In this document: positions 1 through 64,000 of the stretch, piece by piece
Position numbering within the stretch: position 1 is the stretch's first letter
How the letters are laid out: each line of letters opens with the position of its first letter
Assembly: GCA_024613925.1 (NCBI GenBank)
Contig: GCA_024613925.1_4713.1
Strand: one strand, 5' to 3'
Length of the DNA stretch: 64,000 nucleotides
DNA from: a phage
Notes under the pieces: generated by a model
Told to the model about the DNA's origin: nothing
Database searches by the model: none
Seen by the model: only the letters and a program-made list of their open reading frames with translations
Position numbers and translations under genes: made by a program

Positions 1-1750
1 CTTCCCACAGTTCTTCACTACCGCTTACTAAACTCGAGCCAAGACGGATGGCAATCTTGTTTAGCGGTTTGATTGGATCGCTGTTGATTGTCTGGATAAA
101 ATGGATGGTGTAACTACTCAATGTCTTAAGCAGCTGCAGCATTCCGTATTGAATATCCTTAAGACTGGTGACATCTTCCAAATCTTGACCGGTGGCCTTT
201 GTGAAGATATCGAGAGCCAGAATTCCCGCCTCTTCTTGACTGATTGCGTCAAGCTCCCAATCCATCGATAAGAACCATTCCTTGTAGAGCTGTCCAATAC
301 CGAAGTCGACACCAACATCCATGTAGAAGTTTTCAACGATTGCTTCAGCCATGCCTCGAGCTTGATAATGTTCCTGGAGCTGATACATGAACTGATGGCG
401 ACGCCAACCCTGGTAAATCTCGGTAACGGCGCTCAGAAACTCTTCAGTACTGACGACCGCACGCAGCGTCACTTGCTTATCCAAACACCACCAGATCAGT
501 TTATCGGGAATGATAGCAGGATCGGTAATGCTACGGAGATGGTCGAATGTCGGTAGCGTTAATACCCTGACGTGGTTAGCATGGATCTTAGGTACTTCAA
601 TCAGCGTCATACCCATCGAATAGTTCAGCAAATACAAGAACAGCTTGTATGCATCTTTCATCGACATCGTCATGGTATCACCCGTCACCGGGTTGGTTGT
701 TGTCAACCGTGACTGATACATGCCTATCGCGCTAAGATGAATCCATTCGTTCAGCAGGAAATCATACTTAGGATACAATTCACTGTCTGTAAGGTCTTCC
801 GCTTCACTTTCCAACACCTTGGTCGTTAAGGTATTGTTGTCGTGCATCGACATCTTCTCTATCGTGCGGTTAAGCTCGGTATAATACTCCGCTTCGTTAT
901 CCCGCGCTAGAGGGAACTGTTGTTGCATCACGGTAGTGACCTTACGTCTTACCGTGCCATTACCGACGATCTCTTGAAGGTTAAGCGGTTTACGCTCCAT
1001 GTAAACTGTGGGTTTTAACGTCTGAGGTATCTCGGAAGCGTCTTGTTTGATCGAGAACGCACCGATTGGAATCCCACGATCGGTTAATACCTTTTGAATG
1101 AGCTTATCGTAGTTTTCCGTTCTGCCCATGTTTCTTTCAATGTAAGCGATGTTACGATAGAACCAGAGCATTTGGGATTCGGTCATGTATCGCTTGAATC
1201 GATCAAGACCTTGATGGCTTGCCAGATAACTCCAGATATGGAAGCTATGGGCATAATGGGTATGACAGTTTTCCCAACGAATACCTTTTATCATCTCAGG
1301 TATTTGTGTGAATAGGATGGCGTATAGCGCAGGCCAATGAAGCATATCGACGCTCTCATATGCCGGATGTTCCCAGCGTCTGAAGTAATCGTCGATTTCT
1401 TGCTGTAAACGTGGAATAAGATTGGCCTCGCGCGACTCAACCTCTTGTGTATCGTACCAGAGAATCTCATGATTGCGTGCCGCAATTGCTTTCTCGATAT
1501 CGATGGGGTTAAGGATACCCAAGATCAACATACGTTGTTCCGGGTACCGCGCAATTAAACGATTGAAATAATCTCCACCATACGCGTATTCCCTTGCTGT
1601 CATGCGATGCCGTAACATGTTTTCCTTGGTGAACTCGATCTCTTCGAGCGTATCCAGGGAATTTACGGTCATCATTGTCTGACAAGGATGATACTCGCCA
1701 GCGAGATTCATGTAGTATAACCACGTGCGTGGGTCGTCCCCGACGGCCAT
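1..1750 (-). CDS. hypothetical protein, partial; C-terminus runs off the left window edge (at least 583 aa visible)
   Basis: Minus-strand frame checked codon by codon: open from ATG (rc of cat 1748-1750) to position 1. Missing from ORF track because the stop is outside the window. Frame is also open upstream of 1750, so the true start may be as far up as about 1870. No Walker A seen in the visible part. Confidence 0.55.
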   Translation of the reverse strand, partial: MAVGDDPRTWLYYMNLAGEYHPCQTMMTVNSLDTLEEIEFTKENMLRHRMTAREYAYGGDYFNRLIARYPEQRMLILGILNPIDIEKAIAARNHEILWYDTQEVESREANLIPRLQQEIDDYFRRWEHPAYESVDMLHWPALYAILFTQIPEMIKGIRWENCHTHYAHSFHIWSYLASHQGLDRFKRYMTESQMLWFYRNIAYIERNMGRTENYDKLIQKVLTDRGIPIGAFSIKQDASEIPQTLKPTVYMERKPLNLQEIVGNGTVRRKVTTVMQQQFPLARDNEAEYYTELNRTIEKMSMHDNNTLTTKVLESEAEDLTDSELYPKYDFLLNEWIHLSAIGMYQSRLTTTNPVTGDTMTMSMKDAYKLFLYLLNYSMGMTLIEVPKIHANHVRVLTLPTFDHLRSITDPAIIPDKLIWWCLDKQVTLRAVVSTEEFLSAVTEIYQGWRRHQFMYQLQEHYQARGMAEAIVENFYMDVGVDFGIGQLYKEWFLSMDWELDAISQEEAGILALDIFTKATGQDLEDVTSLKDIQYGMLQLLKTLSSYTIHFIQTINSDPIKPLNKIAIRLGSSLVSGSEELWE

Positions 1751-1897
1751 CTGGTAGACTTCGGAAACCTTGAGGTTTAACCGTTCTGCCGTGATGTCGC
1801 TTTTAATAATCAGGGTGTCCGTTAGACGCTGCACGCTTTCCGAATAAAGCTGATAGTCAGTGTTGGACACGATCGGTCCTCCAAGGAGCCAGTGTAA

Positions 1898-4807
1898 ATG
1901 AACGATATAAATAAAGGGCGCGTCGCCCTCGAACGTCAAATGAGTAATAATGACGTTGCGAAGGCACTCATGAACAAATTTGTCGCTCCTGCTCCGCAGT
2001 CACGTCTTTATAATACACGTGATGCGGAAGGAGCGAACGGTCGTTTCGGGTTAGTTGTTCCCGACCAAATGACGATGAACACGGTTACGCGTGCGACCGC
2101 GACAAACATCGAGGATAATAAAAACATCCTCGAGTTGTTCCCTGAACTTAAACGCGTGATGCAGATCTATGTTGCCGCGTTGACGAACCCTAACGATCTT
2201 AAGACGGTCGAGATGTTTATCGACAGCGAAGATTTCCCCGGCAGAGTCGCAGAAATCGTTCAGCCGATGATCGATACCATCGACACGCATTTTAAGAATA
2301 TCTATAAAATAAAGACGCTTATCCCTCGTATCATCGAAGACGTCTTCTTTATCAAGGGCAGTTATAACTTCGTTGTTCTGCCAGAAAGCACGCTCGACCG
2401 CGCCATTAATGGTAACGGTCAACTGAAACTTGAAGAATACGGATTTAAAGACAACCATTTTGCAAGTTGGGGGCTTCTAGGTAACGACAGTCGCAAACGC
2501 CACGAAAATCAATTACCTGCGACGGTTTCGATGGAAGATTATTTCTCAGGCGTTAATGAAACCATACCGTACGATCCTGTTGTTCGCATAGACAGCATTA
2601 AGTTTACCAATACCCTGCTTCGTGATAAGGACGGTAAATTCATTGAAGCGAAGATCGATATTCCGGATATGGTTACGGTTGTCGATAACCCAGACATCCT
2701 CCGCATGCCTATTCTACATCAACGTCGAGCAGCGACCGCGGTACAACGTGCGTTACGTGCGAACACGTTAGGTGGTAGTGGTTTGGTAACACTGTCAGGT
2801 GACCCAACCCTAACCGCTAACCGACGTGAGCTGACGCAAGAACAGGTTAACGAGATCTGGAATAAACTCAACATCCAGCGCCACACCAAGGTATCGCCCG
2901 TTTACGCGCTGGCAACCCCAGATACACTCGATCGTCAAAGCGTCGGTCATCCTGGTGTGATGCATGTACCACCTGAGGCATTAGAACCCGTACATGCGCC
3001 CGGTGATCCTGAGAACCATATCGGGTATTTGGTTCAGTTGGATGAGTTTGGTTATCCAGTACGTTTGGTTGAAGATGCAGCGTATTACAAGCAGTTGGAA
3101 GGTCGGTTGTCGAAGATCACCGCGGATATCGCAGGGACTTCAAGCAACGGCATGGCGAGCGAGATGATTGGTGCAGCCAAGAACATGATCCAAGGTACGT
3201 CATGTAATCAGGTAGACATGTCGGCCTTCGTATCGTCGTACGAATCGCTGATGCAACGTTACATCGTTGAACGTATTGTCAACGGTTATCTTGGCAGTGC
3301 GGTGGAAATCGGCGCGACATCATCGTTTTATCTGTCGATGCTTGCCCGTAGCCTCGCTCACAAGCAGACCCGTGTTTTGTTTATTCCTCGAGAGATGGTG
3401 ACTTACATCGCCTATGAATACAACAAATACGGTATCGGTCGTTCGCTGCTTGAAAGTACGAAGATGATCTCGTCGCAACGAGCCATGCTCATGGTTCAAG
3501 AACTGATGGCGAAAATCAAAAGTTCGTTGAACTATACGACGTTAAGCGTAATGCTTGAAGACACCGACAGAAACCCGGTCGATACCGTCGAACAAGCGCT
3601 GCATAGTTTCGCTCGCGTCTACCAGTCTGGTTTCCCGTTGGGTGAAACTAACCCAATGGATATCATCAACGCGTACGAACGAAGCTCGATTCGATTGAAG
3701 GTTGAGGGGAATAACCCACGCTTCCCGAAATTGAATACAGATGTCAGCGTTGAGCAGCGTAACTATCAGTCTCCTGATAATGAATTGATGGATCGTTATC
3801 GTCGTGACCATTTCATGGGCTTGGGTGTGTCTCCGGAGATTATCGATACTTCCTACCAATCTGAATTCGCAGCTTCTGTGATTACAGCTAACGCGATGCA
3901 AGAGAAACAGTTCACGGTTTGTCGTGAGGTGATCACGAATGGGTTATCGGACCACATCAAGAAATATACGGCATACAGTCCCGTGTTGTTGACGTCGTTA
4001 CGAAACACGGTTCGTGCGAACATGTCTAAGCTCTCCCAGGCACAATTGAAGCAGCTTTTTGGTAGCGATTTCGAAAACGGTGTTATCCGTAACGTTAACG
4101 CCTATCAGGAGATTGACGACCAATCAGCAACAATGGATCTGGATTACACTAAACCAGAAGTCCAGGAAGTTATTGCCGATGCTTATGTGTCCATGTTCTT
4201 AAACAGCCTGCGTGTGCGTTTACCGGATAGCAATGCTCGTCGCCTTGAAGATCAGGTACGTGAATATAATCAGTACAAGGAAGCGATTACTGCGCAACTT
4301 GATGATTATTTAACGCCTGATTACGTCATGGGTCTGGGTGGGGTTGATGAAACAACGCTGCAGATGATCCGCGCATGCATTATTGGTACCGCGATGCGTA
4401 CGTGGGCAAAAGAGAACAACTTCAATCAGGAGCTGGCTGATCTCTTCAGTCTTGACGATAAGAAGAATGCCGTGCAAGATTGGAAACGTATGTCCATGGA
4501 ACATATTGAAGTCATGGGTAAATGCATGGGTGATTTTGCATTGTATATTCAGAATCTGACGAAGAAGATTGAAGAGAAGATGGGAGCTCAAGCACAGGAC
4601 GGCAGCGTTTCATCTGACGGTTCGTGGTCATCCGATTCAAGTAGCGATACCGGTTCTTCTGATGACTTCGGTGGCGGTGACGATTTCGGAGATACCGATT
4701 TCGATACCGAAACGATGGAGGAAACCTCAACAGAAGAAACAACCACATCTGAGGAAACGACTACCAACACAACGTCAGAAGACGACACTTCAGGTGACAT
4801 TGTCTAA
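1898..4807 (+). CDS. large hypothetical protein (969 aa) with a C-terminal acidic S/T/D/E/G-rich low-complexity tail; possibly virion-associated (portal-like size and position, unproven)
   Basis: Long ORF with AAGGAG about 10 nt upstream of ATG 1898; last ~70 aa are almost only S, T, D, E, G; followed by hairpin 4838-4872. Confidence 0.5.
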   Translation: MNDINKGRVALERQMSNNDVAKALMNKFVAPAPQSRLYNTRDAEGANGRFGLVVPDQMTMNTVTRATATNIEDNKNILELFPELKRVMQIYVAALTNPNDLKTVEMFIDSEDFPGRVAEIVQPMIDTIDTHFKNIYKIKTLIPRIIEDVFFIKGSYNFVVLPESTLDRAINGNGQLKLEEYGFKDNHFASWGLLGNDSRKRHENQLPATVSMEDYFSGVNETIPYDPVVRIDSIKFTNTLLRDKDGKFIEAKIDIPDMVTVVDNPDILRMPILHQRRAATAVQRALRANTLGGSGLVTLSGDPTLTANRRELTQEQVNEIWNKLNIQRHTKVSPVYALATPDTLDRQSVGHPGVMHVPPEALEPVHAPGDPENHIGYLVQLDEFGYPVRLVEDAAYYKQLEGRLSKITADIAGTSSNGMASEMIGAAKNMIQGTSCNQVDMSAFVSSYESLMQRYIVERIVNGYLGSAVEIGATSSFYLSMLARSLAHKQTRVLFIPREMVTYIAYEYNKYGIGRSLLESTKMISSQRAMLMVQELMAKIKSSLNYTTLSVMLEDTDRNPVDTVEQALHSFARVYQSGFPLGETNPMDIINAYERSSIRLKVEGNNPRFPKLNTDVSVEQRNYQSPDNELMDRYRRDHFMGLGVSPEIIDTSYQSEFAASVITANAMQEKQFTVCREVITNGLSDHIKKYTAYSPVLLTSLRNTVRANMSKLSQAQLKQLFGSDFENGVIRNVNAYQEIDDQSATMDLDYTKPEVQEVIADAYVSMFLNSLRVRLPDSNARRLEDQVREYNQYKEAITAQLDDYLTPDYVMGLGGVDETTLQMIRACIIGTAMRTWAKENNFNQELADLFSLDDKKNAVQDWKRMSMEHIEVMGKCMGDFALYIQNLTKKIEEKMGAQAQDGSVSSDGSWSSDSSSDTGSSDDFGGGDDFGDTDFDTETMEETSTEETTTSEETTTNTTSEDDTSGDIV

Positions 4808-4837
4808 ACGGATGTAAAAAAAATAACACATAGTTAA

Positions 4838-4872
4838 CCTTCTCCCCAACCCGATGAGGGAAGGGGAGAAGG
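4838..4872. terminator. GC-rich stem-loop of the conserved family, between convergent genes; candidate bidirectional terminator
   Basis: CCTTCTCCCC-AA-CCC-GATGA-GGG-AA-GGGGAGAAGG; A8 tract upstream, GGCTATGCG downstream. Confidence 0.5.
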
Positions 4873-4889
4873 GCTATGCGCTATTTAAT

Positions 4890-5165
4890 TTATTTCGAGG
4901 TTAACCACGATTCAATTGTGGTGAGTTTGCTTCTCAGTACGCGCCAACTAGGGTGTGGTGGGATCACAGCGCCTTTGTCGATTACGGTTAGCTGAACCTG
5001 GTACTTCTGTTGCATACGTGCTACCGTGTCGCTTATCGAGAGGAAAAGCTGGTAACGTTCATATGCCGTCAGTTCACTGTCCTGTTGAACTGCGTTGGCC
5101 GCTAACGTAATTTCGCGTAAGTCCTTTGCATCCACAGAGACGGTAATGAGTTTATATTGACTCAT
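4890..5165 (-). CDS. hypothetical small protein (91 aa)
   Basis: ORF with AAGGA 6 nt upstream of ATG (rc of cat 5163-5165). Confidence 0.5.
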   Translation of the reverse strand: MSQYKLITVSVDAKDLREITLAANAVQQDSELTAYERYQLFLSISDTVARMQQKYQVQLTVIDKGAVIPPHPSWRVLRSKLTTIESWLTSK

Positions 5166-5226
5166 ACGGTTTCCTTATCAACTAGGGTATTGCAGATACA
5201 ATACCCGTCGTCGGACGATAAGTTAA

Positions 5227-7785
5227 TTACTGCTCTTCACGTTCCAGCAGATACTCGGAAGCGGTAATACCGTTTACCGTACGTACTGCTTTCAGACGAG
5301 TATCATCACTCAGAATCACGGTAACAGATTGCAGACCTTTTACTTTGGTTTCGAAGGTCTTGAACACCTGATCCAGCATACGAGCAATGCTTGGGTTGGT
5401 TGCAGCCGATGCGTGAGTGTAACCGCTCTGGTTCAGCTTCAGAATCTTGGCGTTGGTCGGTACGCGAACAACAACATGCGGACGCATCGCGAACACGCTG
5501 TGATTAAACCAGTAAGCATCGTTGCTATCTTCGTCGGTAACGATGTCCGGATTAACACGCATATCCTCGATAGCCGCATCCGCCAAACGACGTTCGATTT
5601 CGTCAGCATCCAGAGAGCCATCTTTCTCCAGTTCTGCACGATACTCGCTCATGGCAACCAGATGACGTTCACGATTCGCTGCGGATTTTTCGTGAGCTGC
5701 TTTCAGGTAGTCATGCATGTTGTACAGTTCAGCCATGGAAAGACGAATGTTCCACTGACCTTCGCCATCACGATTGCAGTAGAGACACTTCAGCATGTTG
5801 ACCCAGGTGTAGTAGCAATTGGAGAACTCATCTTCAATGAACTTCTGGTCCATTTTAAGATCGTGAATCAGCCAACCGGACAGTTCTCCGATATCATCAA
5901 CGAAGCTAGAGATGGTGGTTTCAGAGAAGTTCTTCGGTACGATACGTTTGATCAGCTTATTGACGTCTTTGGTCATGCTATCGTTCAGGAAATGCCAGAT
6001 ACGCAGAGGAATGACATCTCGATACTGTTGCATGATCTGACGATAAGCTTTGATATCGTCGCTACGACCTTTATCAATAGACAACGCATCCAGGAATTCA
6101 TGGATTGCATCCAGCTCTTTGTCGGTATAGGTTCCCAGATAGGAATTGACGGTGGCCAGGAATGCTAATGCGTCGTTTTGGTTAACGTCGGTGTTGGTCT
6201 GCTGAATGATCGCCACTGCGGCTTTAGTTTCAGCATCCTCAACGCTTGACGCTGCGATTGCATCGGTGACGGTAAACAGTTTCATTTCGCGCTGCTCACC
6301 GACAACGATTGGCTCACGCTGAACCGGCTTGTTAAGACTAACACGAACAACTTCTGCTTGCGCGATGCGATCCAGTTTTGCCATTTCCTGCTCTGCCATA
6401 CGACGAGCGGTTGGATCTGATTCAAGTTCGATGTATTCCACTTCTTCCTCCGTGAGGGATGTAATGTCAACAATGGTTTCATGAAGAATTCCGTTTTCGT
6501 CGATACGTGCCCGACGAGCGAAGTGCCTGAAGTCATACAACGTTGGCCAGCGACTATTAGGTGCGTAGTCTTTGGCTTTCAGACGCATCTGCATAAATTC
6601 TTCATGTTGAACAACACGACCGTAACGCTTAGCATCTTCGGTCGCATCAATTGGATTAACGGTCTTTGTTACCGTAGCGGAACGAGCCGTACGAATGGGT
6701 TCCGGTTTCACCTGCGCAGGTTCAGGTTGAACGGGTTTCTGCTGCCCAGCCTTAACATGCCATTCGGGCTCTTCGTACTGCTCAGCAAATTGCTCAGCCG
6801 CTGCAAAGATATCGTTGATACCACCAATATCTCCTTCAGGATTTGTCGAGTAAATCCGTGGTTGTGGTGCCTCGTAACGCGGCGCTGTAGCAGCAGGTGC
6901 ATCATCAACGATAGGATCGTCATCACCAACATCATACAAACGGTTGAACGCACAATCCTTCGAATCGATGTACGATGGCGCTTGTGGTTGAACAACCGTC
7001 GGCCGAGGTTGTGCGCCGTATCCTGGCGTTGTTGGAGCCATACCACGCATAACTGCCGGATTAGGCCGGTATTGCGGTTGTGGATAGGTTCCACCATACA
7101 TGGCATATGCAGGCTGTTGTGGTTGACCGTACCCGTTGCTAACCATTGCGCTTGCTTGCGGCCCACGATAAGTCATCCCCATCTGCATCACCTGCTGCTT
7201 CAAACCACGTGACTTCTGAGCGATTTGCGCTAGGCTTCCGCTTTTATTCAGCTGCGTGTACTTATTCGCGGCTTCCGGGTTAATGCGTGATAATTCAATC
7301 GCGCGATAATATTCCGGGTACTGATTAGGTTCAAAGAGCCACGTTACAAGATGATACAGCGCAACTGTGCTCACAGCAGCAGAGACGATCTGGTCGTCGG
7401 ACGCGTTCTGCGGCATCGGGTTGATGTAAGAGAACACGTTCCAACAACAGTCTTCAACAAGCGATTCCATCATCATGTCGTTATTGGTATAACGTGCGAC
7501 GAACTCGGTTTGTATTTTGTCTTGCTGAGCGAAGTCTTTCAGGACATTAAAGATAGCTTGACGGATTTTAACGATCGTCGCTTCTTGGGTGATGAAGTTA
7601 TAGTTCTGCTGATATGAGGGTTGTTGGTATTGTGGTGGTTGATAGGCGTTATTCGGGTATGCGCCGTACGGTGATTGCTGATACTGTTGCTGACGAACCT
7701 GTTCAGCCGCATAATTAACCGTGCTCGTATAAGGGTTTTCGCTATAGCCCATTTGTTGATACATGTTGTTACTACCGTTATACAT
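5227..7785 (-). CDS. hypothetical protein (852 aa) with Q/Y/P/N-rich low-complexity N-terminus and a second Q/P/Y/G-rich segment
   Basis: ATG with AAAGGA RBS; residues 1-65 and about 197-272 are dominated by Q, Y, P, N, G; the rest looks globular. Confidence 0.6.
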   Translation of the reverse strand: MYNGSNNMYQQMGYSENPYTSTVNYAAEQVRQQQYQQSPYGAYPNNAYQPPQYQQPSYQQNYNFITQEATIVKIRQAIFNVLKDFAQQDKIQTEFVARYTNNDMMMESLVEDCCWNVFSYINPMPQNASDDQIVSAAVSTVALYHLVTWLFEPNQYPEYYRAIELSRINPEAANKYTQLNKSGSLAQIAQKSRGLKQQVMQMGMTYRGPQASAMVSNGYGQPQQPAYAMYGGTYPQPQYRPNPAVMRGMAPTTPGYGAQPRPTVVQPQAPSYIDSKDCAFNRLYDVGDDDPIVDDAPAATAPRYEAPQPRIYSTNPEGDIGGINDIFAAAEQFAEQYEEPEWHVKAGQQKPVQPEPAQVKPEPIRTARSATVTKTVNPIDATEDAKRYGRVVQHEEFMQMRLKAKDYAPNSRWPTLYDFRHFARRARIDENGILHETIVDITSLTEEEVEYIELESDPTARRMAEQEMAKLDRIAQAEVVRVSLNKPVQREPIVVGEQREMKLFTVTDAIAASSVEDAETKAAVAIIQQTNTDVNQNDALAFLATVNSYLGTYTDKELDAIHEFLDALSIDKGRSDDIKAYRQIMQQYRDVIPLRIWHFLNDSMTKDVNKLIKRIVPKNFSETTISSFVDDIGELSGWLIHDLKMDQKFIEDEFSNCYYTWVNMLKCLYCNRDGEGQWNIRLSMAELYNMHDYLKAAHEKSAANRERHLVAMSEYRAELEKDGSLDADEIERRLADAAIEDMRVNPDIVTDEDSNDAYWFNHSVFAMRPHVVVRVPTNAKILKLNQSGYTHASAATNPSIARMLDQVFKTFETKVKGLQSVTVILSDDTRLKAVRTVNGITASEYLLEREEQ

Positions 7786-7819
7786 TTCTTACGATCCTTT
7801 TTATTTATTCGGTTAGGTG

Positions 7820-9616
7820 TCAATCGATTATGTCGTGATCGTTAATTTCTACAATTTCTTCATCGAATCGACCGACGTCTTTCTTCAAGCCTGCATTGGT
7901 TGCTGCAACGTCATTTGCAATTTGTGGGGTAATGATTAACCGACCGCGTTCGTCGATAGGTGCGTACATACTGAACTTCTGACGTCCGGTTGGTTCGGAG
8001 TGTGGAAGATTCAGATAGCTTGCACAGAACGGGATGGAACCACTAACCAAACGACTCTCGTCAGCCAATGCAGCACCGCCTGCGTTTTGGCTCTGGAGAA
8101 CAACATGCGTGCTCACTTTGAACAGCATGCAATCACCAGGTGACTGAATCGATGTTGCCACTTTTTCACGTTTGTCACGATTGCTCTGGATATTGAGAAT
8201 CGCTTCCGTTGCAACTTGATTTCGCAACGCCTTCTGTACATCGCGATTGGTCATCTCTTTACGGTTGTTCTGTCGTTTACCACGTTCCGTGGTTTTAAGA
8301 TGGAACCCCAGTTTAAAGATGCTCTTACGCACATCCTCCATGACATATTCCAACACCATCAATTCCTTACCGAACATCGTCGTGGTATCAACACGACTCA
8401 TTTCGATAGTGACATTATCAATCAGATACGCCATAAATTCGTAGAAGTCGTCGCAAGGAATATTTTCCTGTTTGAACTTCTTCTGTTGAATCTCGTCAAC
8501 GTAAAGATCGAGACTGTCGATGTGGTGGTTTACATCACGCAACAAACGCGCATCCGCATTGTTGTTATTAAAGATAATCAAACCGAGTAATGTACGCCAA
8601 TGGTCTGGCGCATTCGCGAACTCTTCAACCGGATAGTCTTCCGGAAAACGATCGTAATAACGGTCGATGAGATACAAGAATGCACCGACAAGGCCAAGAA
8701 CAATACGTTCCGTGCCTCCACGTCTTACAGCAATTTGAATATCAGGATGTTTGTAACGTACAGCGCTAGCGCTACGACTTTTACCGCTTTTGCTGATACT
8801 AAAGCCTTTAGGAATAACCCCCATGGTGCGATAGATTACCCATTGGTCACGCGGAAAATCACGTTCAGCAAGGTTCCGTCCGGTTACGGCTTCGACACCT
8901 GCAAAACGTCGGAAACACTCACCCACCCCGTACTTCGCAAAGAGATAGTGACCCAGTGTGGTTACGCTGGTGTGGTTGATGTTGTCGCCGTTCACTTTAC
9001 TTTGTTTGGTAAGATGATAGATTTGCGACCAGGGTAATGACAGGTAATGACGATAATCGATACCGGTCGGTGTATCATTGCTCAGGAACTGATACGGTGT
9101 ACGTTTAACCGTGATTTTGTCACGCGGAAGCATGATGAACGCCATGTCTTTCGTGTAACTGATTACAGGGTCAGCGAGCACCGCACTGAGAATGAAGTTC
9201 GCACCACGTAGACGCATTTTACCACCCTGACCTACTGCGGGCAATAGGAGAGGGTGTCGGATAATACAGTAGTCCTTTCCTGGTTCACGACGGTCACCTG
9301 ATTCCATCGCGCCGTACCAGCGGAATTCTAGCATCACCATAAACACATCGGAAGGCGCAAGGTCGAAGGTCAGCTTACCGCTATCCTTCCCTTTGGTTTT
9401 CTTTCCTCCGCTTAAGTAGTGGAACTGTTCGCGGGCCATACAGCGACGCAGGCCATGATACACCAGATCCTTAGGTAAACTATCTTTGCTGTTCCGCCAA
9501 AGACGATCAACATAGGACTCAACATCTTGCATCTTATCGACGACGATGTTGCGTGCTATCTTCTCGTTCATCTTCGGTGCAAGCTCAGCGACAGCTTTGC
9601 AGAATCTAGGATCCAT
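7820..9616 (-). CDS. hypothetical protein (598 aa)
   Basis: ORF-track start 9619 is GTG; the adjacent ATG at 9616 has AAGGAG 6 nt upstream. Confidence 0.6.
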   Translation of the reverse strand: MDPRFCKAVAELAPKMNEKIARNIVVDKMQDVESYVDRLWRNSKDSLPKDLVYHGLRRCMAREQFHYLSGGKKTKGKDSGKLTFDLAPSDVFMVMLEFRWYGAMESGDRREPGKDYCIIRHPLLLPAVGQGGKMRLRGANFILSAVLADPVISYTKDMAFIMLPRDKITVKRTPYQFLSNDTPTGIDYRHYLSLPWSQIYHLTKQSKVNGDNINHTSVTTLGHYLFAKYGVGECFRRFAGVEAVTGRNLAERDFPRDQWVIYRTMGVIPKGFSISKSGKSRSASAVRYKHPDIQIAVRRGGTERIVLGLVGAFLYLIDRYYDRFPEDYPVEEFANAPDHWRTLLGLIIFNNNNADARLLRDVNHHIDSLDLYVDEIQQKKFKQENIPCDDFYEFMAYLIDNVTIEMSRVDTTTMFGKELMVLEYVMEDVRKSIFKLGFHLKTTERGKRQNNRKEMTNRDVQKALRNQVATEAILNIQSNRDKREKVATSIQSPGDCMLFKVSTHVVLQSQNAGGAALADESRLVSGSIPFCASYLNLPHSEPTGRQKFSMYAPIDERGRLIITPQIANDVAATNAGLKKDVGRFDEEIVEINDHDIID

Positions 9617-9655
9617 CACACACTCCTTTCAGAAAGTTGCTTAAGCAGATTAAAG

Positions 9656-11092
9656 TTACTTTTTCGATGCCGCTTTCTCAAGAATCTTGAAAAAGGTCAT
9701 ACCTATACCGACAACGGCCGCAGTTATACTCGCAGCGGCTTTCCAAACATCGACGTTACGTTGACGTCGCGCTTCTTCCGCCTCACGTTGTCTTTTTGCC
9801 TCCTCATCACGTCGACGTATCTCAGCAGCAAACTCGTCGTGCTTACGTTTAGCTTCTTCGTCTCGACGACGAAGTTCAGCGACGAATTCTTCATGTTTGC
9901 GTTTAGCCTCGTCATCACGACGTTTTAAATCAGCTTGATAATCTTCGTGTATTTGTCTACGTAGATCATCTTGACGCTTCATTTCGGCTTGGTGTTGTTC
10001 CATCCTACGTTTTTGTTCGTCTTTAAGCTGATCGAGTTCGGCTTTATGTTGTTCATCGCGCAGCTTTGCGTCGGCGCGATGCGCCTCATGCATCTGTGCG
10101 ATAACTGCCTTGTGTTCATCCGCCATACGTCGCATTTCAGCCATCACCCCTTTAAGGGTTTCTTCTGATGCCTTACGTTCGTAGCTACGTTGGTCGAAAT
10201 CATTTTTGTAGGCTTCTTTTTGGATGGGGTCGCGCCAATGCAATGCCGATTCACGTGTCGGAAAAACATTGTACTTCCACATCTCTTTTTCCAAATCTTC
10301 GACCGGTACGAAGATGGAGTCATTATTCCCGAAGGTAACCAACATACCTGGCGCGCCTGCTCCATTCGTTGGTTTTATTTCGAACGCTTTCCCCAGCACG
10401 TTAACCCATAAGCTATACGGATTATGAAAGTCGGGTGGCGTCCAATGGATAGTGAGTTGCGTTCCGAGAATTCGGAAACCCTCTGTTTTTCCCGTCAAGC
10501 TCCGCGCGCACGTTGCGATGTAGGGGTGATCAATCCCTTTCGTAACGTGGTCTGCGCTTTTGTATTCTCCTTTAACTTTTACGATTGCCACGTTGATTTG
10601 CGCGACATAAGCGGGTTGATTAAAGTTCAACGTGTTGAGGTCAATTTGACATATTTCATCCAGCGTATCGTACCAGTCTTGCTGGTCTAATAGGCGCGGC
10701 ATTTTCTCGGTGTTAACAATACGACGGATATGCGGTTTCCTTATCGCGTAACCTGTGCCGTTTTTAACACGGAGTATATCCCGACGTCTACCCGCGTAGA
10801 CGAAGTTTCTGAATGCACCATTCGCATTAGATACGTCATGGCTGTCAACTATTACAGGACTACGAAATTTTGAACGTCGTACGATCCTGAATGTATTGCC
10901 GTCCTCAACCCTACCAGGAATGTACTGGAACATATTGTCGGAGGTGATCACCAACACGGTATGGCCAGATTCATTAATACATGCCCATCCTAATTCCAGG
11001 TCATATAACGGTTCAGCATAACCGTCAATGCGATAAGCGTGCGTACCATCCCACGGTTCGAACGCGGTATCACATATTGGCATGGAGGGCAT
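9656..11092 (-). CDS. hypothetical tail-anchored membrane protein with charged coiled-coil repeats
   Basis: ORF-track start is TTG; ATG at 11092 has GGAGG 6 nt upstream. Globular N-terminal ~330 aa, then K/R/E/D-rich helix with about 2.5 copies of an 18-aa unit (RRRDEEAKRKH-D/E-EF-A/V-AE), then one hydrophobic helix (AAASITAAVVGIGMTFFKIL) and a short basic tail. Confidence 0.6.
   Translation of the reverse strand: MPSMPICDTAFEPWDGTHAYRIDGYAEPLYDLELGWACINESGHTVLVITSDNMFQYIPGRVEDGNTFRIVRRSKFRSPVIVDSHDVSNANGAFRNFVYAGRRRDILRVKNGTGYAIRKPHIRRIVNTEKMPRLLDQQDWYDTLDEICQIDLNTLNFNQPAYVAQINVAIVKVKGEYKSADHVTKGIDHPYIATCARSLTGKTEGFRILGTQLTIHWTPPDFHNPYSLWVNVLGKAFEIKPTNGAGAPGMLVTFGNNDSIFVPVEDLEKEMWKYNVFPTRESALHWRDPIQKEAYKNDFDQRSYERKASEETLKGVMAEMRRMADEHKAVIAQMHEAHRADAKLRDEQHKAELDQLKDEQKRRMEQHQAEMKRQDDLRRQIHEDYQADLKRRDDEAKRKHEEFVAELRRRDEEAKRKHDEFAAEIRRRDEEAKRQREAEEARRQRNVDVWKAAASITAAVVGIGMTFFKILEKAASKK
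9812..9919. repeat. imperfect tandem repeat, 2 x 54 bp (plus a partial third copy downstream), encoding the 18-aa charged unit of the 9656-11092 protein
   Basis: Units of about 54 bp starting CGACG..., roughly 65 percent identical at DNA level and stronger at protein level. Confidence 0.5.
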
Positions 11093-11242
11093 CGTCAACC
11101 TCCATCTGATTGAAAACTATCACGCATAACGCATTTCCCTTTTCTTGTTCTTATCGAGCCGACAGCCGACGGTTTCAGCATCGTTCCTAGCGCGAGAACG
11201 ACCTTACGTGTTGTCTATGCCTTATTCATCGCAGGCGTCTGT

Positions 11243-11330
11243 CACCTAGGTAATGTAAGCGTCAAATTTTTTCTATTCGCAACGTAAACGGCATAGAAAC
11301 CTCCCCCAACCCTTACGGGCTGAGGGAGGC
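11243..11330. repeat. conserved intergenic cassette, copy C (CACCTAGGTAATGTA ... GCATAGAA ... stem-loop)
   Basis: Shares CACCTAGGTAATGTA with copy A and the GCATAGAA-plus-hairpin module with copies A and B; hairpin at about 11299-11329 (CCTCCCCC-AA-CCC-TTAC-GGG-CTGA-GGGAGG). Confidence 0.5.
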
Positions 11331-11428
11331 TGACTTATGTATCACGGTGCCGGATGAATGTCCGGTGCAATGAAACCATCCGCAACGTTGTCGTCAAGAA
11401 TATCGTCCAACGAAGCAGCTACGGTAGT

Positions 11429-13651
11429 TCAGTTAGTCTGAACAGGCAGCTTGATGTTTTCAGTGTAGACCTTACGCAGGTTCACAACGTTAATCAGACC
11501 CAGCAGCGGGCAGTTGTTAACGAAGCGGCAGCGCGGCTGAACCATGGTTTCTTTAGAAACCTGACCGTTACGGGTAACCTGAGCAACAGATACCAGTTCC
11601 GGTACGTACAGGAACATACCGAAGGTCAGCGGATCCGGAGAACCCTGGATACCACGAGACAGGGTCACGAAGATCTTATCACGCAGCAGGACGTTCGGGT
11701 TATCTACAACCACGAAGTTGAAGCTTACACCAACGGTACGGAAATCACCATCGGTCTGCAGGAACTGCGGGATGTAGTTGTCAGTTGCTACTACGCAACG
11801 CGGTTTCTCATCAGCGTTGGAAGACAGCAGCTGCAGAGCTGGCTGATAACCAGACTCGGAGTACATGCGATATGCCATCTCACGAATCACGTTCATGATC
11901 GCAGCGGACACTTCAGCACGACGTTCTGCAGTGGTGGTACCCTGAACAGATTTCTCCAGGTCCAGATTGATTTCTTCGAACCACGGACGGATCAGGTAAC
12001 GACCGAAACCTTCGATCTGGATGTCGCCGAACTGACGGAAGCGAGAGGTCGCAACCGCTTTCAGTGCGTCTTTGTAGCTGAACAGTTTCTCAACCATCAG
12101 GTTGTCGAAACGTGCGTTAGCAGCTTGGATCAGAACGTCCAGGTCGGCAGCGTTTTCTTCCCAATCCAGCGGACGAGGAATGGAGAACGGAGCCAGCAGG
12201 CCGATTGCGTAACGTTCTTGCTTCATGTTGAAGTCAAGGTGCTTACCGCGTTCACGACGGTTGCTGTTGTTACGACGGATACGCAGTTCGTAACCAACCA
12301 GTTTGAAGCTCAGGTCTTCAGCCAGTTGTTTGAACTCTTCGCTCTTACGCGGTTGTTCGATGTTGTCCTGATCAACCAGGCGATACAGTTCAGCGTTAGC
12401 GCCGTTAACACGCAGACCGGCTTTCTCTACGTTGGAAGAACCGTAAACTTCGATTGCCAGCTGAGCAGCGGATTTCGAATCGATGATGTCCTGCAGCGCT
12501 TCAGCTCGTGCACCTTTAACGTCAACGGTGTGCTCATCAACGAAGATGGAGTGGGTGTCGAACGCCAGGGTCATTTTGCGGAAGTCGCCTTCCAGGGATT
12601 TCTGGAAACCGTTGGTGATCAGACCAGATACGTCGAACGGTACGTAAGAGGTTTTGCTGTGCTTGGTAGATTTGATTTCCACCAGGATTTTGGTCAGCGT
12701 GATCTGGGCGTCCAGCGCATCGGTGTTGTCGCTGTAACCGTTAGCCAGGATGCTATCGTCTTCAGCAATACCGATCATGTCGATCAGTTTATCAACAGCC
12801 AGGTAAGACGTTTTATAAGTTACGCCTTTAATTTCGATGTTGCGCGGAGCAACGATAGCTTTGTCAACGAAGTACTGCGCGTTGGCATCGTCAGCACGAT
12901 AGATCGGATGCAGATCGGTCACGTCGTTGGACAGAACGTCGTTGTACATGAACGCATCCAGCAGCGGACGACGTACCCAATCAGCCGGAGTACCGTCAGC
13001 GTTACGACGCAGGTGGTTGAACACCAGCGGACGACGGAAAGATACGTCGTAACCGATCTGGTTCGGAGCCAGAACGATGGTGTTATACAGTTCGTTACCC
13101 ATGCGGCTCAGACGAGAAGCCTTCACGTTGAACACAACGGAGTACGGCATCATGTCACGCAGTTCTTTCTGGTCGTAAGACAGCTGAACCAGTTCTTCAG
13201 ATTCGCAACCGCAGGAATCAGCAGCCATCATGACGAAGTTAGAGCTGTCAACTTCACGGCCAGACGGAGTGGTGCTGATGTTCATGGAACGTGCTTGTTT
13301 AGCGTATTCCACCGGGTTACCATGAGCCAGCATGATCAGTGCTGCTGCACGAGCCTGCTGTGCGTTCATGGTGAACAGCTGTTCTTCAATACGCTGCTTC
13401 TCTTCCGGAGTGGTGGTTTCGAAGCCCAGCATGGACAGAACCGGTTCTTCTGCTTTACGGATGTCGCTGCTGAAGCTCTTAACATCCATTTCGTTAACCA
13501 GTTTGTCCATGGATTTGAAATCAACCTTAGAAGCAGATTCCATAGACAGGAAGGTGTTCTCCAGACCTTTGTCTGCTGGTTTGCTACCATTAGCGGTCAG
13601 GAACTGGCGAGTGGCCGCGACCTGTTGGCTAAGAAGGGTTTTATCATTCAT
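11429..13651 (-). CDS. major capsid protein candidate (740 aa; size as in phiKZ-type capsid proteins)
   Basis: Very strong codon bias (the antisense strand is stop-free for 766 codons), TGTAAAGGA RBS region, placed in a head-gene block next to the inner-body-like paralogs. No direct homology test was possible. Confidence 0.5.
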   Translation of the reverse strand: MNDKTLLSQQVAATRQFLTANGSKPADKGLENTFLSMESASKVDFKSMDKLVNEMDVKSFSSDIRKAEEPVLSMLGFETTTPEEKQRIEEQLFTMNAQQARAAALIMLAHGNPVEYAKQARSMNISTTPSGREVDSSNFVMMAADSCGCESEELVQLSYDQKELRDMMPYSVVFNVKASRLSRMGNELYNTIVLAPNQIGYDVSFRRPLVFNHLRRNADGTPADWVRRPLLDAFMYNDVLSNDVTDLHPIYRADDANAQYFVDKAIVAPRNIEIKGVTYKTSYLAVDKLIDMIGIAEDDSILANGYSDNTDALDAQITLTKILVEIKSTKHSKTSYVPFDVSGLITNGFQKSLEGDFRKMTLAFDTHSIFVDEHTVDVKGARAEALQDIIDSKSAAQLAIEVYGSSNVEKAGLRVNGANAELYRLVDQDNIEQPRKSEEFKQLAEDLSFKLVGYELRIRRNNSNRRERGKHLDFNMKQERYAIGLLAPFSIPRPLDWEENAADLDVLIQAANARFDNLMVEKLFSYKDALKAVATSRFRQFGDIQIEGFGRYLIRPWFEEINLDLEKSVQGTTTAERRAEVSAAIMNVIREMAYRMYSESGYQPALQLLSSNADEKPRCVVATDNYIPQFLQTDGDFRTVGVSFNFVVVDNPNVLLRDKIFVTLSRGIQGSPDPLTFGMFLYVPELVSVAQVTRNGQVSKETMVQPRCRFVNNCPLLGLINVVNLRKVYTENIKLPVQTN

Positions 13652-13800
13652 TGAAAGTATCCTTTACAGAATTAACTTATATAAGTCGGTCGATAGACCA
13701 TAGCGTACACGCGTGCATGCGCCACTATAGTATCAGTAAACACTTACCGTTATTGAGGTCGTGATACAACACTAAAAATGCCGCATAACTTTTCCCTACG

Positions 13801-14421
13801 TCACAAACGACGCAGGCGATAATGGATGGAACGATTGGTGCAATATGAACGGAACAGCGGCAATTGCGCAACTTCCGCAAGACTCATATTAATTCGCAGG
13901 TGTTCAATAACGGCGCTGTAGTTATCAGCAATACGATCGCTCAATAACTCTTCTGCCAATAAAGGAAGACAATCGACAACAATCGCGATCACATCCTCAT
14001 TAACATAACGCACCCGAACACTCAACGGACGTTTGTCTGGGCTGTAAGTTGGATCCGCCAAACGACGTTCAATATCACGTGGATAGCTCGTCAGTAAATG
14101 GTAATAACCATTGTCATAACGATTGATGTACTCACACAGCACATCAACATTCTTCTCTGGCGGCAAACCTGTTTCGTCATAGTGATACGCAAACATACCA
14201 CCAAGCAGGTTGTTAAGATGAACCGCAGGGTTCGCTTGTTCGTGTTCTTTCGTGATGAAGAAAGGCACGTTCTGGGCTGCGAAATAAAAACCTACATCAT
14301 TGGGCGATAGTATGCCGAAAAGACTTTTAGGGTCTAATAACACCTGTAAGTCATCACGCGCATTTCGAATAATCGCGTGTTCTACCCAATTCGGAACGAC
14401 GAGATATCGGAGTTCCTTCAT
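13801..14421 (-). CDS. hypothetical protein (206 aa)
   Basis: ATG with AGAGG RBS; divergent from the helicase-like gene across a 39-bp spacer. Confidence 0.55.
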   Translation of the reverse strand: MKELRYLVVPNWVEHAIIRNARDDLQVLLDPKSLFGILSPNDVGFYFAAQNVPFFITKEHEQANPAVHLNNLLGGMFAYHYDETGLPPEKNVDVLCEYINRYDNGYYHLLTSYPRDIERRLADPTYSPDKRPLSVRVRYVNEDVIAIVVDCLPLLAEELLSDRIADNYSAVIEHLRINMSLAEVAQLPLFRSYCTNRSIHYRLRRL

Positions 14422-14460
14422 TATGATTACCTCTTTGCAAGTATCGAAAGGATTGAGTCG

Positions 14461-16071
14461 ATGGACCCAAAACAGATAGCCATTAAGATTATTACGTTAC
14501 TGTTTCGTAATGCACAATTGAACCATCCCGATCCCAGTACGATCGAACATGTTAAATCCGTCTTAGATAAAGTCGAACCCCCGAAAAACCATCTCGCTAC
14601 GGACGTAGATAGAGAGGTTTTCAACAACCTGATGAATACCATTCATTGGATGTTGGAACAACCATTATCGGAACCTTTCGATAAACAACAGTTGTTACAA
14701 AGGATACGTTTAGATTGCCTTGAACAAAGCAACCTTTACGAGATTCTTGCCGACGGACTGTACGATATCGAAGACGACGCTCATATCAGTAAGGTCTGTT
14801 CACTCTATTACAACGAATTACGTAATCTGGTTACCCGCCGTCGTGTTTTCGAAACCTTTAGAAACACGTACATGGATATCAGTAACGGGCGACTTGGGGA
14901 TAAAGAATTTTTCGATGCGATGGCGAATTTGAAATTATCGCTAGACAGTATCGAAATGGATACCGAAAATCCCGAAGAGATGGCGTGTATGATTGACGGC
15001 TTTATCGCCGACAGCGAAGACGATATCGAGAAAGTTGAACGTATGTTCGTCAAAGCGATGGAACGTAACAGTCCTGAAGGTGGATTTGTAACCGGCTGGC
15101 AAGGCTTTAATAAAATGTTGGGGTCGGTCGGCGTTTTACGTCGCGGTACCTTAGGACTGATTGGTGCAATGCAGCACCGGAACAAGTCAGGTGTGTTGTT
15201 AAAACTGTTCACGCATCTGGCACTGTACAATAAACCCCATTTCTTTTTTCCGGAGCGAGCAAAGAAAGCATTACTGATTCATTTGTCGACAGAAAACGAA
15301 GTGGAAGAAAACACGCTTCAAATATACAAGAACATGCGAGAACAGGAAACAGGCGAATATGTCGATATTCGTAAGATTGACCCTCGCGAGGCATCACGTT
15401 ATGTGTTGAAGGTGTTCAATGATGCGGGTTTCTCTGTTTGTATGCGTCGTGTTGATGGGATGAGTTATAAACAACTCGCTAATCTCATCGACCATTTCGA
15501 ACGCATGGGTTATGAAGTCATGGCATTGTTCATTGACTATCTGAAAATGTTCTCATCGGAAGGGCTGGATAGAAATGGACCGACCGGCGCATGGCTCCAA
15601 GAACTCTTCAACAAAGTACGTAACCTCTGCAGCGTTAAACGTATTTTAGGTATGACCGTACACCAGCTGTCATCCGACGCGAAGATGCGTGCACGTGACG
15701 GTAACGATGAAGAGTTTGTTGACCAAGTCGCAGGTTTAAGTTACTGGGATGGTTGTAAAGGGATTGACCGTGAGATTGACCTTGAAGTGATTGTTGATAT
15801 CGTTAAGGAACCGGGCAAACGTCAAAGCTGGCAAGTCTTTGCATTAGGGAAAGACCGTCAACCGGATAACGGTTCAACGAAACCTGAAGACAAACATTTC
15901 GCGATGCCATTCCAAACCATCGGGATGCTTCCTGATGATTACGGTAAGAAAGCGGTATATTGCCGCAAGGTTGGCGGACAACCTGTCTCCGAGGGAGGTA
16001 AAGGTCCGTGGAACAAGTTCGATGAAAACGCAGCACCGAGTAATGAATTACAATTTGATTTAGAATTTTAA
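14461..16071 (+). CDS. DnaB-family (SF4) helicase-like protein with non-canonical Walker A
   Basis: ORF-track start is GTG 14377 and overlaps the divergent gene; ATG 14461 has AAAGGA RBS. C-terminal half matches DnaB motifs in order: P-loop region LGLIGAMQHRNKSG (NKS where GKT is expected, nt about 15178-15192), LSTENE (H1a-like), FIDYLKMF (compare IDYLQLM), HQLSSD (compare LSQLNR), CKGIDREIDLEVIV (compare SGSIEQDADLIM). Confidence 0.6.
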   Translation: MDPKQIAIKIITLLFRNAQLNHPDPSTIEHVKSVLDKVEPPKNHLATDVDREVFNNLMNTIHWMLEQPLSEPFDKQQLLQRIRLDCLEQSNLYEILADGLYDIEDDAHISKVCSLYYNELRNLVTRRRVFETFRNTYMDISNGRLGDKEFFDAMANLKLSLDSIEMDTENPEEMACMIDGFIADSEDDIEKVERMFVKAMERNSPEGGFVTGWQGFNKMLGSVGVLRRGTLGLIGAMQHRNKSGVLLKLFTHLALYNKPHFFFPERAKKALLIHLSTENEVEENTLQIYKNMREQETGEYVDIRKIDPREASRYVLKVFNDAGFSVCMRRVDGMSYKQLANLIDHFERMGYEVMALFIDYLKMFSSEGLDRNGPTGAWLQELFNKVRNLCSVKRILGMTVHQLSSDAKMRARDGNDEEFVDQVAGLSYWDGCKGIDREIDLEVIVDIVKEPGKRQSWQVFALGKDRQPDNGSTKPEDKHFAMPFQTIGMLPDDYGKKAVYCRKVGGQPVSEGGKGPWNKFDENAAPSNELQFDLEF

Positions 16072-16095
16072 ACGCAAAAAAAAAGATTGTACGGT

Positions 16096-16127
16096 TCCCT
16101 CCTCCAACCCGTAAGGGAAGGAGGAGG
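16096..16127. terminator. conserved-family stem-loop between convergent genes; candidate bidirectional terminator
   Basis: CCCTCCTCC-AA-CCC-GTAA-GGG-AA-GGAGGAGGG; A9 tract upstream, GGTTATGACC downstream. Confidence 0.5.
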
Positions 16128-16144
16128 GGTTATGACCGCTTTGA

Positions 16145-16471
16145 TTAACTTATTGTCATGAATTCATTAGGTGAAAATTTCCAGCCGTTCTCAGTGAGAA
16201 GCGTGTTGAGTTTCGCCGCAACGATAAGCCATGCGTGCATGGCTGTTACATCGTATTGGCGATTCACTCGACGTTGGTTTTCGATATTGATTTGCTCCTG
16301 TTCAGTGATGTTTGGATAAAGTGCGATAGCGCTAGGTTTACCCAGCGCGCTAGTCATCACCGCCGTACATTCACTGATAATGTTGTTTAAGTGGTAGTTA
16401 TACACCGTTCCACGCATGACGCGATGACGGCATTCGATAATAGCGTCGTAAATGATTTCTCGAGTAATCAT
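16145..16471 (-). CDS. hypothetical small protein (108 aa)
   Basis: ORF starting 7 nt after the stop of the upstream gene (likely translational coupling). Confidence 0.5.
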   Translation of the reverse strand: MITREIIYDAIIECRHRVMRGTVYNYHLNNIISECTAVMTSALGKPSAIALYPNITEQEQINIENQRRVNRQYDVTAMHAWLIVAAKLNTLLTENGWKFSPNEFMTIS

Positions 16472-16477
16472 GATAAT

Positions 16478-16879
16478 TTAAAACATACGGTCGTTTTTAG
16501 CACGGGCGTTCATTACCAGATCGTAGATGCCTGCGGTTCGTAAGCACTCTTCGTAGTAACGATGTGCGCCTTCATCAGCCATCCATGATAACCCTCGGCT
16601 ATCCGCAACAATAACCAGTTTATTATTGTTGAACGCACACACCACACGGTAGGTCGCGTTGTTATTCGGATCGCGAGTGATAAGTTCGTAGACGCCGTTA
16701 ACAGGTTTACTGAATTCACCATTTAACGGAACGAGTTCGGTAGTACCTTCAGCAAACGTTACGTTGATCGGTGATGGATCTTTAGCGATAACAGTATATT
16801 CCACATTGTGTTCTTTACTGGTCATAATACCGAAGTAAGAACTCACAGGGGAACGTGGTACACTAAGAATATTAAACAT
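16478..16879 (-). CDS. hypothetical small protein (133 aa)
   Basis: ATG with AGAGGA RBS. Confidence 0.55.
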   Translation of the reverse strand: MFNILSVPRSPVSSYFGIMTSKEHNVEYTVIAKDPSPINVTFAEGTTELVPLNGEFSKPVNGVYELITRDPNNNATYRVVCAFNNNKLVIVADSRGLSWMADEGAHRYYEECLRTAGIYDLVMNARAKNDRMF

Positions 16880-16949
16880 AGATGTTGTCCTCTTAATTGG
16901 ATTTAGATTGTTGGGTGTGTTATTGGGAAATGAAAACGTTGTTTCGGTT

Positions 16950-17519
16950 TTAGACGATGAGTGACCAGGTAGTAAGCACCCCGCTCGCGAATTCGAGCTT
17001 AAGACGTTTACCGATAAGTTGTTGCTGGATCATCTTCTCGGTGATACGTCGATCGTGCTGAACCGCTTTATCAAACGCTTCTTTCGCTTCAGCTTGGTAG
17101 AAGTTCGTTTCTTCGTTTTCGTCGATCTCTTCGAGAGCATCGTCGTCGATGTCAGCAAGTTTCACTCGACCGTTTTCATCAGGTTGTTCTGCAGGTTCAT
17201 TGTCATAAGGCGTGTCTTTTGTTGGTGCGACACGATGTTGCAACTCGACCTGCGTTAACATGATCTCCATCTCACCATCGATAGGAATGATTTCATCGAC
17301 GCTGCCGTTTTCGGTCAACTCCCGACTTTCCAGTAATGTCGTCGTAACAGAGAACACCTCTTCAACAGGAACCTCATCATCGTCGATAGTGTTAACCGTA
17401 TTGCTGGTAACTTCAGCAACGACCATCAAATCAAATGCGTGAGGGTCACCTGGCATTTTGATTCCTGGAAGTTTGTTGAGGTACCAAGGATCAAGAATCA
17501 TGATTTCTGGATTAAACAT
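16950..17519 (-). CDS. hypothetical highly acidic protein (189 aa)
   Basis: ATG with AAAGG RBS; long D/E-rich stretches (DDDEVPVEE, IDDDALEEIDENEE). Confidence 0.55.
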   Translation of the reverse strand: MFNPEIMILDPWYLNKLPGIKMPGDPHAFDLMVVAEVTSNTVNTIDDDEVPVEEVFSVTTTLLESRELTENGSVDEIIPIDGEMEIMLTQVELQHRVAPTKDTPYDNEPAEQPDENGRVKLADIDDDALEEIDENEETNFYQAEAKEAFDKAVQHDRRITEKMIQQQLIGKRLKLEFASGVLTTWSLIV

Positions 17520-17834
17520 CGTATTTTACCTTTCTATGTTAGGTGGGTTGCGGATAGAAGAATCAATGCATAGATTGATCGTTCTTTGTTAGAAATTATT
17601 GCCGAACCGGTTATGGTTATATGGTTGGTAGTACGCCATAGGCTCCGGTTTAGGGATTTCCATGGTCGGATTTTTGGAATTGATTGCCATCACGTAAATT
17701 GTTACGGGCGATACCGCGTGATTCATTTCGACGGCCACACGGTTGTTTGATCGATTGTTCAACTGGTACTGATTACGATTGGTTGATAACAGTAGAGCTA
17801 CTGCCTAAAACTCTACCGTTGTTTAGATACCGTA

Positions 17835-18695
17835 TTAGGATATACGGTGCATCGTCGGTGCGATTGGTCGTTGACCAAGGTAGAATGTATATCTCGGACG
17901 ATTTTTCGGTGCCTGGTTCGGTTGAGGATTCTTCGAATCGATAGCTAACACGTAGTACTGAAGTGTGGGGTTGAGTGTCGTCAGATAGTTTCTGATGAAC
18001 TCCTCGTTTAAACTTTCAGTCGGGGTTAGTATGTGCCCGTTGATTGTAACGACGGTACCATCGGAACGTATTTCACGAACAATGCACCAAGCCCCCGCAC
18101 CAACATCGGTAGGAATAGTCGTGCTGGGAGTAATGGTTAGATATTTATCGAAGAATTCGCAACAAAGAGGATGCATGTAGACCGTTACGGTATCATCTCC
18201 TGGCGAGGTTCTCTCTTTTGTTACAGGATCCTTCGTCGGTACAAATGTGTTAATTTTGGCTACCTTATCAGCATCTTCGTTCGCTTCGATATAAATCTCT
18301 GCTTTACCATGTACGCTCTGAGCTATACGACGTAACTGTTCGTATGTTTTCGGTGAGGTTAGCTGTACCCGACTGAGCAGCTCATCGTACCAAGCTTCGA
18401 AGGTGCTTGTTGGTATCTTAACGTATGCCTTATTTCCGGTTTCATTTTCATCCCGGAAGATAATCGCAACGGTATCAGGCTCATCAAGAGAATCCAGGTA
18501 AACAATGTGTTCGACCAACGCAGAAAACGTTTTACGTCCGGTTCCTCCATAGTACGGGTTTGCTGAATGAACCAGCCGCCAGTTACATGAAGTTTGGATA
18601 TGATCGAAGGCGTTGATCATGTTTTTACTGTAACGAAAAATTTCAGTAAAATATTCTTTACGTTCTTTACTAAGACGTTTGTATATCTTGGTCAT
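17835..18695 (-). CDS. hypothetical protein (286 aa), tandem paralog of 18749-19549
   Basis: AAGGAG RBS; C-terminal block VYMHPLCCEFFDKYLTITPSTTIPTDVGAGAWCIVREIRSDGTVVTINGH aligns with IYVHPECRTTYDRYLTIAGGTSAPSPVGIGEWRTIREVYPDGRIVTLCGR of the neighbour. Confidence 0.6.
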   Translation of the reverse strand: MTKIYKRLSKERKEYFTEIFRYSKNMINAFDHIQTSCNWRLVHSANPYYGGTGRKTFSALVEHIVYLDSLDEPDTVAIIFRDENETGNKAYVKIPTSTFEAWYDELLSRVQLTSPKTYEQLRRIAQSVHGKAEIYIEANEDADKVAKINTFVPTKDPVTKERTSPGDDTVTVYMHPLCCEFFDKYLTITPSTTIPTDVGAGAWCIVREIRSDGTVVTINGHILTPTESLNEEFIRNYLTTLNPTLQYYVLAIDSKNPQPNQAPKNRPRYTFYLGQRPIAPTMHRIS

Positions 18696-18748
18696 TTTTG
18701 TAGCTCCTTGATTAAAGTAAGGATGGATACGATTATTTATTATCGCTT

Positions 18749-19549
18749 TTAGTTTTTACCATTCCCCCAGCAGGGTTCTTCGTAAAAATGGTGCGGATAG
18801 CGATAATGAGAATTATTGGGTCTTCCTGTCGTTTCTTTCTGTGAGTCGACGACTAACGCGTAAAATAATTGGTGCTTGTCCATCATCGAAAAGTAAGAGG
18901 CAAGCAGTTTTTCGTTTAACGCGTCGCATGGTCGACAGGTACGACCACAAAGCGTTACGATACGGCCGTCAGGATAAACTTCACGGATCGTTCGCCATTC
19001 ACCGATACCAACCGGCGATGGTGCTGATGTGCCGCCCGCTATCGTTAAATATCGGTCGTACGTAGTACGGCATTCGGGATGAACGTAAATTGGCTGGGTA
19101 TTAGTACTGTCGTTTTCGGTTTGATGTTTACTCACGTATACCTCAAGGTAGATCGTTGGTAATCCGATTAGAACGCCGGTATCACGACGTTTTTTGGTAA
19201 TCCGAGGACGGATACTATCGAGCACGCTTTCCAGTTTTTCTGCGACTTCGTCAGCCGGTAATATATACCAGTATTGTGGTTCTGGGTCATCACCATGACT
19301 GAATAAGATACGACAGTCGGTGCTATTATTTTCTTCTACTTCAGGCGGGAAGATGATGGTGTGAACCGTATGACGTTCTGCGATATAAAATCCTTCGGGT
19401 CCCTCAGTTTTGGTAAGTGTAAAGGACCAGGGTGAACAATCTTCAGGTGATAAGCCTGCTAGGAAAAAGTTCGTCCGGATTGGCGCGTCCCATTTCGTGA
19501 TCATGTTAGCGTGACCAATAACACCTAACTTTTGATAAATATCTGTCAT
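18749..19549 (-). CDS. hypothetical protein (about 266 aa), tandem paralog of 17835-18695
   Basis: ORF-track start 19675 would run through the conserved hairpin; internal ATG at 19549 has GAGGA RBS 7 nt upstream. Confidence 0.6.
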   Translation of the reverse strand: MTDIYQKLGVIGHANMITKWDAPIRTNFFLAGLSPEDCSPWSFTLTKTEGPEGFYIAERHTVHTIIFPPEVEENNSTDCRILFSHGDDPEPQYWYILPADEVAEKLESVLDSIRPRITKKRRDTGVLIGLPTIYLEVYVSKHQTENDSTNTQPIYVHPECRTTYDRYLTIAGGTSAPSPVGIGEWRTIREVYPDGRIVTLCGRTCRPCDALNEKLLASYFSMMDKHQLFYALVVDSQKETTGRPNNSHYRYPHHFYEEPCWGNGKN

Positions 19550-19605
19550 GATTGTATCCTCGATTATTAAGAGAAATTTACAATGATAACAGTAACCGCT
19601 GTTAT

Positions 19606-19700
19606 CACCTAGGTAATGTAGTCGTGAAATAAACTGGGGTAATGCGAAATAAGACAGCATAGAACCCTCTCCCAACCCGTAAGGGAAGGGAGAGGGAATA
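19606..19700. repeat. conserved intergenic cassette, copy A (about 90 bp, near-identical to copy B), includes stem-loop 19665-19696
   Basis: CACCTAGGTAATGTAGTCGTGAAATAAACTG ... CGAAATAAGACAGCATAGAA-CCCTCTCCCAACCCGTAAGGGAAGGGAGAGGG-AATAT. Confidence 0.6.
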
Positions 19701-19702
19701 TA

Positions 19703-20335
19703 TCACCAATGATCGAAGGAACCAGGAGTGTTACGAACGATCTCAACTTGGAAGGTTATTGGTACTGATGGCAATGAAACATATTCGCGTTGCGATAGCG
19801 GGACGTTGTCTTCTCGCTCATCGATGCGAGCAGAACCTGTCAGAAATTGGAACATAGCGACTTGAAGCTCATCGGTGAAACGGAGGTACTCACCGATGTG
19901 TGGTGTTGCATCATATCGAATAAGTACGTTGCCAAACCGTCGTGCGATATTTGGAGTATCTGTGAACGAAACAGGGAAATCCAAAGTCATTCCCATCGTT
20001 TCACCTGGCTTCATTTTCCGAATCGACGCAATTGGCACGTCGAAGATATTCCATTCTTCTTTCATCGTGTCTGGAAACACACCGCGATACAAGATGGTCT
20101 TTTGATGACGATGAACGGGTTGTAAACGGTCAACCAATATTTTCAAAGGTTTAAGTTCTTCAGCCAATTCATAATCTGCTTGGATGTTCCACTTTGCCGC
20201 AAGTTCCATTAGGTTGGGATACGCGCTATATTTATTGACGATAGCCCAGTTAACATTACGCAAATCAATAGGAAGGAATTTGATAATTTCCTTGTTGAAT
20301 ATCCATTGGTTTAATTTCTTAATCTCCGAAAGCAT
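19703..20335 (-). CDS. hypothetical protein (about 210 aa)
   Basis: ORF-track start 20434 overlaps the upstream gene by 83 nt; the internal ATG at 20335 lies 16 nt after the upstream stop with a weak AGTGAG RBS. Start uncertain. Confidence 0.5.
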   Translation of the reverse strand: MLSEIKKLNQWIFNKEIIKFLPIDLRNVNWAIVNKYSAYPNLMELAAKWNIQADYELAEELKPLKILVDRLQPVHRHQKTILYRGVFPDTMKEEWNIFDVPIASIRKMKPGETMGMTLDFPVSFTDTPNIARRFGNVLIRYDATPHIGEYLRFTDELQVAMFQFLTGSARIDEREDNVPLSQREYVSLPSVPITFQVEIVRNTPGSFDHW

Positions 20336-20351
20336 GATGTACTCACTACAG

Positions 20352-21719
20352 CTAAACGGTTGGACGAACGGTGTTGTCTTTTTCTGGTGCAAGCCATAAC
20401 GTGACCGTACCATGGCATGTCCACTGTGGTTCACGTACAGAAGAACCAGCCATCGTTACAGCGCAATCGGTACGCATGACAACCCCGTATGCTTCGCAGA
20501 GATTGTTATCCTGCATCCATACAACTTTAGCAGGCATGCCGGGATACAACATATCCATGTTTGCGTATTCCCACACCAACTGCATTGTTCTACCGCGTAA
20601 TCCAGCAGTATTACTTAATTCACGCCACCGGTTATCGGTTACGCGTCCCATCCCTTTCGCCACCTTCACGTTATCGCTACGCTCTTCAGTTACGTACTCG
20701 CTAACGTTTACAGTACGACTGATTATTGTATCGCCTCCTTTTGATAACGTCATTCCCTGACTCATCTGACTTGCCGAAACAAAACGCCCACCCGCATTAC
20801 CTAACAACGAAGCCGCGTTATTGATGTCGTTTACCGACGCCCCTCTCGTACATGCAATTTCCACGTATTTGTCACGATTGATCCAGGTCTTGTCCATCCC
20901 CGGAAACATATCGGCAGGATAGTTGTAAAAGATAGCCGTACGGCGACCGTCAGAGAAACGGGTTTCGTCATAGAGAGGATAAATATACAGATACGGGGAT
21001 TGGTAATAACAACCGACGTCCGCTGAATAAATACCGACCTGGTTCTGGATTTTGTCTACGAGATCCATTGCGTTGGTACCATGCGGAAGAATAAGCAACT
21101 TGAACAGGTTGTCGTTATTCGGTGCAACAATATCCACACCCTGCATTTTGAATCCGGTGTCGGCTTCAACCGCAGAAAGTATCTTGCTGAATTCGAGCCG
21201 TAACACATCCAGCACTTTCGACCCGGTATAGTTCTCACCGGTTTCTGATTGCATGAAGCTTTCAAGAACAGGATCGAACAGTTGAAATTGAAGATCGACC
21301 ATTTGTTCGTAGTCTTTCTTCGAAGAATCGGTTGCGGTACGTTCGTCGTTAGCAGACATACGACTGTCTACGGTTGTTAAACAAACCGCTCGGTAGACGT
21401 AAGCTTGTGCAGCATCGTCTACGGTTTGGCGTTGTCCGCGCATCAGGCTGTACGCCTGCACGATGATGCGCATTTTAAGTTGTTGTTGGTACGGTAGAAT
21501 GTATTTTCCGTAACTGCCTGGCGGGAACTTTACAGAGATATAAAGTTCATCTCCTGCGTTACGTTCGTAGTCTCGATACGTGTGGACTTGAGTCACTAAA
21601 GGAACAGACACCGTCATTGACGGCGTGATTAATTCCGCGGTGACTTTATACGCAACAGCAACTGCTTCCTGCGCAAATGTACCGATATACCGTCCTAACG
21701 GCGTCTGTTTGTAATCCAT
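20352..21719 (-). CDS. hypothetical protein (455 aa), possibly structural
   Basis: Long ORF; its ATG is 2 nt after the stop of the upstream gene (operon-like packing). Confidence 0.6.
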   Translation of the reverse strand: MDYKQTPLGRYIGTFAQEAVAVAYKVTAELITPSMTVSVPLVTQVHTYRDYERNAGDELYISVKFPPGSYGKYILPYQQQLKMRIIVQAYSLMRGQRQTVDDAAQAYVYRAVCLTTVDSRMSANDERTATDSSKKDYEQMVDLQFQLFDPVLESFMQSETGENYTGSKVLDVLRLEFSKILSAVEADTGFKMQGVDIVAPNNDNLFKLLILPHGTNAMDLVDKIQNQVGIYSADVGCYYQSPYLYIYPLYDETRFSDGRRTAIFYNYPADMFPGMDKTWINRDKYVEIACTRGASVNDINNAASLLGNAGGRFVSASQMSQGMTLSKGGDTIISRTVNVSEYVTEERSDNVKVAKGMGRVTDNRWRELSNTAGLRGRTMQLVWEYANMDMLYPGMPAKVVWMQDNNLCEAYGVVMRTDCAVTMAGSSVREPQWTCHGTVTLWLAPEKDNTVRPTV

Positions 21720-21721
21720 GT

Positions 21722-22327
21722 TTAACGACCCCGTTGCTGTTGTTGAATGATGAATTCTTCGATCTTCGTACCACGGAATTCGCTGTGACGAACCGCTTGC
21801 AGTTGCTCTTCAACGGTTGGGCCTGCATTGAGACCACCACGACGTGCGCGGTTGATGCCGATTTTACGGCGCTGGCCGATTTCACGTAAACGTGAAGATA
21901 ATCCGCTCATTTCGGTTGGGTCTTTAATGCGACCGCGTGCAACGTTCCACAGACCACCCATGAACTCTTCGAGGATACGGCTGGCTTCGAGAGACGGTAC
22001 GCGTGCGTTAGGATCGTTTTCGAGATTGTATTTAACGTATTCCGTGTGTTCCAGAAGAAGCATGAACATCTTCATGGCGTTCACGTCAGGATTTGCGATA
22101 CGCATAGGGACACCGCGAGAATGTTTTTCAGCAGCCTGCGGTACAGTGAGCTGTGCGGGCACCTCTTCGTTCATGGCCATATCGTCGATTTCTGCGACCC
22201 CTGAAGAGTAGACACCGCTGACTTCGTTGGTGTAGTTATCCACCATGAATTTACGGGGAATCCAGAATTCGAATTTACGTTCAAATAGACGTTTGGTTGG
22301 GGTATCTTTAACGTGTTGTAGACTCAT
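21722..22327 (-). CDS. hypothetical protein (201 aa)
   Basis: ORF; start overlaps the stop of the upstream gene. Confidence 0.55.
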   Translation of the reverse strand: MSLQHVKDTPTKRLFERKFEFWIPRKFMVDNYTNEVSGVYSSGVAEIDDMAMNEEVPAQLTVPQAAEKHSRGVPMRIANPDVNAMKMFMLLLEHTEYVKYNLENDPNARVPSLEASRILEEFMGGLWNVARGRIKDPTEMSGLSSRLREIGQRRKIGINRARRGGLNAGPTVEEQLQAVRHSEFRGTKIEEFIIQQQQRGR

Positions 22328-23640
22328 GGTTCAATAGCTCCTGCTCGTAACAGCATGATAACGAACGGTGTGAAATAATAACGATCTAGCGGAGAAAGCA
22401 ACGGTATTGCGTCAACCATCTGTTTTAGTGCTGGATGGCTGATCGCTTTCTCATCGACCATATCACGTACCATACTCTCAATGATCGTCATTGGGGCTTG
22501 ATTGCGGTAGAAAGCCTCTGTGAAAACATAGTACGGATCGTCCGCTACCGATGGAAACAACGGAACGCCGTCATACTCCATCGATGTAAGGTTGGTCACC
22601 AACGGGTTTGTCGGTGGTGTGTTTTCAGGTACAGCCAACTCTTTACCGACGTCTTCACCGAGCGACGTGGTCGCAGGCCACATACAGAACCGCGCACCAC
22701 TAAAACGAATCCCGCCTGCAGCCGGGTATTGATAGAAACGCTTTGTTGACAACAGTGTGAATTTCACCGTCAACCGCGCCTCGTCTTCCCGACGTCCGTC
22801 CATGACCCATTCATAGACAGAAATCGCATTCGCTTCCTGGCTGTCGTCTACGTTAAGACGTCCGAAGTTCCATGAAGGTTTTCCTTCAAGCGACGACCAT
22901 AATTTCGTAAACGCGTTAACGCACCAGGGGTCGTAGGTTGCAGCATCTTGACCAGGAACAAGCAGTGTGTTGAGTTCACGGCTGTAGAATTCATGGTAAT
23001 ACGCGTGACAAAGTCCCAGTGCACGACGGAGATAATCATACTTACGATTGTATTTCTCCGTTGCCATTACGGGATGTTTTCCGTGCTTTAACTGGTCTTG
23101 GTCGTATAGTGTATCCTCAACGATTTTCGCTTCCAGTTCGATAAGCTGTTTTTCGTCAAGAATACGTTGGAAGGAAATATCGCATTCGTAAGCCGGTGCT
23201 AAGCTGATGTTCTTCGGCGTGATTCGGGTGATCGTGTACACCGCGATACGATGATCGAGACCGGAGATTAACAGCATGTTACCTAAAAGAGGAACCGATA
23301 CCGCCGGAAGTACACATGTACCCTCTGATTGAAAACGTGCGGTACCGTTGTCATACGACGGCGTCAATGATGACATTAACTTGATAGGGTAATGTCTGAT
23401 GCGGCGGTACTGCTGTTCAGCGATGTCGCGGTTAGCCTGAAAACTGCTTTGTTCATCATCACGACCGAGAATCTGTTCGTAATAATCGCATTCTACGGAA
23501 TAACCGGATGCGTAATTCACCAGTCCGATTTGACTATTGTATTGCTCATCCACCACCGCAGAACGATAAACATCGTCGCGAGCCTTCGCGGGCTGTTGGG
23601 GGTTGATGATGGGTTTCGCGGGCTTCTTAGCGAGCGCCAT
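22324..23640 (-). CDS. hypothetical protein (438 aa)
   Basis: Long ORF; 14-nt overlap with the upstream gene. Confidence 0.6.
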   Translation of the reverse strand: MALAKKPAKPIINPQQPAKARDDVYRSAVVDEQYNSQIGLVNYASGYSVECDYYEQILGRDDEQSSFQANRDIAEQQYRRIRHYPIKLMSSLTPSYDNGTARFQSEGTCVLPAVSVPLLGNMLLISGLDHRIAVYTITRITPKNISLAPAYECDISFQRILDEKQLIELEAKIVEDTLYDQDQLKHGKHPVMATEKYNRKYDYLRRALGLCHAYYHEFYSRELNTLLVPGQDAATYDPWCVNAFTKLWSSLEGKPSWNFGRLNVDDSQEANAISVYEWVMDGRREDEARLTVKFTLLSTKRFYQYPAAGGIRFSGARFCMWPATTSLGEDVGKELAVPENTPPTNPLVTNLTSMEYDGVPLFPSVADDPYYVFTEAFYRNQAPMTIIESMVRDMVDEKAISHPALKQMVDAIPLLSPLDRYYFTPFVIMLLRAGAIEP

Positions 23641-25192
23641 AGCGTTTCACTCCTACGATGGTACCGACAAGAATTCTCGGCACGAATAAACTACGATGTT
23701 TGAACCACGAAGCGGTTGTTGGGATACGTTTGATGGCTTCGATAAGCCCGATTAGCGTATAGCATCCCCGACTGTTCTTCTTAGGCCAGTACTTTTTATC
23801 TAAACCTAATACCGCAAACAGTTCATCCACCAGATTGGGATAACAACACAACGCTTCAAGTGTTTCAACCTGTAACTGACTTAAATCTAACAGTATCGCT
23901 AGACGAACGTGGTAATCACTCCGTAAGTCTAACGGATCTTTCGCTTCAAGATCACCAACATCGGTTAATGTCCACGCGTCTCTTGCGTAGCGGTATTTAC
24001 CCTTCCAAACCTCAAGGAAAAAAGGAGACTGGTAATGGCATTTTGACCATTCCGGGTACTCACGGAACCACCGAACAAGATCGGGATGGAATTCACCTTC
24101 TTCGGCTAACGAGTCCAACGTCACCAACAGGTTAGGTTGTTCAGGATCGATAGCAAGCAGTGCGGTGAAAAGCGTGCTTGATGGAAGCTCGGTCTCCACG
24201 CTCGATGGAGGCAGCCATTCATCCAAATCGGGATACCGATACGCTTGAATCGACGCACCTTGTTCCGGCAAGAACGAATCACGAAGAATGTCCTGATACT
24301 GCACCACCATACCACCACGACGCGCACGGGATTTATCGCGCACCGAGAGGCTTGGTTTGTAAAGGTACTCTTCGGGGAGTATCTGTTGGTGTACTTGAAC
24401 AGGATACCGTGCTACGATGTGTGTTGGTGTGTCGTACGTGTAACGGTAAGAGAAGGTTGCGTTGTACGAAGAACTGTTCTCGTTCTTCTCTGGCTTCGGA
24501 GCGTCGGTGAAATCAAATTGACCAGAGATCTCTTCTTGCATTTCCCTGATAACCAATTTAACGCTCTTACCGTCACCGGCAACTGTCGTCATGGTGGTTG
24601 CACGGTTGTCGAACCCGTCTCTAAGGTATTCGCTGAACTTATCCCCGTAACCCGCTAATGCTTCTCGGTGTGTGTGAATAACTTTTAACAGCATGAGAAA
24701 CTGTGTTGGGATCGCATAGCTGTATTCAGCGCTAAGAAAGGCAGCGACGTGCTGGCTTGTCAGCAAACGTTTCATGTCATACCACCAACGTTCGGCAGTG
24801 ACCTGATCTTCGAACCGTTTGGTGATCTGCATGGTTGCAACCATCGTACTGTAAACAGGTACCAGCGATACACCAAGGTTACGGTCTTCAAATACGGGAA
24901 GACTGTTTCGTTTGTAAACGGTATCGTACATAGAGGCCTGTTCTTCAGGGACAATGTTAAGTTCAATTTGGATAAACCCGTCAGCAGGCCCTTTTACATC
25001 CTGATCAACAACTTGCGGCGGTTGCTCGTTCGCAGCGCTCATTTTAGCGTGAAGCGCTTCCCCTCGAAAAAGAATGTTCTCCCGATTATAATCCCACCCG
25101 CAAAGCTCGCTGATCTGCCGTAACACCGCGATTGCAACCGGACGTGTTACCGTCGCGTATACGTCATTGATTTTTCGATCAAGTTTAGGCAT
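23627..25192 (-). CDS. hypothetical protein (about 521 aa)
   Basis: ORF-track start is GTG 25219; ATG 25192 has GAGGA RBS and overlaps the upstream stop by 8 nt. Confidence 0.6.
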   Translation of the reverse strand: MPKLDRKINDVYATVTRPVAIAVLRQISELCGWDYNRENILFRGEALHAKMSAANEQPPQVVDQDVKGPADGFIQIELNIVPEEQASMYDTVYKRNSLPVFEDRNLGVSLVPVYSTMVATMQITKRFEDQVTAERWWYDMKRLLTSQHVAAFLSAEYSYAIPTQFLMLLKVIHTHREALAGYGDKFSEYLRDGFDNRATTMTTVAGDGKSVKLVIREMQEEISGQFDFTDAPKPEKNENSSSYNATFSYRYTYDTPTHIVARYPVQVHQQILPEEYLYKPSLSVRDKSRARRGGMVVQYQDILRDSFLPEQGASIQAYRYPDLDEWLPPSSVETELPSSTLFTALLAIDPEQPNLLVTLDSLAEEGEFHPDLVRWFREYPEWSKCHYQSPFFLEVWKGKYRYARDAWTLTDVGDLEAKDPLDLRSDYHVRLAILLDLSQLQVETLEALCCYPNLVDELFAVLGLDKKYWPKKNSRGCYTLIGLIEAIKRIPTTASWFKHRSLFVPRILVGTIVGVKRYGAR

Positions 25193-25568
25193 CGGTGTCG
25201 TCCTCGCTAATTTCCTCACCTCCTTGTTGTCGATATCCGGTATAATGAATCAGACTGCTCTGTAGAAGCTCTTTAACGAGCCCTAGACGCGTTTTATCTG
25301 TTTCATTGGACGTTTCCATTAATGTTTCTATTTCGTTGTTTAAAACAGCGTATAGCGCTTCTAACGGCAATCCTTGGATGATTGGTTTGATGGTACCTTC
25401 CGGTAGTGCCGCAACAGGAATCTGCACGACGGTTTCATGTGCGGTATGTGGGTTGATACGGCAAATATACATACCGGGTACTGAATGTCGCGGGCACGCC
25501 GCTACCAAGCATGTCTGTTGCTGCGCACCGTTAAGTGCGAGTGAAAGAAATTTTGCTTCACGTGTCAT
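25185..25568 (-). CDS. hypothetical small protein (127 aa)
   Basis: ATG with AGGA RBS 8 nt upstream. Confidence 0.5.
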   Translation of the reverse strand: MTREAKFLSLALNGAQQQTCLVAACPRHSVPGMYICRINPHTAHETVVQIPVAALPEGTIKPIIQGLPLEALYAVLNNEIETLMETSNETDKTRLGLVKELLQSSLIHYTGYRQQGGEEISEDDTDA

Positions 25569-25618
25569 CGCAGATTCCTGTTTGAAAGATAAGATATCAC
25601 ATGATGGTCGACAGCATA

Positions 25619-25642
25619 AAGCCCACCCCGAAGGGCGGGCTG
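25619..25642. terminator. short GC-rich stem-loop followed by TTTATGCG (minus-strand reading: hairpin then TTATGCTGTC)
   Basis: GCCC-A-CCC cgaa GGG-C-GGGC with one mismatch; lies between the stop of 25657-29043 and the start of 25185-25568. Confidence 0.45.
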
Positions 25643-25656
25643 TTTATGCGTACGGA

Positions 25657-28600
25657 TTACTTGTAGGCACCGCAATGGGCTTTGATGAGGAAAAGCACCG
25701 CTTGCATCGGTTTATTGAACTGTTGCCATAACGTCAATGCCGGATGGAACAACCAATCTTCCAGGCCAAGAACAATGCCGTAGTTAATGACATTATTAAC
25801 ATCGTTCTCAATGTTGAATTCGCTATCCAGGAATTTATCGATTGAACGCAGGGTCTGCATGGCGTTGTCAGCAATAAGCCAAGCTTCATGCGCTTCACGA
25901 GCCGCACGCAGCACTGCCTCCAGTTCGCTGATAGTAGCTACCGGTAATTCCTCACTGGTGAGGTCGTCAGAAACCGTAAACTGGCGATTGATACCGGTGT
26001 AGATCCACTGCATCAGTTTCGCTGCTTCCTCGTTCGGGTTGTTACGCGTTGTCGCATAAGTCGCGCTCACCTTCACGATGTGCGTTTCACCAAGATACGC
26101 TTTGGAACCAACGCCTTTACGATCGCTGTTTTTCCACGGTTGTACGGTAGCGACCATGAGCTTGTCCCATTTCTGAATAGGAATACGCTTCAGACCAACA
26201 ACCGATCCAGCGGATGTTTCGGACTGGTTGCTCTTCCGCACTTCGCTGAGTTCACGATCGATAGCAACGATTAATTCACGCGTCATGTTACCAAGCATTT
26301 TGATTTCACCCAACGCAGCGATGAGCTTCTTCACATCGGTAACAGGTTCACCACCGATGGTAAGATGACGGATGAAACGTTTCAGAATAATCCGTTCCGC
26401 TGCTGGGTTACCGCGACGCGCTTTAGCCAATGCTTGCTGCGTTTCGGCGAACAGCTTATCCCATGGAGCCGTAGCGGCGGTATAGTAACGGTGGTTGGTT
26501 TCAATCCAGTTACCGATACGGTTGACCGCACTCTTAACGGTATCCATGAATCCTTCCATCGCAATTTCGGTAGCTTCGACGTTACCCTGGAAGTTATCAG
26601 GACCGATCTCACGTGCCGCTACCAGAATACCTTCCACAGCACTCACCGCATGGCGACCGATAGCCAGATTTCGCTGCGCTTCTTCAGCTCGCTCAACGAA
26701 TTCCACCACCGCAGGATCATCAACGATTTCCGCCTCAGCAACAACACGTGTACCGGCATCGCCTTCCAGCGTCTCGATCGTTACAACAGGATCGTTTTCA
26801 CCAGCAACATCCTGGTACTCTTCCTGTTTAAGATCACCGTTATCTGCCGCAGCGATAGCGTTCATTATGCGGATGGTGACCTCACCAAGTTCTTGCGAAA
26901 CGAATCCATAAACGGTGCAAGCAGTCGTTGCGAAGTTCATCAATGTGCGCGTACGCTGCGTGATGTAACGTGCGCCGGATTCGTTTTCCAGTTTATCGAG
27001 ATCCCGGATTAACTGCTCGGCTGTTTCTTGAAGCTGTGTTACCGCCTTCAAGAGATCTTCGTCGAACAGTTTCTTCGATGCATCAACTAACATATCAGCA
27101 TTGACGTTGGATGGTACCGTATCGCCTTGCTGTTTCATCTCGCTCAGCTCATCGCGGAACTTACGGATACCTTCTAAAGCGTCGTCAACGGAATATCCGA
27201 ATGCCTTAACGCCCGCCATTCCGAGAGCTGCTTTCATATCGCCAGGATGTTGAACTTGCTCGCCTTCCTTGCTGTTCTTTAACTCATCGAAATATTGACG
27301 TGATGCGTCCGCAATACGCTTGCTGTCTTTTACTGCGTTAACGATCTTATCAACCGATTTCGAATCGTTTGCAAGTAACGTGTCAAGCTTGTTCCATGCA
27401 ACATCAACTTTCTTCCCGTTGTTAGCCTCGCCCGGCGGTGGAAGCAGCTTCATCACTGGTGTTGTGCGTTGTTCTTTGGTGAGCTTACCAGCTTTCTCTT
27501 CGATTTTCTTTTTATTAACACCGAAAAGTTTTCTTAGGCGCGCCACGATGGCTTTTAAGAACTTCACAACCGCTTCGTAAACCGACTTCAGAATCTGTTT
27601 AAAGCGACCGGGTTTCTTGTCACCGTCTTCCAGATTAAGATCGCTGTTCAGTGCGACATCAAGCTGTTTGTACGATTCCATGATGTATTCGTCTTTGATT
27701 TCAGGACGAATCTCGAAGCTTTCCATCGGACCTTCAGCCGGACGGAATTCCATTTTCAGTTCGCCTTGCAGAGTAGGGTCGACGATGGCGATTGCTTCAC
27801 CCTGACCATCAGCGTTAAAGCGTTCAGCGTAACGAGTACGGCGAACAATAACGCTCTTATCCCCATCAAGACGACGTACCACCATGGTACCAGGAATGTA
27901 TGGTTGTTCTGTTTCAATGACGGTTACATCTGCCTCACCTTCACCGAGAATAACAGATGCGCGCTGCTCAACAACAGGAACATCTAACACACCACGGGCT
28001 TCCAGCTCTTGATGAATTTCGAACGACTCTTGTTTCAGATCTTCATCTTCTTCGTTTTCGTCGTCCTCATCATCGTCACCTTCGGTGTTTTCATCACCCT
28101 CGGTGGTTGTGTCGTCGGTGGCACCAGCGTCAGCGTCGGTGTTAGCAGGTTCTTCGGACGCAGGTTCGGTGGTGTTGTCCTCCGTGGACGACCCGTCAGT
28201 GTTATCGACATCAACATCACCTTGCAGTTCTGTTTCCTGAGCAACTGCTTCGGCTTTCTGCTCACCGGTATTACCGTCATTAGCGTCGACAACAGGTTGT
28301 TCGTCAGCGACGGTATCTTCAACCTTTTCTACTTTCTCCACGACACGTTTAATCACGGTGACTTTGATGGGTTCTTCCGTTGTTTTGGTTTCTGGCGTCA
28401 CCTCGGCTGCCGCAGCCGCTGTTTCAGCAATAGGTTCTGCTTTTTCCGGTTCGACGACATTACCCTTAACACCTTCGGTGGTTTCTGCAGGTTGCGCTGC
28501 CTGTTCGATTTGTGCCGGATTGGTTGGATCGATGGCATTAGCCGCATCCTGAATCTTGTTCTTCAGATTGTCGCGGTCAGCGCTAACGGTTGGGTCATTG

Positions 28601-29043
28601 GTTACTTTCGGTGCCGGTGTTTCGGTCGGTGCGTTTGCCGGATACGGGTTCTTCGGCTCTTCGCCAGGTGCGGTCGGTACCGCGATCAGAACGAACGGTT
28701 GAACGTCGTTACCGTCTTCCATGGTTACACCGCCGTTGCTCGGTGTGAAACGAATTCGCAAACTACCATCGATAGGACGGGTCACGATAACAGCACGCAC
28801 GACATCCTCACCGTTCTCATCCGTGCTACGAATCACGCGAACGGCATCATCAACGGTAGCCCCTTCCTCGAGCGTATCTGATTCGATCGTCGCTTCGATG
28901 CTGTCTGGCCGTGCCGCTGTAGGTAATGCGATCACTTGCTCTTCTTTATCAGTAGAAAGCGTTGCTTTGACTTCGATAGGTGTATCGCTGCTTTCCAGGT
29001 TAAGATGCGACTTACGCATCAGATCAGCTAACGATTTTTTCAT
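25657..29043 (-). CDS. large hypothetical protein (1128 aa) with a central acidic low-complexity region; virion-type candidate
   Basis: ATG with AGAGGA RBS; central region rich in D/E/T/G (for example GDDDEDDENEEDEDL). Confidence 0.55.
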   Translation of the reverse strand: MKKSLADLMRKSHLNLESSDTPIEVKATLSTDKEEQVIALPTAARPDSIEATIESDTLEEGATVDDAVRVIRSTDENGEDVVRAVIVTRPIDGSLRIRFTPSNGGVTMEDGNDVQPFVLIAVPTAPGEEPKNPYPANAPTETPAPKVTNDPTVSADRDNLKNKIQDAANAIDPTNPAQIEQAAQPAETTEGVKGNVVEPEKAEPIAETAAAAAEVTPETKTTEEPIKVTVIKRVVEKVEKVEDTVADEQPVVDANDGNTGEQKAEAVAQETELQGDVDVDNTDGSSTEDNTTEPASEEPANTDADAGATDDTTTEGDENTEGDDDEDDENEEDEDLKQESFEIHQELEARGVLDVPVVEQRASVILGEGEADVTVIETEQPYIPGTMVVRRLDGDKSVIVRRTRYAERFNADGQGEAIAIVDPTLQGELKMEFRPAEGPMESFEIRPEIKDEYIMESYKQLDVALNSDLNLEDGDKKPGRFKQILKSVYEAVVKFLKAIVARLRKLFGVNKKKIEEKAGKLTKEQRTTPVMKLLPPPGEANNGKKVDVAWNKLDTLLANDSKSVDKIVNAVKDSKRIADASRQYFDELKNSKEGEQVQHPGDMKAALGMAGVKAFGYSVDDALEGIRKFRDELSEMKQQGDTVPSNVNADMLVDASKKLFDEDLLKAVTQLQETAEQLIRDLDKLENESGARYITQRTRTLMNFATTACTVYGFVSQELGEVTIRIMNAIAAADNGDLKQEEYQDVAGENDPVVTIETLEGDAGTRVVAEAEIVDDPAVVEFVERAEEAQRNLAIGRHAVSAVEGILVAAREIGPDNFQGNVEATEIAMEGFMDTVKSAVNRIGNWIETNHRYYTAATAPWDKLFAETQQALAKARRGNPAAERIILKRFIRHLTIGGEPVTDVKKLIAALGEIKMLGNMTRELIVAIDRELSEVRKSNQSETSAGSVVGLKRIPIQKWDKLMVATVQPWKNSDRKGVGSKAYLGETHIVKVSATYATTRNNPNEEAAKLMQWIYTGINRQFTVSDDLTSEELPVATISELEAVLRAAREAHEAWLIADNAMQTLRSIDKFLDSEFNIENDVNNVINYGIVLGLEDWLFHPALTLWQQFNKPMQAVLFLIKAHCGAYK

Positions 29044-29058
29044 AAAGCGTTATTCCTC

Positions 29059-30165
29059 TTAAAAGTAATATTTCAGCGCCTCGCGAGAGACATCAAGCAT
29101 AGCCGCTGTTGAATTCGTAAAGAACTCGGCATAGCCCACAAGCGGCACCTTGATCCACGCGGTATACGCTGTAAGGTATCGAGAAAGGGCTACCATAGCA
29201 TCATCAGAAGCAGTAGTAACTGACAACTGACCTTGTTGACGATAAACGTCGTTAAGTTTTGCTTGTAGATTCCCCGCAATTTCGAGTAACTCGTTGGCGT
29301 ACTTTTTACGATGGTAACTAACCAGTAAATCAACACCCTTATTCACAGACTCGAGCAGAATACCAACTTGTTCTAATGTTGGCATTGTAACCACCATATC
29401 CCGTTCAACGGACGGTACATCCTGGACTTCAAACCGTGCGGATTGAATAGCAAGGGACTGTTGAATTGAACCAGAACCTGATGTGGTAACCTGATCGAGT
29501 CGCAGCATACGGTTGCCCAGTAACGTTACGTTGACGAGTCTCGATTCGTTCAGCGTACTGTAGACTTTATGCAATAACGTGTACGCATCACGGTTAATCA
29601 CATCGATTAATGCGGTATCCGTCTGTTTTAAGATAATGTCGAGCGCTCGATCTAACGTATTAGCGAACTGCTTGAAATCATTACGGAACGACGAAGACAA
29701 GAGATATTCAGCGATCGCTAAATTCTGCTTGTATAACGTATTCCCGGTTGTGAAATCGAACCCAAAACTGTTTCCATACCGTAGGTGCGGAGCCAGCGTT
29801 GACGAAGCTTCGAAGCTTTGCGCGATGGGTTTACGACCAACGGCTTTTGTGTAATGACGACGGATGTTACTGAGTTCGAGTTGTAGTGCGCGACTACGAT
29901 CGATAAACCGTGCGATAAACGCGGTAATGTTCCGCAACGTTGTCCAGATTGCATCGATGATAGCTTTGATGATTTTCATCGCAAGCTGATCGTACGATTC
30001 CATTGTGAGGAGATCAGCACTTTCTGTGGTATAACTGGTTGCTGGAATACCGCCTGCTTGCTGATAAATAAGCTGGTGAATTTGTCGTTGCGTTGCTGTC
30101 TCTGGCACAGGTAATGTTTTTAACAAGCTTAACGCTTGAATCTGTCCATCATAGGTCTGCAGCAT
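29059..30165 (-). CDS. head/inner-body-like paralog 1 of 5 (hypothetical)
   Basis: Internal ATG 30165 with GAGGA RBS (ORF-track start overlaps upstream gene). Shares with the next four genes a block of E-[S/G]-[F/Y]-[D/K/G] followed 15-20 aa later by a Trp-containing helix (TMESYDQ...IWTTL). Confidence 0.55.
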   Translation of the reverse strand: MLQTYDGQIQALSLLKTLPVPETATQRQIHQLIYQQAGGIPATSYTTESADLLTMESYDQLAMKIIKAIIDAIWTTLRNITAFIARFIDRSRALQLELSNIRRHYTKAVGRKPIAQSFEASSTLAPHLRYGNSFGFDFTTGNTLYKQNLAIAEYLLSSSFRNDFKQFANTLDRALDIILKQTDTALIDVINRDAYTLLHKVYSTLNESRLVNVTLLGNRMLRLDQVTTSGSGSIQQSLAIQSARFEVQDVPSVERDMVVTMPTLEQVGILLESVNKGVDLLVSYHRKKYANELLEIAGNLQAKLNDVYRQQGQLSVTTASDDAMVALSRYLTAYTAWIKVPLVGYAEFFTNSTAAMLDVSREALKYYF

Positions 30166-31450
30166 TGCTGGTTTCCTCAAGTTCGAGATGCGCGTCAAGA
30201 TAATCATTAAGACCATCGATGACGTCGCAGACAGTTAACAGGAATCGGGCAAAAGCAACCGCCTGGAAGCCGACGACGTTACGCGCGATACCTACACGTT
30301 GAACGATAGCGGATGCTGCGGTATCGCTGTTATCCATCTGTTGTAGCAAACGCTCGTAAGGTTGAATCCATTCGTCCTGGTCGGCAAGGCTTGCTTCAAG
30401 ACAACGCTTAAATTCCAACTGTCGTAACGTCGACCATAACGTACTTAATGCGTTGATGATCGCGCTGGTTCCGTCGATAACATCGTTTAACGGCAAGAAA
30501 CGGAATCCGTCTTTTGCTGATTGGAAAGATACGGCTTCCCACACAACGCTGAATTGCGTTCCTGTTGCGTCTTCGATGTTGTGTAATTTAAGATAGGAAG
30601 CACCAACAGGTACGTCAACGACCAGATCGTCTGTTCCGGTAGGCGTTAACGGCTTCTCGCATAACGCATCGTTGATGACCTCGAGAATATTCTCCCAACA
30701 GGCTTCGTTTTCTGCAGCGATACCTTCTTTGTTATCCGCTGATGGTGCTTTTAGTAGCTGCATTAATAACGGATCAAGTTGACGATGCCATGCTGCGAGG
30801 ATTCCTGTGTTCGTTACGATGTTTTCTGCGGTTTGTCGTAGATCAGCAATACTGCTTACGGCACCGCCTTTCGGATGAAGATATCGCCAGTTGTAGGGAA
30901 AGTTCTCCCAGAATGCGTTATCTTCATTAACATCGTATTCGGAAATAGTTTTCAACGCAGCCGCTTTCTTTAATAACGGCTTCACCTGACGAACGAATCG
31001 ACGATGACAACGATTGCAGATATCGATCGCGTAGCGGTACAATTCGTTCATGTAAAGCCATAATGCTCGGGTTGCTTCTTTTGCGGTCTTGTCAAAACTT
31101 TCCATGTTCAAGCTCATCCCGCCGGAAGTTTCCTCTTCCAGACCCTCGATGATGTGGTTTGGATCCATTCCCATTCCGGCTGCTGCGGTCGATGCGATAT
31201 GTTTGATCGTGCTGATATCGCGTTCTTCAACTTCAGCCATGTTTGGGACAATATCCAGCCTGAGTTTATTTAATGTTTGAAGGTGTTGTTCACCTTCTTT
31301 CATCACCGTGTTTGTTTCGTCGATTGAGTGAAACTGGTTCTCAATATTACTGGCATCGAGAATGTTGCCAGCGATACCGAACGATTCTACAGGTTCATCA
31401 TCAATCCCTTGAAACAACGATGTCATGGGTTGTTGTAACACGTTTTCCAT
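30149..31450 (-). CDS. head/inner-body-like paralog 2 of 5 (hypothetical)
   Basis: AGGAG RBS; acidic N-terminal ~110 aa, then NMESFDKTAKEATRALWLYM block. Confidence 0.55.
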   Translation of the reverse strand: MENVLQQPMTSLFQGIDDEPVESFGIAGNILDASNIENQFHSIDETNTVMKEGEQHLQTLNKLRLDIVPNMAEVEERDISTIKHIASTAAAGMGMDPNHIIEGLEEETSGGMSLNMESFDKTAKEATRALWLYMNELYRYAIDICNRCHRRFVRQVKPLLKKAAALKTISEYDVNEDNAFWENFPYNWRYLHPKGGAVSSIADLRQTAENIVTNTGILAAWHRQLDPLLMQLLKAPSADNKEGIAAENEACWENILEVINDALCEKPLTPTGTDDLVVDVPVGASYLKLHNIEDATGTQFSVVWEAVSFQSAKDGFRFLPLNDVIDGTSAIINALSTLWSTLRQLEFKRCLEASLADQDEWIQPYERLLQQMDNSDTAASAIVQRVGIARNVVGFQAVAFARFLLTVCDVIDGLNDYLDAHLELEETSNAADL

Positions 31451-31557
31451 TTGGGACTCCTACGTAGGAAAATCTTGGCGGGTGATCATGTCCGCCATTT
31501 ACCTTCTGAACCGTTGATTCAGAAGTCAAAAGATAACCGGATACCAACGCCATAAAA

Positions 31558-31590
31558 CCTTCCTCCAACCCAACAGGGAAGGAGGAAGGG
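31558..31590. terminator. conserved-family stem-loop between tandem minus-strand genes
   Basis: CCTTCCTCC-AA-CCC-AACA-GGG-AA-GGAGGAAGG; on the minus strand it is followed by TTTTATGG. Confidence 0.5.
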
Positions 31591-31599
31591 ATATGATGA

Positions 31600-32889
31600 T
31601 TATGCTTTTTCGGTTACAGCATCGAAATATTTCGCTGCGGCAAATACAGCATCTGCATATTGACGGTTAGCAACACGGAGAATCTTAGCTGCTAATACCG
31701 CGCTCAATCGCGCCATTTCAGAAATGGCGCTTATATAAGGGCGAACGGTTTCACGATCTGCTTCCGGTAGATTGTCGAGCATACCGTCCCATTTAGTTTT
31801 AATTTTCATACCGTTTAGTTTAGCGGTACGTTCGACAGTACTCGTTAAACTTTCCGTCTGGTTAAAATACGCAGGGTCAACAATACGAAACGCGTTAAGA
31901 TACGAAGTCAGTGCAGCTTTCAATTCGTCGTCGTTATTGAAAATGTTCGCGTTTTCGATACTACCGGTCGCGGTTTCTTCAACTTCGATCTGAATATTCT
32001 TCACGAGCGCGCAGGCCTTAATGGTATCTTTCTCAGCCAAAAGAGCGTCAAGACCTTTAACAACATATCGTTTCCCACCGCTTTCTGGTATTTTGAGTCC
32101 TTTTAACGCAGGCTTGATAGCGTAAATATAATCGTCCAGAATATCGGCAAGTGTCGTCAAATCAGTTAGTTTATTAACTTTCTTGTTAATGTCGTCAGTT
32201 TGGAGTAGTAAAAAAGCGGATGCTTGTGTGGATGCCGCTAACTGCTCGATATGTTTACGAACCTCCAACGCGTTAACCATTTTTGCGTTAGGGAACATGC
32301 TAATCATATTCCCGGTCGGTTTATTTAGTTGTTTGATGTGACGCTCGCCTTTATTTACAGCGGTTGCAACATCGGTAATTTTTTTATACGCTACCGCAAG
32401 GTTTTTGAAAAGCAGCTGAATCAGTTTACATAACTGTTCAGCCATGTTCGCAATGATTACCCAAACTGCGTATAACGCTTGTGCTGCGCGTTCTTTAAAG
32501 CCTTCCAGTACAATAGCCTGTCCTTCCACCAAACGATCGTCAGCTTGGAACATGTCTTCATCGGACATCCCCAGGTTTGCTGCTGACGTCGAAGCAATCT
32601 GACGGATAAGGGCGATGTCGCTCGCACGTGCTTCCGGGATCGTAGGCGCGATCATGTACGCGGTATCTTCCAGCGTTGCTGAGGTACGCACTGCAATTTC
32701 AGCCAGTTCGCTGGATTCATCGATCGTCTCGTCGGTGCGTCGAATCACCAACTCAACTTCGTCCTCTTCGATTTCTGCGTTGGGATCATTTTGCTCCGCT
32801 GGAATTGTCGCAAGAAGATCTTCGGCGCTCAGCAAAGCGAGTTCGAATGCGTTTTTATTGACGTTATCAAAAAGAGAGATGCGGGCCAT
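31600..32889 (-). CDS. head/inner-body-like paralog 3 of 5 (hypothetical)
   Basis: AAGGA RBS; acidic N-terminal region, then VLEGFKERAAQALYAVWVII block. Confidence 0.55.
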   Translation of the reverse strand: MARISLFDNVNKNAFELALLSAEDLLATIPAEQNDPNAEIEEDEVELVIRRTDETIDESSELAEIAVRTSATLEDTAYMIAPTIPEARASDIALIRQIASTSAANLGMSDEDMFQADDRLVEGQAIVLEGFKERAAQALYAVWVIIANMAEQLCKLIQLLFKNLAVAYKKITDVATAVNKGERHIKQLNKPTGNMISMFPNAKMVNALEVRKHIEQLAASTQASAFLLLQTDDINKKVNKLTDLTTLADILDDYIYAIKPALKGLKIPESGGKRYVVKGLDALLAEKDTIKACALVKNIQIEVEETATGSIENANIFNNDDELKAALTSYLNAFRIVDPAYFNQTESLTSTVERTAKLNGMKIKTKWDGMLDNLPEADRETVRPYISAISEMARLSAVLAAKILRVANRQYADAVFAAAKYFDAVTEKA

Positions 32890-32898
32890 GTTAGTTCC

Positions 32899-34215
32899 TT
32901 AACCTTTGGTATAAGCTTTAACGAGAGTGTTGATAAATGAGGTCAATGCACGAAGATACTGGTAAGCGAACTGGTTTTGAATACGGTTCTCTTTACCGCA
33001 AAGCAGAATCGCGCGCTTAACGAGTTTAGGATAGATCTCGACGTATGGCTGGTAGCTTGCATCAAAATTCTGCTCGTTGAAGCGTTTCATGGTGATTTCC
33101 TGGATGCGCTCCATGGTGCGAATTTTATTGCGAGAGAACATCTCAGAGAAAGCACGTCCGCGTTTTGTTACCATCAACAGATCTTTCGCGAACGTCAGTT
33201 GTCGAACGCTACGCAAATCGTCAGGTGTCGGTAGGACGTACGTTTCCGGATCGCTATCCCATTCAACATCTTCAACGACAATATCCAAGTCGAGGTAACG
33301 TTTAACCGCATCGATGATATTGTCTTTTGACGCATCGAATTCTTTCAAGAAGACTGCACCGTTGATGTAACGGATACGTTTCCCGGAAACCGTTGGAGTG
33401 ATAACGTCAGTACCTTCCACGGAACCGCGATTTTCCAGTGTCGATTTGACAGCGTGCAAGAAAGACAGATAATCAACGGGAAGTTTTTCGACCTTATCTA
33501 AATGGAAGTCGATGATGTTTAATCCTAACCCATCAATAACCGAATAACCATCCGATTTAAGGAACATCTGATTGAAGGTATCGATGTTGCTTTTCAGCGT
33601 GTCTACACCACCAACGCTGTTACGGTTAGGGAAAAGCGTCCGCCACTCCGCTTTAAACGCAACTTCTTTATTTTCCTCGTATTTGCCTTTAGGCATTTGT
33701 TCGAGGGCTGCAACGGCTTTTTGAAAATTGCGCGTCTCGTCGTAAACAAGACGGGTAAGCTTCTCGAAGGCTGCTGCCAAGGTCAGGGCAATATCAACAA
33801 TGATATCCCAGATCTTTTTCATGGCTTTTACAACGGTGTCCTTAAACCCTTCAACAACCAAAGCTTCTCCAACCTCAACACGATCGGTTGGCGTCAGCAA
33901 TGCTTCGGAGGGTAGACCCAGAGCAATCGATGCGGATTCTTGCACGTTACGAACTAATGCAACGTCACTGTAGTTAGCCGATTCGATAGTCGGAGCAACA
34001 TCAAAACTGATTTCCCGTAATGCGGCAACAGCAGGGAAAGCACGATCAAGTGCATCTTCATGTTCGTCGATTGTCGCTAAACGTAATTCAACGCCATCGG
34101 CATCGATAACTTCAGCGGTAGGCTCCACAGCAAGCGCCTCAGCAACAATAGGATCTTTTTCAAACGCCTCAAGGCTAATATCGCCTTGGGTCGCAAATAA
34201 CGGTATGTGTACCAT
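32899..34215 (-). CDS. head/inner-body-like paralog 4 of 5 (hypothetical)
   Basis: ORF-track start is TTG 34239; ATG 34215 has GGAGA RBS. Acidic N-terminal region, then VVEGFKDTVVKAMKKIWDII block. Confidence 0.55.
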   Translation of the reverse strand: MVHIPLFATQGDISLEAFEKDPIVAEALAVEPTAEVIDADGVELRLATIDEHEDALDRAFPAVAALREISFDVAPTIESANYSDVALVRNVQESASIALGLPSEALLTPTDRVEVGEALVVEGFKDTVVKAMKKIWDIIVDIALTLAAAFEKLTRLVYDETRNFQKAVAALEQMPKGKYEENKEVAFKAEWRTLFPNRNSVGGVDTLKSNIDTFNQMFLKSDGYSVIDGLGLNIIDFHLDKVEKLPVDYLSFLHAVKSTLENRGSVEGTDVITPTVSGKRIRYINGAVFLKEFDASKDNIIDAVKRYLDLDIVVEDVEWDSDPETYVLPTPDDLRSVRQLTFAKDLLMVTKRGRAFSEMFSRNKIRTMERIQEITMKRFNEQNFDASYQPYVEIYPKLVKRAILLCGKENRIQNQFAYQYLRALTSFINTLVKAYTKG

Positions 34216-34263
34216 GTGTTGTCTCCAGTAATGATTCAAAAGATAAACCTGAGCGGCATAGAA

Positions 34264-34295
34264 CCCTCTCCCTTCCCTTACGGGTTGGGAGAGGG
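34264..34295. terminator. conserved-family stem-loop with the 14-nt core in the inverted orientation
   Basis: CCCTCTCCC-TT-CCC-TTAC-GGG-TT-GGGAGAGGG; flanks (GCATAGAAC ... GATATATC) match copy 19665-19696, whose core is the reverse complement. Confidence 0.55.
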
Positions 34296-34317
34296 GATAT
34301 ATCAGTTTATTAACTGA

Positions 34318-35655
34318 TTACTGCTGTGCTTTCTTTGCTTCCAGAGCTTCCTTTTTCGCGTAGTATTTCGACTGGATGTGCCCTTTCAGCATTTTAGCAA
34401 CGCCGTCCAGAACAGCGTTACCTGCCTGAACACCGTATTTCATCAGACCGACCTGCGGGTTCACGTAGCAGGAACGTGCGTCTTTCAGTGCAGACAGTAC
34501 AGCTTGAACACGCTGTTTTTCCTGAGCGGAAACATCGCCTTTCTTAGACAGATCGGCTTCCATATCGTCACCGAATTTAACAGCGTCTTTGAAGCCCTGG
34601 GATTTCTTACCGATGGTGCCTTTCAGTGCAATCAGTTTATCAGCCAGTACATCAACGCTGTGAACCGCAGCAGTCAGTTGATTCTGAGACAGAACAGGCG
34701 CTTCAACTTCTTTCGCTTCGCCGGAACGTTCCCAGGTTACTTTACCGTCGTTGGTTTTGAAACCCCAACCAGCCGGGCCAGTAACATCTGCGATCGCCGG
34801 TGCGTTCAGTTTATCAGTGTATTCGGTGTGGGACTTAGATTTGACTAACCCAACGAATTTATCAGCACGATCGTCAGCAGCCTTCATTGCTTTCTCGAAG
34901 GTGTCAGCGATTTTAGTCGCTGCGGTAACCAGATCGTCACCACCGATATAGCCAGAAACGCCGCTACCCAGAGTAACTTTGGCATTTTCAGCAACGCCAA
35001 TACTCTTGCCGATCATTTCTTTCAGTTTAGCAGCACGTGCTTTCAGTTTGGTCGCGCCGTCGAAGATGCGATCCATGAACTTCACGAAGGTTTCCCAGGA
35101 AGTTTTCAGGAAGTTCTTGATGGTTGCCCACAGTTTCTGCCACCATTTTTGTTCTTCCAGGAAGATCATGTTGGTCGCATCGTAACGGGAAGCGGAACCA
35201 CCGAAGCTTTCGAAGGACGGCATGGTTTCCGGCATTTTGAAACCGATAGTACCACACAAACGTTTCAGATTACGCATGTGTTCCTGAGCGGTTTGTGCAG
35301 ACATACCGCCGTCTTTCAGGTAGCTTTCGGTTGCAACAACGGTTTCCGTCAGTTCATCCATGGCTTCATCCATGGCTTCTGCGGTTTCGTCGTCTTTTGC
35401 AATTTCGATAACAACAGCATCAACCTGCTCGATATCACCACGAACTTCGATAGCCAGTTCGGTTTCAGCTGCGGTATCTTCAGCGATTTCAGCACGTTCG
35501 GTCAGTTCAGCCACAACGTTTTCATCCGCTGCTGCAGCATCAGCTGCCGGTTCTGCTTCAACGGTTGCCGCTGCATCCGGATCGATCTCAGCAGCCAGTT
35601 GAACCAGCTGTGCGTTAGATGGATTTGCGACAAGACGATCAAAAATAGAAGGCAT
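34318..35655 (-). CDS. head/inner-body-like paralog 5 of 5; abundant head protein candidate (445 aa)
   Basis: Strong codon bias (long antisense shadow ORFs), TGTAAAGGA RBS region like the capsid-like gene, A/E/D-rich N-terminal ~100 aa, then SFESFGG...WWQKLW block. Confidence 0.55.
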   Translation of the reverse strand: MPSIFDRLVANPSNAQLVQLAAEIDPDAAATVEAEPAADAAAADENVVAELTERAEIAEDTAAETELAIEVRGDIEQVDAVVIEIAKDDETAEAMDEAMDELTETVVATESYLKDGGMSAQTAQEHMRNLKRLCGTIGFKMPETMPSFESFGGSASRYDATNMIFLEEQKWWQKLWATIKNFLKTSWETFVKFMDRIFDGATKLKARAAKLKEMIGKSIGVAENAKVTLGSGVSGYIGGDDLVTAATKIADTFEKAMKAADDRADKFVGLVKSKSHTEYTDKLNAPAIADVTGPAGWGFKTNDGKVTWERSGEAKEVEAPVLSQNQLTAAVHSVDVLADKLIALKGTIGKKSQGFKDAVKFGDDMEADLSKKGDVSAQEKQRVQAVLSALKDARSCYVNPQVGLMKYGVQAGNAVLDGVAKMLKGHIQSKYYAKKEALEAKKAQQ

Positions 35656-35719
35656 AATTTGTTTCCTTTACAATAAATTACACATTAGCTAATGCGGCTT
35701 AAGTGAACCGTCAGCTCAC

Positions 35720-36250
35720 TTAAAAGCCCTTAAAACCCGGTGCCATAGGTTGCCCAAACACCGCATTCAAAGTACATATGATGTCCTGGATGCCATTGTC
35801 CCAATGGAGCCAAGTACGCACCATCTCTTCGTCTGACAACGTGATATAACTCATAAGTTTACCGCTGCTTTCCAGACGTTGGTGCGAACTTAACGACTGA
35901 CGATCCGACCAGTTATCAATCAATTGACCCGCAATCTGAACGTTCGTGTCTCGTCTACCCGTGTGAATGAACCGTAGTGTATCACGGATAAACTCCAGAC
36001 TGGTGAAGTTCAGATTTGGGTTATGGCTGTTCATTTCCACCCAATCGGTGATAGGGTACATCAAACGATAAAGGGTAGAAAGAACCTGACGTTCATATTT
36101 CCAGTCATCGAGAGGAGTACCGTCGACCAGACGCTGATACAAACTAACAACGTCGCGATCGTAGTTCTCCTGGCGTTTTACACCGTTAACCGGAAATCCA
36201 AAGAACCCGGTACCGTATAACGTTAAAGGGACGTCACGAAGTGCATTCAT
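35720..36250 (-). CDS. hypothetical protein (176 aa)
   Basis: ORF; ATGA start/stop overlap with the upstream gene. Confidence 0.55.
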   Translation of the reverse strand: MNALRDVPLTLYGTGFFGFPVNGVKRQENYDRDVVSLYQRLVDGTPLDDWKYERQVLSTLYRLMYPITDWVEMNSHNPNLNFTSLEFIRDTLRFIHTGRRDTNVQIAGQLIDNWSDRQSLSSHQRLESSGKLMSYITLSDEEMVRTWLHWDNGIQDIICTLNAVFGQPMAPGFKGF

Positions 36251-37149
36251 ACAGCTGCCTCTTCTTTTCGTTTAATATCATAACGAAGTTTCTTCAGTCG
36301 CTCTTCGTGATATTCGATCTGCTGCTGGATTTTTGGATCGTTGCCTGCATTCTGTTGCTTTTGCTTCAGTGACAAAATCCAATACTCCAACGCTTGGGCT
36401 TCTTCTTTGGCTGCTTGTAACGACGCTTCTTCACGTTCGCTGCGCCAGATGCGATAACGGTAAATAAGCGTGTTGGTCATTTGAGTGTCGGACCATGAAC
36501 CCATACGCATCGGGTCAGTATTACCTGCGTTGTACAATCCATTACCAACACCGTCTTCATCAGAAACCACAACATCCGGGATTTTATCCAACCCAGCAAG
36601 GATCTGTTGTTTCTGTCCACACAGCACCTCGGTGGCGATGGCGAAACCGTACATGTTGGCGGTCAGGTAAGCAATCTCGTTTTTGGTGAAGAACTCACCA
36701 AGTGCTTTATCACCACCTGGCATGCTTTCGCAGATGACCGTCGCACGAAGCAGCGTACGAGCGTAGCTAACGTAGAAGCCCAGGGACTCAACAAGACGTA
36801 CCAGAGCGGCTTCTTTGAAACTTAGGCCGTCAGCAGCAACATCGATTTCCAGGTTTTTGTTAACACGTTTAACAATTTCTGGAATCAGGTCAACAGCATT
36901 ACGTAGCGCTAAGTGAACGTTTTCTACCCAGCTTCCAGAGCGAACGCGGGTTAAACGCTGGTGAAGATCCTTATCGGCAAGTTTCCATAAGGCGCTTTCA
37001 CCCTTTTGGAGAAGCGAAGCGGATGTCTCGTAGTAAGGAATCGCGGTGTTGTTGATTTCGTCACGGATTGATTCAAGTGCGTCAGCAACACCGGTGCGTT
37101 TAAAAAGCGGCTTCAAACCGCGAATGAATTCTTTAAAATCGATTGCCAT
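36247..37149 (-). CDS. hypothetical protein (300 aa)
   Basis: ORF with AGGTG RBS. Confidence 0.55.
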   Translation of the reverse strand: MAIDFKEFIRGLKPLFKRTGVADALESIRDEINNTAIPYYETSASLLQKGESALWKLADKDLHQRLTRVRSGSWVENVHLALRNAVDLIPEIVKRVNKNLEIDVAADGLSFKEAALVRLVESLGFYVSYARTLLRATVICESMPGGDKALGEFFTKNEIAYLTANMYGFAIATEVLCGQKQQILAGLDKIPDVVVSDEDGVGNGLYNAGNTDPMRMGSWSDTQMTNTLIYRYRIWRSEREEASLQAAKEEAQALEYWILSLKQKQQNAGNDPKIQQQIEYHEERLKKLRYDIKRKEEAAV

Positions 37150-37188
37150 GAGTGAGCACCTATGCTATTTCGAAACAGGTTGCGTGTA

Positions 37189-38295
37189 TTAACGAATCTG
37201 TGGGACGTTTCCGGTACGGAGCGCCTGGAGGATCGTCAGAAGATCGGAACCCGAGGTTGACGAACTGTTGGATTTTTCCAGTTGCTTGAAGCTTACGGTG
37301 GTCCCTTGATCCAAGCTGTGGAAATAGAAGGTCACCATCTCTTCAGCTTCGTCGATGATGATCAACTGCATTGCGAGGGCTTCAGCCATGACTTTCTGAC
37401 GTGTGGTATAGTCAGATAAACGACGTCCGATCTTACGCTCGATGGCTTCCTGGTTAGCCTTAGAGATGATATAGGTGGAGGCGATGGCTCCAGAAGAAGG
37501 GATCTTTGTGCTCGCTGCAGCTTTTGCGGCATTGATGCGCGCAGCATTAACAGCCTTACGGATACCCTCTTTATCCATGCGTGAGATTCGTTTGTGTTCA
37601 CGAACCAGATCGCTAAGCAGGATCATATCGCTCCAGAAAGACAGCTCACCGGCCATCATGCGATGCCAACGTGCTCGCCAGGTGTTCTGTGGACCGCCGA
37701 TCGCTAAAATCGACGCAAGCACTTCCGCTGGTGAACTTGCGATACGCATGCTGATATTCAGCGGCATTTTCATCGTTGCCTGACCATCGGTCAGCGTCAC
37801 GGTTAAGAACTTCCCGGTGACCGCATTCGCATCTTTGTTCAGCAATTCGATCGCCGCGTCGCTGGCTCCAACATCGAGGCTATTTTTTTGTTTCCCCTGC
37901 AGGTTGAATCCTTTGCCGTCAAGGAAAACAAGGCTTTTGCTATCCGCACTTTCCAGCGCTAATTTAATAGCCTTATCCGTCAGGTTAGCGTTACGGTTTG
38001 GATTCACGCGACCCAGCGTTTTATCGACACTGATATTACCCACCTGCATGATGGTGTTCAACGCCAGTAAATAGAACCCGGTATACATGTTTTCAGCGGT
38101 GCGCATGCAGTTGCCTAACGCATTGCGTGCGTCGCTATAATACAACTCACGTTCAAAGATCAGCGGTGCGATAACGCGTGAAGGTTGTGAGAGTTCAACC
38201 AGCGAACCTGGCTGGATAAGTTTATTAACTTCGTAGACTTTAGCGATACCGGACGCAACAACGTTAACAGCGTCGGCAATTTCTGATGCTACCAT
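37189..38295 (-). CDS. hypothetical protein (368 aa), likely abundant structural
   Basis: ATG with TGTAAATAAGGA RBS region; divergent from 38330-39535 across only about 35 bp. Confidence 0.55.
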   Translation of the reverse strand: MVASEIADAVNVVASGIAKVYEVNKLIQPGSLVELSQPSRVIAPLIFERELYYSDARNALGNCMRTAENMYTGFYLLALNTIMQVGNISVDKTLGRVNPNRNANLTDKAIKLALESADSKSLVFLDGKGFNLQGKQKNSLDVGASDAAIELLNKDANAVTGKFLTVTLTDGQATMKMPLNISMRIASSPAEVLASILAIGGPQNTWRARWHRMMAGELSFWSDMILLSDLVREHKRISRMDKEGIRKAVNAARINAAKAAASTKIPSSGAIASTYIISKANQEAIERKIGRRLSDYTTRQKVMAEALAMQLIIIDEAEEMVTFYFHSLDQGTTVSFKQLEKSNSSSTSGSDLLTILQALRTGNVPQIR

Positions 38296-38329
38296 ATTGA
38301 AATCCTTATTTACAAATAAAGGAAAGAAA

Positions 38330-39535
38330 ATGTCTAATTACTACGACCAAGCTATTCAAACCATTCAGGAGAATAATGCGTCGTTAACACCCGAAGCTGT
38401 GGAGGCAGCGGGCAATGCGGTGTTATTCACTGATTCGGATTGGGCAATAGCGCGGAAGAATATTCGTACCAGTGTCGGTCAAGGGACATACGAGGACAGT
38501 ATCGCCAGACGGTATCGGAATGTTTCACCTATTCCAGGGAACAGCCCGATTCCGATTAACCGCGATCATGCCGGTATTACCTTCTTCACACGACCTAATT
38601 TACATCTTACCGACGCGAACTTAAAACGAGATCGACGTTTGTGGTCGTTACGCACGGATAACCCTAACAGTATTCAGGCTGTTGTCCGCGACTACTTGGA
38701 CCCTGTGGGTGCCAGAAAGCGGAACCATCGAGGACGTGCCATCGTCGATGAGCGCAATCCATTCATAAGTATACTGACGGACAACCTGACGGATATCAGC
38801 GGTTTCAATGACATGGAAATGCAGGTCTATCAGGGCAAACCGGGATTACGCCAAGAAACCGTTGTGATGGCTGACGGTTCAGTGGATATGTTTCAACCCT
38901 ATAACCTGAACGCGACGTTCAAGAACATCATGGGTAACCCCATCATGTTCCTTCATTATATTTGGTTGATTTACATCGCTGGTGTGCATAATGGCGAACT
39001 GACGCCAAGCCCTCAGGCCATCATCGATAACGAAATGGATTACTGGACAAGATGTTATCGTATCATCTTGGATCCGACTGGGATGTATGTTCGTTATATC
39101 TTCGCACCGACCGCGATGTTTCCTGTCGGGTTACCGATCGGTAATATGGCTAACTACAGCATCGATAAACCCTTCACGCAGGATAACGAACGTATCACTA
39201 TCCCATACCAAGCGGTTGGTAATAACGCATTCGATGAAATTCTGAAGGATGAATTCAATCGACTTGTCTTGATGTTCTATTACGGTGAGAACGATACCCG
39301 TACGTTCCTTGAAGATGAGGAGTTGGTACCTATCTCACCCTACGAACGTCGAATCATGTCGTATCGTGTCGATATGTATCCATTTATTCATCCGTTGACC
39401 TCAGAGCTTCTTTGGTTCGTACCCGCTGATGATTACAACGAATTCTATCTGGATCTTGAGCCGTCGGCGTTACCACCGGATACGTTCAGTCGCGATCTTG
39501 TCCGAACCACCATTCCGCAAAATTACGAGGGATAA
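38330..39535 (+). CDS. hypothetical protein (about 401 aa), likely structural
   Basis: ORF-track start is TTG 38297; ATG 38330 has AAAGGAAAG RBS. Confidence 0.55.
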   Translation: MSNYYDQAIQTIQENNASLTPEAVEAAGNAVLFTDSDWAIARKNIRTSVGQGTYEDSIARRYRNVSPIPGNSPIPINRDHAGITFFTRPNLHLTDANLKRDRRLWSLRTDNPNSIQAVVRDYLDPVGARKRNHRGRAIVDERNPFISILTDNLTDISGFNDMEMQVYQGKPGLRQETVVMADGSVDMFQPYNLNATFKNIMGNPIMFLHYIWLIYIAGVHNGELTPSPQAIIDNEMDYWTRCYRIILDPTGMYVRYIFAPTAMFPVGLPIGNMANYSIDKPFTQDNERITIPYQAVGNNAFDEILKDEFNRLVLMFYYGENDTRTFLEDEELVPISPYERRIMSYRVDMYPFIHPLTSELLWFVPADDYNEFYLDLEPSALPPDTFSRDLVRTTIPQNYEG

Positions 39536-39538
39536 TAA

Positions 39539-42532
39539 ATGAGCGTAACCAACAAAGATCTTGCTGAACAGCTCAATCGCTATATGCTTTCACCTATTGA
39601 AATGCAGGCTGTTGCAAGCGATATGATTCGTTTGGCCTCTGATGGCGAGTTAACCCTGGTTGACCCCAGCTGTCCGTTTGTTTATCTGCTGGAGGTTGCA
39701 ACAGCAACGGCGGCGAACCAGAACGCACGAGATGAGTCCCGTGTTCGCGAACTGTATCCGAAGCTTGCAACCAACTGGAGCCAGCTCTATCGTTGGATGT
39801 ATGACGAGTCGTACGTCGGACGTTTCGCAATGCCGGGTAAAACGGAAATCATTTATTCGTTAGGGTATCAGGAAATCCTCGACCGGGCTGTAGAGATTCC
39901 CAACACCATCGCCTCCGATGATTTAAGCCGTTCTTACAGCCGTAAGTTAGTGATACCACGTACGACGGCGTTTACGGTAGCCGGAATGGATTTCGGGTTG
40001 CATTATCCCATCGAAATCCAAGTACAGGCGCACGATCAGATACGCGTTGTTTATAACACCGATAACATCAGCCCGTTGCAAACCTTGGAGAGTAACCAAG
40101 TTGAGTACGGGGTTGTTCGCGTAAAAGCGGGTAAAGTGTTGGTGATGCGTATCCCGCTGTTCCAGTTTAAAACGCTGGTAAAAGATGTGCCGTTTAACAG
40201 CGTTCACGGGATGAACAGCAGCATTACCTTCGAAGATCAGTTTTACCATTGTCGTGCGTACATGTCGTCGGACAACGATACCTGGACGGAGATAGCGACA
40301 ACACACAGCCAGCAGATCTACGATCCGTTAACACCAACCATCGCGTTACAAGTAGAAGGGAACAAACTGAACTGGCGTGTTCCTGAAATTTATTTGTCTC
40401 AAGGTACGATGGATAAAAGCACCATTCGACTTGAGGTGTTGACGACGAAAGGGAAAATCAGCGTCGACCCGTCTGATTACGACGTGACCGATTGGAAAGA
40501 TAACTACATCGATTTGTCGCCAAAAGCCGAACAGAAATACAGTGCGCCGCTAAGTGCGTTCAATATTAAAGGGATTTATAGTGAAGGGGCATTGTCGGGT
40601 GGACGATCTGCGTTAACGTTCGAGGAACAACGTGAACGCGTTATGGCGGGCGTGAACAAAACCAAGGTGCCGATCACAGGAACGCAGGTAGAGCTGGTGC
40701 TTCAAGATGCGGGTTATGGGATGGTGACCACCATCGATAACGTAACCAATCGTTCGTTCCTGGCAACCCGAGATTTACCGCAATTGAGCGACAGCGTGCC
40801 GCAAGCCGGTTCGTTGATGGGGTCTTTCTATACGTCAGCCGCAGCATTGGTGAAAAGTAAGTTTGTCGCTGATAACGGCGATCGTATTACGATTAAACCG
40901 GATTGCTTGTATCGTGACAGTAACGGAAGTATCGCGCTGTTGTCGGACGATGAAATTGACCGTATTAATGCAGGCAACTCCGATGCGAAGTTGAACGCGG
41001 TAAACAACACCATGTTGTTTTACAGTCCGTTTCATTACGTATTAGACGCAACAAGCGATTTCGACATCCATGCTTATTACCTGGATGCCCCTAAGATCGG
41101 CACACAAGCATTCCTCGACGCGAACGAGACAATCCCGTTAACCGCTATGGTGACCGGATACCGTCTGGATCGTATCGCTGAAGGATATCGTCTAAGCCTC
41201 ATTGTAGAAGGTAACGACGCATGGAAGGCGCTCGACGATAAAAACGTGCACATCCAGCTGGGGTTCAATCCGCGGGGTGAGGGCGATTATGCGACGATGT
41301 TGGCGTCACCGACAACCGATGAACAAGGTCGTCGTTTGTTCACCTTCGATATCACCACGAATTATGATTTTACGCGGATCCTGGCCGATGATTCCACGGC
41401 GTATGAACCGTATATCGCACTGACTTCGTTCTCGATGTATGAATCAACACCGCGGGATTATTGGGCATCACTGCAGCAGTATTTGGAAATCTTCCATGTG
41501 GTGACGGATTACGCACCGGAAGATGTCGACGGTATTTTACACAGTGCTTCCGATAATTACCTGGTTAAGAAACTTACGCTTCAAAATGGGTATTGTTTCT
41601 ACCGTGAACGTCTCACCGCAACCTTTGGTTATGATCTGGATGGCCTTTGGATGCGTTCTCGTACGGTGGCCTCGGAGATCACGTATAAACGTTACACCGA
41701 GAACATCCCGTGGGTGTATGACGAAGACATTCCAGCGACGGATGAGACCGGTTCGGTTATCATCGAGCAAGGTGATGATGGTACGTTGTCGGTTAAATAT
41801 CTGCATCGTAAAGGTGACCCGAAATTAAACAGTGATGGAAGCCAAGCCTATCGTTATCTGAAAGGCGACATCATGAAAGATAATTACGGTAATCCGATCC
41901 CTGTCGATGAACGTGAGGTTCTGCGTAACCTGGACATGTTCTTTATCGATGCGTCGTATCTGCTCGCGAACGATACGGACGTGATTGACTATCGTAACAC
42001 GATTCCTACACAGCTTATTGAGTGGATTCAGAACGATATCAGCACGTTCAGGAATTTCTGTTATGAGGAAACAGCGATTTCACTGTATCCTAAGCAATCG
42101 CTGGGGTATGTGGATGTTATTGTGGAAAACGGATTGGAAACAACGCTTCCTGCTGCCTTATCGTTCAACGTGACGCTTTACTTACCGGCTAAGCAATACG
42201 CAGACTTGGATCTACGTCAAGTCCTTCAAGCGATGGTATCGAAAGTCATCAATGAATGTTTAACATCCCGTACGGTGGCTAAAGCAGAAATGATCGCGAT
42301 GATTCGTGAAGAGGGTGGTGACGACATCCTGAACGTTGAAATCGATGATTTTGGACCAGGTAAGAACCTCAGTGTTTATACCGCGAAGAACGATGGTGTT
42401 CGTTGTGCGGTGAAGAAAGAGCTTTATGTGAAAGCGGATGGTATCTTGTCCGTACGCGAAGCGATTGATGTGAATTTTGTGAAACACGCACAAAGCAACA
42501 GTTCAGCGCTAGCGCAAGGCCTTCGTGTCTAA
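39539..42532 (+). CDS. large hypothetical protein (997 aa), virion-type candidate
   Basis: ATG with GAGGGA RBS, 3 nt after the previous stop; ends at hairpin 42554-42585. Confidence 0.55.
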   Translation: MSVTNKDLAEQLNRYMLSPIEMQAVASDMIRLASDGELTLVDPSCPFVYLLEVATATAANQNARDESRVRELYPKLATNWSQLYRWMYDESYVGRFAMPGKTEIIYSLGYQEILDRAVEIPNTIASDDLSRSYSRKLVIPRTTAFTVAGMDFGLHYPIEIQVQAHDQIRVVYNTDNISPLQTLESNQVEYGVVRVKAGKVLVMRIPLFQFKTLVKDVPFNSVHGMNSSITFEDQFYHCRAYMSSDNDTWTEIATTHSQQIYDPLTPTIALQVEGNKLNWRVPEIYLSQGTMDKSTIRLEVLTTKGKISVDPSDYDVTDWKDNYIDLSPKAEQKYSAPLSAFNIKGIYSEGALSGGRSALTFEEQRERVMAGVNKTKVPITGTQVELVLQDAGYGMVTTIDNVTNRSFLATRDLPQLSDSVPQAGSLMGSFYTSAAALVKSKFVADNGDRITIKPDCLYRDSNGSIALLSDDEIDRINAGNSDAKLNAVNNTMLFYSPFHYVLDATSDFDIHAYYLDAPKIGTQAFLDANETIPLTAMVTGYRLDRIAEGYRLSLIVEGNDAWKALDDKNVHIQLGFNPRGEGDYATMLASPTTDEQGRRLFTFDITTNYDFTRILADDSTAYEPYIALTSFSMYESTPRDYWASLQQYLEIFHVVTDYAPEDVDGILHSASDNYLVKKLTLQNGYCFYRERLTATFGYDLDGLWMRSRTVASEITYKRYTENIPWVYDEDIPATDETGSVIIEQGDDGTLSVKYLHRKGDPKLNSDGSQAYRYLKGDIMKDNYGNPIPVDEREVLRNLDMFFIDASYLLANDTDVIDYRNTIPTQLIEWIQNDISTFRNFCYEETAISLYPKQSLGYVDVIVENGLETTLPAALSFNVTLYLPAKQYADLDLRQVLQAMVSKVINECLTSRTVAKAEMIAMIREEGGDDILNVEIDDFGPGKNLSVYTAKNDGVRCAVKKELYVKADGILSVREAIDVNFVKHAQSNSSALAQGLRV

Positions 42533-42553
42533 AACAAAATAGCATGAGCATAA

Positions 42554-42585
42554 CCCTCCTCCTTCCCTGATGGGAAGGAGGAGGG
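42554..42585. terminator. perfect 14-bp GC-rich stem-loop between convergent genes; candidate bidirectional terminator
   Basis: CCCTCCTCCTTCCC-tgat-GGGAAGGAGGAGGG; family variant in which the usual 2x2 internal loop is base-paired. Confidence 0.55.
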
Positions 42586-42594
42586 AATATGCTG

Positions 42595-45500
42595 TTATCT
42601 TACGTTATTGCTATTCTGCTGTTCGCTGAACCAACCGTACACCTTGAGATCGGTACCGTATTTCAATGCGATATACGCATTGAGCGCAGCACAGAACAAA
42701 GACGCGAATGCCCATATCAGCGAAGGATCAACATCTTCCGTTACCACCGGGAGAGTATTATCCGGTTCCCACGATGGAGAACCGTCCATGAACGTCGTGT
42801 ACCATTCCCGCCGTTGTTCTTCGGTGGTAAAGTCGCTATGGGGTTCCAATGCTTCTTTTGCCAAACGTCGATATTCGAACATATGCGTTGCTAAAGCCGA
42901 TGAGTTACCAGATTCGCCTTCATAGTTCGGATCCACCGCATAACAGAGTTCTGTTGAATCTAACAAAGCAACCGCCTGTGTGATGCTGTCGGCAGTGCCT
43001 GCACCATAGAGCTCGATAGACTGCGAAAGCTTCTCACAGAACGCATTTAACGCGGCAGGATTGGACACCTGAAGGTCAAGGCCTAATGTCCACGGATAGT
43101 TACTGAACACACCCGTAAACCGCGGCATGACACCCAACAGATGTTGTCCGATTACGGCACGGTTATAAACAGCCCGGTTATAGACTTGAAACGCAGCCTC
43201 CAAGGCTTGGTTATAATGACGACGAAGTTCGTCACGCGAGTTGCGGAATCTGTTTGCCGCAAGACTCGTGGCTGCGACGCTACAAACATCGTAATTGGTG
43301 GACGAGAGCACAGTTTCGTTAAGATCGAACGATTCCTGTTTCAACGATCCGCTAACCGCTGCTGCTTCGCTGTTTGCTTTATCGACAACTGTACTCAAAG
43401 CGTTGATGTAACGTTTCGCTCGGACTTCCAACCATTGTGCAATGCCGAGAATATCCACCGCAGCTTTAGCAAGATCGCGTGCATTCACGATTTCGTTCTT
43501 CAACGCCCCTAAACCTTTATTCTCAGGCGAAGAGGCTTGTTGACGAATCATGCTGTTCAACATGGTAAGCAGATTATCCAACTCATGTCCACTGACCTTG
43601 TTACGCGCATCGGTAATCGGCCCTTGCAGGAATTTACGGCAACCGTCGTTGTATCGAATCAGTTTATCCACATCGATCGATTCGTTCGTAGATTCCTTGA
43701 ACTGATCCTTCAATTCTTCACGGTAGTCATGGATTTCACTTGCGAGATTATCGATAGTGATACCGTTATGTCCAAGAAGAACTTTATTGAAGCTACCTTT
43801 CTCGAATGCAAGAGCAAGACCTTCACGAATCTTAGCGAGTTTATCCTGATCGAGTTCACGACCGTTCGATAGCTCTTTCACTTCCGAGCTGATTAGTGCC
43901 GCAACGTTACCCAGATTGTCGGTAACCCCTTTGAACGCTCCCGACCAGATCGTTCCTGCTTCAGCATATTTCGCAATGGTCTGAATACCGACGGTGTGCA
44001 GCGACGCTAAACGTTTCTTCGTGCCTTCGGTAAGCAGTGCGTCTTTAGCTCGCGTAAGTTGACTGTTATTAGCTTCCGCCTGCTGAATCGCCGCTTTCGC
44101 ACTTCCATTACGCCAGCTCTTAACCAACCAATCAACCAAACGTTTTAAGATGTTGACGGTGTATTCCATCGTCCGCCGTAACGTTTCCCACGCGCTTTCT
44201 GCGGTATAGATGCCGTACCCTTCCATCTTCAACGCTTTCAAGCTTGTTTGACGTGCCAACCATTCTACCGTTGCAGAACAAACGTTTACTAATGCTTCCA
44301 GGTAGTTGTAATAGACGTCTGTTGCGGCCGTTTCGTTGAGCTTTGAATGCAGATAAAACTGATCGTAAAGTTCGTCGTCATCGCCGAAGGCATCGTAGTT
44401 CCACAGCTCAGTATCGCAGCCTGTGCCGCAGAAGACGTCTGCTGTTGTAAACTCTTTAAGCGCTTTAGCCGCATCATTCGTCAGGAATTTACCTGTTTCA
44501 ACTACATCATCGACGTTAAGCTTGGGGAGTTCATCAGTAACTGGCTCTTGCAACATTAACGTGTTGAAGAATGCGTTGTACTTGTATCCGAGCCATTTTG
44601 GATAACTGCTTTCAGGTATCGTAGACAACGGCTTGATTTTCTTGGCTTCAGCCAGCGTGTCTTTTGCAACCTGATATTGGTTTTCCCCGGCCTTGATACG
44701 ACGTAATGCTTTTTCTTCCAACTGCTGGAGTTTGGCATGCCGTGCTTGTGCGGGAGCTTCAACAAGTTTTTGTACCGACCGCACTGCAGAAATCGCTTCT
44801 TTTAATACGATCATCGGCATACGAACTTTGCCGTCGTCAAAACTAAGAGCCCGAGCGACACGCTTACTTACGACAGGTTTGTCGTGGATATTTCGTTCCA
44901 CCCACGATTTGTTTGCGTAAGTTTGGGTGAGCTGCTGCTGGATATTTTCAAGGTATTTCCAGCTTTTGGACGCTTTGCTATCCAAAAGCGGATTCGGTCC
45001 CTTCTTATCGAAAAGTTTCAGAATCGGATCAAAGAAACCTTCCTGTACGAGATCGATACACGTGTAACCATCAGCCGCTTCGATTTCCTCTTGGGTTTTA
45101 TCCCAGAGTTGTTCACTGTGTACCGCACGAGCTGTTTCTGATACGGACATAATAACTTCAGTGACAACCTCAGCGTAAGACAATACTGCCCGCACCCACT
45201 CTACCAACATACGCTGATAGATAACACGTTGACATTGACAACGTGTGATGATGGCGAGATAACTTACGCTGTCGAGTTGTTCATTCGTACGAACATCCTC
45301 AACTTGTTCAATTAGTTGTTTAACTAACTGTGCTGTCTCTGGGTAATCGTGGACGACGTCGCGAATAACTTGCGAAGCATACACTGCGGTACCAAGGGCG
45401 AGATGGAGTTTGGTTGCATCCCACTCTTTTTCTGCTGTTGCCGGATTGTTCGGTATTAGGTAACCGATATCGTCGAAATATGGCTTAATAACATCGATAT

Positions 45501-46191
45501 TAGTCTTACTCTTAGTCGGTATCAGCGTATCATCAATGTTGCTTTGGTCTGGTGTTAATGCTAGCATACCCTTGAGAATTTGAGTATCAGCAGCGTATAA
45601 CGAAGTTAATGCTTCAGTTACGTCAGCGAGATCGATAATAGGCGACCATACCTTCAAGAGTTTACTTTCGTATTTCTCAATCGCGATTTCGATATCTTCC
45701 TTTACATCGGGATGATCGATAAGACGACCTACCGTCTGTTGTATCTCGGCAAATCGGTTGACATGATTTTGAGTCAATGCGGTAAAATCGTCAACGTACG
45801 ACGCATTGTCTTCAAGACGCGTAAGTTCCTGCTCCAGAAGATCTTTTACTTGCGTGGCGGATGCGTTTCTCAACTGTTCCCCGATAATCGCGATGGCTTT
45901 ATCGACAACACGGCAGGCTTCATTGAAACCGGTTGTTGAAGGTAACTCGGTCCATAATGCCAGCGGCTTACCTTCCATTGCGTCAGGAAGGGAATATGAC
46001 AACATTGCTAGTTGTTGACGTGATACCTGTTTGTCACGATGTAACGTTTCTTTCAACGCCAGAAGCTCATCAAGACCCACACTGCTAGGGATCGTGGGAT
46101 GTGATACGGCGTTGATATTTTCTGTCAATGACTCAAGAACCAATAAACCATTTTCAGCGGAAGATAACCCTGCTTTAAGGTATTTGTTCAT
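42595..46191 (-). CDS. giant hypothetical protein (1198 aa), predominantly helical by composition
   Basis: ATG with GGAG RBS immediately after hairpin 46207-46237; no catalytic motif recognised. Confidence 0.55.
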   Translation of the reverse strand: MNKYLKAGLSSAENGLLVLESLTENINAVSHPTIPSSVGLDELLALKETLHRDKQVSRQQLAMLSYSLPDAMEGKPLALWTELPSTTGFNEACRVVDKAIAIIGEQLRNASATQVKDLLEQELTRLEDNASYVDDFTALTQNHVNRFAEIQQTVGRLIDHPDVKEDIEIAIEKYESKLLKVWSPIIDLADVTEALTSLYAADTQILKGMLALTPDQSNIDDTLIPTKSKTNIDVIKPYFDDIGYLIPNNPATAEKEWDATKLHLALGTAVYASQVIRDVVHDYPETAQLVKQLIEQVEDVRTNEQLDSVSYLAIITRCQCQRVIYQRMLVEWVRAVLSYAEVVTEVIMSVSETARAVHSEQLWDKTQEEIEAADGYTCIDLVQEGFFDPILKLFDKKGPNPLLDSKASKSWKYLENIQQQLTQTYANKSWVERNIHDKPVVSKRVARALSFDDGKVRMPMIVLKEAISAVRSVQKLVEAPAQARHAKLQQLEEKALRRIKAGENQYQVAKDTLAEAKKIKPLSTIPESSYPKWLGYKYNAFFNTLMLQEPVTDELPKLNVDDVVETGKFLTNDAAKALKEFTTADVFCGTGCDTELWNYDAFGDDDELYDQFYLHSKLNETAATDVYYNYLEALVNVCSATVEWLARQTSLKALKMEGYGIYTAESAWETLRRTMEYTVNILKRLVDWLVKSWRNGSAKAAIQQAEANNSQLTRAKDALLTEGTKKRLASLHTVGIQTIAKYAEAGTIWSGAFKGVTDNLGNVAALISSEVKELSNGRELDQDKLAKIREGLALAFEKGSFNKVLLGHNGITIDNLASEIHDYREELKDQFKESTNESIDVDKLIRYNDGCRKFLQGPITDARNKVSGHELDNLLTMLNSMIRQQASSPENKGLGALKNEIVNARDLAKAAVDILGIAQWLEVRAKRYINALSTVVDKANSEAAAVSGSLKQESFDLNETVLSSTNYDVCSVAATSLAANRFRNSRDELRRHYNQALEAAFQVYNRAVYNRAVIGQHLLGVMPRFTGVFSNYPWTLGLDLQVSNPAALNAFCEKLSQSIELYGAGTADSITQAVALLDSTELCYAVDPNYEGESGNSSALATHMFEYRRLAKEALEPHSDFTTEEQRREWYTTFMDGSPSWEPDNTLPVVTEDVDPSLIWAFASLFCAALNAYIALKYGTDLKVYGWFSEQQNSNNVR

Positions 46192-46206
46192 AAAACACTC
46201 CGTTGA

Positions 46207-46237
46207 CCTAGGTGGAGGCCAATAACCTCCACCTAGG
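46207..46237. promoter_or_regulatory. 12-bp stem-loop just upstream of the RBS of the 1198-aa gene
   Basis: CCTAGGTGGAGG-ccaataa-CCTCCACCTAGG; different sequence from the main hairpin family. Confidence 0.45.
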
Positions 46238-46272
46238 GTTGAACAACGCGTACGGTTATACGGTACGCACGA

Positions 46273-49068
46273 TTACGCTAATTTACCGAAACCGGCTTTC
46301 TGTAGTTTCTCGTTGATCAGTTTTGCTTCCGCGAAAACATAATCACGATACGCAGTAACTAATCCGTCCACCCGTGAGCGCAAGGCTTCTTCGAAGCTAT
46401 ACCACGCAGCGATTTCACGAATCTGTGCGTTGATATAATCAACGGTTGAGTGAAGCTCGGTTGCGTTTTCTTGCGGGATGGCTTTCACCTGGCGAGCAAC
46501 GTCATTTAAACGACGGAACTGTGTTTCGATTTCTTTAAACTTACTGTCGGCAAGTTTGCTGAATTCATCACCGGAACGGGTAAATAACAGATAGCTGTTG
46601 CCGTCAAGTGCGGTCGCTAACTGCTGAAGTACGTTGGTGTCCGGATACACTGGGGTACCGCTTTGCAGTACTTTCTCACCGAATTCCGCGAAGTCCTTCG
46701 GTGGTAAGTGCGCAGACGTTGTCAACTCGTTGAAACGGAAAGTCAGCGAATTATCATACAGCATCCGGTACGCTTCCATACCCTGTTTCATGGTACCAGC
46801 CAGGTTAGCCAGACGCGGAGCAATCTCGCCTTCTTTAGCGCGTTTCTGGTCTTCTAACGCCCCTTCGAGTTCTTTACACTGGTCGTTCAGATACACGATA
46901 CGATCGGGACGCAGACGACGCATCTCACGAAGAATAGTATCCAGCTTACCTTCCTGGAAATAACCTAACGTTAAAGACGTACACGCTTGCTGAAGACGAT
47001 CGAACACCGGTAAGGTTACCATCTCTTTACGGATACCATCAACAATCGCAGAAACAGCCGAAAGTTTCTGTTCGGTAGTTAATGGAACGTCAGAGACCGA
47101 CTTACTCGGCGCACCAACAACGTTACGCATTGCGTCGGTATCCTCGGTTTTATCAACCTCTTTACGAACATGCTCGTCAGGAACATAAACGTTCGCGTTA
47201 CGTTTCGCCTGCTTGATAGCATCGCTGGCCGCTTTTTCGGTGGCAGCTACGCTATCGGTACGTTTCTTCAAGAGTTCGATAATCCAGAGCAACAGACGAC
47301 GAATCGCGGTATAGGCCGTCGTGATGATGACGCCGATAACAGCCATCTTCATGATACCGAACGATTCCATGGTCGGCTCTAACGCCTGGTCTGGCATATA
47401 CCGTTCACGTAGCTCGAGATAGATCTGCTCGTCCGGTTTGCTGATCTCACCACGATGCGATGTCCGATAGATAGCTTCATCAATTTCAACAAGATCTTTG
47501 CGTGCCTGACGGTCTGTTTCGGTCAAATAAGCGCAGCCGGATACGTCGTCTTCAAAACTTTCGAACTTAAAGAAATCGACAACCATCTTGGCAAGCGTCT
47601 CTTTCTTAGCAGGGTCGAATGTCTTCGCATTTTCTTTTATTTCCTTGAATTTCTCTTTATAGTCATTCAAGGGTTTTACCGCCCTTGTCTTCAACGCGTT
47701 ATAGATAGTTTTCCAACTTTCTTCACGTTCTAAGATAAGGAAGTAATTTTTGAGTTCAAAAGCACGATAACGTGCAACGAGCTGCTCCACCTGAATGTGG
47801 GCGAGCTGGATATCCATTAACCAACGCGACATCGCCGAGATCAAACGGCTATAAGCGAACAACGTTTGGTAGGTTAACTTCATGTATGTTTCATACAGCT
47901 CAATATCGCCGCTCTGAATATTGGCCGTTGGATTCATTTCCTTCGTTGCTTTGAAAACTTGCTCTGCTTCTTTCAAGGTCTTCTCGAACTTAACCTCGTT
48001 GAAAGCAGTGAATGGCTCAGCCAACTCGTGCATTTTATCATGAAGCTCGCGTACCCATTCTTCCTTGTTGTTGCGAATACTGATGTCGTCATGAAGCTCG
48101 GTTTGATGTTTTCGTACCCATTCTTCCACGATATCGGCTGCGGAAACAATCGGGACGCGATCTGAAATGAGTGGGACGATCGCGTGAAGCGCCCCGACAC
48201 ATTCTGGTGTGTCCCAGTATTTTTGGAGTTCATCACGGAAACGGTTGATGTTTTCTAAGGTGGTACCTAAATCAAGGAAAGTACCGCCATTATGACTCAT
48301 TTGTGCAACCAGATCGGCAAATACCTTTTGTTTTTCGATGACAAAAGGAACCATCTGCATAAGCCACTCAGCGGTTGCTTTAGCCTTTTCTTTCAGGTTC
48401 TTATCGGCGATTTCTTTGAGGTTAATCGCACTACCGTATCCGGCCAGTTCTTTGTAAATATCACTAAGTGTCATCTCTTTATCCAACATTTCTTTGAAAC
48501 GTGGATAATCCGCACCTAACGCGTCGATGACTTCTTGGATGACGTCGTCTGTGGTAGCGATAAATTTATTTGTGCCGCCGTAATGTTTCCAGATTTTCTG
48601 TAGCATCTTCTTAAAGAATTCGAAGACGAATGTCCAGATACGCTTGATGAGTTCCCAGACTTTCTTCGCGCCATCAACAAACAGTTTAGAGACCTTAGCA
48701 ACGAATCCTTCCTGCACCAACTCAACGCCGTTACGTGACGGGATTTCCGTGAAGAAAGCATCCGGCAGTTGTTTCGGGAACGCGTCACCAAGACGCATAC
48801 GCAGTTCGGGTACATCAGCGCGAGAAATACCGCGTGTCGTTAGTTGCTCGTGAAGACGAACGTTTTCTTCACCAGAGGCTACGAATTCGTTAACATCGAA
48901 GGACACCATTGCTTCCTGATCTTCGGTGGTAACGACGCTTGAACCATCGCTGGTTTGGATGTCTTCGTCAGGGAATGCCATGAGCATACCGTGACGCATT
49001 TCAACCACCCCGTAATCGGTTGCTAAACCGAATTCGTTATGATCGGGGGTAATAACTGGGATACTCAT
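46273..49068 (-). CDS. giant hypothetical protein (931 aa) with one predicted internal TM helix
   Basis: AAGGAG RBS; ATGA overlap with the upstream gene; hydrophobic segment MAVIGVIITTAYTAIRRLLLWII near residue 570. Confidence 0.55.
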   Translation of the reverse strand: MSIPVITPDHNEFGLATDYGVVEMRHGMLMAFPDEDIQTSDGSSVVTTEDQEAMVSFDVNEFVASGEENVRLHEQLTTRGISRADVPELRMRLGDAFPKQLPDAFFTEIPSRNGVELVQEGFVAKVSKLFVDGAKKVWELIKRIWTFVFEFFKKMLQKIWKHYGGTNKFIATTDDVIQEVIDALGADYPRFKEMLDKEMTLSDIYKELAGYGSAINLKEIADKNLKEKAKATAEWLMQMVPFVIEKQKVFADLVAQMSHNGGTFLDLGTTLENINRFRDELQKYWDTPECVGALHAIVPLISDRVPIVSAADIVEEWVRKHQTELHDDISIRNNKEEWVRELHDKMHELAEPFTAFNEVKFEKTLKEAEQVFKATKEMNPTANIQSGDIELYETYMKLTYQTLFAYSRLISAMSRWLMDIQLAHIQVEQLVARYRAFELKNYFLILEREESWKTIYNALKTRAVKPLNDYKEKFKEIKENAKTFDPAKKETLAKMVVDFFKFESFEDDVSGCAYLTETDRQARKDLVEIDEAIYRTSHRGEISKPDEQIYLELRERYMPDQALEPTMESFGIMKMAVIGVIITTAYTAIRRLLLWIIELLKKRTDSVAATEKAASDAIKQAKRNANVYVPDEHVRKEVDKTEDTDAMRNVVGAPSKSVSDVPLTTEQKLSAVSAIVDGIRKEMVTLPVFDRLQQACTSLTLGYFQEGKLDTILREMRRLRPDRIVYLNDQCKELEGALEDQKRAKEGEIAPRLANLAGTMKQGMEAYRMLYDNSLTFRFNELTTSAHLPPKDFAEFGEKVLQSGTPVYPDTNVLQQLATALDGNSYLLFTRSGDEFSKLADSKFKEIETQFRRLNDVARQVKAIPQENATELHSTVDYINAQIREIAAWYSFEEALRSRVDGLVTAYRDYVFAEAKLINEKLQKAGFGKLA

Positions 49069-49505
49069 GCATTCTCTCCTTGCAGTGCGTTAGCGAAAGC
49101 CGTTGCGAGTTGCGCAACCAGCTTAGGATCAACACCTTCGATAACGTCGGGCAGTCCTGCGGTTTCTTGGTCACGAACAGCGGAGGCTAATAACAACATG
49201 GTTTCAGGTGCTGTCGGCTCGTGCACCATGCGGTAACGCAAGCACCAGAAATAGCGAGCGACGTCTAACGCGTCAGCTAACCCGATAACCAGTACCTTGT
49301 TCAGCTTATCCAGCCCTTCACGGATTTTAGGGAGATGTTCACGAACGAAGATGCTATCCGCAGTCAGATCTTCTTTTTCAGCGAATACTGGCATGCTGTA
49401 ACCGGCGATGTAACCTGCGGCAATACTTAATGCACGGGTCTGTTGTTCGGCCGGGAAGTCACGTACCAGGTCTTTCAGCTGAACGGCGAAATCAGAAATA
49501 TTCAT
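49065..49505 (-). CDS. hypothetical protein (146 aa)
   Basis: ATG with AAGGA RBS. Confidence 0.5.
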   Translation of the reverse strand: MNISDFAVQLKDLVRDFPAEQQTRALSIAAGYIAGYSMPVFAEKEDLTADSIFVREHLPKIREGLDKLNKVLVIGLADALDVARYFWCLRYRMVHEPTAPETMLLLASAVRDQETAGLPDVIEGVDPKLVAQLATAFANALQGENA

Positions 49506-49538
49506 GTTAAATTCCTTTATAGTAGAAGGTGAATTAGG

Positions 49539-50858
49539 TTACGCGACGACAGAGTCGAGTTTCGCTGACACTTTGAACAGATCGTTGTTGATAACCGTAG
49601 ACAGTGTTTTCTGAACCTGCTCCTGCTTCACGGCTTGATGAACGTCAGGACGCAATGCGATGGTAATGAGCTCCATAATGGTACGATTATCGTTGAGAGT
49701 TTTCAAGATCTTGTCGATTTCCTTTATTGCGTCTAATGTCGATACGCGGATATCCTGAGGCAAATCGCGATCTTTAAGACGCCCAACCAACTCTTGTTTT
49801 AATTTCGCAACACGATCCTTATCACTGGTATACGTGGAATAGGTGAAGTCATACTGCGTTATTGTTTTCAGGTTGACGAAAAGAGCCACCGTGCCCATTG
49901 TACCCAGGAATGGGTTAATTAACGATAAACCGGCGATTGCACTAATAACTGACAATGAACATATGGCATATTGCGCCCAAACACTAACGCGATCCCTTAC
50001 TGATATTCTTCCGAAGTGTTTATACATCTTCGCTAGTGTGTCTGCCATTGCAGCCCCACCACCATGACGGGTGACGAATTGATCAGCAGCAAATTCCGCT
50101 GAGGTATCAGAATACCGTCCGGTATGCGTTGCGACACGTGCCTGTTCTTCTTTATTGCTTATATACACGGTATACCAAGTGGCAACATCGCTTGATTCCG
50201 CAATGGCGTTGACATCAACCGTTGTGCCCATCGCATCGTTTAATGATTTCGCGAGAGTGATCTTTTTCTCTTTATCCGTTGTTTGCAGTAGTTCGCGTGC
50301 GACGGTTGCGAGAGAAAAATCGGTCTTAGCGGATTCGGCGATAAATTCCAGGAAAGTAAAAGCATGCCCAACCTCGTGCATGATAAGCGCTGCTTTGTTT
50401 TCTGGAATAAATTCCGTGGTACGAATAAATCCGTCGGTTACTAATACACGGATAGTGATTTTCTCGAATGCGCCTTTCACCCTACCGTTGACAAGATCGA
50501 CCACACCGACGACTTCGTCGATGTTTTTGCTTAACTGTTTAAAGTCGCTGTTTCGGTAGAACTGTTTACGCCATTCCTCAATAAGCACGTTGTTTTTTGT
50601 AATATCCGGAGTAATACAGAAACAGTTAACTTCACTCATGTTCGGTATTACTTCTGTCTGGATAGTCAACCCAGTGTATTTGCGTATTAAATCGGTTAAT
50701 ATTTTACCACCGATATATTTTACCTTTTCCTCATAGCTGGTAAGATTATCCATTGTTTTGAAGAACTCGGTCATTTCCTTGAACATGGAACCATCTTGAA
50801 ACTTGATGGCCTCCATCGTTAATTCGTCATGACCATACACGCGTTGTAGTAATGACAT
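49539..50858 (-). CDS. putative membrane-associated zinc metalloprotease (HExxH ... ExxAD, M48/M56-like)
   Basis: HEVGH at residues 161-165 and EFAAD at 255-259 (spacing typical of HtpX/Ste24/BlaR1-type gluzincins, from memory); two hydrophobic helices at about residues 293-330. Confidence 0.5.
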   Translation of the reverse strand: MSLLQRVYGHDELTMEAIKFQDGSMFKEMTEFFKTMDNLTSYEEKVKYIGGKILTDLIRKYTGLTIQTEVIPNMSEVNCFCITPDITKNNVLIEEWRKQFYRNSDFKQLSKNIDEVVGVVDLVNGRVKGAFEKITIRVLVTDGFIRTTEFIPENKAALIMHEVGHAFTFLEFIAESAKTDFSLATVARELLQTTDKEKKITLAKSLNDAMGTTVDVNAIAESSDVATWYTVYISNKEEQARVATHTGRYSDTSAEFAADQFVTRHGGGAAMADTLAKMYKHFGRISVRDRVSVWAQYAICSLSVISAIAGLSLINPFLGTMGTVALFVNLKTITQYDFTYSTYTSDKDRVAKLKQELVGRLKDRDLPQDIRVSTLDAIKEIDKILKTLNDNRTIMELITIALRPDVHQAVKQEQVQKTLSTVINNDLFKVSAKLDSVVA

Positions 50859-51080
50859 ATTACACTCTCTAAATTCACGTAAATTTAAGGGTTAATGGAT
50901 CGGCTGGCCGCACCAATCACAATGTGTTCGTTGCTATGCAACGGCATTCATAGAAATACCTTTTGACGGTAACATCACCTTTCACACCCCAAGCGATAAG
51001 AGTGGTCGGTTAAAAACAACAGAACGTGGGGATGATATAGAAAATCACCTTTTTAACACTTATTACGAGTTTATCAAGCC

Positions 51081-52580
51081 ATGAGCGAACAAGAACGAAA
51101 ACCTAAGAAGAAACTGCTCGGTATTCAATGTCGACACATCAGCTATAACGAAGCGAACGATGGCAGCAAGAACGACCTCATGATCGCAAAAGAGATCATG
51201 TTCTTTGATGATAATACGCAAGCGACGAACCTTCGCTTCTTCGAGAATTACAAACGTCCGTTTTGGGTGACGGTAGAGAGTAAACGCAAGAACAAATATA
51301 AAAAGGAAAGCGAGAAGCTATCGCATGTGCGTCGCTACGATGTCCGTCAAAGTGAACTGGTTGAAAAGATCAGTTCGGTGCTTTATAAAAGACGTGCTGA
51401 TGATAACACCCGTTTACAACAGCTTGCACGGAGTCCCTACCTCTATGGCACGGACGTTAGCGCCAGCTGTTATTTAAAAACCCAATACAATACAAAATGG
51501 CCGGAATACGTCGATAAATTACCTGCTTCCATTGCCTGTTTCGATATCGAAACCGACGTTGTCCACGGGCACGGTAAGATCGTCTGTATGTCTATTACAA
51601 TGGGATACAATGCGATACTTTGCTATACCAAGGACTTCGTTGGTCATATTCCGAATGCGATTGAGAAAACCCATGAGAAGATTCGATATTACCTGGCCGA
51701 ACGTCTGAACACCAAAGAAGATCCGCACGCATTTGAAAAATACCAATACGATGTTCGAATCGTAGAAAGTCCAGCACAAGCGGTCATCCAATGCATGCAG
51801 AAGGTTCACGAATGGCAACCGGATTATCTCCTTGGCTGGAATATCGCGTTCGATATTCCGCGTATGCTCCAGGCACTGAACGAGGAAGGGTATCGTCCCG
51901 AGGATGTTTTCTCCGATCCTCGTGTACCACCTAAATACCGTATTGCTCGCTGGGTGCCACCGAAGACCGACAAGGTATCTGCTTCAGGTCGTAAAACCAA
52001 CCTTACCCTTGAGCAAACCTGGCCGATGTTTTATACGATGGCCACGTATCAGGTTATGGATGCGATGTGTGGTTATAAGTTCGTTCGTTTAGGAAGACCG
52101 GATGAGGGACGCTATTCACTCGATGCGGTATTAGAGCGAAATAAATGCCATACGAAATTAAAAGCAATTCCTGGTACAGAAGGGTTCACAGAGCTCGCCT
52201 GGCACGAAGAGATGCAAACGAACCATCAAATCGACTACGGCGTATATAACCTTTGGGATAACCAAGGCATCGAGGCGTTGGACCAGAAAACAAAAGACTA
52301 TTCGATGACCATCCCTATTCGTTTGGCGGCGTCGGATTTGAAAGATTTCAGTTCTAACCCTAAACGTATCTGCGATAAACTTTTCTTCGTTTATCTTAAC
52401 CGTGGGGAAGTCATGGGATGCACCGCCGACGATATGACTCAGGAAGAAGATAAGTGGGTTATCTCACGAACCGGACATATCGTCACATTACCATGCGATC
52501 TCATGGCGGACAACGGCATTCATCTCTTCTGGGATATGCCGAACCTGAGAAGTTATATTCGATTATTTGTTGCGGATTAA
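51081..52580 (+). CDS. family-B DNA polymerase, N-terminal 3'-5' exonuclease part (exon 1 or N-terminal fragment)
   Basis: Exo I FDIETD (residues 154-159, nt 51540-51557), Exo II GWNIAFDIP (about 253-261), Exo III-like YQVMD (324-328). No motif B or C before the stop at 52578-52580; the called stop is probably intron sequence. Confidence 0.65.
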   Translation: MSEQERKPKKKLLGIQCRHISYNEANDGSKNDLMIAKEIMFFDDNTQATNLRFFENYKRPFWVTVESKRKNKYKKESEKLSHVRRYDVRQSELVEKISSVLYKRRADDNTRLQQLARSPYLYGTDVSASCYLKTQYNTKWPEYVDKLPASIACFDIETDVVHGHGKIVCMSITMGYNAILCYTKDFVGHIPNAIEKTHEKIRYYLAERLNTKEDPHAFEKYQYDVRIVESPAQAVIQCMQKVHEWQPDYLLGWNIAFDIPRMLQALNEEGYRPEDVFSDPRVPPKYRIARWVPPKTDKVSASGRKTNLTLEQTWPMFYTMATYQVMDAMCGYKFVRLGRPDEGRYSLDAVLERNKCHTKLKAIPGTEGFTELAWHEEMQTNHQIDYGVYNLWDNQGIEALDQKTKDYSMTIPIRLAASDLKDFSSNPKRICDKLFFVYLNRGEVMGCTADDMTQEEDKWVISRTGHIVTLPCDLMADNGIHLFWDMPNLRSYIRLFVAD

Positions 52581-52648
52581 GAAATAAATCGGTTAAGTAT
52601 TACTACTCTGTTCGATGGTTATGGGATAACCAAATGGAGTAGTCATGC

Positions 52649-53755
52649 ATGAATAAATGGTATTTACCAGAGGCACGTTTTAAATACTACGCAACTGACG
52701 ATGGTCTTTTCCATTCAACTGGAGAGGCTGTTCCGGTTACCGTTAAAGATGGTATCTCGTATGTCGAGATCGACTGGTATCGTGGTCTAGGTCTATATGA
52801 CGCCGGACTCGCTGTTATGTGTGCGTTGAGAGCGATAAACATACCAATCTACTTACTTGATCAAGCATATTCTCTTTACATTGACGGGAATCCTGAGAAT
52901 GTAAAACGTGAGAACCTGCTTTACCGTTTCAAAGGCGGTAGGTTGGAAGTACCTGGATGTCCCGGCTATTATTTCATCCCCTTCCATTCTCGTTATGCTA
53001 TTAACGAGGAAGGTTTGGTGATCAATGTCGAGACGGGGTTCGAAAAACGCTGGTCGCAAATGAAACCTAACAAGAAACAAAAGACCCATGGCGGTTACGT
53101 TTACCAACGTACGGTAAATGATAACGGATTCACATCCCAGCTTTATCAGCATCGTGCTATGGGTTACGTGTTTCTTGAATACGGTGCCGACGTTATGGAT
53201 AAGACAATAAACCATAAGAACGGCATCAAATGGGATAATCGTCCATGTAACATTGAGTGGGCAACGTATACGGACAATAATAAGCATGCGGTTGATAGCG
53301 GTCTTCGTACAGAAGGATTGCATCCTGTTAAGGTTAAGGATTACAACACCGGTGAAGTCAGGGTATTCCCTTCAATCGCTGCGTGTTGTGCTGCTTATCC
53401 ATGCTTGGAACGTAAACGTGTTTGGTATTGGATGACGCGTAAAACGAAATTCATGCCAGCCTGCAATCTGTATTTCAAAGAAGTTGACGATGATACCCCA
53501 TGGCCAGATTGGCAGATCGGACAGCCTCGTCGTCTTCAAGAATATACGATGCCTAACCCTATCGCAGCTATCGATAAACAAACTGGTAAACGTTATGTGT
53601 TTGCATCAATTGCTCACGCACAACGAGAGACAGGTGTTTCTAACGTGACTATCATGAAGTACTGTCGTAATAGGCTTACAGAAGGTCGTTCTCCATTCAT
53701 CTTCCGCTATTTTGAAGATGTTAGTTCGATGCCTGTAGGCCTTAACGACGCTTAA
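52649..53755 (+). CDS. HNH homing endonuclease (I-HmuI-like)
   Basis: GGAG RBS; HNH core INHKNGIKWDNRPCNIEWATYTDNNKHA; two helix-turn-helix-like modules (FPSIAACCAAYP and FASIAHAQRETGVSNVTIMKYCRN). Confidence 0.8.
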   Translation: MNKWYLPEARFKYYATDDGLFHSTGEAVPVTVKDGISYVEIDWYRGLGLYDAGLAVMCALRAINIPIYLLDQAYSLYIDGNPENVKRENLLYRFKGGRLEVPGCPGYYFIPFHSRYAINEEGLVINVETGFEKRWSQMKPNKKQKTHGGYVYQRTVNDNGFTSQLYQHRAMGYVFLEYGADVMDKTINHKNGIKWDNRPCNIEWATYTDNNKHAVDSGLRTEGLHPVKVKDYNTGEVRVFPSIAACCAAYPCLERKRVWYWMTRKTKFMPACNLYFKEVDDDTPWPDWQIGQPRRLQEYTMPNPIAAIDKQTGKRYVFASIAHAQRETGVSNVTIMKYCRNRLTEGRSPFIFRYFEDVSSMPVGLNDA

Positions 53756-53759
53756 CCGA

Positions 53760-54110
53760 TTTTAGGTCCCGGTGGGGATAACGCCCCCACCGGATTCCCG
53801 TTAATTGCTGGAACCCCCTAAAGCCTTTCGACCACAGCGGATTCTGAAAAGAAAAACGTCAAGGTTAGAAAACAGAAAGGATGTTCGTAAGGAAACGATA
53901 AATGGGCAATCAGCAGCGAAGCTTCTAAGGGCCTGCATTAGCAATAAGACCTAAGAAGAACGTTCAACGACTATCCGGTCGCGCGGAGTAAGGGACAAGC
54001 GTCCCCAAACACGGGAGGGGTGCGAAAGCATTCCATGATATAGTCTGCTCCTAAGTGAAAGCTTAGGCGGGTGGTACACACCGGCATAAGAGTTGCGTCT
54101 TATGTGGACA
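53760..54110 (+). ncRNA. group I intron catalytic core (ribozyme) candidate
   Basis: P-like AATTGCTGGAA (53803-53813), Q-like AATCAGCAGCG (53908-53918), R-like GTTCAACGACTAT (53962-53974), S-like GATATAGTC (54037-54045); P7 pairing GACTA/TAGTC; hairpins CCTAAG-tgaaag-CTTAGG and CATAAGA-gttgcg-TCTTATG at the 3' side. Confidence 0.6.
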
Positions 54111-54368
54111 ATGGCTTGACATTTCTTCAAGTTATCCCAACGGGCAGATACTGCTCAATCTATCCAGAGCATGTGTTTTTCGTGAGCTCTCGCGCATTGA
54201 GGGCGTCTCTGACTATCAATTCAGGAAGTTAGGTATCAACTTTATTACCGGAGGTAAAACGAACGCTGTAGACTTCTGTAGAATCGTTTATAAAGCGCCA
54301 TCGATGTTTGAACTCTTAGAACATTTCGATGCGACGCGTCCAAAAGAGGAAGCGCGGACCATCGAATG
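54105..54368 (+). CDS. possible downstream exon of the DNA polymerase gene (no ATG; motif-A-like DISSSYPN)
   Basis: About 100 stop-free codons directly 3' of the ribozyme core without an initiator Met; contains D-I-S-S-S-Y-P-N (compare DxxSLYPS) and KLGINFITGG. Too short to complete a polymerase. Boundaries tentative. Confidence 0.3.
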
Positions 54369-54416
54369 ATTCAAGTAAGTTGATCCTCGTTTAACAAAAA
54401 AGAAAACGCATGCGAA

Positions 54417-54456
54417 GCCCCTCCCCCTGGCGGAAGCCGGAGGGAGGGGTGGGGTT
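54417..54456. terminator. GC-rich imperfect stem-loop between convergent genes
   Basis: CCCCTCCCCCTGGC-ggaa-GCCGGAGGGAGGGG followed by TGGGGTTTATG. Confidence 0.45.
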
Positions 54457-54941
54457 TATGCGTGTTCGTTGCCAACCTTCACTTTGTAATCAGCGTCGGT
54501 TAAGAAAATAGACAGGAATCCATGTTCTTTGCAAATCTGACTAAGGATGTCAGCAATGATTTCGTTGATCATCGGTTTGTTTGCAAGGGCATAGATGTAC
54601 CCGGGTGTAAAAGAAAGTGCATGATTGATCATAGGCTCATGAGAAGCCAAGATAAGGATCACGTGATGCTTCCCATCGTCGGTAACGACCGCTTGCGTAG
54701 ACACGAAGAAATCAGTGAAGCAGCAGCGATCACAGGCTTTAGGTATATACAAATCACCCAGAGCTTCGTCGCGTGCTTTTATGTGTGTTTCAGGGGTGAT
54801 GCTGCTAAGTTGATCTTCAGCGAGATCCAAGACATCCTCAATCGTTTTAAGAATAGCGTTGCGGAAATCCTCGCGGTAGAATGGGATGATATCACGATCG
54901 TTCATGTAATCGCCGGATTCGATAGTAAAGTTGATGTTCAT
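54456..54941 (-). CDS. hypothetical small protein (161 aa), member of the small-gene array
   Basis: ATG with AGGAG RBS. Confidence 0.55.
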   Translation of the reverse strand: MNINFTIESGDYMNDRDIIPFYREDFRNAILKTIEDVLDLAEDQLSSITPETHIKARDEALGDLYIPKACDRCCFTDFFVSTQAVVTDDGKHHVILILASHEPMINHALSFTPGYIYALANKPMINEIIADILSQICKEHGFLSIFLTDADYKVKVGNEHA

Positions 54942-55011
54942 TGAATGCTCCTAGTGGTTATGTCGATTGATTGATGTATTGATTTATGTTTGAAGGTGTT
55001 GTTCACCTTCG

Positions 55012-55452
55012 TTAGATATCATCATCCGTGGTGCCGTAGGACATATGCTGAATTAATTTTCTCGGCTCGATGAAAATACGACATGTGATAAACACATCGG
55101 GATCGTATTGCTCCACGCAACGTCCGAAGGCTTGTTTTGCGGCTTGACGCACCGATGTTATTTCCTGATCGTTCATCGCATTATCGAATTCGATGTTGAT
55201 CGTGATTTTATCGGGAAATAAATAGATAAAGTAATCGCCACTGATACCACCATCATCAAAGTGACGTTCATTGTAACACTGGACGAGCTTACCTTCACGT
55301 TCTTTCTGATACCATCCAAGGATACTATTAAGACCTCTGTCCACGCATTCGAATGCTTGAGTAATAACATCCTCAACGACGGAGGCTGCCGTGGGACCAT
55401 TGAATAGACGATCTAAGCGCTTTTTCATCGATTTGTCGGTTTTCATGTTCAT
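55012..55452 (-). CDS. hypothetical small protein (about 146 aa), member of the small-gene array
   Basis: ORF-track ATG 55479 abuts the hairpin with no RBS; internal ATG 55452 has AGGAAAAG RBS. Confidence 0.5.
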   Translation of the reverse strand: MNMKTDKSMKKRLDRLFNGPTAASVVEDVITQAFECVDRGLNSILGWYQKEREGKLVQCYNERHFDDGGISGDYFIYLFPDKITINIEFDNAMNDQEITSVRQAAKQAFGRCVEQYDPDVFITCRIFIEPRKLIQHMSYGTTDDDI

Positions 55453-55481
55453 TGTTTCTTTTCCTGTTATAGTCAACATAT

Positions 55482-55516
55482 AGCCCTTCCCCGGCCTTGA
55501 CGGCTAGGGAAGGGTA
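55482..55516. promoter_or_regulatory. imperfect GC-rich stem-loop in the 5' leader of 55012-55452
   Basis: CCCTTCCCC-GGCC-ttga-CGGC-ta-GGGAAGGG. Confidence 0.4.
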
Positions 55517-55529
55517 TGTTTACGTGTAA

Positions 55530-55925
55530 TTACTCTTTGACGTCAGTTGTCGTTTCGACATGCTTCTCACTACTGACGTACCAGAGCAGGTACGTTGGGA
55601 AAAGATTGACCTCTAAGCTAAATGGGATATTGTATTTCTCTTCCATTTTACAGAGATGTTCTTTAAGTAAATTTCTCGCGTCTCTGTCACCACGAACAGA
55701 GTGCCAGTCTAGTTCTTTGTTCTCCTTTACCAGGACCTCTACGATGATACGTTGCTCGTGAACCTCGGTTTTCACAGTGAAAAGTAAATCGCTGCTATCA
55801 AAACGGGTAAAACGAATGTATGAGCCAGGTGTTTTTTCTTGTTTAATAATATCGATCATGGTAGAAATGCGCGGATGATCGATGTTGTCGTTAACAGCTT
55901 TAACGATGGATTCTACAATGCTCAT
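55530..55925 (-). CDS. hypothetical small protein (131 aa), member of the small-gene array
   Basis: ATG with AAGGA RBS. Confidence 0.55.
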   Translation of the reverse strand: MSIVESIVKAVNDNIDHPRISTMIDIIKQEKTPGSYIRFTRFDSSDLLFTVKTEVHEQRIIVEVLVKENKELDWHSVRGDRDARNLLKEHLCKMEEKYNIPFSLEVNLFPTYLLWYVSSEKHVETTTDVKE

Positions 55926-56084
55926 TTTTTTTATCCTTAATGTTATCGGTTTAGAAATATTACTTAAATATTGTTTTATTTATCGATGGTTGTTACCCAT
56001 GATGGGAAAGCCGGATGGAAACAGAGCGTGAACGTAACCTTCGTATCGTATTTAATCGCTGAACTTTATCTTTGATAGACATGA

Positions 56085-56543
56085 TTACCCCTTAGCTCCT
56101 TCTTCGTCTGGAGAGTATTCCATCGTGTAGAATTCATAACCATCGGAAAACTTGAGTGTTAATGTAATAGGGAAATCGCACGGCATAGCTGATTTCGTAA
56201 ATGCGTTATTAGCAACATCAGCCAACCGACGTATAGCATCAACCCCGCTGACGCTGAATGGTAGTTGTATGTTGATAAGGATACGATGCTTGTAAACATA
56301 GAAAACAACGGTACTGTCGAGATAAACGCTATGGAACGGTATTGTTGGGATGCGTTCCACAATGGTAAAATACGTCCCGTCATTATCGCTATGCCCCATC
56401 GACCAAATATCGGATTTGCGTAGATTTTGTTTGAGGGATTCGATACTTCGAGTGACGGTCTCAGCAACAGGCGTGACGTAAGTGTCTCTATGCGAGTCGA
56501 AAAGTTCGTTGACGTTAGATTCGAATGAATACATTGTTGCCAT
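56085..56543 (-). CDS. hypothetical small protein (152 aa), paralog of 56610-57104
   Basis: GAGGT RBS; C-terminal CDFPITLTLKFSDGYEFYTMEYSPDEE aligns with FDMPVILTINGHDGSGLFEFHYDPDNE of the neighbour. Confidence 0.55.
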   Translation of the reverse strand: MATMYSFESNVNELFDSHRDTYVTPVAETVTRSIESLKQNLRKSDIWSMGHSDNDGTYFTIVERIPTIPFHSVYLDSTVVFYVYKHRILINIQLPFSVSGVDAIRRLADVANNAFTKSAMPCDFPITLTLKFSDGYEFYTMEYSPDEEGAKG

Positions 56544-56609
56544 TTTCTACCTCAATAGTTTAACCGGCACGTGTCCCCACCTAACAAGGGACACGATATC
56601 GTTGATTAA

Positions 56610-57104
56610 TTACTCTTCTGTGTTTTCATTGTCAGGATCGTAGTGGAATTCGAACAGCCCTGAACCGTCGTGTCCGTTGATTGTTAGTATAACGGGCATA
56701 TCGAATCCTCGGACGCGCGAATGAAAACACTGTGCTAATTTGAGTTTGGCGTATGCCACTATTTCATTGACGGCAATGCACGACTCACCTGTTATACTCA
56801 GTATAACGTCGATACTAACAATGTTGTCGTGCAACGCAAAACGCCAACGATCGATACGAGTATTATCTTTAGCGGTTGTCTCGTTTACGAGATAGACTTT
56901 ATCATCAACCGACAAAGCGGGACTCCAGCAACGTTCGTTTATTAAATTCGCCTGGAGTTTTAGTATCGTCTGATCGATAATATCCCAACACGTAACCAGC
57001 GTGACGTCAGGCACTGAGTAGAGAAGGGCGAGCACTTTATCCTTTATTTTAGGTGTCTCTGCAGGACGTCCGCAAATACCATGCATTTCAACTTTCTTAT
57101 TCAT
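56610..57104 (-). CDS. hypothetical small protein (about 164 aa), paralog of 56085-56543
   Basis: ORF-track start is GTG 57110; ATG 57104 follows. Confidence 0.55.
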   Translation of the reverse strand: MNKKVEMHGICGRPAETPKIKDKVLALLYSVPDVTLVTCWDIIDQTILKLQANLINERCWSPALSVDDKVYLVNETTAKDNTRIDRWRFALHDNIVSIDVILSITGESCIAVNEIVAYAKLKLAQCFHSRVRGFDMPVILTINGHDGSGLFEFHYDPDNENTEE

Positions 57105-57148
57105 ATTCACTTCTTTCTTAATCTAAATGTTAGTTGGGGATGGGATGC

Positions 57149-57751
57149 TTACATGCTTTCTAGCATATTGACGATCATGGAACCCATACCGAAACTCGGT
57201 CTCTCACCGATATACTCAGCAAGTTGACGGTGTACGTCTTTTGGATTTCCTTCTTCACCATCGGCATCGATGTAGACCGAAAAAGAAACCGAATCGGAAT
57301 CCACGCTGATAACCAGACGACGTTCATTGCGTTCCTTGAGCGTGTCGACGATAGATGCTTTCAGTACCGGGATCGCATTCATCGCGTGCAAGATATCTCC
57401 ATCGGGTTTCGGCAGATCGATCTTTTCTTTCAGGTCGATATTGATGTTGGTTACAATTGGGTTGAGGTCGACCTTGACATAATCGTTGGGATACATGCGA
57501 ATAATCGCACGATCGATATCTGAACCGTAAAAGTCAACACGTAGCTTTAACACTTCTTTGTTTGGATCCATGTTTTCATCCATACCCGCCTGCAAGAAAC
57601 GTTCTACGTTATCCAGTTCACGATAAACTGACGCTTCGATTTCTTTCAGATAGTTGGCTGCGGTTTCATGTTCCTTACGTAGCTCGTCTTTAAGGAGCTG
57701 TACGGTGGTTTCACTGGAACGAATGCTGTTCGCGAATTGGGTAATTGACAT
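57149..57751 (-). CDS. hypothetical protein (about 200 aa), member of the small-gene array
   Basis: ORF-track start is TTG 57781; internal ATG 57751 has AAGGAA RBS. Confidence 0.5.
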   Translation of the reverse strand: MSITQFANSIRSSETTVQLLKDELRKEHETAANYLKEIEASVYRELDNVERFLQAGMDENMDPNKEVLKLRVDFYGSDIDRAIIRMYPNDYVKVDLNPIVTNINIDLKEKIDLPKPDGDILHAMNAIPVLKASIVDTLKERNERRLVISVDSDSVSFSVYIDADGEEGNPKDVHRQLAEYIGERPSFGMGSMIVNMLESM

Positions 57752-57800
57752 ATTGAATTCCTTAAATTCTCTTGAGTTCAATTAATGATGAAAAGCTGTA

Positions 57801-57827
57801 AAAAAAAAAGGTGGGGCGAACCCCACC
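57801..57827 (-). terminator. canonical rho-independent terminator for minus-strand transcription
   Basis: Plus strand A9-GGTGGGG-cgaa-CCCCACC; as minus-strand RNA this is a 7-bp GC stem with GNRA-type loop followed directly by U9; lies just after the stop of 57853-58278. Confidence 0.7.
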
Positions 57828-57852
57828 AAAACGTCAGACACACGCAGGAAAA

Positions 57853-58278
57853 TTAATTCAGTGATGCATATAAGGCATAACGACTGTAGATCTCAACCGC
57901 CGGTCCGTTATGGGTTAACAGACCATCCTGGCTGTAATACTGGAAAAATGAATAACGTTTGTCGAAGTGATAAACAAAAGCAATGTCTTTGCCGTCAAAA
58001 CCCATGACGCGCGGCCTGTTTTTATCTAGCAACGCTTTGACTTTTAACAGTGTTGCCGCACGCGCTTTAACATTAGGGATTAATCCATCACAATCGATAT
58101 AAACCGTGTAACCTGTTTCAGATGTTGCGACGGTTGTATTGCGATTGACGCGAAAGATTTTTGTTTTGTACGTATCATCTTCAAGAATTGGGTTTTGTTT
58201 TTCGTATTTTCGTTTACGTAGAAATTCTACAACGGTGATATAGTTAGCGGTAATATGCCCGGTTATAGCTTGTAACAT
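57853..58278 (-). CDS. hypothetical small protein (141 aa), member of the small-gene array
   Basis: ATG with AAAGGA RBS. Confidence 0.55.
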   Translation of the reverse strand: MLQAITGHITANYITVVEFLRKRKYEKQNPILEDDTYKTKIFRVNRNTTVATSETGYTVYIDCDGLIPNVKARAATLLKVKALLDKNRPRVMGFDGKDIAFVYHFDKRYSFFQYYSQDGLLTHNGPAVEIYSRYALYASLN

Positions 58279-58395
58279 CTCGACATCCTTTTATATTGGA
58301 TTGATTGCAATTGTCTTAAATAGATGATAAGATATTTTGCTCTTATCATTAAGGTAACGCTTACGCGTCGCGTTCATGATGTCATGCATCATGAA

Positions 58396-58486
58396 GGTAA
58401 TGTAGTCGTGAAATAAACTGCGTTAACACGAAATAAAACAGCATAGAACCCTCTCCCAACCCGTAAGGGAAGGGAGAGGGAATATT
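58396..58486. repeat. conserved intergenic cassette, copy B (near-identical to copy A), includes stem-loop 58449-58480
   Basis: GGTAATGTAGTCGTGAAATAAACTG ... CGAAATAAAACAGCATAGAA-CCCTCTCCCAACCCGTAAGGGAAGGGAGAGGG-AATAT. Confidence 0.6.
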
Positions 58487-58493
58487 AAAATTG

Positions 58494-58949
58494 TCACTTT
58501 ATATTGAACGCTTTTCGCAACGCATTAAGAACTAAATTAATTTCTTGCGCTTGTAACTTTAATCCCTGTGCTGAGCCATCAAACCCAAGCCAACGCCATA
58601 CAAGGCATTTTACAGGTTTGTTGTTATCGTCGATACTATATGTGATCTCCAGTGTACTTTGATACGCGTAGTCACCATGTGTTTTCAGCGACTGATTGAA
58701 ATAAATATCAAATGCTTCTTCTATAGCCTGTTTACCGCGATCGTTACAAACAAACGCGATGTATCCGTCGGAATATCCAACTTCCTCTGGATGTCCTTGG
58801 CAGGAGAAAATACTGATGGCGTCTTGCTGAGCAAGATTGAACACCGTGAAGAAATCACCAAATAAAGGATCGAGATTTAATGCGTTGTTATCGATAAGGT
58901 TCCTTACCGCTTTACGGTATTCTCCCAGACTATTGTTCGCTGTAAACAT
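58494..58949 (-). CDS. hypothetical small protein (151 aa), member of the small-gene array
   Basis: ATG with AAAGGT RBS. Confidence 0.55.
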   Translation of the reverse strand: MFTANNSLGEYRKAVRNLIDNNALNLDPLFGDFFTVFNLAQQDAISIFSCQGHPEEVGYSDGYIAFVCNDRGKQAIEEAFDIYFNQSLKTHGDYAYQSTLEITYSIDDNNKPVKCLVWRWLGFDGSAQGLKLQAQEINLVLNALRKAFNIK

Positions 58950-58959
58950 TCTTTTACCT

Positions 58960-59361
58960 TTAAATATCGTGGATAGCGGTGCCGTTTAGCCAACAATACA
59001 ACTTAATGCGACACGGATAGCGATTCGTAGCCAAGAGCAGTTCGTCGCGTAAACGCTGGTAGATTTCATCCTGGTGTTCACGATCAATTGGGTAATCAGC
59101 CCAACATTCGATCATGACGTCACCATTCGTCAGAATCGTCGTACGCATCCTGTCCTGGATACGGCGGTCTTTCCCGGCATTAGGGAAATACATTCCTTCA
59201 GTACGAATAAGGTCGCCGCAGGGCATGACTAACCATTCGTTCGTTTTGCCGGTATTCTTATAATCCATTACGGCTTGCATTGCGGTGTCAACGCTAAAAG
59301 AAACATAATTCCAAACGGATGTCCAACGATAGATTGCGGGTTGTTCGAGTGTTTCGTTCAT
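58960..59361 (-). CDS. hypothetical small protein (133 aa), member of the small-gene array
   Basis: ORF; upstream hairpin 59417-59448 followed (minus sense) by CTTTATGCCG. Confidence 0.5.
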   Translation of the reverse strand: MNETLEQPAIYRWTSVWNYVSFSVDTAMQAVMDYKNTGKTNEWLVMPCGDLIRTEGMYFPNAGKDRRIQDRMRTTILTNGDVMIECWADYPIDREHQDEIYQRLRDELLLATNRYPCRIKLYCWLNGTAIHDI

Positions 59362-59416
59362 GGAGTGCTTGTCCTATTTTTTATTTTCTGCACAGGATAA
59401 ATTCAACGGCATAAAG

Positions 59417-59448
59417 CCCTTCCCTGCCCTTATATGGGGCGGGAAGAG
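59417..59448. terminator. imperfect GC-rich stem-loop flanked on both strands by TTTATG
   Basis: CCCTTCCCTGCCC-ttatat-GGGGCGGGAAG. Confidence 0.45.
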
Positions 59449-59575
59449 TTTATGACCGCAATGAGAATCTCTCACGACAAGCTCACGACGATTATCGCAT
59501 CACCCCGCGAGTGAGGGAGATCAGGATCACCTCCTACGTCGTAACGACAGCAATCCCGTTACGTCGCCTTAGACG

Positions 59576-60202
59576 TTATGCAAAGCGACGCATGTAACCT
59601 GCCAGATAGTTACGCGTATCGAAGTAGGCAATTTCAGGAATTGCGATATTAAGGTCGATAGCGCGGATTTCAACTTGGCGACGGCTTTCATCATAGATCG
59701 CATCCATCAGACGCAGTACTGTCAGGAAAGCCATGCGTGTATGGTAGTCCAGCGGCATGTTATCGATACCGCGATACAGATAACGGTTTGCATTAAATGC
59801 CCCTTCGCTGTTATCTTTCCAGATCTTCAGAATATCAGCAAAGGCGGTGCGGAAAACCTCAGGATTATCCACATCCAGTAACGCACGGAAAGCAGACATT
59901 AAAGACCGCTGATGACGGATCAACGACTGCGGCGTTTGCGGCATGGTCGGACCCATTTCTTCCGCATATTTCTGGAACGGGGCAACCAGGGTTGCGGCAC
60001 GAGAAGCCACGATAGAAACAGCAGGCGATTCTTTCACCGCTGGTTTCGCAGGCTTTTCTTCAACAACGGTTTCCTTCTTCTCAACAGCGACCGTTTCCGG
60101 CTGTGCTACAACATCACCAACCGGAGCATCTGCAATGGTGGTTTCTACCGCAGTAATCTCCTCGTCCATTTTTGCAGAACGTTGGTCTTTATTCTTGCTC
60201 AT
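59576..60202 (-). CDS. hypothetical protein (208 aa) with a disordered A/P/K/E/V-rich N-terminal region
   Basis: ATG with AAAGGAA RBS. Confidence 0.55.
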   Translation of the reverse strand: MSKNKDQRSAKMDEEITAVETTIADAPVGDVVAQPETVAVEKKETVVEEKPAKPAVKESPAVSIVASRAATLVAPFQKYAEEMGPTMPQTPQSLIRHQRSLMSAFRALLDVDNPEVFRTAFADILKIWKDNSEGAFNANRYLYRGIDNMPLDYHTRMAFLTVLRLMDAIYDESRRQVEIRAIDLNIAIPEIAYFDTRNYLAGYMRRFA

Positions 60203-60227
60203 GTTTATTTCCTTTCATTTAACAAGG

Positions 60228-61529
60228 TTAACTAATATAAAGTTCAGGATCGTAAGGCGCTAACGATACACTGGCGTTATGCATTGCTTTCATCATAGTG
60301 TTCATGAAAACGTTGTTTACACCGGTGATCTCTGCCCCGATCGCATCTGGGGTTGGAGCCATCGCGTTACCGCAACAGGTAGCACAGTATTCCAATGGGC
60401 CTGCTTTACAACGTTGAGGATCACGTAACTTGATGGTCTGTCCTTCCAAGGAAGCGAGTAATTCAGCATCAATAAGTTTAAGCGCCGCGCCGTCGATCAT
60501 GTAACGGCCGACAAGCAGCTTATCTTTGATGTGGTCGCGGTTTACCGTGAACAGAATATGTTCGTGGGTACCGCAGTCGTCCATCGTGATTTTAAGGTTC
60601 TGTGTCGCACGTTGCGATTCTTTCGCCGTCTGTCCAGCTAAAGCGGTCAACGCACCACGTGAGAACGAACCAGCACGTGCGCTGTTGTTGTACTCCGCCC
60701 AATGGTCGACACGCATCCCTTCAGCCAGGCTGTGTGTGATAACGTTACGTTTACCGGGGTCAACGAAGTCGGCTTCAACCCCCATCATGATGTGCGTTTT
60801 CTTTCGAGTATTACCGAAACTCTTGCCTGGGTTAATATAGAACCCTTCCGATTCATCGCCCTTAAAGGATTCCTTATCCATTTTGGTTAACGTGGCTTCG
60901 AGTTTGATCAGTTCTTCAGGCGTGAACTTACCTTCCTCTTGTAAGCGTGCCAACTCTTTATCACGATAGGCAATAATATCATCATCGACCGTTAACGCCT
61001 TATCGCTCATCGATGGGACAATTAAACGGTTGATGGCGGTTAGCGCACTGATATTGTTGGTGAATTTCTTCACTTCGCTTGCGTACAACGGACCAATTGG
61101 ACGTTCGTTAGGATCGGGTATTCCCTCTTCAGGATCGTCCGCTACGCGTGGCGCAATCAGTGACTCCAGTGTACCGCTGGTTAACCGTCCTGCCTGATAT
61201 TCAATCTGAATACCGAAAGCATCATAAAGGACGTACATATTGAACAGAGCTTCGCCGAAGGTTGTGGTGGTTGTGTTCTTAACCGACGGTAGATCGCCAG
61301 GTGCGAGCTCCAATGGCTCCCAGAAACTCAACAAGGGTTTTGTTGGCTCGGTTTCCCACCGGTGTTCTTCACCGTCGATGGTAACCGTAACGACGTTACC
61401 TTGACGACGTAATTTAGGCTGATACTTCTCAGCGCCACCTTCCGTAAAAGCAAATGCGTCGTTAATCCATTCAAGATAACGGTAGTGCCCTTCACGCATC
61501 GCGTAAAGGAAATATTCACGAGGTGTCAT
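60228..61529 (-). CDS. hypothetical protein (433 aa) with Cys-rich C-terminal motif
   Basis: Long ORF; C-terminus contains RCKAGPLEYCATCCGN and, upstream, DDCGTHEH (possible metal site). No confident family assignment. Confidence 0.55.
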   Translation of the reverse strand: MTPREYFLYAMREGHYRYLEWINDAFAFTEGGAEKYQPKLRRQGNVVTVTIDGEEHRWETEPTKPLLSFWEPLELAPGDLPSVKNTTTTTFGEALFNMYVLYDAFGIQIEYQAGRLTSGTLESLIAPRVADDPEEGIPDPNERPIGPLYASEVKKFTNNISALTAINRLIVPSMSDKALTVDDDIIAYRDKELARLQEEGKFTPEELIKLEATLTKMDKESFKGDESEGFYINPGKSFGNTRKKTHIMMGVEADFVDPGKRNVITHSLAEGMRVDHWAEYNNSARAGSFSRGALTALAGQTAKESQRATQNLKITMDDCGTHEHILFTVNRDHIKDKLLVGRYMIDGAALKLIDAELLASLEGQTIKLRDPQRCKAGPLEYCATCCGNAMAPTPDAIGAEITGVNNVFMNTMMKAMHNASVSLAPYDPELYIS

Positions 61530-61542
61530 GTAACAACTCCTT

Positions 61543-62421
61543 TTAAACCCGGGTCAGGTCACCGTGACGTGAAACGAACTCTGATAACGCTCGGGTTGCT
61601 TCTTTGGATTCTTCAGCCATCGGGAAGTTTGCGGTAATAAGTTCTCGTAAGACAGGGACGAGTTCGTTATCTTCGAGATCGGAAGCTAAAGCGAATGCAA
61701 TCAGTTCTTGGGTGTATGCGTACGGTTGCTGACGTAATGCAGCAAGCTGATCCCGACACTGCGCCATCAGCAGGTCCAGTGGAACCGCTATCGTACCCCC
61801 TTCATCAATATACTGGCTGAACACCGGTGGGAACGCATCGCTGATGACACGAATACGTCGACGAATATGATCCGGAATCTGGACGTTTTCCTCGTCGACT
61901 ATGTTCTCGCTGTCTTTCTCCAGCTTCTTGGTCAGTACCTGTTGAATGCGTGGGAGTAAGCTTGAATGTACGAAACCGATTAATGGGGTTACATTCGCAG
62001 CATCAACGCTGTAAATATGATGCACGCATTCCGCCAGCGCTTCAGCTGTGGTGTAGTCTTCATCTTCAACGATAGCAAGTAGAAAAGCGGTATCGTCGTG
62101 TGTTTCCAGGTCTAATAACGTAGACGCTAGCGCATGAAGATATTTCAGGCTATCCAGCGATAGCTGTCCTTCGTTAATTCGGATCCCGAAGGCAAGCAAT
62201 TGTTGTTTATAAAGTTCGATACATCCGTTTGTTAAAATGATGTCTAATTCGTTTAAATCGTATTGTTCCCCAGCACCTGACAACATCGTACTGCAGAACG
62301 TTTCCAGTTGTTCACATTTAAAATCTTGGTATAAACGATGCATGCAGTGCTGTAACAGCGTACGCCTTGTTTCAGGGATCTTACCTTCTAACAAAGCCAA
62401 GACGGAATCAATCATATCCAC
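61543..62421 (-). CDS. hypothetical protein (292 aa)
   Basis: ORF 14 nt downstream of the previous gene on the same strand. Confidence 0.55.
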   Translation of the reverse strand: MDMIDSVLALLEGKIPETRRTLLQHCMHRLYQDFKCEQLETFCSTMLSGAGEQYDLNELDIILTNGCIELYKQQLLAFGIRINEGQLSLDSLKYLHALASTLLDLETHDDTAFLLAIVEDEDYTTAEALAECVHHIYSVDAANVTPLIGFVHSSLLPRIQQVLTKKLEKDSENIVDEENVQIPDHIRRRIRVISDAFPPVFSQYIDEGGTIAVPLDLLMAQCRDQLAALRQQPYAYTQELIAFALASDLEDNELVPVLRELITANFPMAEESKEATRALSEFVSRHGDLTRV

Positions 62422-62511
62422 TCCGATGCGGTAAATGTCTACTAGCTCTCATAATCTATTGAAGAAACTACCAGCTTACGCCAACTTAGATTAATCAGGA
62501 GTAACCATCCC

Positions 62512-62985
62512 ATGCCAGTTTCATCCAAACCAAGAAAAAAATCCGTAGGAAACCCTAAAGCTCAGGAAACAACAGCAATTCGTTGGGACGAGTTACGTGA
62601 ACCTATCGAAAACTGCGAATTGTTATTAGGTACCCTGGGTGCGGCTATTTACCAAGCGACGCAACCCTGTCGTTTACGATTAACCCAAAACAAACGTGAT
62701 GAGTTCGTTGCGTTATCAACAAGCACGAATAAAGATCTGACCGAACTTCAAACCGAGTTGACGACGATCAAGAACTCCATTACGCCGATGTACGGTAAAG
62801 AAGTTGATGAACAAAGTATTCTGTTACAGTACAACTACGGGATGTCGTTAATGAACATCCTGGAACGCGCATCCGATATTCTGCGTCCTGACGTTGCACG
62901 CCTGAGCCAACTGCGTGTCGAAGGGATGGAGAACCAGATCCGATTCGCTAACAGTGTTAAATCTCAAGGAGCCACCGAAGCATGA
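62512..62985 (+). CDS. hypothetical protein (157 aa)
   Basis: ATG with AGGAG RBS; ATGA overlap with the next gene. Confidence 0.55.
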   Translation: MPVSSKPRKKSVGNPKAQETTAIRWDELREPIENCELLLGTLGAAIYQATQPCRLRLTQNKRDEFVALSTSTNKDLTELQTELTTIKNSITPMYGKEVDEQSILLQYNYGMSLMNILERASDILRPDVARLSQLRVEGMENQIRFANSVKSQGATEA

Positions 62986-64000
62986 GCGAACAAGAAAAAG
63001 AAGTCGTGACGAATCAGGAAGCCGTTGAGCGTTCAGAGTCGTCCGCTGAAACAACGATTCCAGCAAGTTCCGATCCTGTTGGTTCCGCACAGCAGGAAAG
63101 TAAAGACGAAGTAAACACTACTAAAGAAGATGTAGTGGCTCCAGAAGCAACCCGTGAAGAAGAACCGTCACATCCGCCGCTGGTCGATTTCTCGAAGGCG
63201 ACGATACGTTTCCAATGCGAAGACATTCGTCCTAAGAGTCCGAAGAAAACAAAACGCCAGCCGCTGGTGTTACCGCTGTATTCTCCACGTGTGCAGACAA
63301 CGTATTACCGGGAATACATCAACGAAGCAATGGATACCGTACAAGCCATTGTCGCTCAACGCGGTAAACCTACAGACGAACAGTTTGATAAATTCAGTAA
63401 AGCGGTGGTACAATCGGTTGCTGATGGACAATACCATCCGCGTGGCCCAGCTCACGATCGCGCGTTGGAACGTAAGGGCAGTCAGTGGACTAACGTACCC
63501 GTAGACTCATCGGGTGTTGGTCGCGTTATTCCTGGCATCCCGCAACCGAACCATATCCCTGATGATGTCGAAGCGCCGCTGACAGGAACCGATGCGATCT
63601 ATTTTGCCATCCGCAATACGAAATCAGGCGCACCTGCGGTAATGCCGTTATGGCATAGCGGTATTAAGCTGCAGTTCAATCCGCCATCAAATGAACGTGT
63701 TGCAATTATGCACGAACGTATTGCACGCGATAAAATCCTGGGTGGACGTGATAGCACCGGTTTCCTGTTTTCGGCAACCTCGATTATCACCATGAAGCAT
63801 GCTATCGAATTAGCGTTAGAATGCTGTTACATGGCCAACGTACCGAACCTGGATATCCAGCGTTTGAAAGACATTATTCCGGTTACCGATGTTCCGGCAT
63901 TGTTGTTGAACGTGCTGGTAACCATGTATCCGTACGGGTATCCTTACGTACAGACCTGCTATCAGAATCCAGAAACCTGCGACTATCGTGTCGAAGACAC
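62982..64000 (+). CDS. hypothetical protein, partial (N-terminal 339 aa; continues past the right edge)
   Basis: ATG 62982 with AAGGAG RBS; frame translated by hand and open to the window end; missing from ORF track because there is no in-window stop. Confidence 0.55.
   Translation, partial: MSEQEKEVVTNQEAVERSESSAETTIPASSDPVGSAQQESKDEVNTTKEDVVAPEATREEEPSHPPLVDFSKATIRFQCEDIRPKSPKKTKRQPLVLPLYSPRVQTTYYREYINEAMDTVQAIVAQRGKPTDEQFDKFSKAVVQSVADGQYHPRGPAHDRALERKGSQWTNVPVDSSGVGRVIPGIPQPNHIPDDVEAPLTGTDAIYFAIRNTKSGAPAVMPLWHSGIKLQFNPPSNERVAIMHERIARDKILGGRDSTGFLFSATSIITMKHAIELALECCYMANVPNLDIQRLKDIIPVTDVPALLLNVLVTMYPYGYPYVQTCYQNPETCDYRVED

Follow-up and report, generated by a model that had tools for sequence, protein, structure and literature searches.

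What interrupts the DNA polymerase gene of a giant phage closely related to Escherichia phage Goslar, and can a complete polymerase still be made from it? The stretch of DNA analysed (64 kb, hereafter the window) shares ~96% identity with Goslar, a nucleus-forming jumbo phage, but in the polymerase region the homology is confined to 51000-52580 and 54114-54600, with a break at 52580 and a restart at 54114. The best explanation for the whole, and on the sequence evidence a highly probable one, is a group I intron with an I-HmuI-like HNH endonuclease gene, situated inside the DNA polymerase gene. The intron is a 1.5-kb element, predicted to be self-splicing, that disrupts the catalytic motif of the polymerase gene in a Goslar-like giant E. 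coli phage; it would splice itself out, while its endonuclease would nick DNA and support homing. Elements of this kind are ordinary among phages, and the new part is an intron that stands without annotation in the reference genome.

The polymerase gene and its interruption

The locus comprises the following features:

51081-52577, plus strand: exon 1 of the polymerase gene, whose 499 codons cover the N-terminal part and the 3'-5' exonuclease; its last codons are GCG GAU (A-D)
52578-54114, plus strand: group I intron, 1537 nt, its first three bases a UAA that continues the exon 1 frame, its last base G54114
52649-53755, plus strand: homing endonuclease ORF, 368 aa, inside the P1 loop and upstream of the whole ribozyme core
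54115-54369, plus strand: exon 2, 84 codons plus stop, beginning CUU GAC AUU (L-D-I)
54418-54449, no strand assigned: GC-rich hairpin, likely a bidirectional terminator, read from the sequence and outside the intron

Exon 1 shares 96.5% nucleotide identity with Goslar gp068 ("DNA polymerase"), and exon 2 is 95.7% identical to a Goslar stretch that has no annotation. Joining U52577 to C54115 yields a 583-aa polymerase with an uninterrupted frame, collinear with intron-less homologues and matching PHROG 3011 "DNA polymerase" over positions 5-570 of 576 (E 4.4e-178). Across the junction motif A reads D-L-D-I-S-S-S-Y-P-N, the insertion lying one codon 5' of the motif A aspartate (DLDISSSYPN). The junction peptide is unbroken in 219 phage records, and the intron-less 201phi2-1 gp144, RSF1 ORF189 and Eowyn gp111 align without gaps across the invariant A498-D499-L500-D501. 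This continuity, together with the Goslar breakpoints, delimits the intron as 52578-54114 and places it inside the polymerase gene, which a preliminary description of this DNA had put as "next to or inside". Its coordinates of 52578-54120 were exact at the start and 6 nt too long at the end. The ~100 stop-free codons that it had read as a downstream exon do contain a real one, of 84 codons plus stop, within an open frame of 92 codons (54091-54366) that has no early start codon. The hairpin at 54418-54449 lies in the gap that separates the polymerase gene from a convergent minus-strand gene, and was missed by a simple terminator scan.

Family B membership was judged by the exonuclease motifs and motif A (DxxSLYPS), and by motifs B (KxxxNSxYG) and C (DTDS). 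Pfam DNA_pol_B_exo1 matches the polymerase weakly (16 bits, cut-off 23), as do profiles of archaeal family B polymerases (E 0.13), the segment DLDvkSSYPN falling opposite SLDFRSLYPS of Deep Vent. Motif B and C strings are absent from the polymerase product and from the whole 64-kb window, and the product ends ~80 residues past motif A, as it does in all homologues. The host gene is best regarded as the short B-type DNA polymerase of chimalliviruses, which is essential.

These assignments put right the record of Goslar, an E. coli phage that serves as a model for nucleus formation: its polymerase is entered as a 499-aa fragment, neither the intron with its ribozyme nor the motif A exon (exon 2) is marked, and 5861-6679 of locus L001 carries no annotation. 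Group I introns occur in the polymerase gene, notably in the motif A region, of many jumbo-phage contigs, some of which have two, and this distribution bears on gene calling and on phylogenies built from this core gene. What is known of the mechanism of group I introns or HNH homing endonucleases is unchanged by the finding.

The endonuclease and its alleles among relatives

Two domains were recognised in the intron ORF:

53204-53281, plus strand: HNH motif, aa 186-211 (...INHKNGIKWDNRPCNIEW...), Pfam HNH_3 30.5 bits against a cut-off of 24.8
53582-53662, plus strand: NUMOD1 / I-HmuI-type C-terminal DNA-binding helix-turn-helix, aa 312-338, Pfam NUMOD1 24.5 bits against 22.8

With both domains above their Pfam cut-offs and a GGAG at 52636-52639, 9 nt 5' of the ATG, the initial reading of an I-HmuI-type HNH ORF with its own ribosome-binding site is borne out; the I-HmuI_NUMOD-like match is weak (18.8 bits, below the cut-off of 27). 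The ORF matches PHROG HNH endonuclease families, and the family alignment shows no variation at N188, H189, N201, N210 and H213. A profile of this family retrieves PDB 1U3E (I-HmuI) at E 3.3e-10, aligning query positions 112-219 to I-HmuI 8-105, that is, the N-terminal DNA-binding sheet and the nuclease. A single-sequence search with the ORF gave nothing, the kinship to I-HmuI being visible by profile alone. Foldseek against the PDB returned 1u3e as the sole significant match (E 2.8e-5), the query being a low-confidence AlphaFold model (pLDDT 64.9, and below 50 in the HNH region). The ORF is predicted to encode an I-HmuI-type HNH homing endonuclease of the nicking kind.

Mobility is signalled by the presence of three different alleles of intron and endonuclease in relatives whose exons are ~96% identical. 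Between the window and Goslar the exons share 96-97% identity and the introns 43-48%. The ribozyme cores of the window and of the relatives L015 and L010 are ~99% identical, while the 5' 650 nt of the intron show ~66%; L015 and L010 themselves have introns 93-99.7% identical and an exon 2 with just 82% identity. Such natural allele sets, with the same exons but different introns and endonucleases, are available here in a tractable E. coli system.

An intron-less (empty) site was found in none of the Goslar-like genomes examined (window, Goslar, L010, L011-13, L015, L016), all of them being intron-plus. The lack of a classical homing target in the clade would also fit an intron that splices but whose endonuclease is inactive for homing, the element being fixed and vertically inherited and the mosaics arising from ordinary homologous recombination during co-infection; the Asn that precedes the catalytic His, where I-HmuI has an Asp, points the same way. 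We hold this to be quite unlikely, because every allele retains an intact ORF under purifying selection (dN/dS against the L010 allele of 0.17 for the entire ORF and 0.083 for its C-terminal half; pN 0.285 against pS 0.829 for the N-terminal part, which is saturated), and because the 3' splice site coincides with one recombination breakpoint. Moreover, the same architecture recurs in RNA polymerase genes, in Pseudomonas phage HPP-Temi at a site shifted by 6 nt, and at the identical site in two lineages, L037 and L085, that are only distantly related, a distribution that requires transposition events. I-HmuI-type enzymes can also cleave intron-plus alleles (PMC3428280).

The ribozyme core and the predicted splice sites

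The elements of the predicted mobile intron, with ^ marking splice sites, are as follows:

52574-52583, plus strand: 5' strand of P1, GGAU^UAAGAA, from the pairing check, with the 5' splice site after U52577
53756-53769, plus strand: internal guide sequence and 3' strand of P1, CCGAUUUUAGGUCC, directly 5' of P2
53770-53792, plus strand: P2 hairpin, 8 bp, loop AUAACGC, four compensatory changes relative to L011
53796-54016, plus strand: P3 (53796-53801 with 54011-54016), from the Rfam alignment, enclosing P4-P6 and P7.1/P7.2
53803-53918, plus strand: P4-P5 domain, with P4 (53806-11/53910-15), P5 (53816-18/53904-06) and a P5a-c extension, holding the P and Q strings
53803-53813, plus strand: P string, core element, AATTGCTGGAA
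53908-53918, plus strand: Q string, core element, AATCAGCAGCG
53916-53963, plus strand: P6 (53916-18/53961-63) and P6a (53922-26/53954-58), three compensatory changes relative to L011
53962-53974, plus strand: R string, core element, GTTCAACGACTAT
53969-54045, plus strand: P7, the guanosine-binding helix, GACUAU (53969-74) with AUAGUC (54040-45), inside the R and S strings
53975-54005, plus strand: P7.1 (53975-77/53984-86) and P7.2 (53992-96/54001-05), linker A-GUA-A
54017-54034, plus strand: P8 hairpin, 7 bp, GAAA loop
54037-54045, plus strand: S string, core element, GATATAGTC
54050-54105, plus strand: P9 (54050-67, GAAA loop), P9.1 (54070-82) and P9.2 (54084-54105)

The covariance search proposed in the preliminary description upholds its claim of a group I intron: Rfam RF00028 matches 53742-54067 over the full model (1-253) with 73.4 bits (gathering score 50, E 9.5e-17), and a search at the E-value threshold returned no other match in the 64 kb. 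By the criterion of P7.1/P7.2 between P7 and P3' with a G-U-A linker (PMC3428280), the sequence would place the intron in subgroup IA2. The P, Q, R and S strings described at the outset are present, P4 and P7 are fully complementary, and a P3-P9 core can be drawn from complementary helices; three hairpins follow the core (P9, P9.1 and P9.2), not the two short ones first reported. All helices from P1 to P9.2 were found, fully complementary at the positions listed above, and the minimum free energy fold of a mini-intron recovers P2, P3, P4, P5, P6, P7.1, P7.2, P8, P9, P9.1 and P9.2. A comparison of the helices with those of related introns, in a table registered by hand and therefore biased towards the structure, counts 17 double changes that are compensatory, 7 single changes that preserve pairing and 5 breaks, all but one of the breaks at outermost helix positions. 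Six of the compensatory changes relative to L011 fall in P9 and P9.2, P3 has compensatory changes in both L011 and Goslar, and the Goslar P7 is the compensatory variant GACCAU/AUGGUC.

The retention of every core helix, with those 17 compensatory changes across alleles and a score well over the Rfam cut-off, is difficult to reconcile with the ribozyme being a dead relic, as it would be if a free-standing endonuclease gene had split the polymerase into separate 499-aa and 84-residue parts, or if the tail had been lost. The GenBank annotation of Goslar reads in this way (gp068 stopping at 499 aa, exon 2 left blank), and phage polymerase genes split through endonuclease gene insertion have a precedent in gene 43 of Aeromonas phage Aeh1. 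Nevertheless, exon 2 has neither start codon nor ribosome-binding site near its beginning, is under strong purifying selection (dN/dS 0.018) and holds the motif A aspartate required for catalysis, and the core is 99% conserved in the window, L010 and L015 despite diverging neighbouring sequence, all of which makes a split gene very improbable.

For the group I intron, the predicted splice sites are after U52577 (5') and after G54114 (3'). The exon end GGAU pairs with the guide GGUCC (53765-53769), which adjoins P2, and the U52577-G53766 wobble marks the 5' splice site; a 5' exon U paired with a guide G and an intron-final G are what is expected of group I introns. P1 is long-range and short, being interrupted (5 bp, an A-A mismatch, 4 bp) and closing a loop of ~1.16 kb, and merely 3-4 bp surround the splice site in L011 and L085; P10 amounts to 2 bp at most. 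The exon end GAU, the intron-final G and (A/U/G)GUC(C/U) directly before P2 are common to all nine related introns (window, L010, L015, L011, Goslar/L016, L037, L085, HPP-Temi). The Rfam alignment placed a local, poorly paired P1/P2 instead, in the neighbourhood where GGCCU^UAA (53738-53745) at the 3' end of the HNH ORF could pair with UUAGGUCC (53762-53769), within the same guide sequence, at 7 of 8 positions including a U-G wobble, which would make the HNH ORF an upstream exon that reads on, after splicing, in the frame of the polymerase tail, with the frame-compatible 3' site after G54107 as one option, but we consider this exceedingly remote, given that 4 of 9 pairs in the Rfam P1 are marked non-canonical, that neither Goslar nor HPP-Temi has the local complement whereas the long-range GAU/GUC is kept in 9 of 9 introns, that the homology breakpoints and the uninterrupted A-D-L-D of intron-less homologues put the end of exon 1 at 52577, and that no homologue corresponds to an HNH protein with an 84-aa polymerase tail.

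The mobile group I intron, inserted between the A-D and L-D codons of catalytic motif A, would operate as follows. On unspliced RNA, ribosomes would stop at its initial UAA, precisely where the splice site lies, and because the endonuclease ORF fills the P1 loop, P1 could form only once the whole ORF had been transcribed. By analogy with the I-HmuI/I-BasI family, the endonuclease would nick one strand of a co-infecting relative's polymerase allele near the insertion site, and recombinational repair would copy the intron, whole or in part, into the nicked genome. The decoupled intron and exon histories among Goslar-like phages are consistent with such nicking and repair.

Relation to known systems

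Among the closest counterparts is the Goslar gp068/gp069 locus, which shares the insertion site to the nucleotide, the UAA start and the guide GGUCC, and whose exons are 96% identical. It differs in its intron of 1762 nt, essentially unalignable to that of the window, in its endonuclease (42.5% protein identity) and in its core, which scores 44.7 bits, under the Rfam cut-off, against 73.4. Phage HPP-Temi (Pawinskivirus) has the same layout in the same gene (exon, UAA, HNH ORF, core, exon 2), with an HNH ORF of 444 aa that is 28.8% identical to the window ORF over its full length. Its guide sequence is UUUUAGUCC, its P1 is a perfect 8-bp helix (GGAU^UAAA with UUUAGUCC), and its insertion lies 6 nt downstream (A-D-L-D^I against A-D^L-D in the window), GGAU ending the 5' exon in both. 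The introns of phiKZ-like phages (PA7, PS119XW; phiKZ ORF179-type endonucleases) reside in a different gene, that of the RNA polymerase beta subunit. The PA7 and PS119XW cores are the closest outside Goslar in the phage collection (67-69% identity over P3-P7; Rfam 75-76 bits), and the endonucleases share 25-30% identity with the window ORF, but the PA7 ORF comes after the P3-P7 section of its core, whereas that of the window lies upstream, in the P1 loop.

The parallel first drawn with SPO1 holds in kind, both being group I introns of a phage DNA polymerase gene with an I-HmuI-like HNH endonuclease, nicking in SPO1 and predicted to be so in the window, but not in host gene, ORF size or ORF position. 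The SPO1-type host gene is a Bastillevirinae-type polymerase (PHROG 17), against the short chimallivirus B-type (PHROG 3011); I-HmuI has 174 aa against 368, the window enzyme having an extra N-terminal region of ~110 residues; and the SPO1 ORF is located in a loop downstream in the core, the window ORF in the P1 loop. Goodrich-Blair & Shub (1994) report similar ribozymes with highly divergent ORFs in HMU phages, and Goslar-like phages resemble them in this pairing.

In PhiPA3, a nucleus-forming chimallivirus, a putative group I intron with the I-HmuI-related HNH endonuclease gp210 adjoins the catalytic-aspartate codons of an essential polymerase gene, and experiments showed that gp210 serves as a weapon of interference (Birkholz et al., Science 2024, PMC11620839). 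That a single site bears at least three divergent intron/endonuclease alleles, with exons nearly identical around them, could likewise reflect competition driven by the endonucleases when Goslar-like phages co-infect, a tentative reading that we judge unlikely and that resembles both gp210 and I-HmuI versus I-HmuII in SPO1/SP82. Each enzyme may nick the rival's polymerase allele at motif A, even if it is intron-plus, the endonuclease would then need import into the phage nucleus of the rival, and the ORF in the P1 loop may delay ribozyme folding until the endonuclease message is fully transcribed. Interference is an experimental result for gp210 and a conjecture for the window endonuclease; the PhiPA3 intron occupies the RNA polymerase beta subunit gene of a phage with a Pseudomonas host, that of the window the DNA polymerase gene of an E. 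coli phage. The DNA polymerase intron hereby joins the mobile introns of chimalliviruses, for which recent work in Pseudomonas phages has shown a role in phage competition.

Splice junction and host polymerase gene

The architecture, splice junction and structural conservation of a group I intron were established in silico, together with an intact endonuclease gene that is under selection. A 499-codon ORF (51081-52580) is followed by a 368-codon ORF (52649-53755) and then by approximately 360 non-coding bases. Identity to the near-identical reference, the nucleus-forming jumbo Escherichia phage vB_EcoM_Goslar, is 96% in this region and confined to 51000-52580 and 54114-54600, the 1.5 kb between 52580 and 54114 being unalignable. 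The splice sites, left unfixed in the preliminary description, could be placed at U52577 and G54114 from homologue alignment. A junction-spanning peptide matched 291 phage records, with a single unbroken stretch covering at least 80% of the peptide in 219 of them, and A-D-L-D is invariant and gap-free at the junction in 201phi2-1 gp144, RSF1 ORF189 and Eowyn gp111. The window has GCG GAU (52572-52577) as the codons for A-D and CUU GAC (54115-54120) as those for L-D; because the bases next to the splice sites differ, this placement is unique. The first candidate for the 5' splice site, after U52571 (RLFV^LD), was dropped since A-D is kept in the homologues and the pairing partner of the guide sequence is GGAU rather than UUUGUU. 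The predicted spliced junction joins exon 1 (...UUGCGGAU) to exon 2 (CUUGACAUU...), and the intron-less form of the insertion site reads ...CGATTATTTGTTGCGGAT^CTTGACATTTCTTCAAGTTATCCC....

Exon and intron limits, with the evidence for each
U52577, + strand: end of exon 1 (homologue alignment)
52578-54114, + strand: intron, 1537 nt, first bases UAA, last base G (homology break and homologue alignment)
54115-54369, + strand: exon 2 (homologue alignment)

The spliced product (583 aa) aligned with the phage 'DNA polymerase' family PHROG 3011 from profile position 5 to position 570 of 576 (E 4.4e-178). Archaeal family B polymerases align weakly at the profile level, with DLDvkSSYPN set opposite SLDFRSLYPS; this stretch is motif A, which carries the metal-binding aspartate, meaning that the intron lies one codon upstream of that residue. 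The polymerase C-terminus comes about 80 residues past motif A, likewise in all homologues (578-709 aa), and a six-frame search of the window found neither of the family B motifs B and C; the remaining catalytic domain is therefore elsewhere or very divergent. In the Goslar record (NC_048170) the polymerase is present only as a 499-aa fragment, with the ribozyme and exon 2 lacking annotation (locus 5861-6679, record positions 82470-83288). In the record of the Pseudomonas phage HPP-Temi, small spurious ORFs were called within the ribozyme.

Between the convergent exon 2 and a minus-strand gene (54456-54941) stands a GC-rich 14-bp hairpin (54396-54449; CCCCUCCCCCUGGC GGAA GCCGGAGGGAGGGG), which a simple terminator scan missed; the A-run preceding it, a U-run on the minus strand, makes it a likely bidirectional terminator. 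The minus strand then carries nine tandem ORFs (54456-59361; about 130-210 aa) with their own start codons and short spacers, which may form a paralogous family. Their Goslar counterparts are hypothetical proteins, and the content of the array varies among the window, Goslar and the Goslar-like contig L010. Two further ORFs, 11354-13654 (+, 766 aa) and 11429-13651 (-, 740 aa), overlap almost totally on opposite strands, and likely just one of them is a gene.

Ribozyme structure and conservation

The group I core that the preliminary description had read by eye was recovered by the Rfam model RF00028, which matched 53742-54067 (+ strand) over its full length with 73.4 bits (gathering score 50; E 9.5e-17); this model found no further group I match in the whole 64-kb window, even at E 0.01. 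The four core strings were located at 53803-13 (P), 53908-18 (Q), 53962-74 (R) and 54037-45 (S), the claimed P4 and P7 pairings proved perfectly complementary, and the unconstrained MFE structure of a mini-intron contains every non-pseudoknot helix. Complementarity was verified for all the helix coordinates listed.

Helices of the window ribozyme (all + strand)
P1: 52574-78 (GGAU^U) with 53765-69 (GGUCC), extended by 52580-83/53760-63 and 52589-92/53756-59
P2: 53770-77 with 53785-92, loop AUAACGC
P3: 53796-801 with 54011-16, around P4-P6 and P7.1/P7.2
P4: 53806-11 with 53910-15
P5: 53816-18 with 53904-06, has an extension
P6: 53916-18 with 53961-63
P6a: 53922-26 with 53954-58
P7: 53969-74 with 54040-45
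P7.1: 53975-77 with 53984-86
P7.2: 53992-96 with 54001-05
P8: 54017-23 with 54028-34, GAAA loop
P9: 54050-56 with 54061-67, GAAA loop
P9.1: 54070-73 with 54079-82
P9.2: 54084-91 with 54098-105

P7.1 and P7.2 are linked by GUA, the connection quoted in PMC3428280 as the criterion for subgroup IA2, and by this criterion the window intron would belong to IA2. P10 has at most 2 bp. All nine introns compared share a 5' exon ending in GAU, a final intron G and (A/U/G)GUC(C/U) directly 5' of P2, and the P1 of HPP-Temi is a perfect 8-bp helix; together, these features put the guide sequence in its canonical position and the endonuclease ORF inside the P1 loop. Rfam's own P1/P2 placement (53746-53785) was rejected, as it includes several non-canonical pairs and overlooks the 8-bp P2 at 53770-53792. 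The 3' end of the ORF (53738-53745, GGCCUUAA) pairs at seven of eight positions with the guide sequence (53762-53769, UUAGGUCC), imitating P1. This local pseudo-P1 was also discarded: neither Goslar nor HPP-Temi conserves it, and the match is probably due to chance, though such pairing could be a competitor of the true P1.

Relative to the related introns, the window helices show 17 compensatory double changes, seven pair-preserving single changes and five breaks, counts that have to be read as coming from a table registered by hand, script-checked and fitted to the structure. Helices P2, P3, P6, P6a, P7, P9 and P9.2 contain the double changes; of the five breaks, four occupy outermost helix positions. 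Column-wise covariation counts on MAFFT alignments (A2, A4) were abandoned because the helices were one column out of register. The window core is 67-69% similar to introns of phiKZ-like RNA polymerase genes.

The endonuclease gene

The HNH endonuclease ORF recognized earlier scored above the Pfam thresholds of both HNH_3 and NUMOD1, its 368-aa product also giving a weak match to I-HmuI_NUMOD-like (Pfam). The single sequence found no match in the PDB, and a profile of the five-member family retrieved only I-HmuI (1U3E; E 3.3e-10), the nicking endonuclease of the SPO1 intron, with residues 112-219 aligning to I-HmuI 8-105; the first 110 or so residues have no counterpart in I-HmuI. The AlphaFold model was poor (pLDDT 64.9, below 50 in the HNH region), and the Foldseek results obtained with it were taken as support only: 1u3e was the sole significant PDB match, and the viral matches were phage and giant-virus HNH homing endonucleases. 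Purifying selection acts on the ORF, as dN/dS is 0.17 in comparison with the L010 allele and 0.083 for the C-terminal half. Its start (52649) is overlapped out of frame by a mini-ORF of three codons (AUG CAU GAA UAA, 52645-52656), the two sharing one upstream GGAG. A scan of 50800-54700 for sigma-70 promoters and intrinsic terminators gave sites fewer or no more than in shuffled sequence, and is uninformative on endonuclease expression; such phages have RNA polymerases of their own.

Judging from the family, the intron would self-splice by guanosine initiation, and the endonuclease would be translated from its own ribosome-binding site and nick close to the insertion site, as with I-HmuI and I-BasI, the intron being presumably copied by repair.

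Probable allele exchange and related elements

The same layout occurs in the Goslar-like contigs L010, L011-13, L015 and L016, found through relatives of the endonuclease, and in two more distant genomes (L037, L085) at the identical insertion site. Goslar differs in having there another HNH/NUMOD1 gene (gp069; 42.5% protein identity to the window ORF) and a different, larger group I core scoring 44.7 bits, just below the Rfam cut-off. No empty site was found among the Goslar-like genomes.

Nucleotide identity (%) in exon 1; first 650 nt of the intron; intron middle; core; exon 2
Window vs Goslar: 96-97; 48; 43; 48; 96
Window vs L015: 96-97; 66; 90; 99; 94.5
Window vs L010: 90-96; 66; 93; 99; 79.5
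L015 vs L010: 89.5-97; 93; 92; 99.7; 82

The history of the intron is decoupled from that of the exons; breakpoints lie at the 3' splice site as well as within the ORF.

HPP-Temi (2928-4649) has a relative of the intron, with an HNH ORF of 444 aa, in the same polymerase motif, but inserted 6 nt downstream (A-D-L-D^I, versus A-D^L-D in the window). Both 5' exons end in GGAU and both introns start with UAA, which suggests that the element was retargeted to a repeated GGAU in the motif. In Raoultella phage VB_ZK_P1 (2840-4734) and Shewanella phage FishSpeaker (2910-4874), exon, HNH ORF and group I core are found instead in an RNA polymerase subunit gene, directly after the catalytic aspartate motif (D-F-D-G-D / D-N-D-G-D) and with (A/U)GUCC before P2. 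Cores above the gathering score also lie in or beside the homologous polymerase gene of the IMG/VR jumbo-phage contigs L050, L054, L056, L058, L060-L063, L078 and L080, five of which (L060, L062, L063, L078 and L080) have two apiece, away from the window's site.

In nucleus-forming phages, transcription is separate from translation. We conjecture, by likeness to PhiPA3 gp210, the endonuclease of an RNA polymerase intron in another such phage (PMC11620839), that splicing would thereby escape competition from ribosomes and that the endonuclease would need to enter the phage nucleus to act. Introns are frequent in jumbo phages, and phage DNA polymerase genes are a classical location of group I introns with I-HmuI-like endonucleases, as in SPO1, SP82, Bastille and many Bastillevirinae. 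Since the literature and the Goslar GenBank record yielded no earlier description of the intron in Goslar-like phages, it is a new example of this known type of element, notable for an ORF sited in the P1 loop and for multiple alleles at a single site across nearly identical genomes.

What the first reader, a model, noticed from the sequence alone, without database searches (positions are those of the whole stretch)
51081..54368. DNA polymerase appears fragmented: exonuclease domain plus at most a short motif-A-like exon, with no motif B or C in the window
The 499-aa ORF has Exo I, II and III but then stops. The only candidate continuation (54105-54368) carries DISSSYPN (motif-A-like) and ends about 85 codons later at a hairpin and a convergent gene. 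Either the polymerase is split into separately encoded polypeptides with the palm/thumb part elsewhere, or this is a stand-alone proofreading exonuclease. Either is unusual.
Basis: inference. Interest (0 to 1): 0.55.

Follow-up and report, generated by a model that had tools for sequence, protein, structure and literature searches.

The report
Intron-interrupted half of split phage polymerase
This is the gene for the front half of the two-piece DNA polymerase that all phiKZ-like "nucleus-forming" jumbo phages carry, here interrupted by a self-splicing intron with its own homing nuclease; both features are already known kinds, so the finding is real but largely ordinary.

Summary
ORF 51081-52580 carries Exo I/II/III and stops. 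A short downstream exon carries motif A. No motif B or C is in the window.

- **Source:** the window is a Goslar-like E. coli chimallivirus, 96% identical in nucleotides to phage Goslar.
- **Gene:** it is the orthologue of phiKZ gp82 / Goslar gp068, the N-terminal subunit of the family's split, divergent family B DNA polymerase.
- **Interruption:** a 1,537-nt group I intron (52578-54114; Rfam 73.4 bits) sits between codons D499 and L500, two codons before the catalytic Asp of motif A. It carries an HNH+NUMOD1 homing endonuclease gene (52649-53755).
- **Splicing:** joining 52577 to 54115 gives a 583-aa protein. It matches PHROG 3011 without a break (positions 5-494, then 495-571). It differs at 2 residues from an uninterrupted ORF in an intronless relative.
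- **Partner:** the C-terminal subunit (motifs B and C; Pfam PF20286; phiKZ gp50 / Goslar gp244) is encoded about 95 kb away in Goslar, outside this window.

The split-polymerase reading is supported and the stand-alone exonuclease reading is not. The split is already published. The modestly new points:
- The intron is unannotated in Goslar.
- Motif A is an intron hot spot, with different introns at the same site.
- The target site is recoded in the intronless allele.

The parts
51081..52577 (+). Exon 1 of the DNA polymerase N-terminal subunit gene (499 codons, ends ...RLFVAD). It encodes the N-terminal domain and the 3'-5' exonuclease domain (Exo I D155/E157, Exo II N254/D258, Exo III Y389/D393).
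   Evidence: ORF list. PHROG 3011 'DNA polymerase' E 2.3e-150, profile positions 5-494. 96% nt identity to Goslar gp068. Invariant residues. AF2 model pLDDT mostly above 90 for residues 11-460, with top Foldseek hits RB69/T4 gp43 at E 3.5e-13.
52578..54114 (+). Group I intron, 1,537 nt. It starts with UAA, an in-frame stop directly after the 5' splice site, and ends with G (omega-G).
   Evidence: Boundaries are fixed by the intronless allele L013 and by homologue alignment (ADLD). PHROG profile continuity 494/495. Rfam core hit. The exon flanks align to Goslar at 96% but the intron does not.
52649..53755 (+). Intron-encoded homing endonuclease gene (368 aa), HNH_3 + NUMOD1 (I-HmuI-like architecture). 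It lies between the 5' splice site and the ribozyme core.
   Evidence: Pfam HNH_3 30.5 bits (cut-off 24.8) and NUMOD1 24.5 bits (cut-off 22.8). PHROG 59/959 HNH endonuclease. 43% aa identity to Goslar gp069. 78% to the copy in L014.
53742..54067 (+). Catalytic core of the group I intron (P2-P9 region as modelled by Rfam).
   Evidence: RF00028 73.4 bits against a gathering score of 50, E 9.5e-17, full model 1-253. About 99% identical to the core in L014.
53721..53728 (+). Proposed internal guide sequence UUAGUUCG. It would pair with 52573-52580 (CGGAU|UAA) to form P1, with the U52577-G53724 wobble at the splice site. This is an inference.
   Evidence: It is the only match to the pattern in the intron, and it lies 14 nt upstream of the Rfam core. 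PhiPA3's intron has an analogous GGAU|UAA / UUAGUCC pairing. L014 has one mismatch on the intron side. No covariation test was done.
54115..54369 (+). Exon 2 (84 codons plus stop): LDISSSYPN...TIE. It holds motif A (catalytic D501, Y506, P507) and a short helical C-terminal tail.
   Evidence: PHROG 3011 positions 495-571, E 6e-19. D501 aligns with RB69 D411. The last 95 residues are identical in Goslar and the intronless MAG and exon 2 is 100% identical in L014. The AF2 pLDDT is low here (below 50 at 498-508).
54417..54449 (.). GC-rich hairpin between the polymerase gene and the convergent gene 54456-54941(-). It is terminator-like, and the T-run lies on the minus strand side.
   Evidence: Fold of 54370-54470: -44.2 kcal/mol, z -3.98. 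Sequence read directly.

Best explanation
The locus encodes the N-terminal subunit of the two-gene, highly divergent family B DNA polymerase that is a core feature of phiKZ-like (Chimalliviridae) jumbo phages. It is the orthologue of phiKZ gp82 and Goslar gp068.

The gene is interrupted between codons D499 and L500, inside the motif A coding sequence (ADLDxxxYP). The interrupting element is a mobile group I intron that carries an HNH/NUMOD1 homing endonuclease gene.

Proposed mechanism:
- The primary transcript self-splices, joining 52577 to 54115. This step is inferred.
- The spliced mRNA encodes a 583-aa protein containing the N-terminal domain, the proofreading exonuclease and the first palm strand with the motif A aspartates.
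- This protein must assemble non-covalently with the separately encoded C-terminal subunit to complete the active site. That subunit is the phiKZ gp50 / Goslar gp244 family, Pfam PF20286, and carries the motif B fingers, the motif C palm and the thumb. It is encoded about 95 kb away in Goslar and lies outside this window. Assembly is inferred.
- The endonuclease presumably nicks or cuts intronless alleles at this site in co-infecting relatives and so spreads the intron by homing. This is also inferred.
For: - **Identity of the phage:** 96% nt identity to Goslar, with the window syntenic to Goslar 32008-91825.
- **Intron:** Rfam RF00028 73.4 bits; U at -1 and G at the 3' end; HNH_3 and NUMOD1 above the Pfam cut-offs.
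- **Splice junction:**
  - PHROG 3011 is matched by exon 1 at positions 5-494 and by exon 2 at 495-571.
  - Intronless homologues read ...[AG]DLD[IV]xxxYPN.
  - A contiguous 583-aa ORF in a 237-kb Goslar-like MAG (L013) differs from the spliced product at only 2 residues.
- **Full length of the protein family:** 287 of 291 phage records cover at least 80% of the 583 aa, and most of the 50 rows listed do so in one piece. The maximum homologue length is 703 aa.
- **Family B fold:** the profile hits RB69 gp43 at E 7.5e-6 with collinear Exo and motif A segments. The AF2 model has pLDDT 89.6, and Foldseek gives RB69/T4 gp43, Pol epsilon and Pol II at E 1e-13 to 1e-10.
- **Partner subunit:** phiKZ gp50 carries KINNNSYSG and ISDTDS. 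Goslar gp244 carries KLDNNSLSG and LSDTDS, is 32.6% identical to gp50 (E 1e-138) and matches PF20286 at E 2e-204.
- **Co-occurrence:** the counts per genus are the same for both subunits: Pseudomonas 81/81, Erwinia 62/62, Salmonella 24/24, Vibrio 23/23.
- **Literature:** the 'split subunit DNA polymerase' of phiKZ (PMC5105663) and 'DNA polymerase: gp50, gp82' (bioRxiv 10.1101/2024.03.24.586471).
- **Mobility signature:**
  - A different intron sits at the same site in Goslar, with a HEG only 43% identical.
  - The same intron is in L014, with a ~99% identical core but a 78% identical HEG.
  - An ORF-less intron lies two codons downstream in PhiPA3.
  - About 20 of 120 metagenomic homologues are truncated at ...VAD or ...VADLD.
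  - 20 of 60 nt differ, all synonymously, around the site between the intron-containing and intronless alleles, against 3-4% elsewhere.
Against: - Splicing, subunit assembly and endonuclease activity were not observed; all are inferred from sequence.
- Pfam itself sees exon 1 only weakly (DNA_pol_B_exo1, 16 bits, below the 23-bit cut-off).
- P1 is only proposed, no P10 pairing was found, and the minimum-energy fold of the 5' end prefers other hairpins.
- The C-terminal ~120 residues of the model have low confidence. This fits a need for a partner but does not prove it.
- I found no biochemical demonstration that gp82-like and gp50-like proteins form one enzyme in the papers I could search.
Confidence: 0.9

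Rival explanations
1. A stand-alone proofreading 3'-5' exonuclease: the 499-aa or 583-aa protein works without any polymerase partner and the motif A-like stretch is vestigial.
For: The only confidently folded part of the model is the N-terminal and exonuclease region. Pfam detects only the exonuclease domain, and weakly.
Against: - D499, D501, Y506 and P507 of motif A are invariant across 93 homologues at about 38% mean identity.
- D501 aligns with the catalytic D411 of RB69.
- Exon 2 is kept identical at the protein level while its DNA diverges.
- The partner gene has matching per-genus counts in the phage collection.
Confidence: 0.04
2. A decaying gene: the intron no longer splices, so the phage makes only the truncated 499-aa product and exon 2 is a relic. 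This is how the Goslar GenBank record annotates it.
For: Goslar gp068 is annotated as a 499-aa CDS with no exon 2. An in-frame stop follows the 5' splice site directly.
Against: - The ribozyme core scores well above the Rfam threshold over the full model.
- The last 95 residues, including all of exon 2, are identical in the window, Goslar and the intronless MAG, and exon 2 is 100% identical in L014, despite many synonymous changes.
- An in-frame stop just inside the intron is to be expected in an intron that interrupts a coding sequence (from general knowledge, not tested here).
Confidence: 0.03
3. The two polymerase halves are joined after transcription or translation, by trans-splicing of RNAs or by split-intein ligation, rather than working as two polypeptides.
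For: Nothing positive was found. Split-intein joining of a family B polymerase is known in Nanoarchaeum (from memory).
Against: - The N subunit ends with a conserved helical tail and a normal stop in all homologues.
- No intein family appeared among the Pfam hits for either half.
- No second intron half lies next to the end of exon 2 (Rfam scan of the window).
Confidence: 0.02

Closest known systems
Split-subunit family B DNA polymerase of phiKZ-like phages (phiKZ gp82 + gp50; 201phi2-1 gp144 + gp83; SPN3US; Goslar gp068 + gp244). Attributed in PMC5105663 to its reference 22 (which I believe is the OBP genome paper of Cornelissen et al. 2012; not checked). The C half is Pfam PF20286.
   Same: It is an orthologue, with 27-39% identity over more than 95% of its length. 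It shares the domain content (N-terminal domain, Exo, motif A), the same C-terminal end point, and a partner encoded far away.
   Different: Here, and in Goslar, L014 and PhiPA3, the N-subunit gene is additionally interrupted by a group I intron. phiKZ and 201phi2-1 instead have in-frame insertions in the exonuclease region.
Group I introns with HNH nicking endonucleases in phage DNA polymerase genes: SPO1/SP82 I-HmuI, Bastille I-BasI, Pf-WMP3 I-PfoP3I (cited in PMC12908238 and PMC11620839).
   Same: A self-splicing intron sits in a catalytic motif of an essential replication gene. The ORF is HNH + NUMOD-type, and the intron core and ORF evolve independently (core ~99% against HEG 78% in L014).
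   Different: The host gene is the N-terminal subunit of a split family B enzyme of a nucleus-forming jumbo phage. The endonuclease's nicking or cutting activity and its target site are untested.
PhiPA3 gp210, the intron-encoded HNH endonuclease in a virion RNA polymerase gene, which mediates interference competition with phiKZ (PMC11620839).
   Same: Same phage family, same kind of element (group I intron + HNH endonuclease) in an essential polymerase gene, with intron-containing and intronless relatives coexisting.
   Different: A different target gene. No competition phenotype is known for this intron.
Split archaeal family B polymerases (the Methanothermobacter thermautotrophicus two-gene PolB; the Nanoarchaeum equitans split-intein PolB), recalled from memory and not tested here.
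   Same: A family B enzyme encoded by two separate genes.
   Different: There is no detectable specific relationship. The position of the split relative to the motifs was not compared.

Membership tests
Family B DNA polymerase | 3'-5' exonuclease motifs Exo I (DxE), Exo II (Nx2-3FD) and Exo III (Yx3D) | tested here: met
   D155/E157, N254/D258 and Y389/D393 are invariant or nearly so in 93 homologues. They align collinearly with RB69 gp43 residues 97-380.
Family B DNA polymerase | Motif A (DxxSLYPS) with the catalytic Asp | tested here: met
   ADLDISSSYPN after splicing. D501, Y506 and P507 are invariant. D501 aligns with RB69 D411.
Family B DNA polymerase | Motifs B (KxxxNSxYG) and C (YGDTDS) in the same polypeptide | tested here: not met
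   Both are absent from the 583-aa product and from the whole window. They are present in a separate protein in relatives (phiKZ gp50, Goslar gp244). This is therefore a subunit, not a complete family B polymerase.
Family B DNA polymerase | Fold of the N-terminal and exonuclease domains | tested here: met
   AF2 pLDDT 89.6, pTM 0.84. Foldseek top hits are RB69/T4 gp43 at E 3.5e-13, probability 1.0, about 450 aligned columns.
Chimallivirus split polymerase, N-terminal subunit (phiKZ gp82 family, PHROG 3011) | Full-length match to the family profile, ending at the family's C-terminus | tested here: met
   Exon 1 matches profile positions 5-494 and exon 2 matches 495-571 of 576. 287 of 291 phage homologues cover at least 80%.
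Chimallivirus split polymerase, N-terminal subunit (phiKZ gp82 family, PHROG 3011) | A separately encoded C-terminal subunit (PF20286) in the same genome | not testable with these tools
   The rest of this phage's genome is not in the window. In the 96%-identical Goslar the partner is gp244 at 174314-176467.
Chimallivirus split polymerase, N-terminal subunit (phiKZ gp82 family, PHROG 3011) | Physical assembly of the two subunits into an active enzyme | not testable with these tools
   The only support is matching per-genus counts for the two subunits and low model confidence of the palm fragment on its own.
Group I intron | Conserved catalytic core (covariance-model match above the curated threshold) | tested here: met
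   RF00028 73.4 bits against a gathering score of 50, model positions 1-253.
Group I intron | U before the 5' splice site paired to a G in the guide sequence (P1); G as the last intron base | tested here: inconclusive
   U52577 and G54114 are present. A candidate P1, CGGAU|UAA with UUAGUUCG (53721-53728), fits and parallels PhiPA3. It has no covariation support and one mismatch in L014.
Group I intron | Precise excision restores the host reading frame | tested here: met
   The joined exons match an uninterrupted ORF in intronless L013, with 2 aa differences in 583.
Group I intron | Self-splicing activity | not testable with these tools
   This needs in vitro transcription with GTP and Mg2+, or RT-PCR from infected cells.
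HNH homing endonuclease (I-HmuI-like, HNH_3 + NUMOD) | HNH catalytic motif and a NUMOD DNA-binding module | tested here: met
   PF13392 30.5 bits (cut-off 24.8). PF07453 24.5 bits (cut-off 22.8). PF22083 I-HmuI NUMOD-like scores 18.8 bits, below its cut-off.
HNH homing endonuclease (I-HmuI-like, HNH_3 + NUMOD) | Encoded inside a mobile intron and associated with intron presence/absence polymorphism | tested here: met
   The ORF lies within 52578-54114. Intron-containing alleles (window, L014, Goslar) and an intronless allele (L013) occur among closely related phages.
HNH homing endonuclease (I-HmuI-like, HNH_3 + NUMOD) | Site-specific nicking or cleavage of the intronless allele | not testable with these tools
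The clustered synonymous recoding of the site in L013 is only suggestive.

The most novel reading that the evidence does not exclude
Motif A of the chimallivirus polymerase N subunit may be an active battleground for homing endonucleases.
- Several intron lineages (window type, Goslar type, PhiPA3 type) compete for the same 6-nt stretch.
- Intronless E. coli chimalliviruses have escaped by synonymous recoding of the target.
- The endonuclease may act as an interference-competition weapon against co-infecting Goslar-like phages, by disabling their DNA polymerase gene. This would parallel what PhiPA3 gp210 does to the phiKZ RNA polymerase gene.
Probability: 0.3. Interest if true: 0.5.

Novelty: new member of a known kind. 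Interest (0 to 1): 0.3.

Why it matters
- **Annotation:** the Goslar reference record annotates gp068 as a 499-aa 'DNA polymerase' and leaves the intron core and exon 2 unannotated, although it marks two other group I introns. PhiPA3 gp085 is truncated in the same way. Anyone modelling or expressing this essential replication protein in these model nucleus-forming phages needs the spliced 583-aa sequence, because the catalytic motif A aspartate D501 lies in exon 2.
- **Biology:** several introns at one catalytic motif, a mosaic of core and endonuclease gene, and a recoded intronless allele together give a tractable E. coli system for studying intron homing and phage-phage competition inside phage nuclei.
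- **What it does not change:** the split polymerase itself is already known.

Tried and rejected
- **First junction guesses.** I considered ...FVAD|ISSS and ...YIRF|GQWLDISSS, the second suggested by a hairpin at the exon end. Both were rejected because homologues read ADLD. The correct junction is AD|LD.
- **Goslar gp039 'polymerase'.** I suspected that its homologue at window 7820-9619(-) was the missing half. It is the phiKZ gp123 non-virion RNA polymerase subunit (PDB 7ogp_E, E 1e-40) with no Pfam hit.
- **Motif regex.** A search for motifs B and C in six frames gave only spurious hits in tiny or unrelated ORFs.
- **phiKZ and 201phi2-1 two-piece hits.** I took these tblastn results for possible introns. 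They are in-frame insertions within continuous ORFs.
- **Rfam on Goslar.** At the gathering threshold it found no intron in the Goslar gene. A permissive scan found a sub-threshold core of 44.7 bits.
- **First P1 candidate.** GUUCG at 52610-52614 was dropped in favour of 53721-53728, next to the core. No P10 pairing was found at the accepted position. A 6-bp complement of the first exon-2 bases at 52592-52597 is not adjacent to the guide sequence.
- **Promoter and terminator scans.** They gave nothing above shuffled expectation.
- **Literature.** I found no paper describing a DNA polymerase intron in Goslar or PhiPA3. That is absence in the searched library only.
- **Complex model.** I did not model the N + C complex. 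The C subunit is outside the window, a fusion would exceed the length limit, and a chimera would probably not be accepted by the tool.
Full report
**What the window is.**
- The region 51081-54500 matches Escherichia phage vB_EcoM_Goslar, a nucleus-forming jumbo phage of the Chimalliviridae, at 96% nucleotide identity. The match covers only the two ends of the query.
- The whole window is syntenic with Goslar 32,008-91,825.
- The 499-aa ORF corresponds to Goslar gp068, annotated 'DNA polymerase'. The next ORF corresponds to gp069, 'NUMOD1 domain protein'. About 800 nt of unannotated DNA and a convergent gene follow.

**Checking the observation.**
- ORF 51081-52580 exists.
- In an alignment of 93 homologues the invariant residues include D155/E157 (DIETD, Exo I), N254 with D258 (WNIAFD, Exo II) and Y389/D393 (YNLWD, Exo III).
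- A profile built from that alignment hits RB69 gp43 (1clq, E 7.5e-6) in three collinear segments: Exo I-II, Exo III and motif A.
- An AlphaFold2 model of the spliced protein (mean pLDDT 89.6, pTM 0.84) finds RB69/T4 gp43, Pol epsilon and E. coli Pol II as best structural matches (E 3.5e-13 and weaker, probability 1.0).
- The DISSSYPN continuation is real.
- It ends at a strong GC-rich hairpin (54417-54449) and a convergent ORF.
- No motif B or C occurs in any real ORF of the window. tblastn with the phiKZ and Goslar C-terminal subunits finds nothing.

**The gap between the two pieces is a group I intron.**
- Rfam's Intron_gpI model matches 53742-54067 over its full length at 73.4 bits (gathering score 50, E 9.5e-17).
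- The ORF in between (52649-53755) has HNH_3 and NUMOD1 domains above the Pfam cut-offs, the architecture of I-HmuI-type intron endonucleases.
- It also matches HNH endonuclease PHROGs.

**Exact splice junction.** Three independent lines agree.
1. Intronless homologues from SPN3US, RP31, phiKZ and 201phi2-1 read ...[AG]D-[LA]-D-[ILV]-x-x-x-Y-P-[NS] at this point. The window reaches that only by joining ...FVAD (gat, ending at 52577) to LDISSSYPN (ctt, starting at 54115).
2. PHROG 3011 'DNA polymerase' is matched by exon 1 at profile positions 5-494 (E 2.3e-150) and by exon 2 at positions 495-571 (E 6e-19), with no gap or overlap.
3. A 237-kb Goslar-like metagenome contig (ENA ERZ27286049, locus L013) carries an uninterrupted 583-aa ORF. 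It reads ...cgtctattcgttgcagac|cttgacattagc... across the junction and differs from the predicted spliced product at only 2 of 583 residues.

Details of the intron:
- It spans 52578-54114 (1,537 nt).
- It follows a U, ends in G and begins with an in-frame UAA.
- A plausible P1 pairs CGGAU|UAA (52573-52580) with UUAGUUCG (53721-53728), just upstream of the core, with the U-G wobble at the splice site. This would put the endonuclease ORF in the P1 loop.
- PhiPA3's intron has the same arrangement.
- The P1 is an inference. It has no covariation support, and L014 has one mismatch.

**The spliced protein is complete, and it is half a polymerase.**
- tblastn of the spliced product finds 291 phage records, all phiKZ-like phages. 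In 287 of them one place covers at least 80% of the query, and most of the 50 listed rows are a single piece ending within a few residues of the window's C-terminus.
- Among the best 120 metagenomic homologues none exceeds 703 aa. The family is therefore never fused to a fingers/palm/thumb module.
- Motif A residues D499, D501, Y506 and P507 are invariant, and D501 aligns with the catalytic D411 of RB69.
- In the model, residues 11-460 are predicted at mostly above 90 pLDDT. The last ~120 residues, including motif A (498-508, below 50), are poorly defined. That is what one would expect of a palm fragment that needs partner strands, but this is inference.

**Where the rest is.**
- A preprint names phiKZ gp50 and gp82 together as the DNA polymerase (bioRxiv 10.1101/2024.03.24.586471).
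- The SPN3US paper refers to the phiKZ 'split subunit DNA polymerase' (PMC5105663).
- phiKZ gp50 (731 aa) carries KINNNSYSG (motif B-like) and ISDTDS (motif C).
- Its homologues occur in 306 phage records with the same counts per genus as the N subunit: Pseudomonas 81/81, Erwinia 62/62, Salmonella 24/24, Vibrio 23/23, Serratia 21/21.
- In Goslar the orthologue is gp244 (174,314-176,467). It carries KLDNNSLSG and LSDTDS and is 32.6% identical to gp50 (E 1e-138). It matches Pfam PF20286 'Divergent Family B DNA polymerase' at E 2.4e-204.
- That gene lies about 95 kb from gp068 and well outside the part of the genome covered by this window.
- One candidate inside the window was excluded. The homologue of Goslar gp039 'polymerase' (7820-9619, minus strand) is the phiKZ gp123 non-virion RNA polymerase subunit (PDB 7ogp_E, E 1.2e-40).

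**Signs that the intron is mobile.**
- **Different intron, same site.** Goslar has an intron at exactly the same position, but it is a different one.
  - The exon flanks are 96% identical while the intron sequences do not align.
  - Goslar's core reaches only 44.7 bits, below the Rfam threshold.
  - The two endonucleases share 43% of residues.
- **Mosaic copy.** An IMG/VR contig (L014) carries the window's intron type. Its ribozyme core is about 99% identical, but its endonuclease is only 78% identical in protein.
- **Nearby site in PhiPA3.** PhiPA3 gp085 is interrupted by an ORF-less group I intron (71.7 bits) two codons further downstream, after ADLD.
- **Truncated metagenomic homologues.** About 20 of the 120 best are truncated at ...VAD...VADLD or a few residues beyond. 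This suggests that introns in motif A are common.
- **Recoded target site.**
  - Between the window and the intronless allele, 20 of the 60 nt around the insertion site differ, all synonymously.
  - Elsewhere the difference is 3.1% in exon 1 and 4.4% in exon 2.
  - This fits co-conversion of flanking exon sequence or selection for endonuclease-resistant target sites. Which of the two applies cannot be decided here.

**Comparison with what is known.**
- The split polymerase is an orthologous member of a described and curated family.
- The intron is a standard phage arrangement. Group I introns with HNH nicking endonucleases interrupt catalytic motifs of DNA polymerase genes in SPO1, SP82, Bastille and Pf-WMP3 (references in PMC12908238 and PMC11620839).
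- Group I introns with HNH endonucleases are already known in chimallivirus RNA polymerase genes, including a competitive role for PhiPA3 gp210 (PMC11620839).
- I found no paper describing the DNA polymerase intron of Goslar-like phages or PhiPA3.
- The Goslar record annotates two other Intron_gpI features but not this one.
- The intron is therefore best called a new member of a known kind.

**Verdict.**
- The claim of unusualness is overstated, because the split is a known family trait and the internal break is an ordinary mobile intron.
- Splicing, subunit assembly and endonuclease activity remain inferred.
- Interest is modest (0.3). The value lies in correcting annotation of model phages and in the intron polymorphism at a catalytic motif.

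Noticed in passing
window 7820-9619 (-): A 598-aa protein that Goslar annotates only as 'polymerase' (gp039). It is the homologue of phiKZ gp123, a subunit of the non-virion RNA polymerase (PDB 7ogp_E, E 1.2e-40; PHROG 2943), not part of the DNA polymerase.
   Followed up: yes
window 52597-52648: A long hairpin directly upstream of the endonuclease start codon (52649) holds the GGAG Shine-Dalgarno (52636-52639) in its 3' arm. The fold of 52560-52660 gives -27 kcal/mol, z -3.9. This may be translational control of the intron ORF.
   Followed up: partly
L001 (Goslar) 7498-9259; Goslar record 81187-82948: Goslar has a different, unannotated group I intron (1,762 nt by my boundaries; Rfam 44.7 bits, below threshold) at the identical site. 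gp068 is annotated as a truncated 499-aa CDS and exon 2 is unannotated, while two other Intron_gpI features in RNA polymerase genes are annotated.
   Followed up: yes
L012 (PhiPA3) 5804-6147: PhiPA3 gp085, the DNA polymerase N subunit, is interrupted by an ORF-less group I intron (Rfam 71.7 bits) two codons downstream of the Goslar-type site. The GenBank CDS stops at the intron's UAA and the 78-codon exon 2 (6148-6381) is unannotated.
   Followed up: yes
window 52547-52577 and 54115-54144, compared with L013 5467-5526: There is a cluster of synonymous differences at the intron insertion site: 20 of 60 nt between the intron-containing window and the intronless MAG, against 3-4% in the rest of the gene. 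This could be co-conversion or target-site recoding.
   Followed up: partly
L014 (IMGVR_UViG_3300045988_173921) 2712-4710: A second Goslar-like genome has the window's intron type. Its ribozyme core is about 99% identical but its endonuclease is only 78% identical in protein, so the intron is a mosaic of core and ORF.
   Followed up: partly
window 17622-20352: About 2.7 kb is present here, where Goslar has about 0.2 kb. It carries two ORFs that look paralogous (17835-18695 and 18749-19675) and a third (19703-20434).
   Followed up: no
window 44231-45892: A segment inside the homologue of Goslar gp064 is replaced and enlarged. The ORF 42595-46191 is 1,198 aa against 930 aa in Goslar, with no megablast match across this stretch.
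   Followed up: no
window 54456-58278 (-): A run of about seven small minus-strand ORFs of 130-210 aa downstream of the polymerase gene corresponds to Goslar gp070-gp075. They look like a paralogous array and are more diverged from Goslar (83-90% nt) than the surroundings.
   Followed up: no

Follow-up and report, generated by a model that had tools for sequence, protein, structure and literature searches.

Why should two intergenic stretches of a phage genome, lying 39 kb apart, be nearly the same sequence? The question is raised by a repeat of about 90 bp in a phage DNA of 64,000 nt (the window, by which we mean the whole stretch analysed). The initial annotation had noted two near-identical copies of it, here A and B, and a third, diverged one, here C, and had taken them for a mobile or recombining regulatory cassette made of a promoter and a leader, or for a recombination hotspot. 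The strings that it quoted are found in all three stretches. In a self-BLAST of the window, no other internal repeat comes near the copy A/copy B pair in strength (58395-58485 against 19611-19701; 91 nt at 94.5% identity, E = 7.6e-34), and the remaining hits, of 32 to 49 nt, are all restricted to the hairpin. Since copies A and B share 91 nt, their similarity extends past the hairpin and is not limited to it, so that a refuting condition named in the initial annotation does not hold. The window contains a 25-mer, GGTAATGTAGTCGTGAAATAAACTG, at two positions and no more (19612-19636 and 58396-58420); none of 100 dinucleotide-preserving shuffles gave a match to it. The diverged copy is present as well, at 11239-11338, with the 15-mer CACCTAGGTAATGTA, the GCATAGAA tail and a related hairpin. 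The block GGTAATGTA is confined to the three copy sites in the window, and a covariance model built from the three copies gave them 123, 121 and 103 bits, the next best hit in the window scoring 49 bits. The genes downstream of the two near-identical copies are unrelated, as had been claimed: there are no cross-hits between them.

How much of this identity calls for a special explanation? The 91 shared nucleotides are made up of 32 nt of hairpin, about 11 nt of tail and about 40 nt of promoter (including a conserved upstream TAAYNCAR part), each of which is constrained genome-wide. The spacer, of about 15 nt, is free of motifs; copies A and B agree there at 12 of 15 positions, which argues that they are related by descent. 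Most of the striking A/B identity thus probably reflects function, two constrained motifs standing side by side, and to that extent it loses the meaning first given to it, of a sign of mobility or recombination.

The window is a relative, about 95% identical, of Escherichia phage Goslar, a member of the Chimalliviridae that serves in E. coli as the model of nucleus-forming phages. In the phage collection, the region matched Goslar alone (MK327938, 237 kb, Goslarvirus), whose positions 32008-91828 are collinear with the window at 88 to 98% identity, with several indels. Goslar is a nucleus-forming jumbo phage, in which gp189 is the chimallin ChmA and gp41 the major capsid protein. At 60228..61529 the window has the ortholog of a Goslar gene whose annotation records a weak similarity to a putative Erwinia phage polymerase beta subunit. 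A search of the window with Rfam at the gathering threshold returned a single hit, a group I intron at 53742-54067, and no match at the repeat element. This intron and homing endonuclease genes are located in the same genome region as the cassettes.

The ORFs on either side of the three copies are without exception minus-strand ORFs, and so are their orthologs in Goslar (ORF list, Goslar annotation); the element is therefore to be read on that strand. The plus-strand reading, with a promoter followed by a leader hairpin, is ruled out on the same grounds. Read on the minus strand, each copy has the same order: stop codon of the upstream gene, GC hairpin, TTCTATGC, a spacer of about 15 nt, TTTATTTCACGACTACATTACCTAGGTGA, leader, and start codon of the downstream gene. 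The GGTAATGTA block lies, as its reverse complement, 3' of TTCTATGC on the transcribed strand. The features of the three sites are collected in Table 1.

Table 1. Features at the three cassette sites and related hairpins. Coordinates are those of the window unless another genome is named; terminators, promoters and stem-loops are predicted.
Site	Feature	Coordinates	Strand	Basis
A	Accessory gene X, 151 aa, upstream of the copy	58494..58949	-	Synteny
A	Terminator hairpin, CCCTCTCCC-TT-CCC-TTAC-GGG-TT-GGGAGAGGG	58449..58480	-	Sequence, fold, family membership
A	Terminator tail, TTCTATGC (continues TGT)	58441..58448	-	Fits YTTATKYYGT tail of phiKZ motif
A	Early promoter, TAACGCAGTTTATTTCACGACTACATTACCTTCATGATGC	58386..58425	-	Weight-matrix score 43.4 bits
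A	Promoter core, TTTCACGACTACATTACC	58396-58413	-	
A	5' leader, three stem-loops	58279..58385	-	Fold, four-genome alignment
A	Gene behind the promoter, Goslar gp75 ortholog, 141 aa	57853..58278	-	ORF list, Goslar annotation
B	Accessory gene, 210 aa, upstream of the copy	19703..20335	-	
B	Terminator hairpin, identical to that of copy A	19665..19696	-	Sequence, fold
B	Terminator tail, TTCTATGC	19657..19664	-	
B	Early promoter, TACCCCAGTTTATTTCACGACTACATTACCTAGGTGATAA	19602..19641	-	Weight-matrix score 44.8 bits
B	Stem-loop at inferred transcript 5' end, GGUGAUAACAG-CGGUUA-CUGUUAUCAUU	19582..19609	-	Fold
B	First gene behind the promoter, 266 aa	18749..19549	-	
C	Terminator hairpin, CCTCCCTCAGCCC-GTAA-GGGTTGGGGGAGG	11300..11329	-	Sequence, fold
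C	Terminator tail, TTTCTATGCC	11290..11299	-	
C	Early promoter, GAATAGAAAAAATTTGACGCTTACATTACCTAGGTGACAG	11239..11278	-	Weight-matrix score 44.4 bits
Family	Hairpin sites in the window	4837, 11300, 16096, 19664, 31557, 34263, 42553, 54417, 55483, 58448, 59417		
Family	Flipped interior, window compared with Goslar	34264-34295; Goslar 63715-63746		
B	Flipped interior, ERZ1643250 compared with site B of other genomes			
A	AA-type interior in OBVC			

The hairpin had been taken for a leader 3' of the promoter. On the minus strand it lies upstream of the promoter, and it begins 13 nt past the stop codon of gene X in copy A and 6 nt past that of the 210-aa gene in copy B. Such a position, just behind the preceding stop codon, points to a stop signal of the preceding gene rather than to a leader; in copy A, the hairpin would be the terminator of gene X. 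In copy C the distance is 99 nt, from the stop codon of the major capsid gene (gp41 ortholog, 11429..13651), so that the cassette hairpins lie 6 to 99 nt past stop codons. The leader interpretation is further contradicted by the membership of the hairpin in a genome-wide terminator family of the form CCCTCYYCC-TT-CCC-loop-GGG-TT-GGRRGAGGG, a GC-rich stem whose 5' arm is pyrimidine-rich and whose 3' arm is purine-rich. In the window this family occurs at about 11 sites, every one of them intergenic, and in Goslar at tens; members outside the cassettes separate neighbouring genes, in some cases convergent ones. When 12 members were aligned, all stem positions were paired, a figure of 100% that is partly circular because the members were collected by a search requiring complementarity; compensatory changes, found in 6 of the 12 pairs, are still informative. 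The three cassette copies fold at -26 to -40 kcal/mol with z = -3.8 to -6.7 (copy A -27.4 kcal/mol, z = -4.6; copy B -25.9 kcal/mol for the centroid fold; copy C -39.8 kcal/mol, z = -6.7).

A canonical U-tract is absent from the cassette hairpins, and a simple terminator scan made no call there. What follows the hairpin in the window copies is TTCTATGCTGT, one base more than the YTTATKYYGT tail of the phiKZ motif; in copy A the tail TTCTATGC is the GCATAGAA of the initial annotation. The tail of Goslar copy B (…GGGAGAGGG-CTTATGCTGT) is an exact fit to the phiKZ terminator tail. In phiKZ, the conserved terminator BCCYCCCCHWWDGGGRRGGBYTTATKYYGT was mapped at 61 transcript 3' ends and contains TTAT, not a U-run (PMC10914365), and a similar motif ('motif A') is found at 59 terminators of 201phi2-1 (PMC11512511). 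The hairpin and its tail are thus best described as a putative Goslar-clade version of the conserved phiKZ terminator, acting as stop signal of the preceding gene.

The second module begins 21 to 23 nt past the hairpin at all three sites, with the block TTTCACGACTACATTACCTAGGTGA. The three copies have the form TTT(C/G)ACG..TACATTACCT....GA in common, in which three boxes can be recognised, TTTCA, TACATTAC and GTGA. The window sequence TTTCA-CGACT-ACATTAC-CTAG-GTGA has the boxes and the spacing of published phiKZ-like early promoters. These comprise the consensus of phiKZ, TATATTAC, and the predicted early promoters of N1M2 (TBYAWWWWWTTTCARRYAKATATTATYWAAGTGWA, also TTTCARRYAKATATTATYWAAGTGWA), OBP (...TTTYARRYAKATATTATYWWADTG), 201phi2-1 (...TTTRARR_BTATATTACDWHDGTG) and EL (TTTYAAACCTACATTATY, also WTTTYAAACCTACATTATY) (PMC7058600). 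In phiKZ, dRNA-seq of 32 start sites, including that of the chimallin gene gp54, showed the motif to consist of an extended -10 box and, upstream near -19, a T-rich element (PMC8244752), and it is ascribed to the virion-packaged multisubunit polymerase, which is independent of the host enzyme (PMC7598289). Our block matches the early promoter of this virion RNA polymerase of phiKZ-like phages, which makes it a strong candidate for such a promoter. By analogy with phiKZ, transcription would start at or beside the GTGA box, in copy A near 58388-58393. The proposal of a shared regulatory cassette with a promoter is well supported in this respect, an early promoter motif being present in each copy.

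A search of Goslar for the block with mismatches returned about a dozen other intergenic sites, all on the minus strand. With an iterated weight matrix, whose consensus is TAaTncAAaanaTTTCACGnCTAtATTACCTanGTGAt, we found about 14 convincing sites in Goslar and 3 in the window, against 0 to 1 site in shuffled genomes. The Goslar sites are all on the minus strand, 20 to 200 nt upstream of a minus-strand start codon, and one of them is 61 nt upstream of gp189 (chimallin ChmA). Exact-pattern scans of IMG/VR found this promoter form in three Goslar-like genomes only. One consequence for annotation is that Goslar_00047 is probably a mis-called ORF overlying a promoter.

A stem-loop starting in the GTGA box is predicted at 9 to 10 of the 14 Goslar promoters and in window copies A and B (mean z = -1.75); that of copy B has -12.0 kcal/mol and z = -3.2. 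Between the copy B stem (GAUAACAG…CUGUUAUC) and that of Goslar copy A (GAUAAGA…UCUUAUC), pairing is preserved by a compensatory C-G to G-C change, and the loops differ. A leader hairpin therefore seems to exist, but it is not the one designated as such in the initial annotation.

The three composites are all located within the virion-gene region: C behind the capsid gene, B behind the gp48 ortholog and the 210-aa gene, and A behind gene X. Behind them lie short units of unknown function (58278 to 57810, 19549 to 16129 and 11092 to 4873), each closing at the next family hairpin or canonical terminator. At site A, the terminator scan called a canonical hairpin and T-run at 57810-57827, 3' of the gp75 ortholog, which makes this gene a single-gene transcription unit. 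The first gene of the copy B unit and 17835..18695 are tandem paralogs, both missing from Goslar, and the copy C promoter precedes the gp40-gp37 orthologs (9656..11092 and downstream, to hairpin 4837-4873). The flanking and accessory genes have no Pfam match, and their only two PHROG matches are weak and to families of unknown function; for the gp75 ortholog, neither a Pfam nor a PHROG family was matched.

We consider it likely, from the motifs that make up the element, that it joins a terminator to an early promoter of the phage's own polymerase. Its working can be pictured as follows. Transcription coming from the upstream gene would meet the GC-rich hairpin with its TT(C)TATGCTGT tail, and the transcript would end there. 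Right after infection, the virion-packaged polymerase would recognise the TTTCA, TAYATTAC and GTGA boxes and begin a new transcript at or near GTGA, whose first nucleotides would, in most copies, fold into the 5' stem-loop. The cassette might in this way insulate an early transcription unit lying inside a late virion-gene region. Termination, initiation by the virion polymerase and early timing are all inferred here from motif homology with phiKZ and 201phi2-1. Early promoters right behind the capsid gene and within the structural region are unexpected, and a different temporal class of transcription might be what the motif serves in the Goslar clade. Near-identity of the hairpin (32 nt) and of the promoter (about 40 nt) at several loci would also provide homology for ectopic recombination, which may swap segments between copies and fix accessory genes at their borders.

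Have the copies in fact exchanged sequence? The window was compared with Goslar, with the IMG/VR genomes UViG_3300011560 and UViG_3300045988, and with the metagenome contigs ERZ1026903.5, ERZ1643250.25, QZLZ01001428, OBVC01002253, JACXXQ010001832 and NFYZ01006419, none of which is identical to it. The three cassette sites are the same in every genome compared. Several signs of recombination between copies, as the initial annotation had supposed, were found within and beside them: chimeric copies, homogenisation within a genome, and indels at the edges.

The chimera concerns site A. Gene X, found in 3 of 8 related genomes, is present together with the family hairpin in the window and in both UViGs; no homolog of it was found in Goslar. 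Goslar, ERZ1026903, ERZ1643250 and QZLZ have a different hairpin there, directly after the gp76 stop codon, and homology resumes inside the 3' stem arm, at GGGAG(A/GA)GGGTTCTATGCTG; the breakpoint of the replacement of gene X and hairpin is inside the cassette. The 5' flank of window copy A, TTTAATATT, is the same as the flank of Goslar copy B, which there contains the gp48 stop codon. Copy A of the window thus appears to be chimeric, a B-type hairpin side being joined to an A-type spacer and promoter. Recent gene conversion of one whole window copy, A or B, by the other is not supported: the spacers are closer to their Goslar orthologs than to each other, and copy A is of the B type on its hairpin side only.

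In ERZ1026903, copies A and B have 48 identical nucleotides from the spacer to the start site, with GGCTATATTACC where others have GACTACATTACC. The two are 91.7% identical to each other and 72 to 87% identical to any ortholog, a pattern that points to homogenisation of the two copies in this genome. In most genomes, orthologous copies are closer than paralogous ones. Copy C is nearly invariant across the genomes compared and never exchanges with the other copies.

Two further kinds of change touch the modules themselves. In the window and in UViG_3300011560, insertions of 45 to 59 nt separate the promoter from the ancestral leader hairpin; each lies between duplicates of a 3' promoter segment (TTACCTT or ACCT(T)AGGTGA), and pieces resembling the inserted leader follow other early promoters. 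About 45 nt of the copy A leader (58351-58393), located between the duplicated TTACCTT, are missing in Goslar. The other change affects the 14-nt interior of the hairpin, which is inverted (TT-CCC-TYAC-GGG-TT compared with AA-CCC-GTAA-GGG-AA) in three comparisons. Template switching within the palindrome would be expected to flip the interior in this way, and so would conversion by an oppositely oriented copy.

At the edges, three accessory-gene insertions adjoin the 5' side of a terminator hairpin. Besides gene X, the insertion of the 210-aa gene is bounded exactly by the gp48 ortholog's stop codon and by the ATATT-hairpin of copy B, Goslar being the only compared genome without this gene, and a 131-aa gene (55530..55925) stands directly before the terminator hairpin 55483-55515. 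Downstream of copy B, a 1.9-kb difference (17622-19544) has another origin. Goslar has there a fusion ORF, made of the first codons of the first paralog and the tail of a third, truncated paralog, which indicates that the deletion happened inside the tandem paralog array and not at the cassette; a cassette-mediated deletion of the two copy B paralogs is thereby ruled out. The idea of a recombination hotspot is borne out only in part, as of the two indels beside copy B one arose in the paralog array and not in the cassette. There are about seven indels in 64 kb, too few for statistics, and intergenic indels lie near terminators anyway. Whether the shared homology actually drove the rearrangements is, in our judgement, evenly balanced.

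Other readings of the element have to be set against this one, some of which concern its function. The TATG of the tail could be the start motif of the late promoters of the non-virion polymerase, and the genes behind the cassette, then composed of a terminator, a late and an early promoter, would be expressed throughout infection. The phiKZ late promoter consensus is indeed TATG (T-3 A T G+1), overlapping the start site, with all four bases required (PMC7598289; PMC7618050), and TATG is enriched near hairpins: of the 30 hairpin strand-calls of the window, 17 have one at most 13 nt downstream (background 2.5%), as have 48 of 107 of Goslar, the background overall being 2.5 to 2.8%. Many family hairpins also carry the mirror-image CATA on their 5' side. 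However, a four-base motif alone cannot be assigned a function, and the TTATK tail of phiKZ was defined from 3' ends, within the terminator (PMC10914365). Moreover, the hairpins 16096-16129 and 42553-42586, placed between convergent genes, have the tail on both sides, where a start would yield antisense RNA only; tails at such terminators argue that they belong to termination. We regard a late promoter in the tail as unlikely. It is also conceivable, if quite improbable, that the TATG tail, with its mirror CATA, does more than space the modules. At late promoters the phage multisubunit RNA polymerase recognises TATG in a dedicated pocket, and through this contact it might pause after the hairpin, the pause replacing the U-tract or coupling termination to re-initiation. 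If true, chimallivirus terminators and late-promoter signals would be two uses of one recognition event. The link between tail and late promoter also touches on the source of specificity in the four-base late promoter of phiKZ. A host sigma-70 promoter with a Rho-independent terminator would have the stem-loop beside an early promoter that is seen in the PeSLs of T4-type phages (PMC2839356). It is barely credible for this element, in which no sigma-70-like hexamer pair was found and whose motif agrees with the early promoters that phiKZ-like phages have for their own polymerase (PMC7058600); these phages transcribe without the host RNA polymerase (PMC7598289).

Alternatively, with the terminator and phage-polymerase promoter retained, the history of the copies may be simpler than proposed above: their identity would be a by-product of two adjacent constrained motifs, with no recombination between copies and with indels that are coincidental. 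Hairpin, tail and promoter do cover most of the 91 nt, each being conserved genome-wide, one adjacent indel is due to recombination between paralogs, and copy C shows no exchange with the others. Constraint leaves out of account, however, the agreement of the motif-free spacer, the chimeric copy A with its breakpoint inside the cassette, the derived states that copies A and B of ERZ1026903 have in common over 48 nt, and the flipped hairpin interiors at three sites, and we find this simpler history somewhat doubtful. At the other extreme, the repeat might be a small non-autonomous mobile element, or a homing target, copying itself between intergenic sites. The 94.5% identity of loci 39 kb apart, the presence/absence polymorphisms on either side of the copies, and the homing endonuclease genes and group I intron of the same region would all be in keeping with that. 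Yet the copy edges have neither terminal inverted repeats nor target-site duplications, genome-wide regulatory motifs account for every segment, orthologous copies are in most genomes the closer ones, and there are only three copies, fixed at the same orthologous sites in all of the related genomes examined, at least eight. The cassette is not demonstrably mobile, contrary to what had been suggested, and we hold a mobile element to be very improbable.

A terminator followed by an early promoter will not surprise the specialist, both signals being of known kinds. We found no published description of these signals for Goslar in the literature, and, as far as we have found, the early promoter and the terminator family of this clade are here described at the sequence level for the first time. 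They can be used for annotation, for engineering, and for the design of 5'-end and 3'-end mapping.

Both modules appear to belong to published motif families of phiKZ-like phages, from which the Goslar-clade forms differ in detail. As with the terminators of phiKZ and 201phi2-1, there are tens of hairpins per genome, at gene ends, with pyrimidine and purine arms and a TTATG-YY-GT tail replacing the U-tract. Compared with the phiKZ motif, the Goslar-type hairpin has a longer stem, built of 9 bp, a conserved 2x2 T/T internal loop and 3 bp closed by a tetraloop; the mirror CATA is found on the 5' side of many copies, and the hairpin interior exists in both orientations. Like other phiKZ-like early promoters, those of the Goslar clade consist of TTTCA, five bases, TAYATTAC, four bases and GTG, and number at least a dozen per genome, intergenic and co-oriented, with one before the chimallin gene. 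They differ by ACGRCTA between the boxes and CCTA after TTAC, and by having three sites inside the virion-gene region directly behind a terminator.

The closest parallel to the composite as a whole is found in the PeSL cassettes of T4-type phages, composites of terminator and early promoter that border ORFans and mediate modular shuffling (PMC2839356, PMC4122927). In both cases, a small composite of this type occupies a short intergenic cassette that is repeated in the genome and adjoins ORFan genes differing between close relatives. PeSLs act as points of exchange, and the Goslar-clade copies may do so too. However, the PeSL promoter is of the host sigma-70 type, whereas the promoter of the Goslar-clade cassette would serve a phage-encoded multisubunit polymerase. 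PeSLs number about 50 per genome, in hyperplastic regions, whereas the Goslar clade has 3 composites, its approximately 14 promoters and tens of hairpins being mostly separate. PeSLs also form mini-circles. The cassette would work like a PeSL but is not one, and ORFan genes seem to enter and leave chimallivirus genomes at the borders of repeated regulatory signals, much as they do at the PeSLs of T4-type phages, although the polymerase served is a different one.

At site A, one of the three cassettes in which a terminator hairpin adjoins a candidate early promoter, some genomes have a leader segment, roughly 45-59 nt long, that others lack. This segment comprises a hairpin, the sequence GCGAYGCGT… and, last, a repeat of the TTACCT…TGA end of the promoter, and pieces related to it are found behind other early promoters. 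This variation looks like leader swapping via recombination within the promoter core. Behind most early-promoter sites of Goslar lies a stem-loop with a 5' arm that begins in the conserved GTGA box, so that early transcripts would start with a 5'-terminal hairpin, and the leader stem is maintained between early-promoter sites through compensatory changes.

Positions of features in the window and its relatives
Feature	Position	Strand
Leader segment and related pieces	window 58351-58393	-
	sequences L012, L044, L065 (OBVC site A), L027
	Goslar 226640-226680
Stem-loops after early promoters	window 19582-19609; 58374-58392
Hairpin with 2x2 internal loop (example)	window 19665-19696
Hairpins flanked by CATA and TATG	window 4837, 11300, 31557, 42553, 59417	both
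Counterpart of the paralog array	Goslar 49584-49772

The terminator hairpins themselves also vary. Between close relatives the 14-nt interior is inverted (TT-CCC-TCAC-GGG-TT versus AA-CCC-GTAA-GGG-AA) while the 9-bp arms are unchanged, a flip seen at three sites: window 34264-34295 versus Goslar 63715-63746, and, among the metagenome relatives, site B of ERZ1643250 (L066) and site A of OBVC (L065). Nearly all members of the hairpin family keep a 2x2 internal loop of T/T (or A/A), which separates the 9-bp part of the stem from the 3-bp part. Closing this loop would strengthen the stem, yet it is kept.

Downstream of copy B, window 17590-19549 (-) holds two tandem paralogs (286 aa and 266 aa), whose C-terminal parts share about 32% identity, and a truncated third copy; the tandem paralogs are lost in Goslar and in the related genome UViG_3300011560, where a 25-codon fusion ORF remains. 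The annotated Goslar_00047 CDS, which spans promoter and terminator, is probably no real gene. The stretch 52581-54113 is replaced relative to Goslar, where the DNA polymerase exonuclease-domain gene has a NUMOD1/HNH endonuclease gene next after it; in the window it bears a group I intron (53742-54067, +; Rfam RF00028, 73.4 bits), whose start falls inside the final codons of ORF 52649..53755. Within the 1198-aa ORF 42595..46191 (-), a 1.7-kb segment (44231-45892) is missing from gp64, the ortholog in Goslar, which has a stretch of about 0.86 kb at the corresponding place. The difference resembles a replacement or insertion at the level of a domain in a large protein.

In many of the terminator hairpins of the window the stem is preceded by CATA and followed by TATG, each a few bases away, an arrangement that places TATG 3' of the hairpin on both strands. 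TATG also follows hairpins lying between convergent genes, on the + strand only at 16096-16129 and on both strands at 42553-42586. In phiKZ, TATG is the initiator motif of late promoters (PMC7598289).
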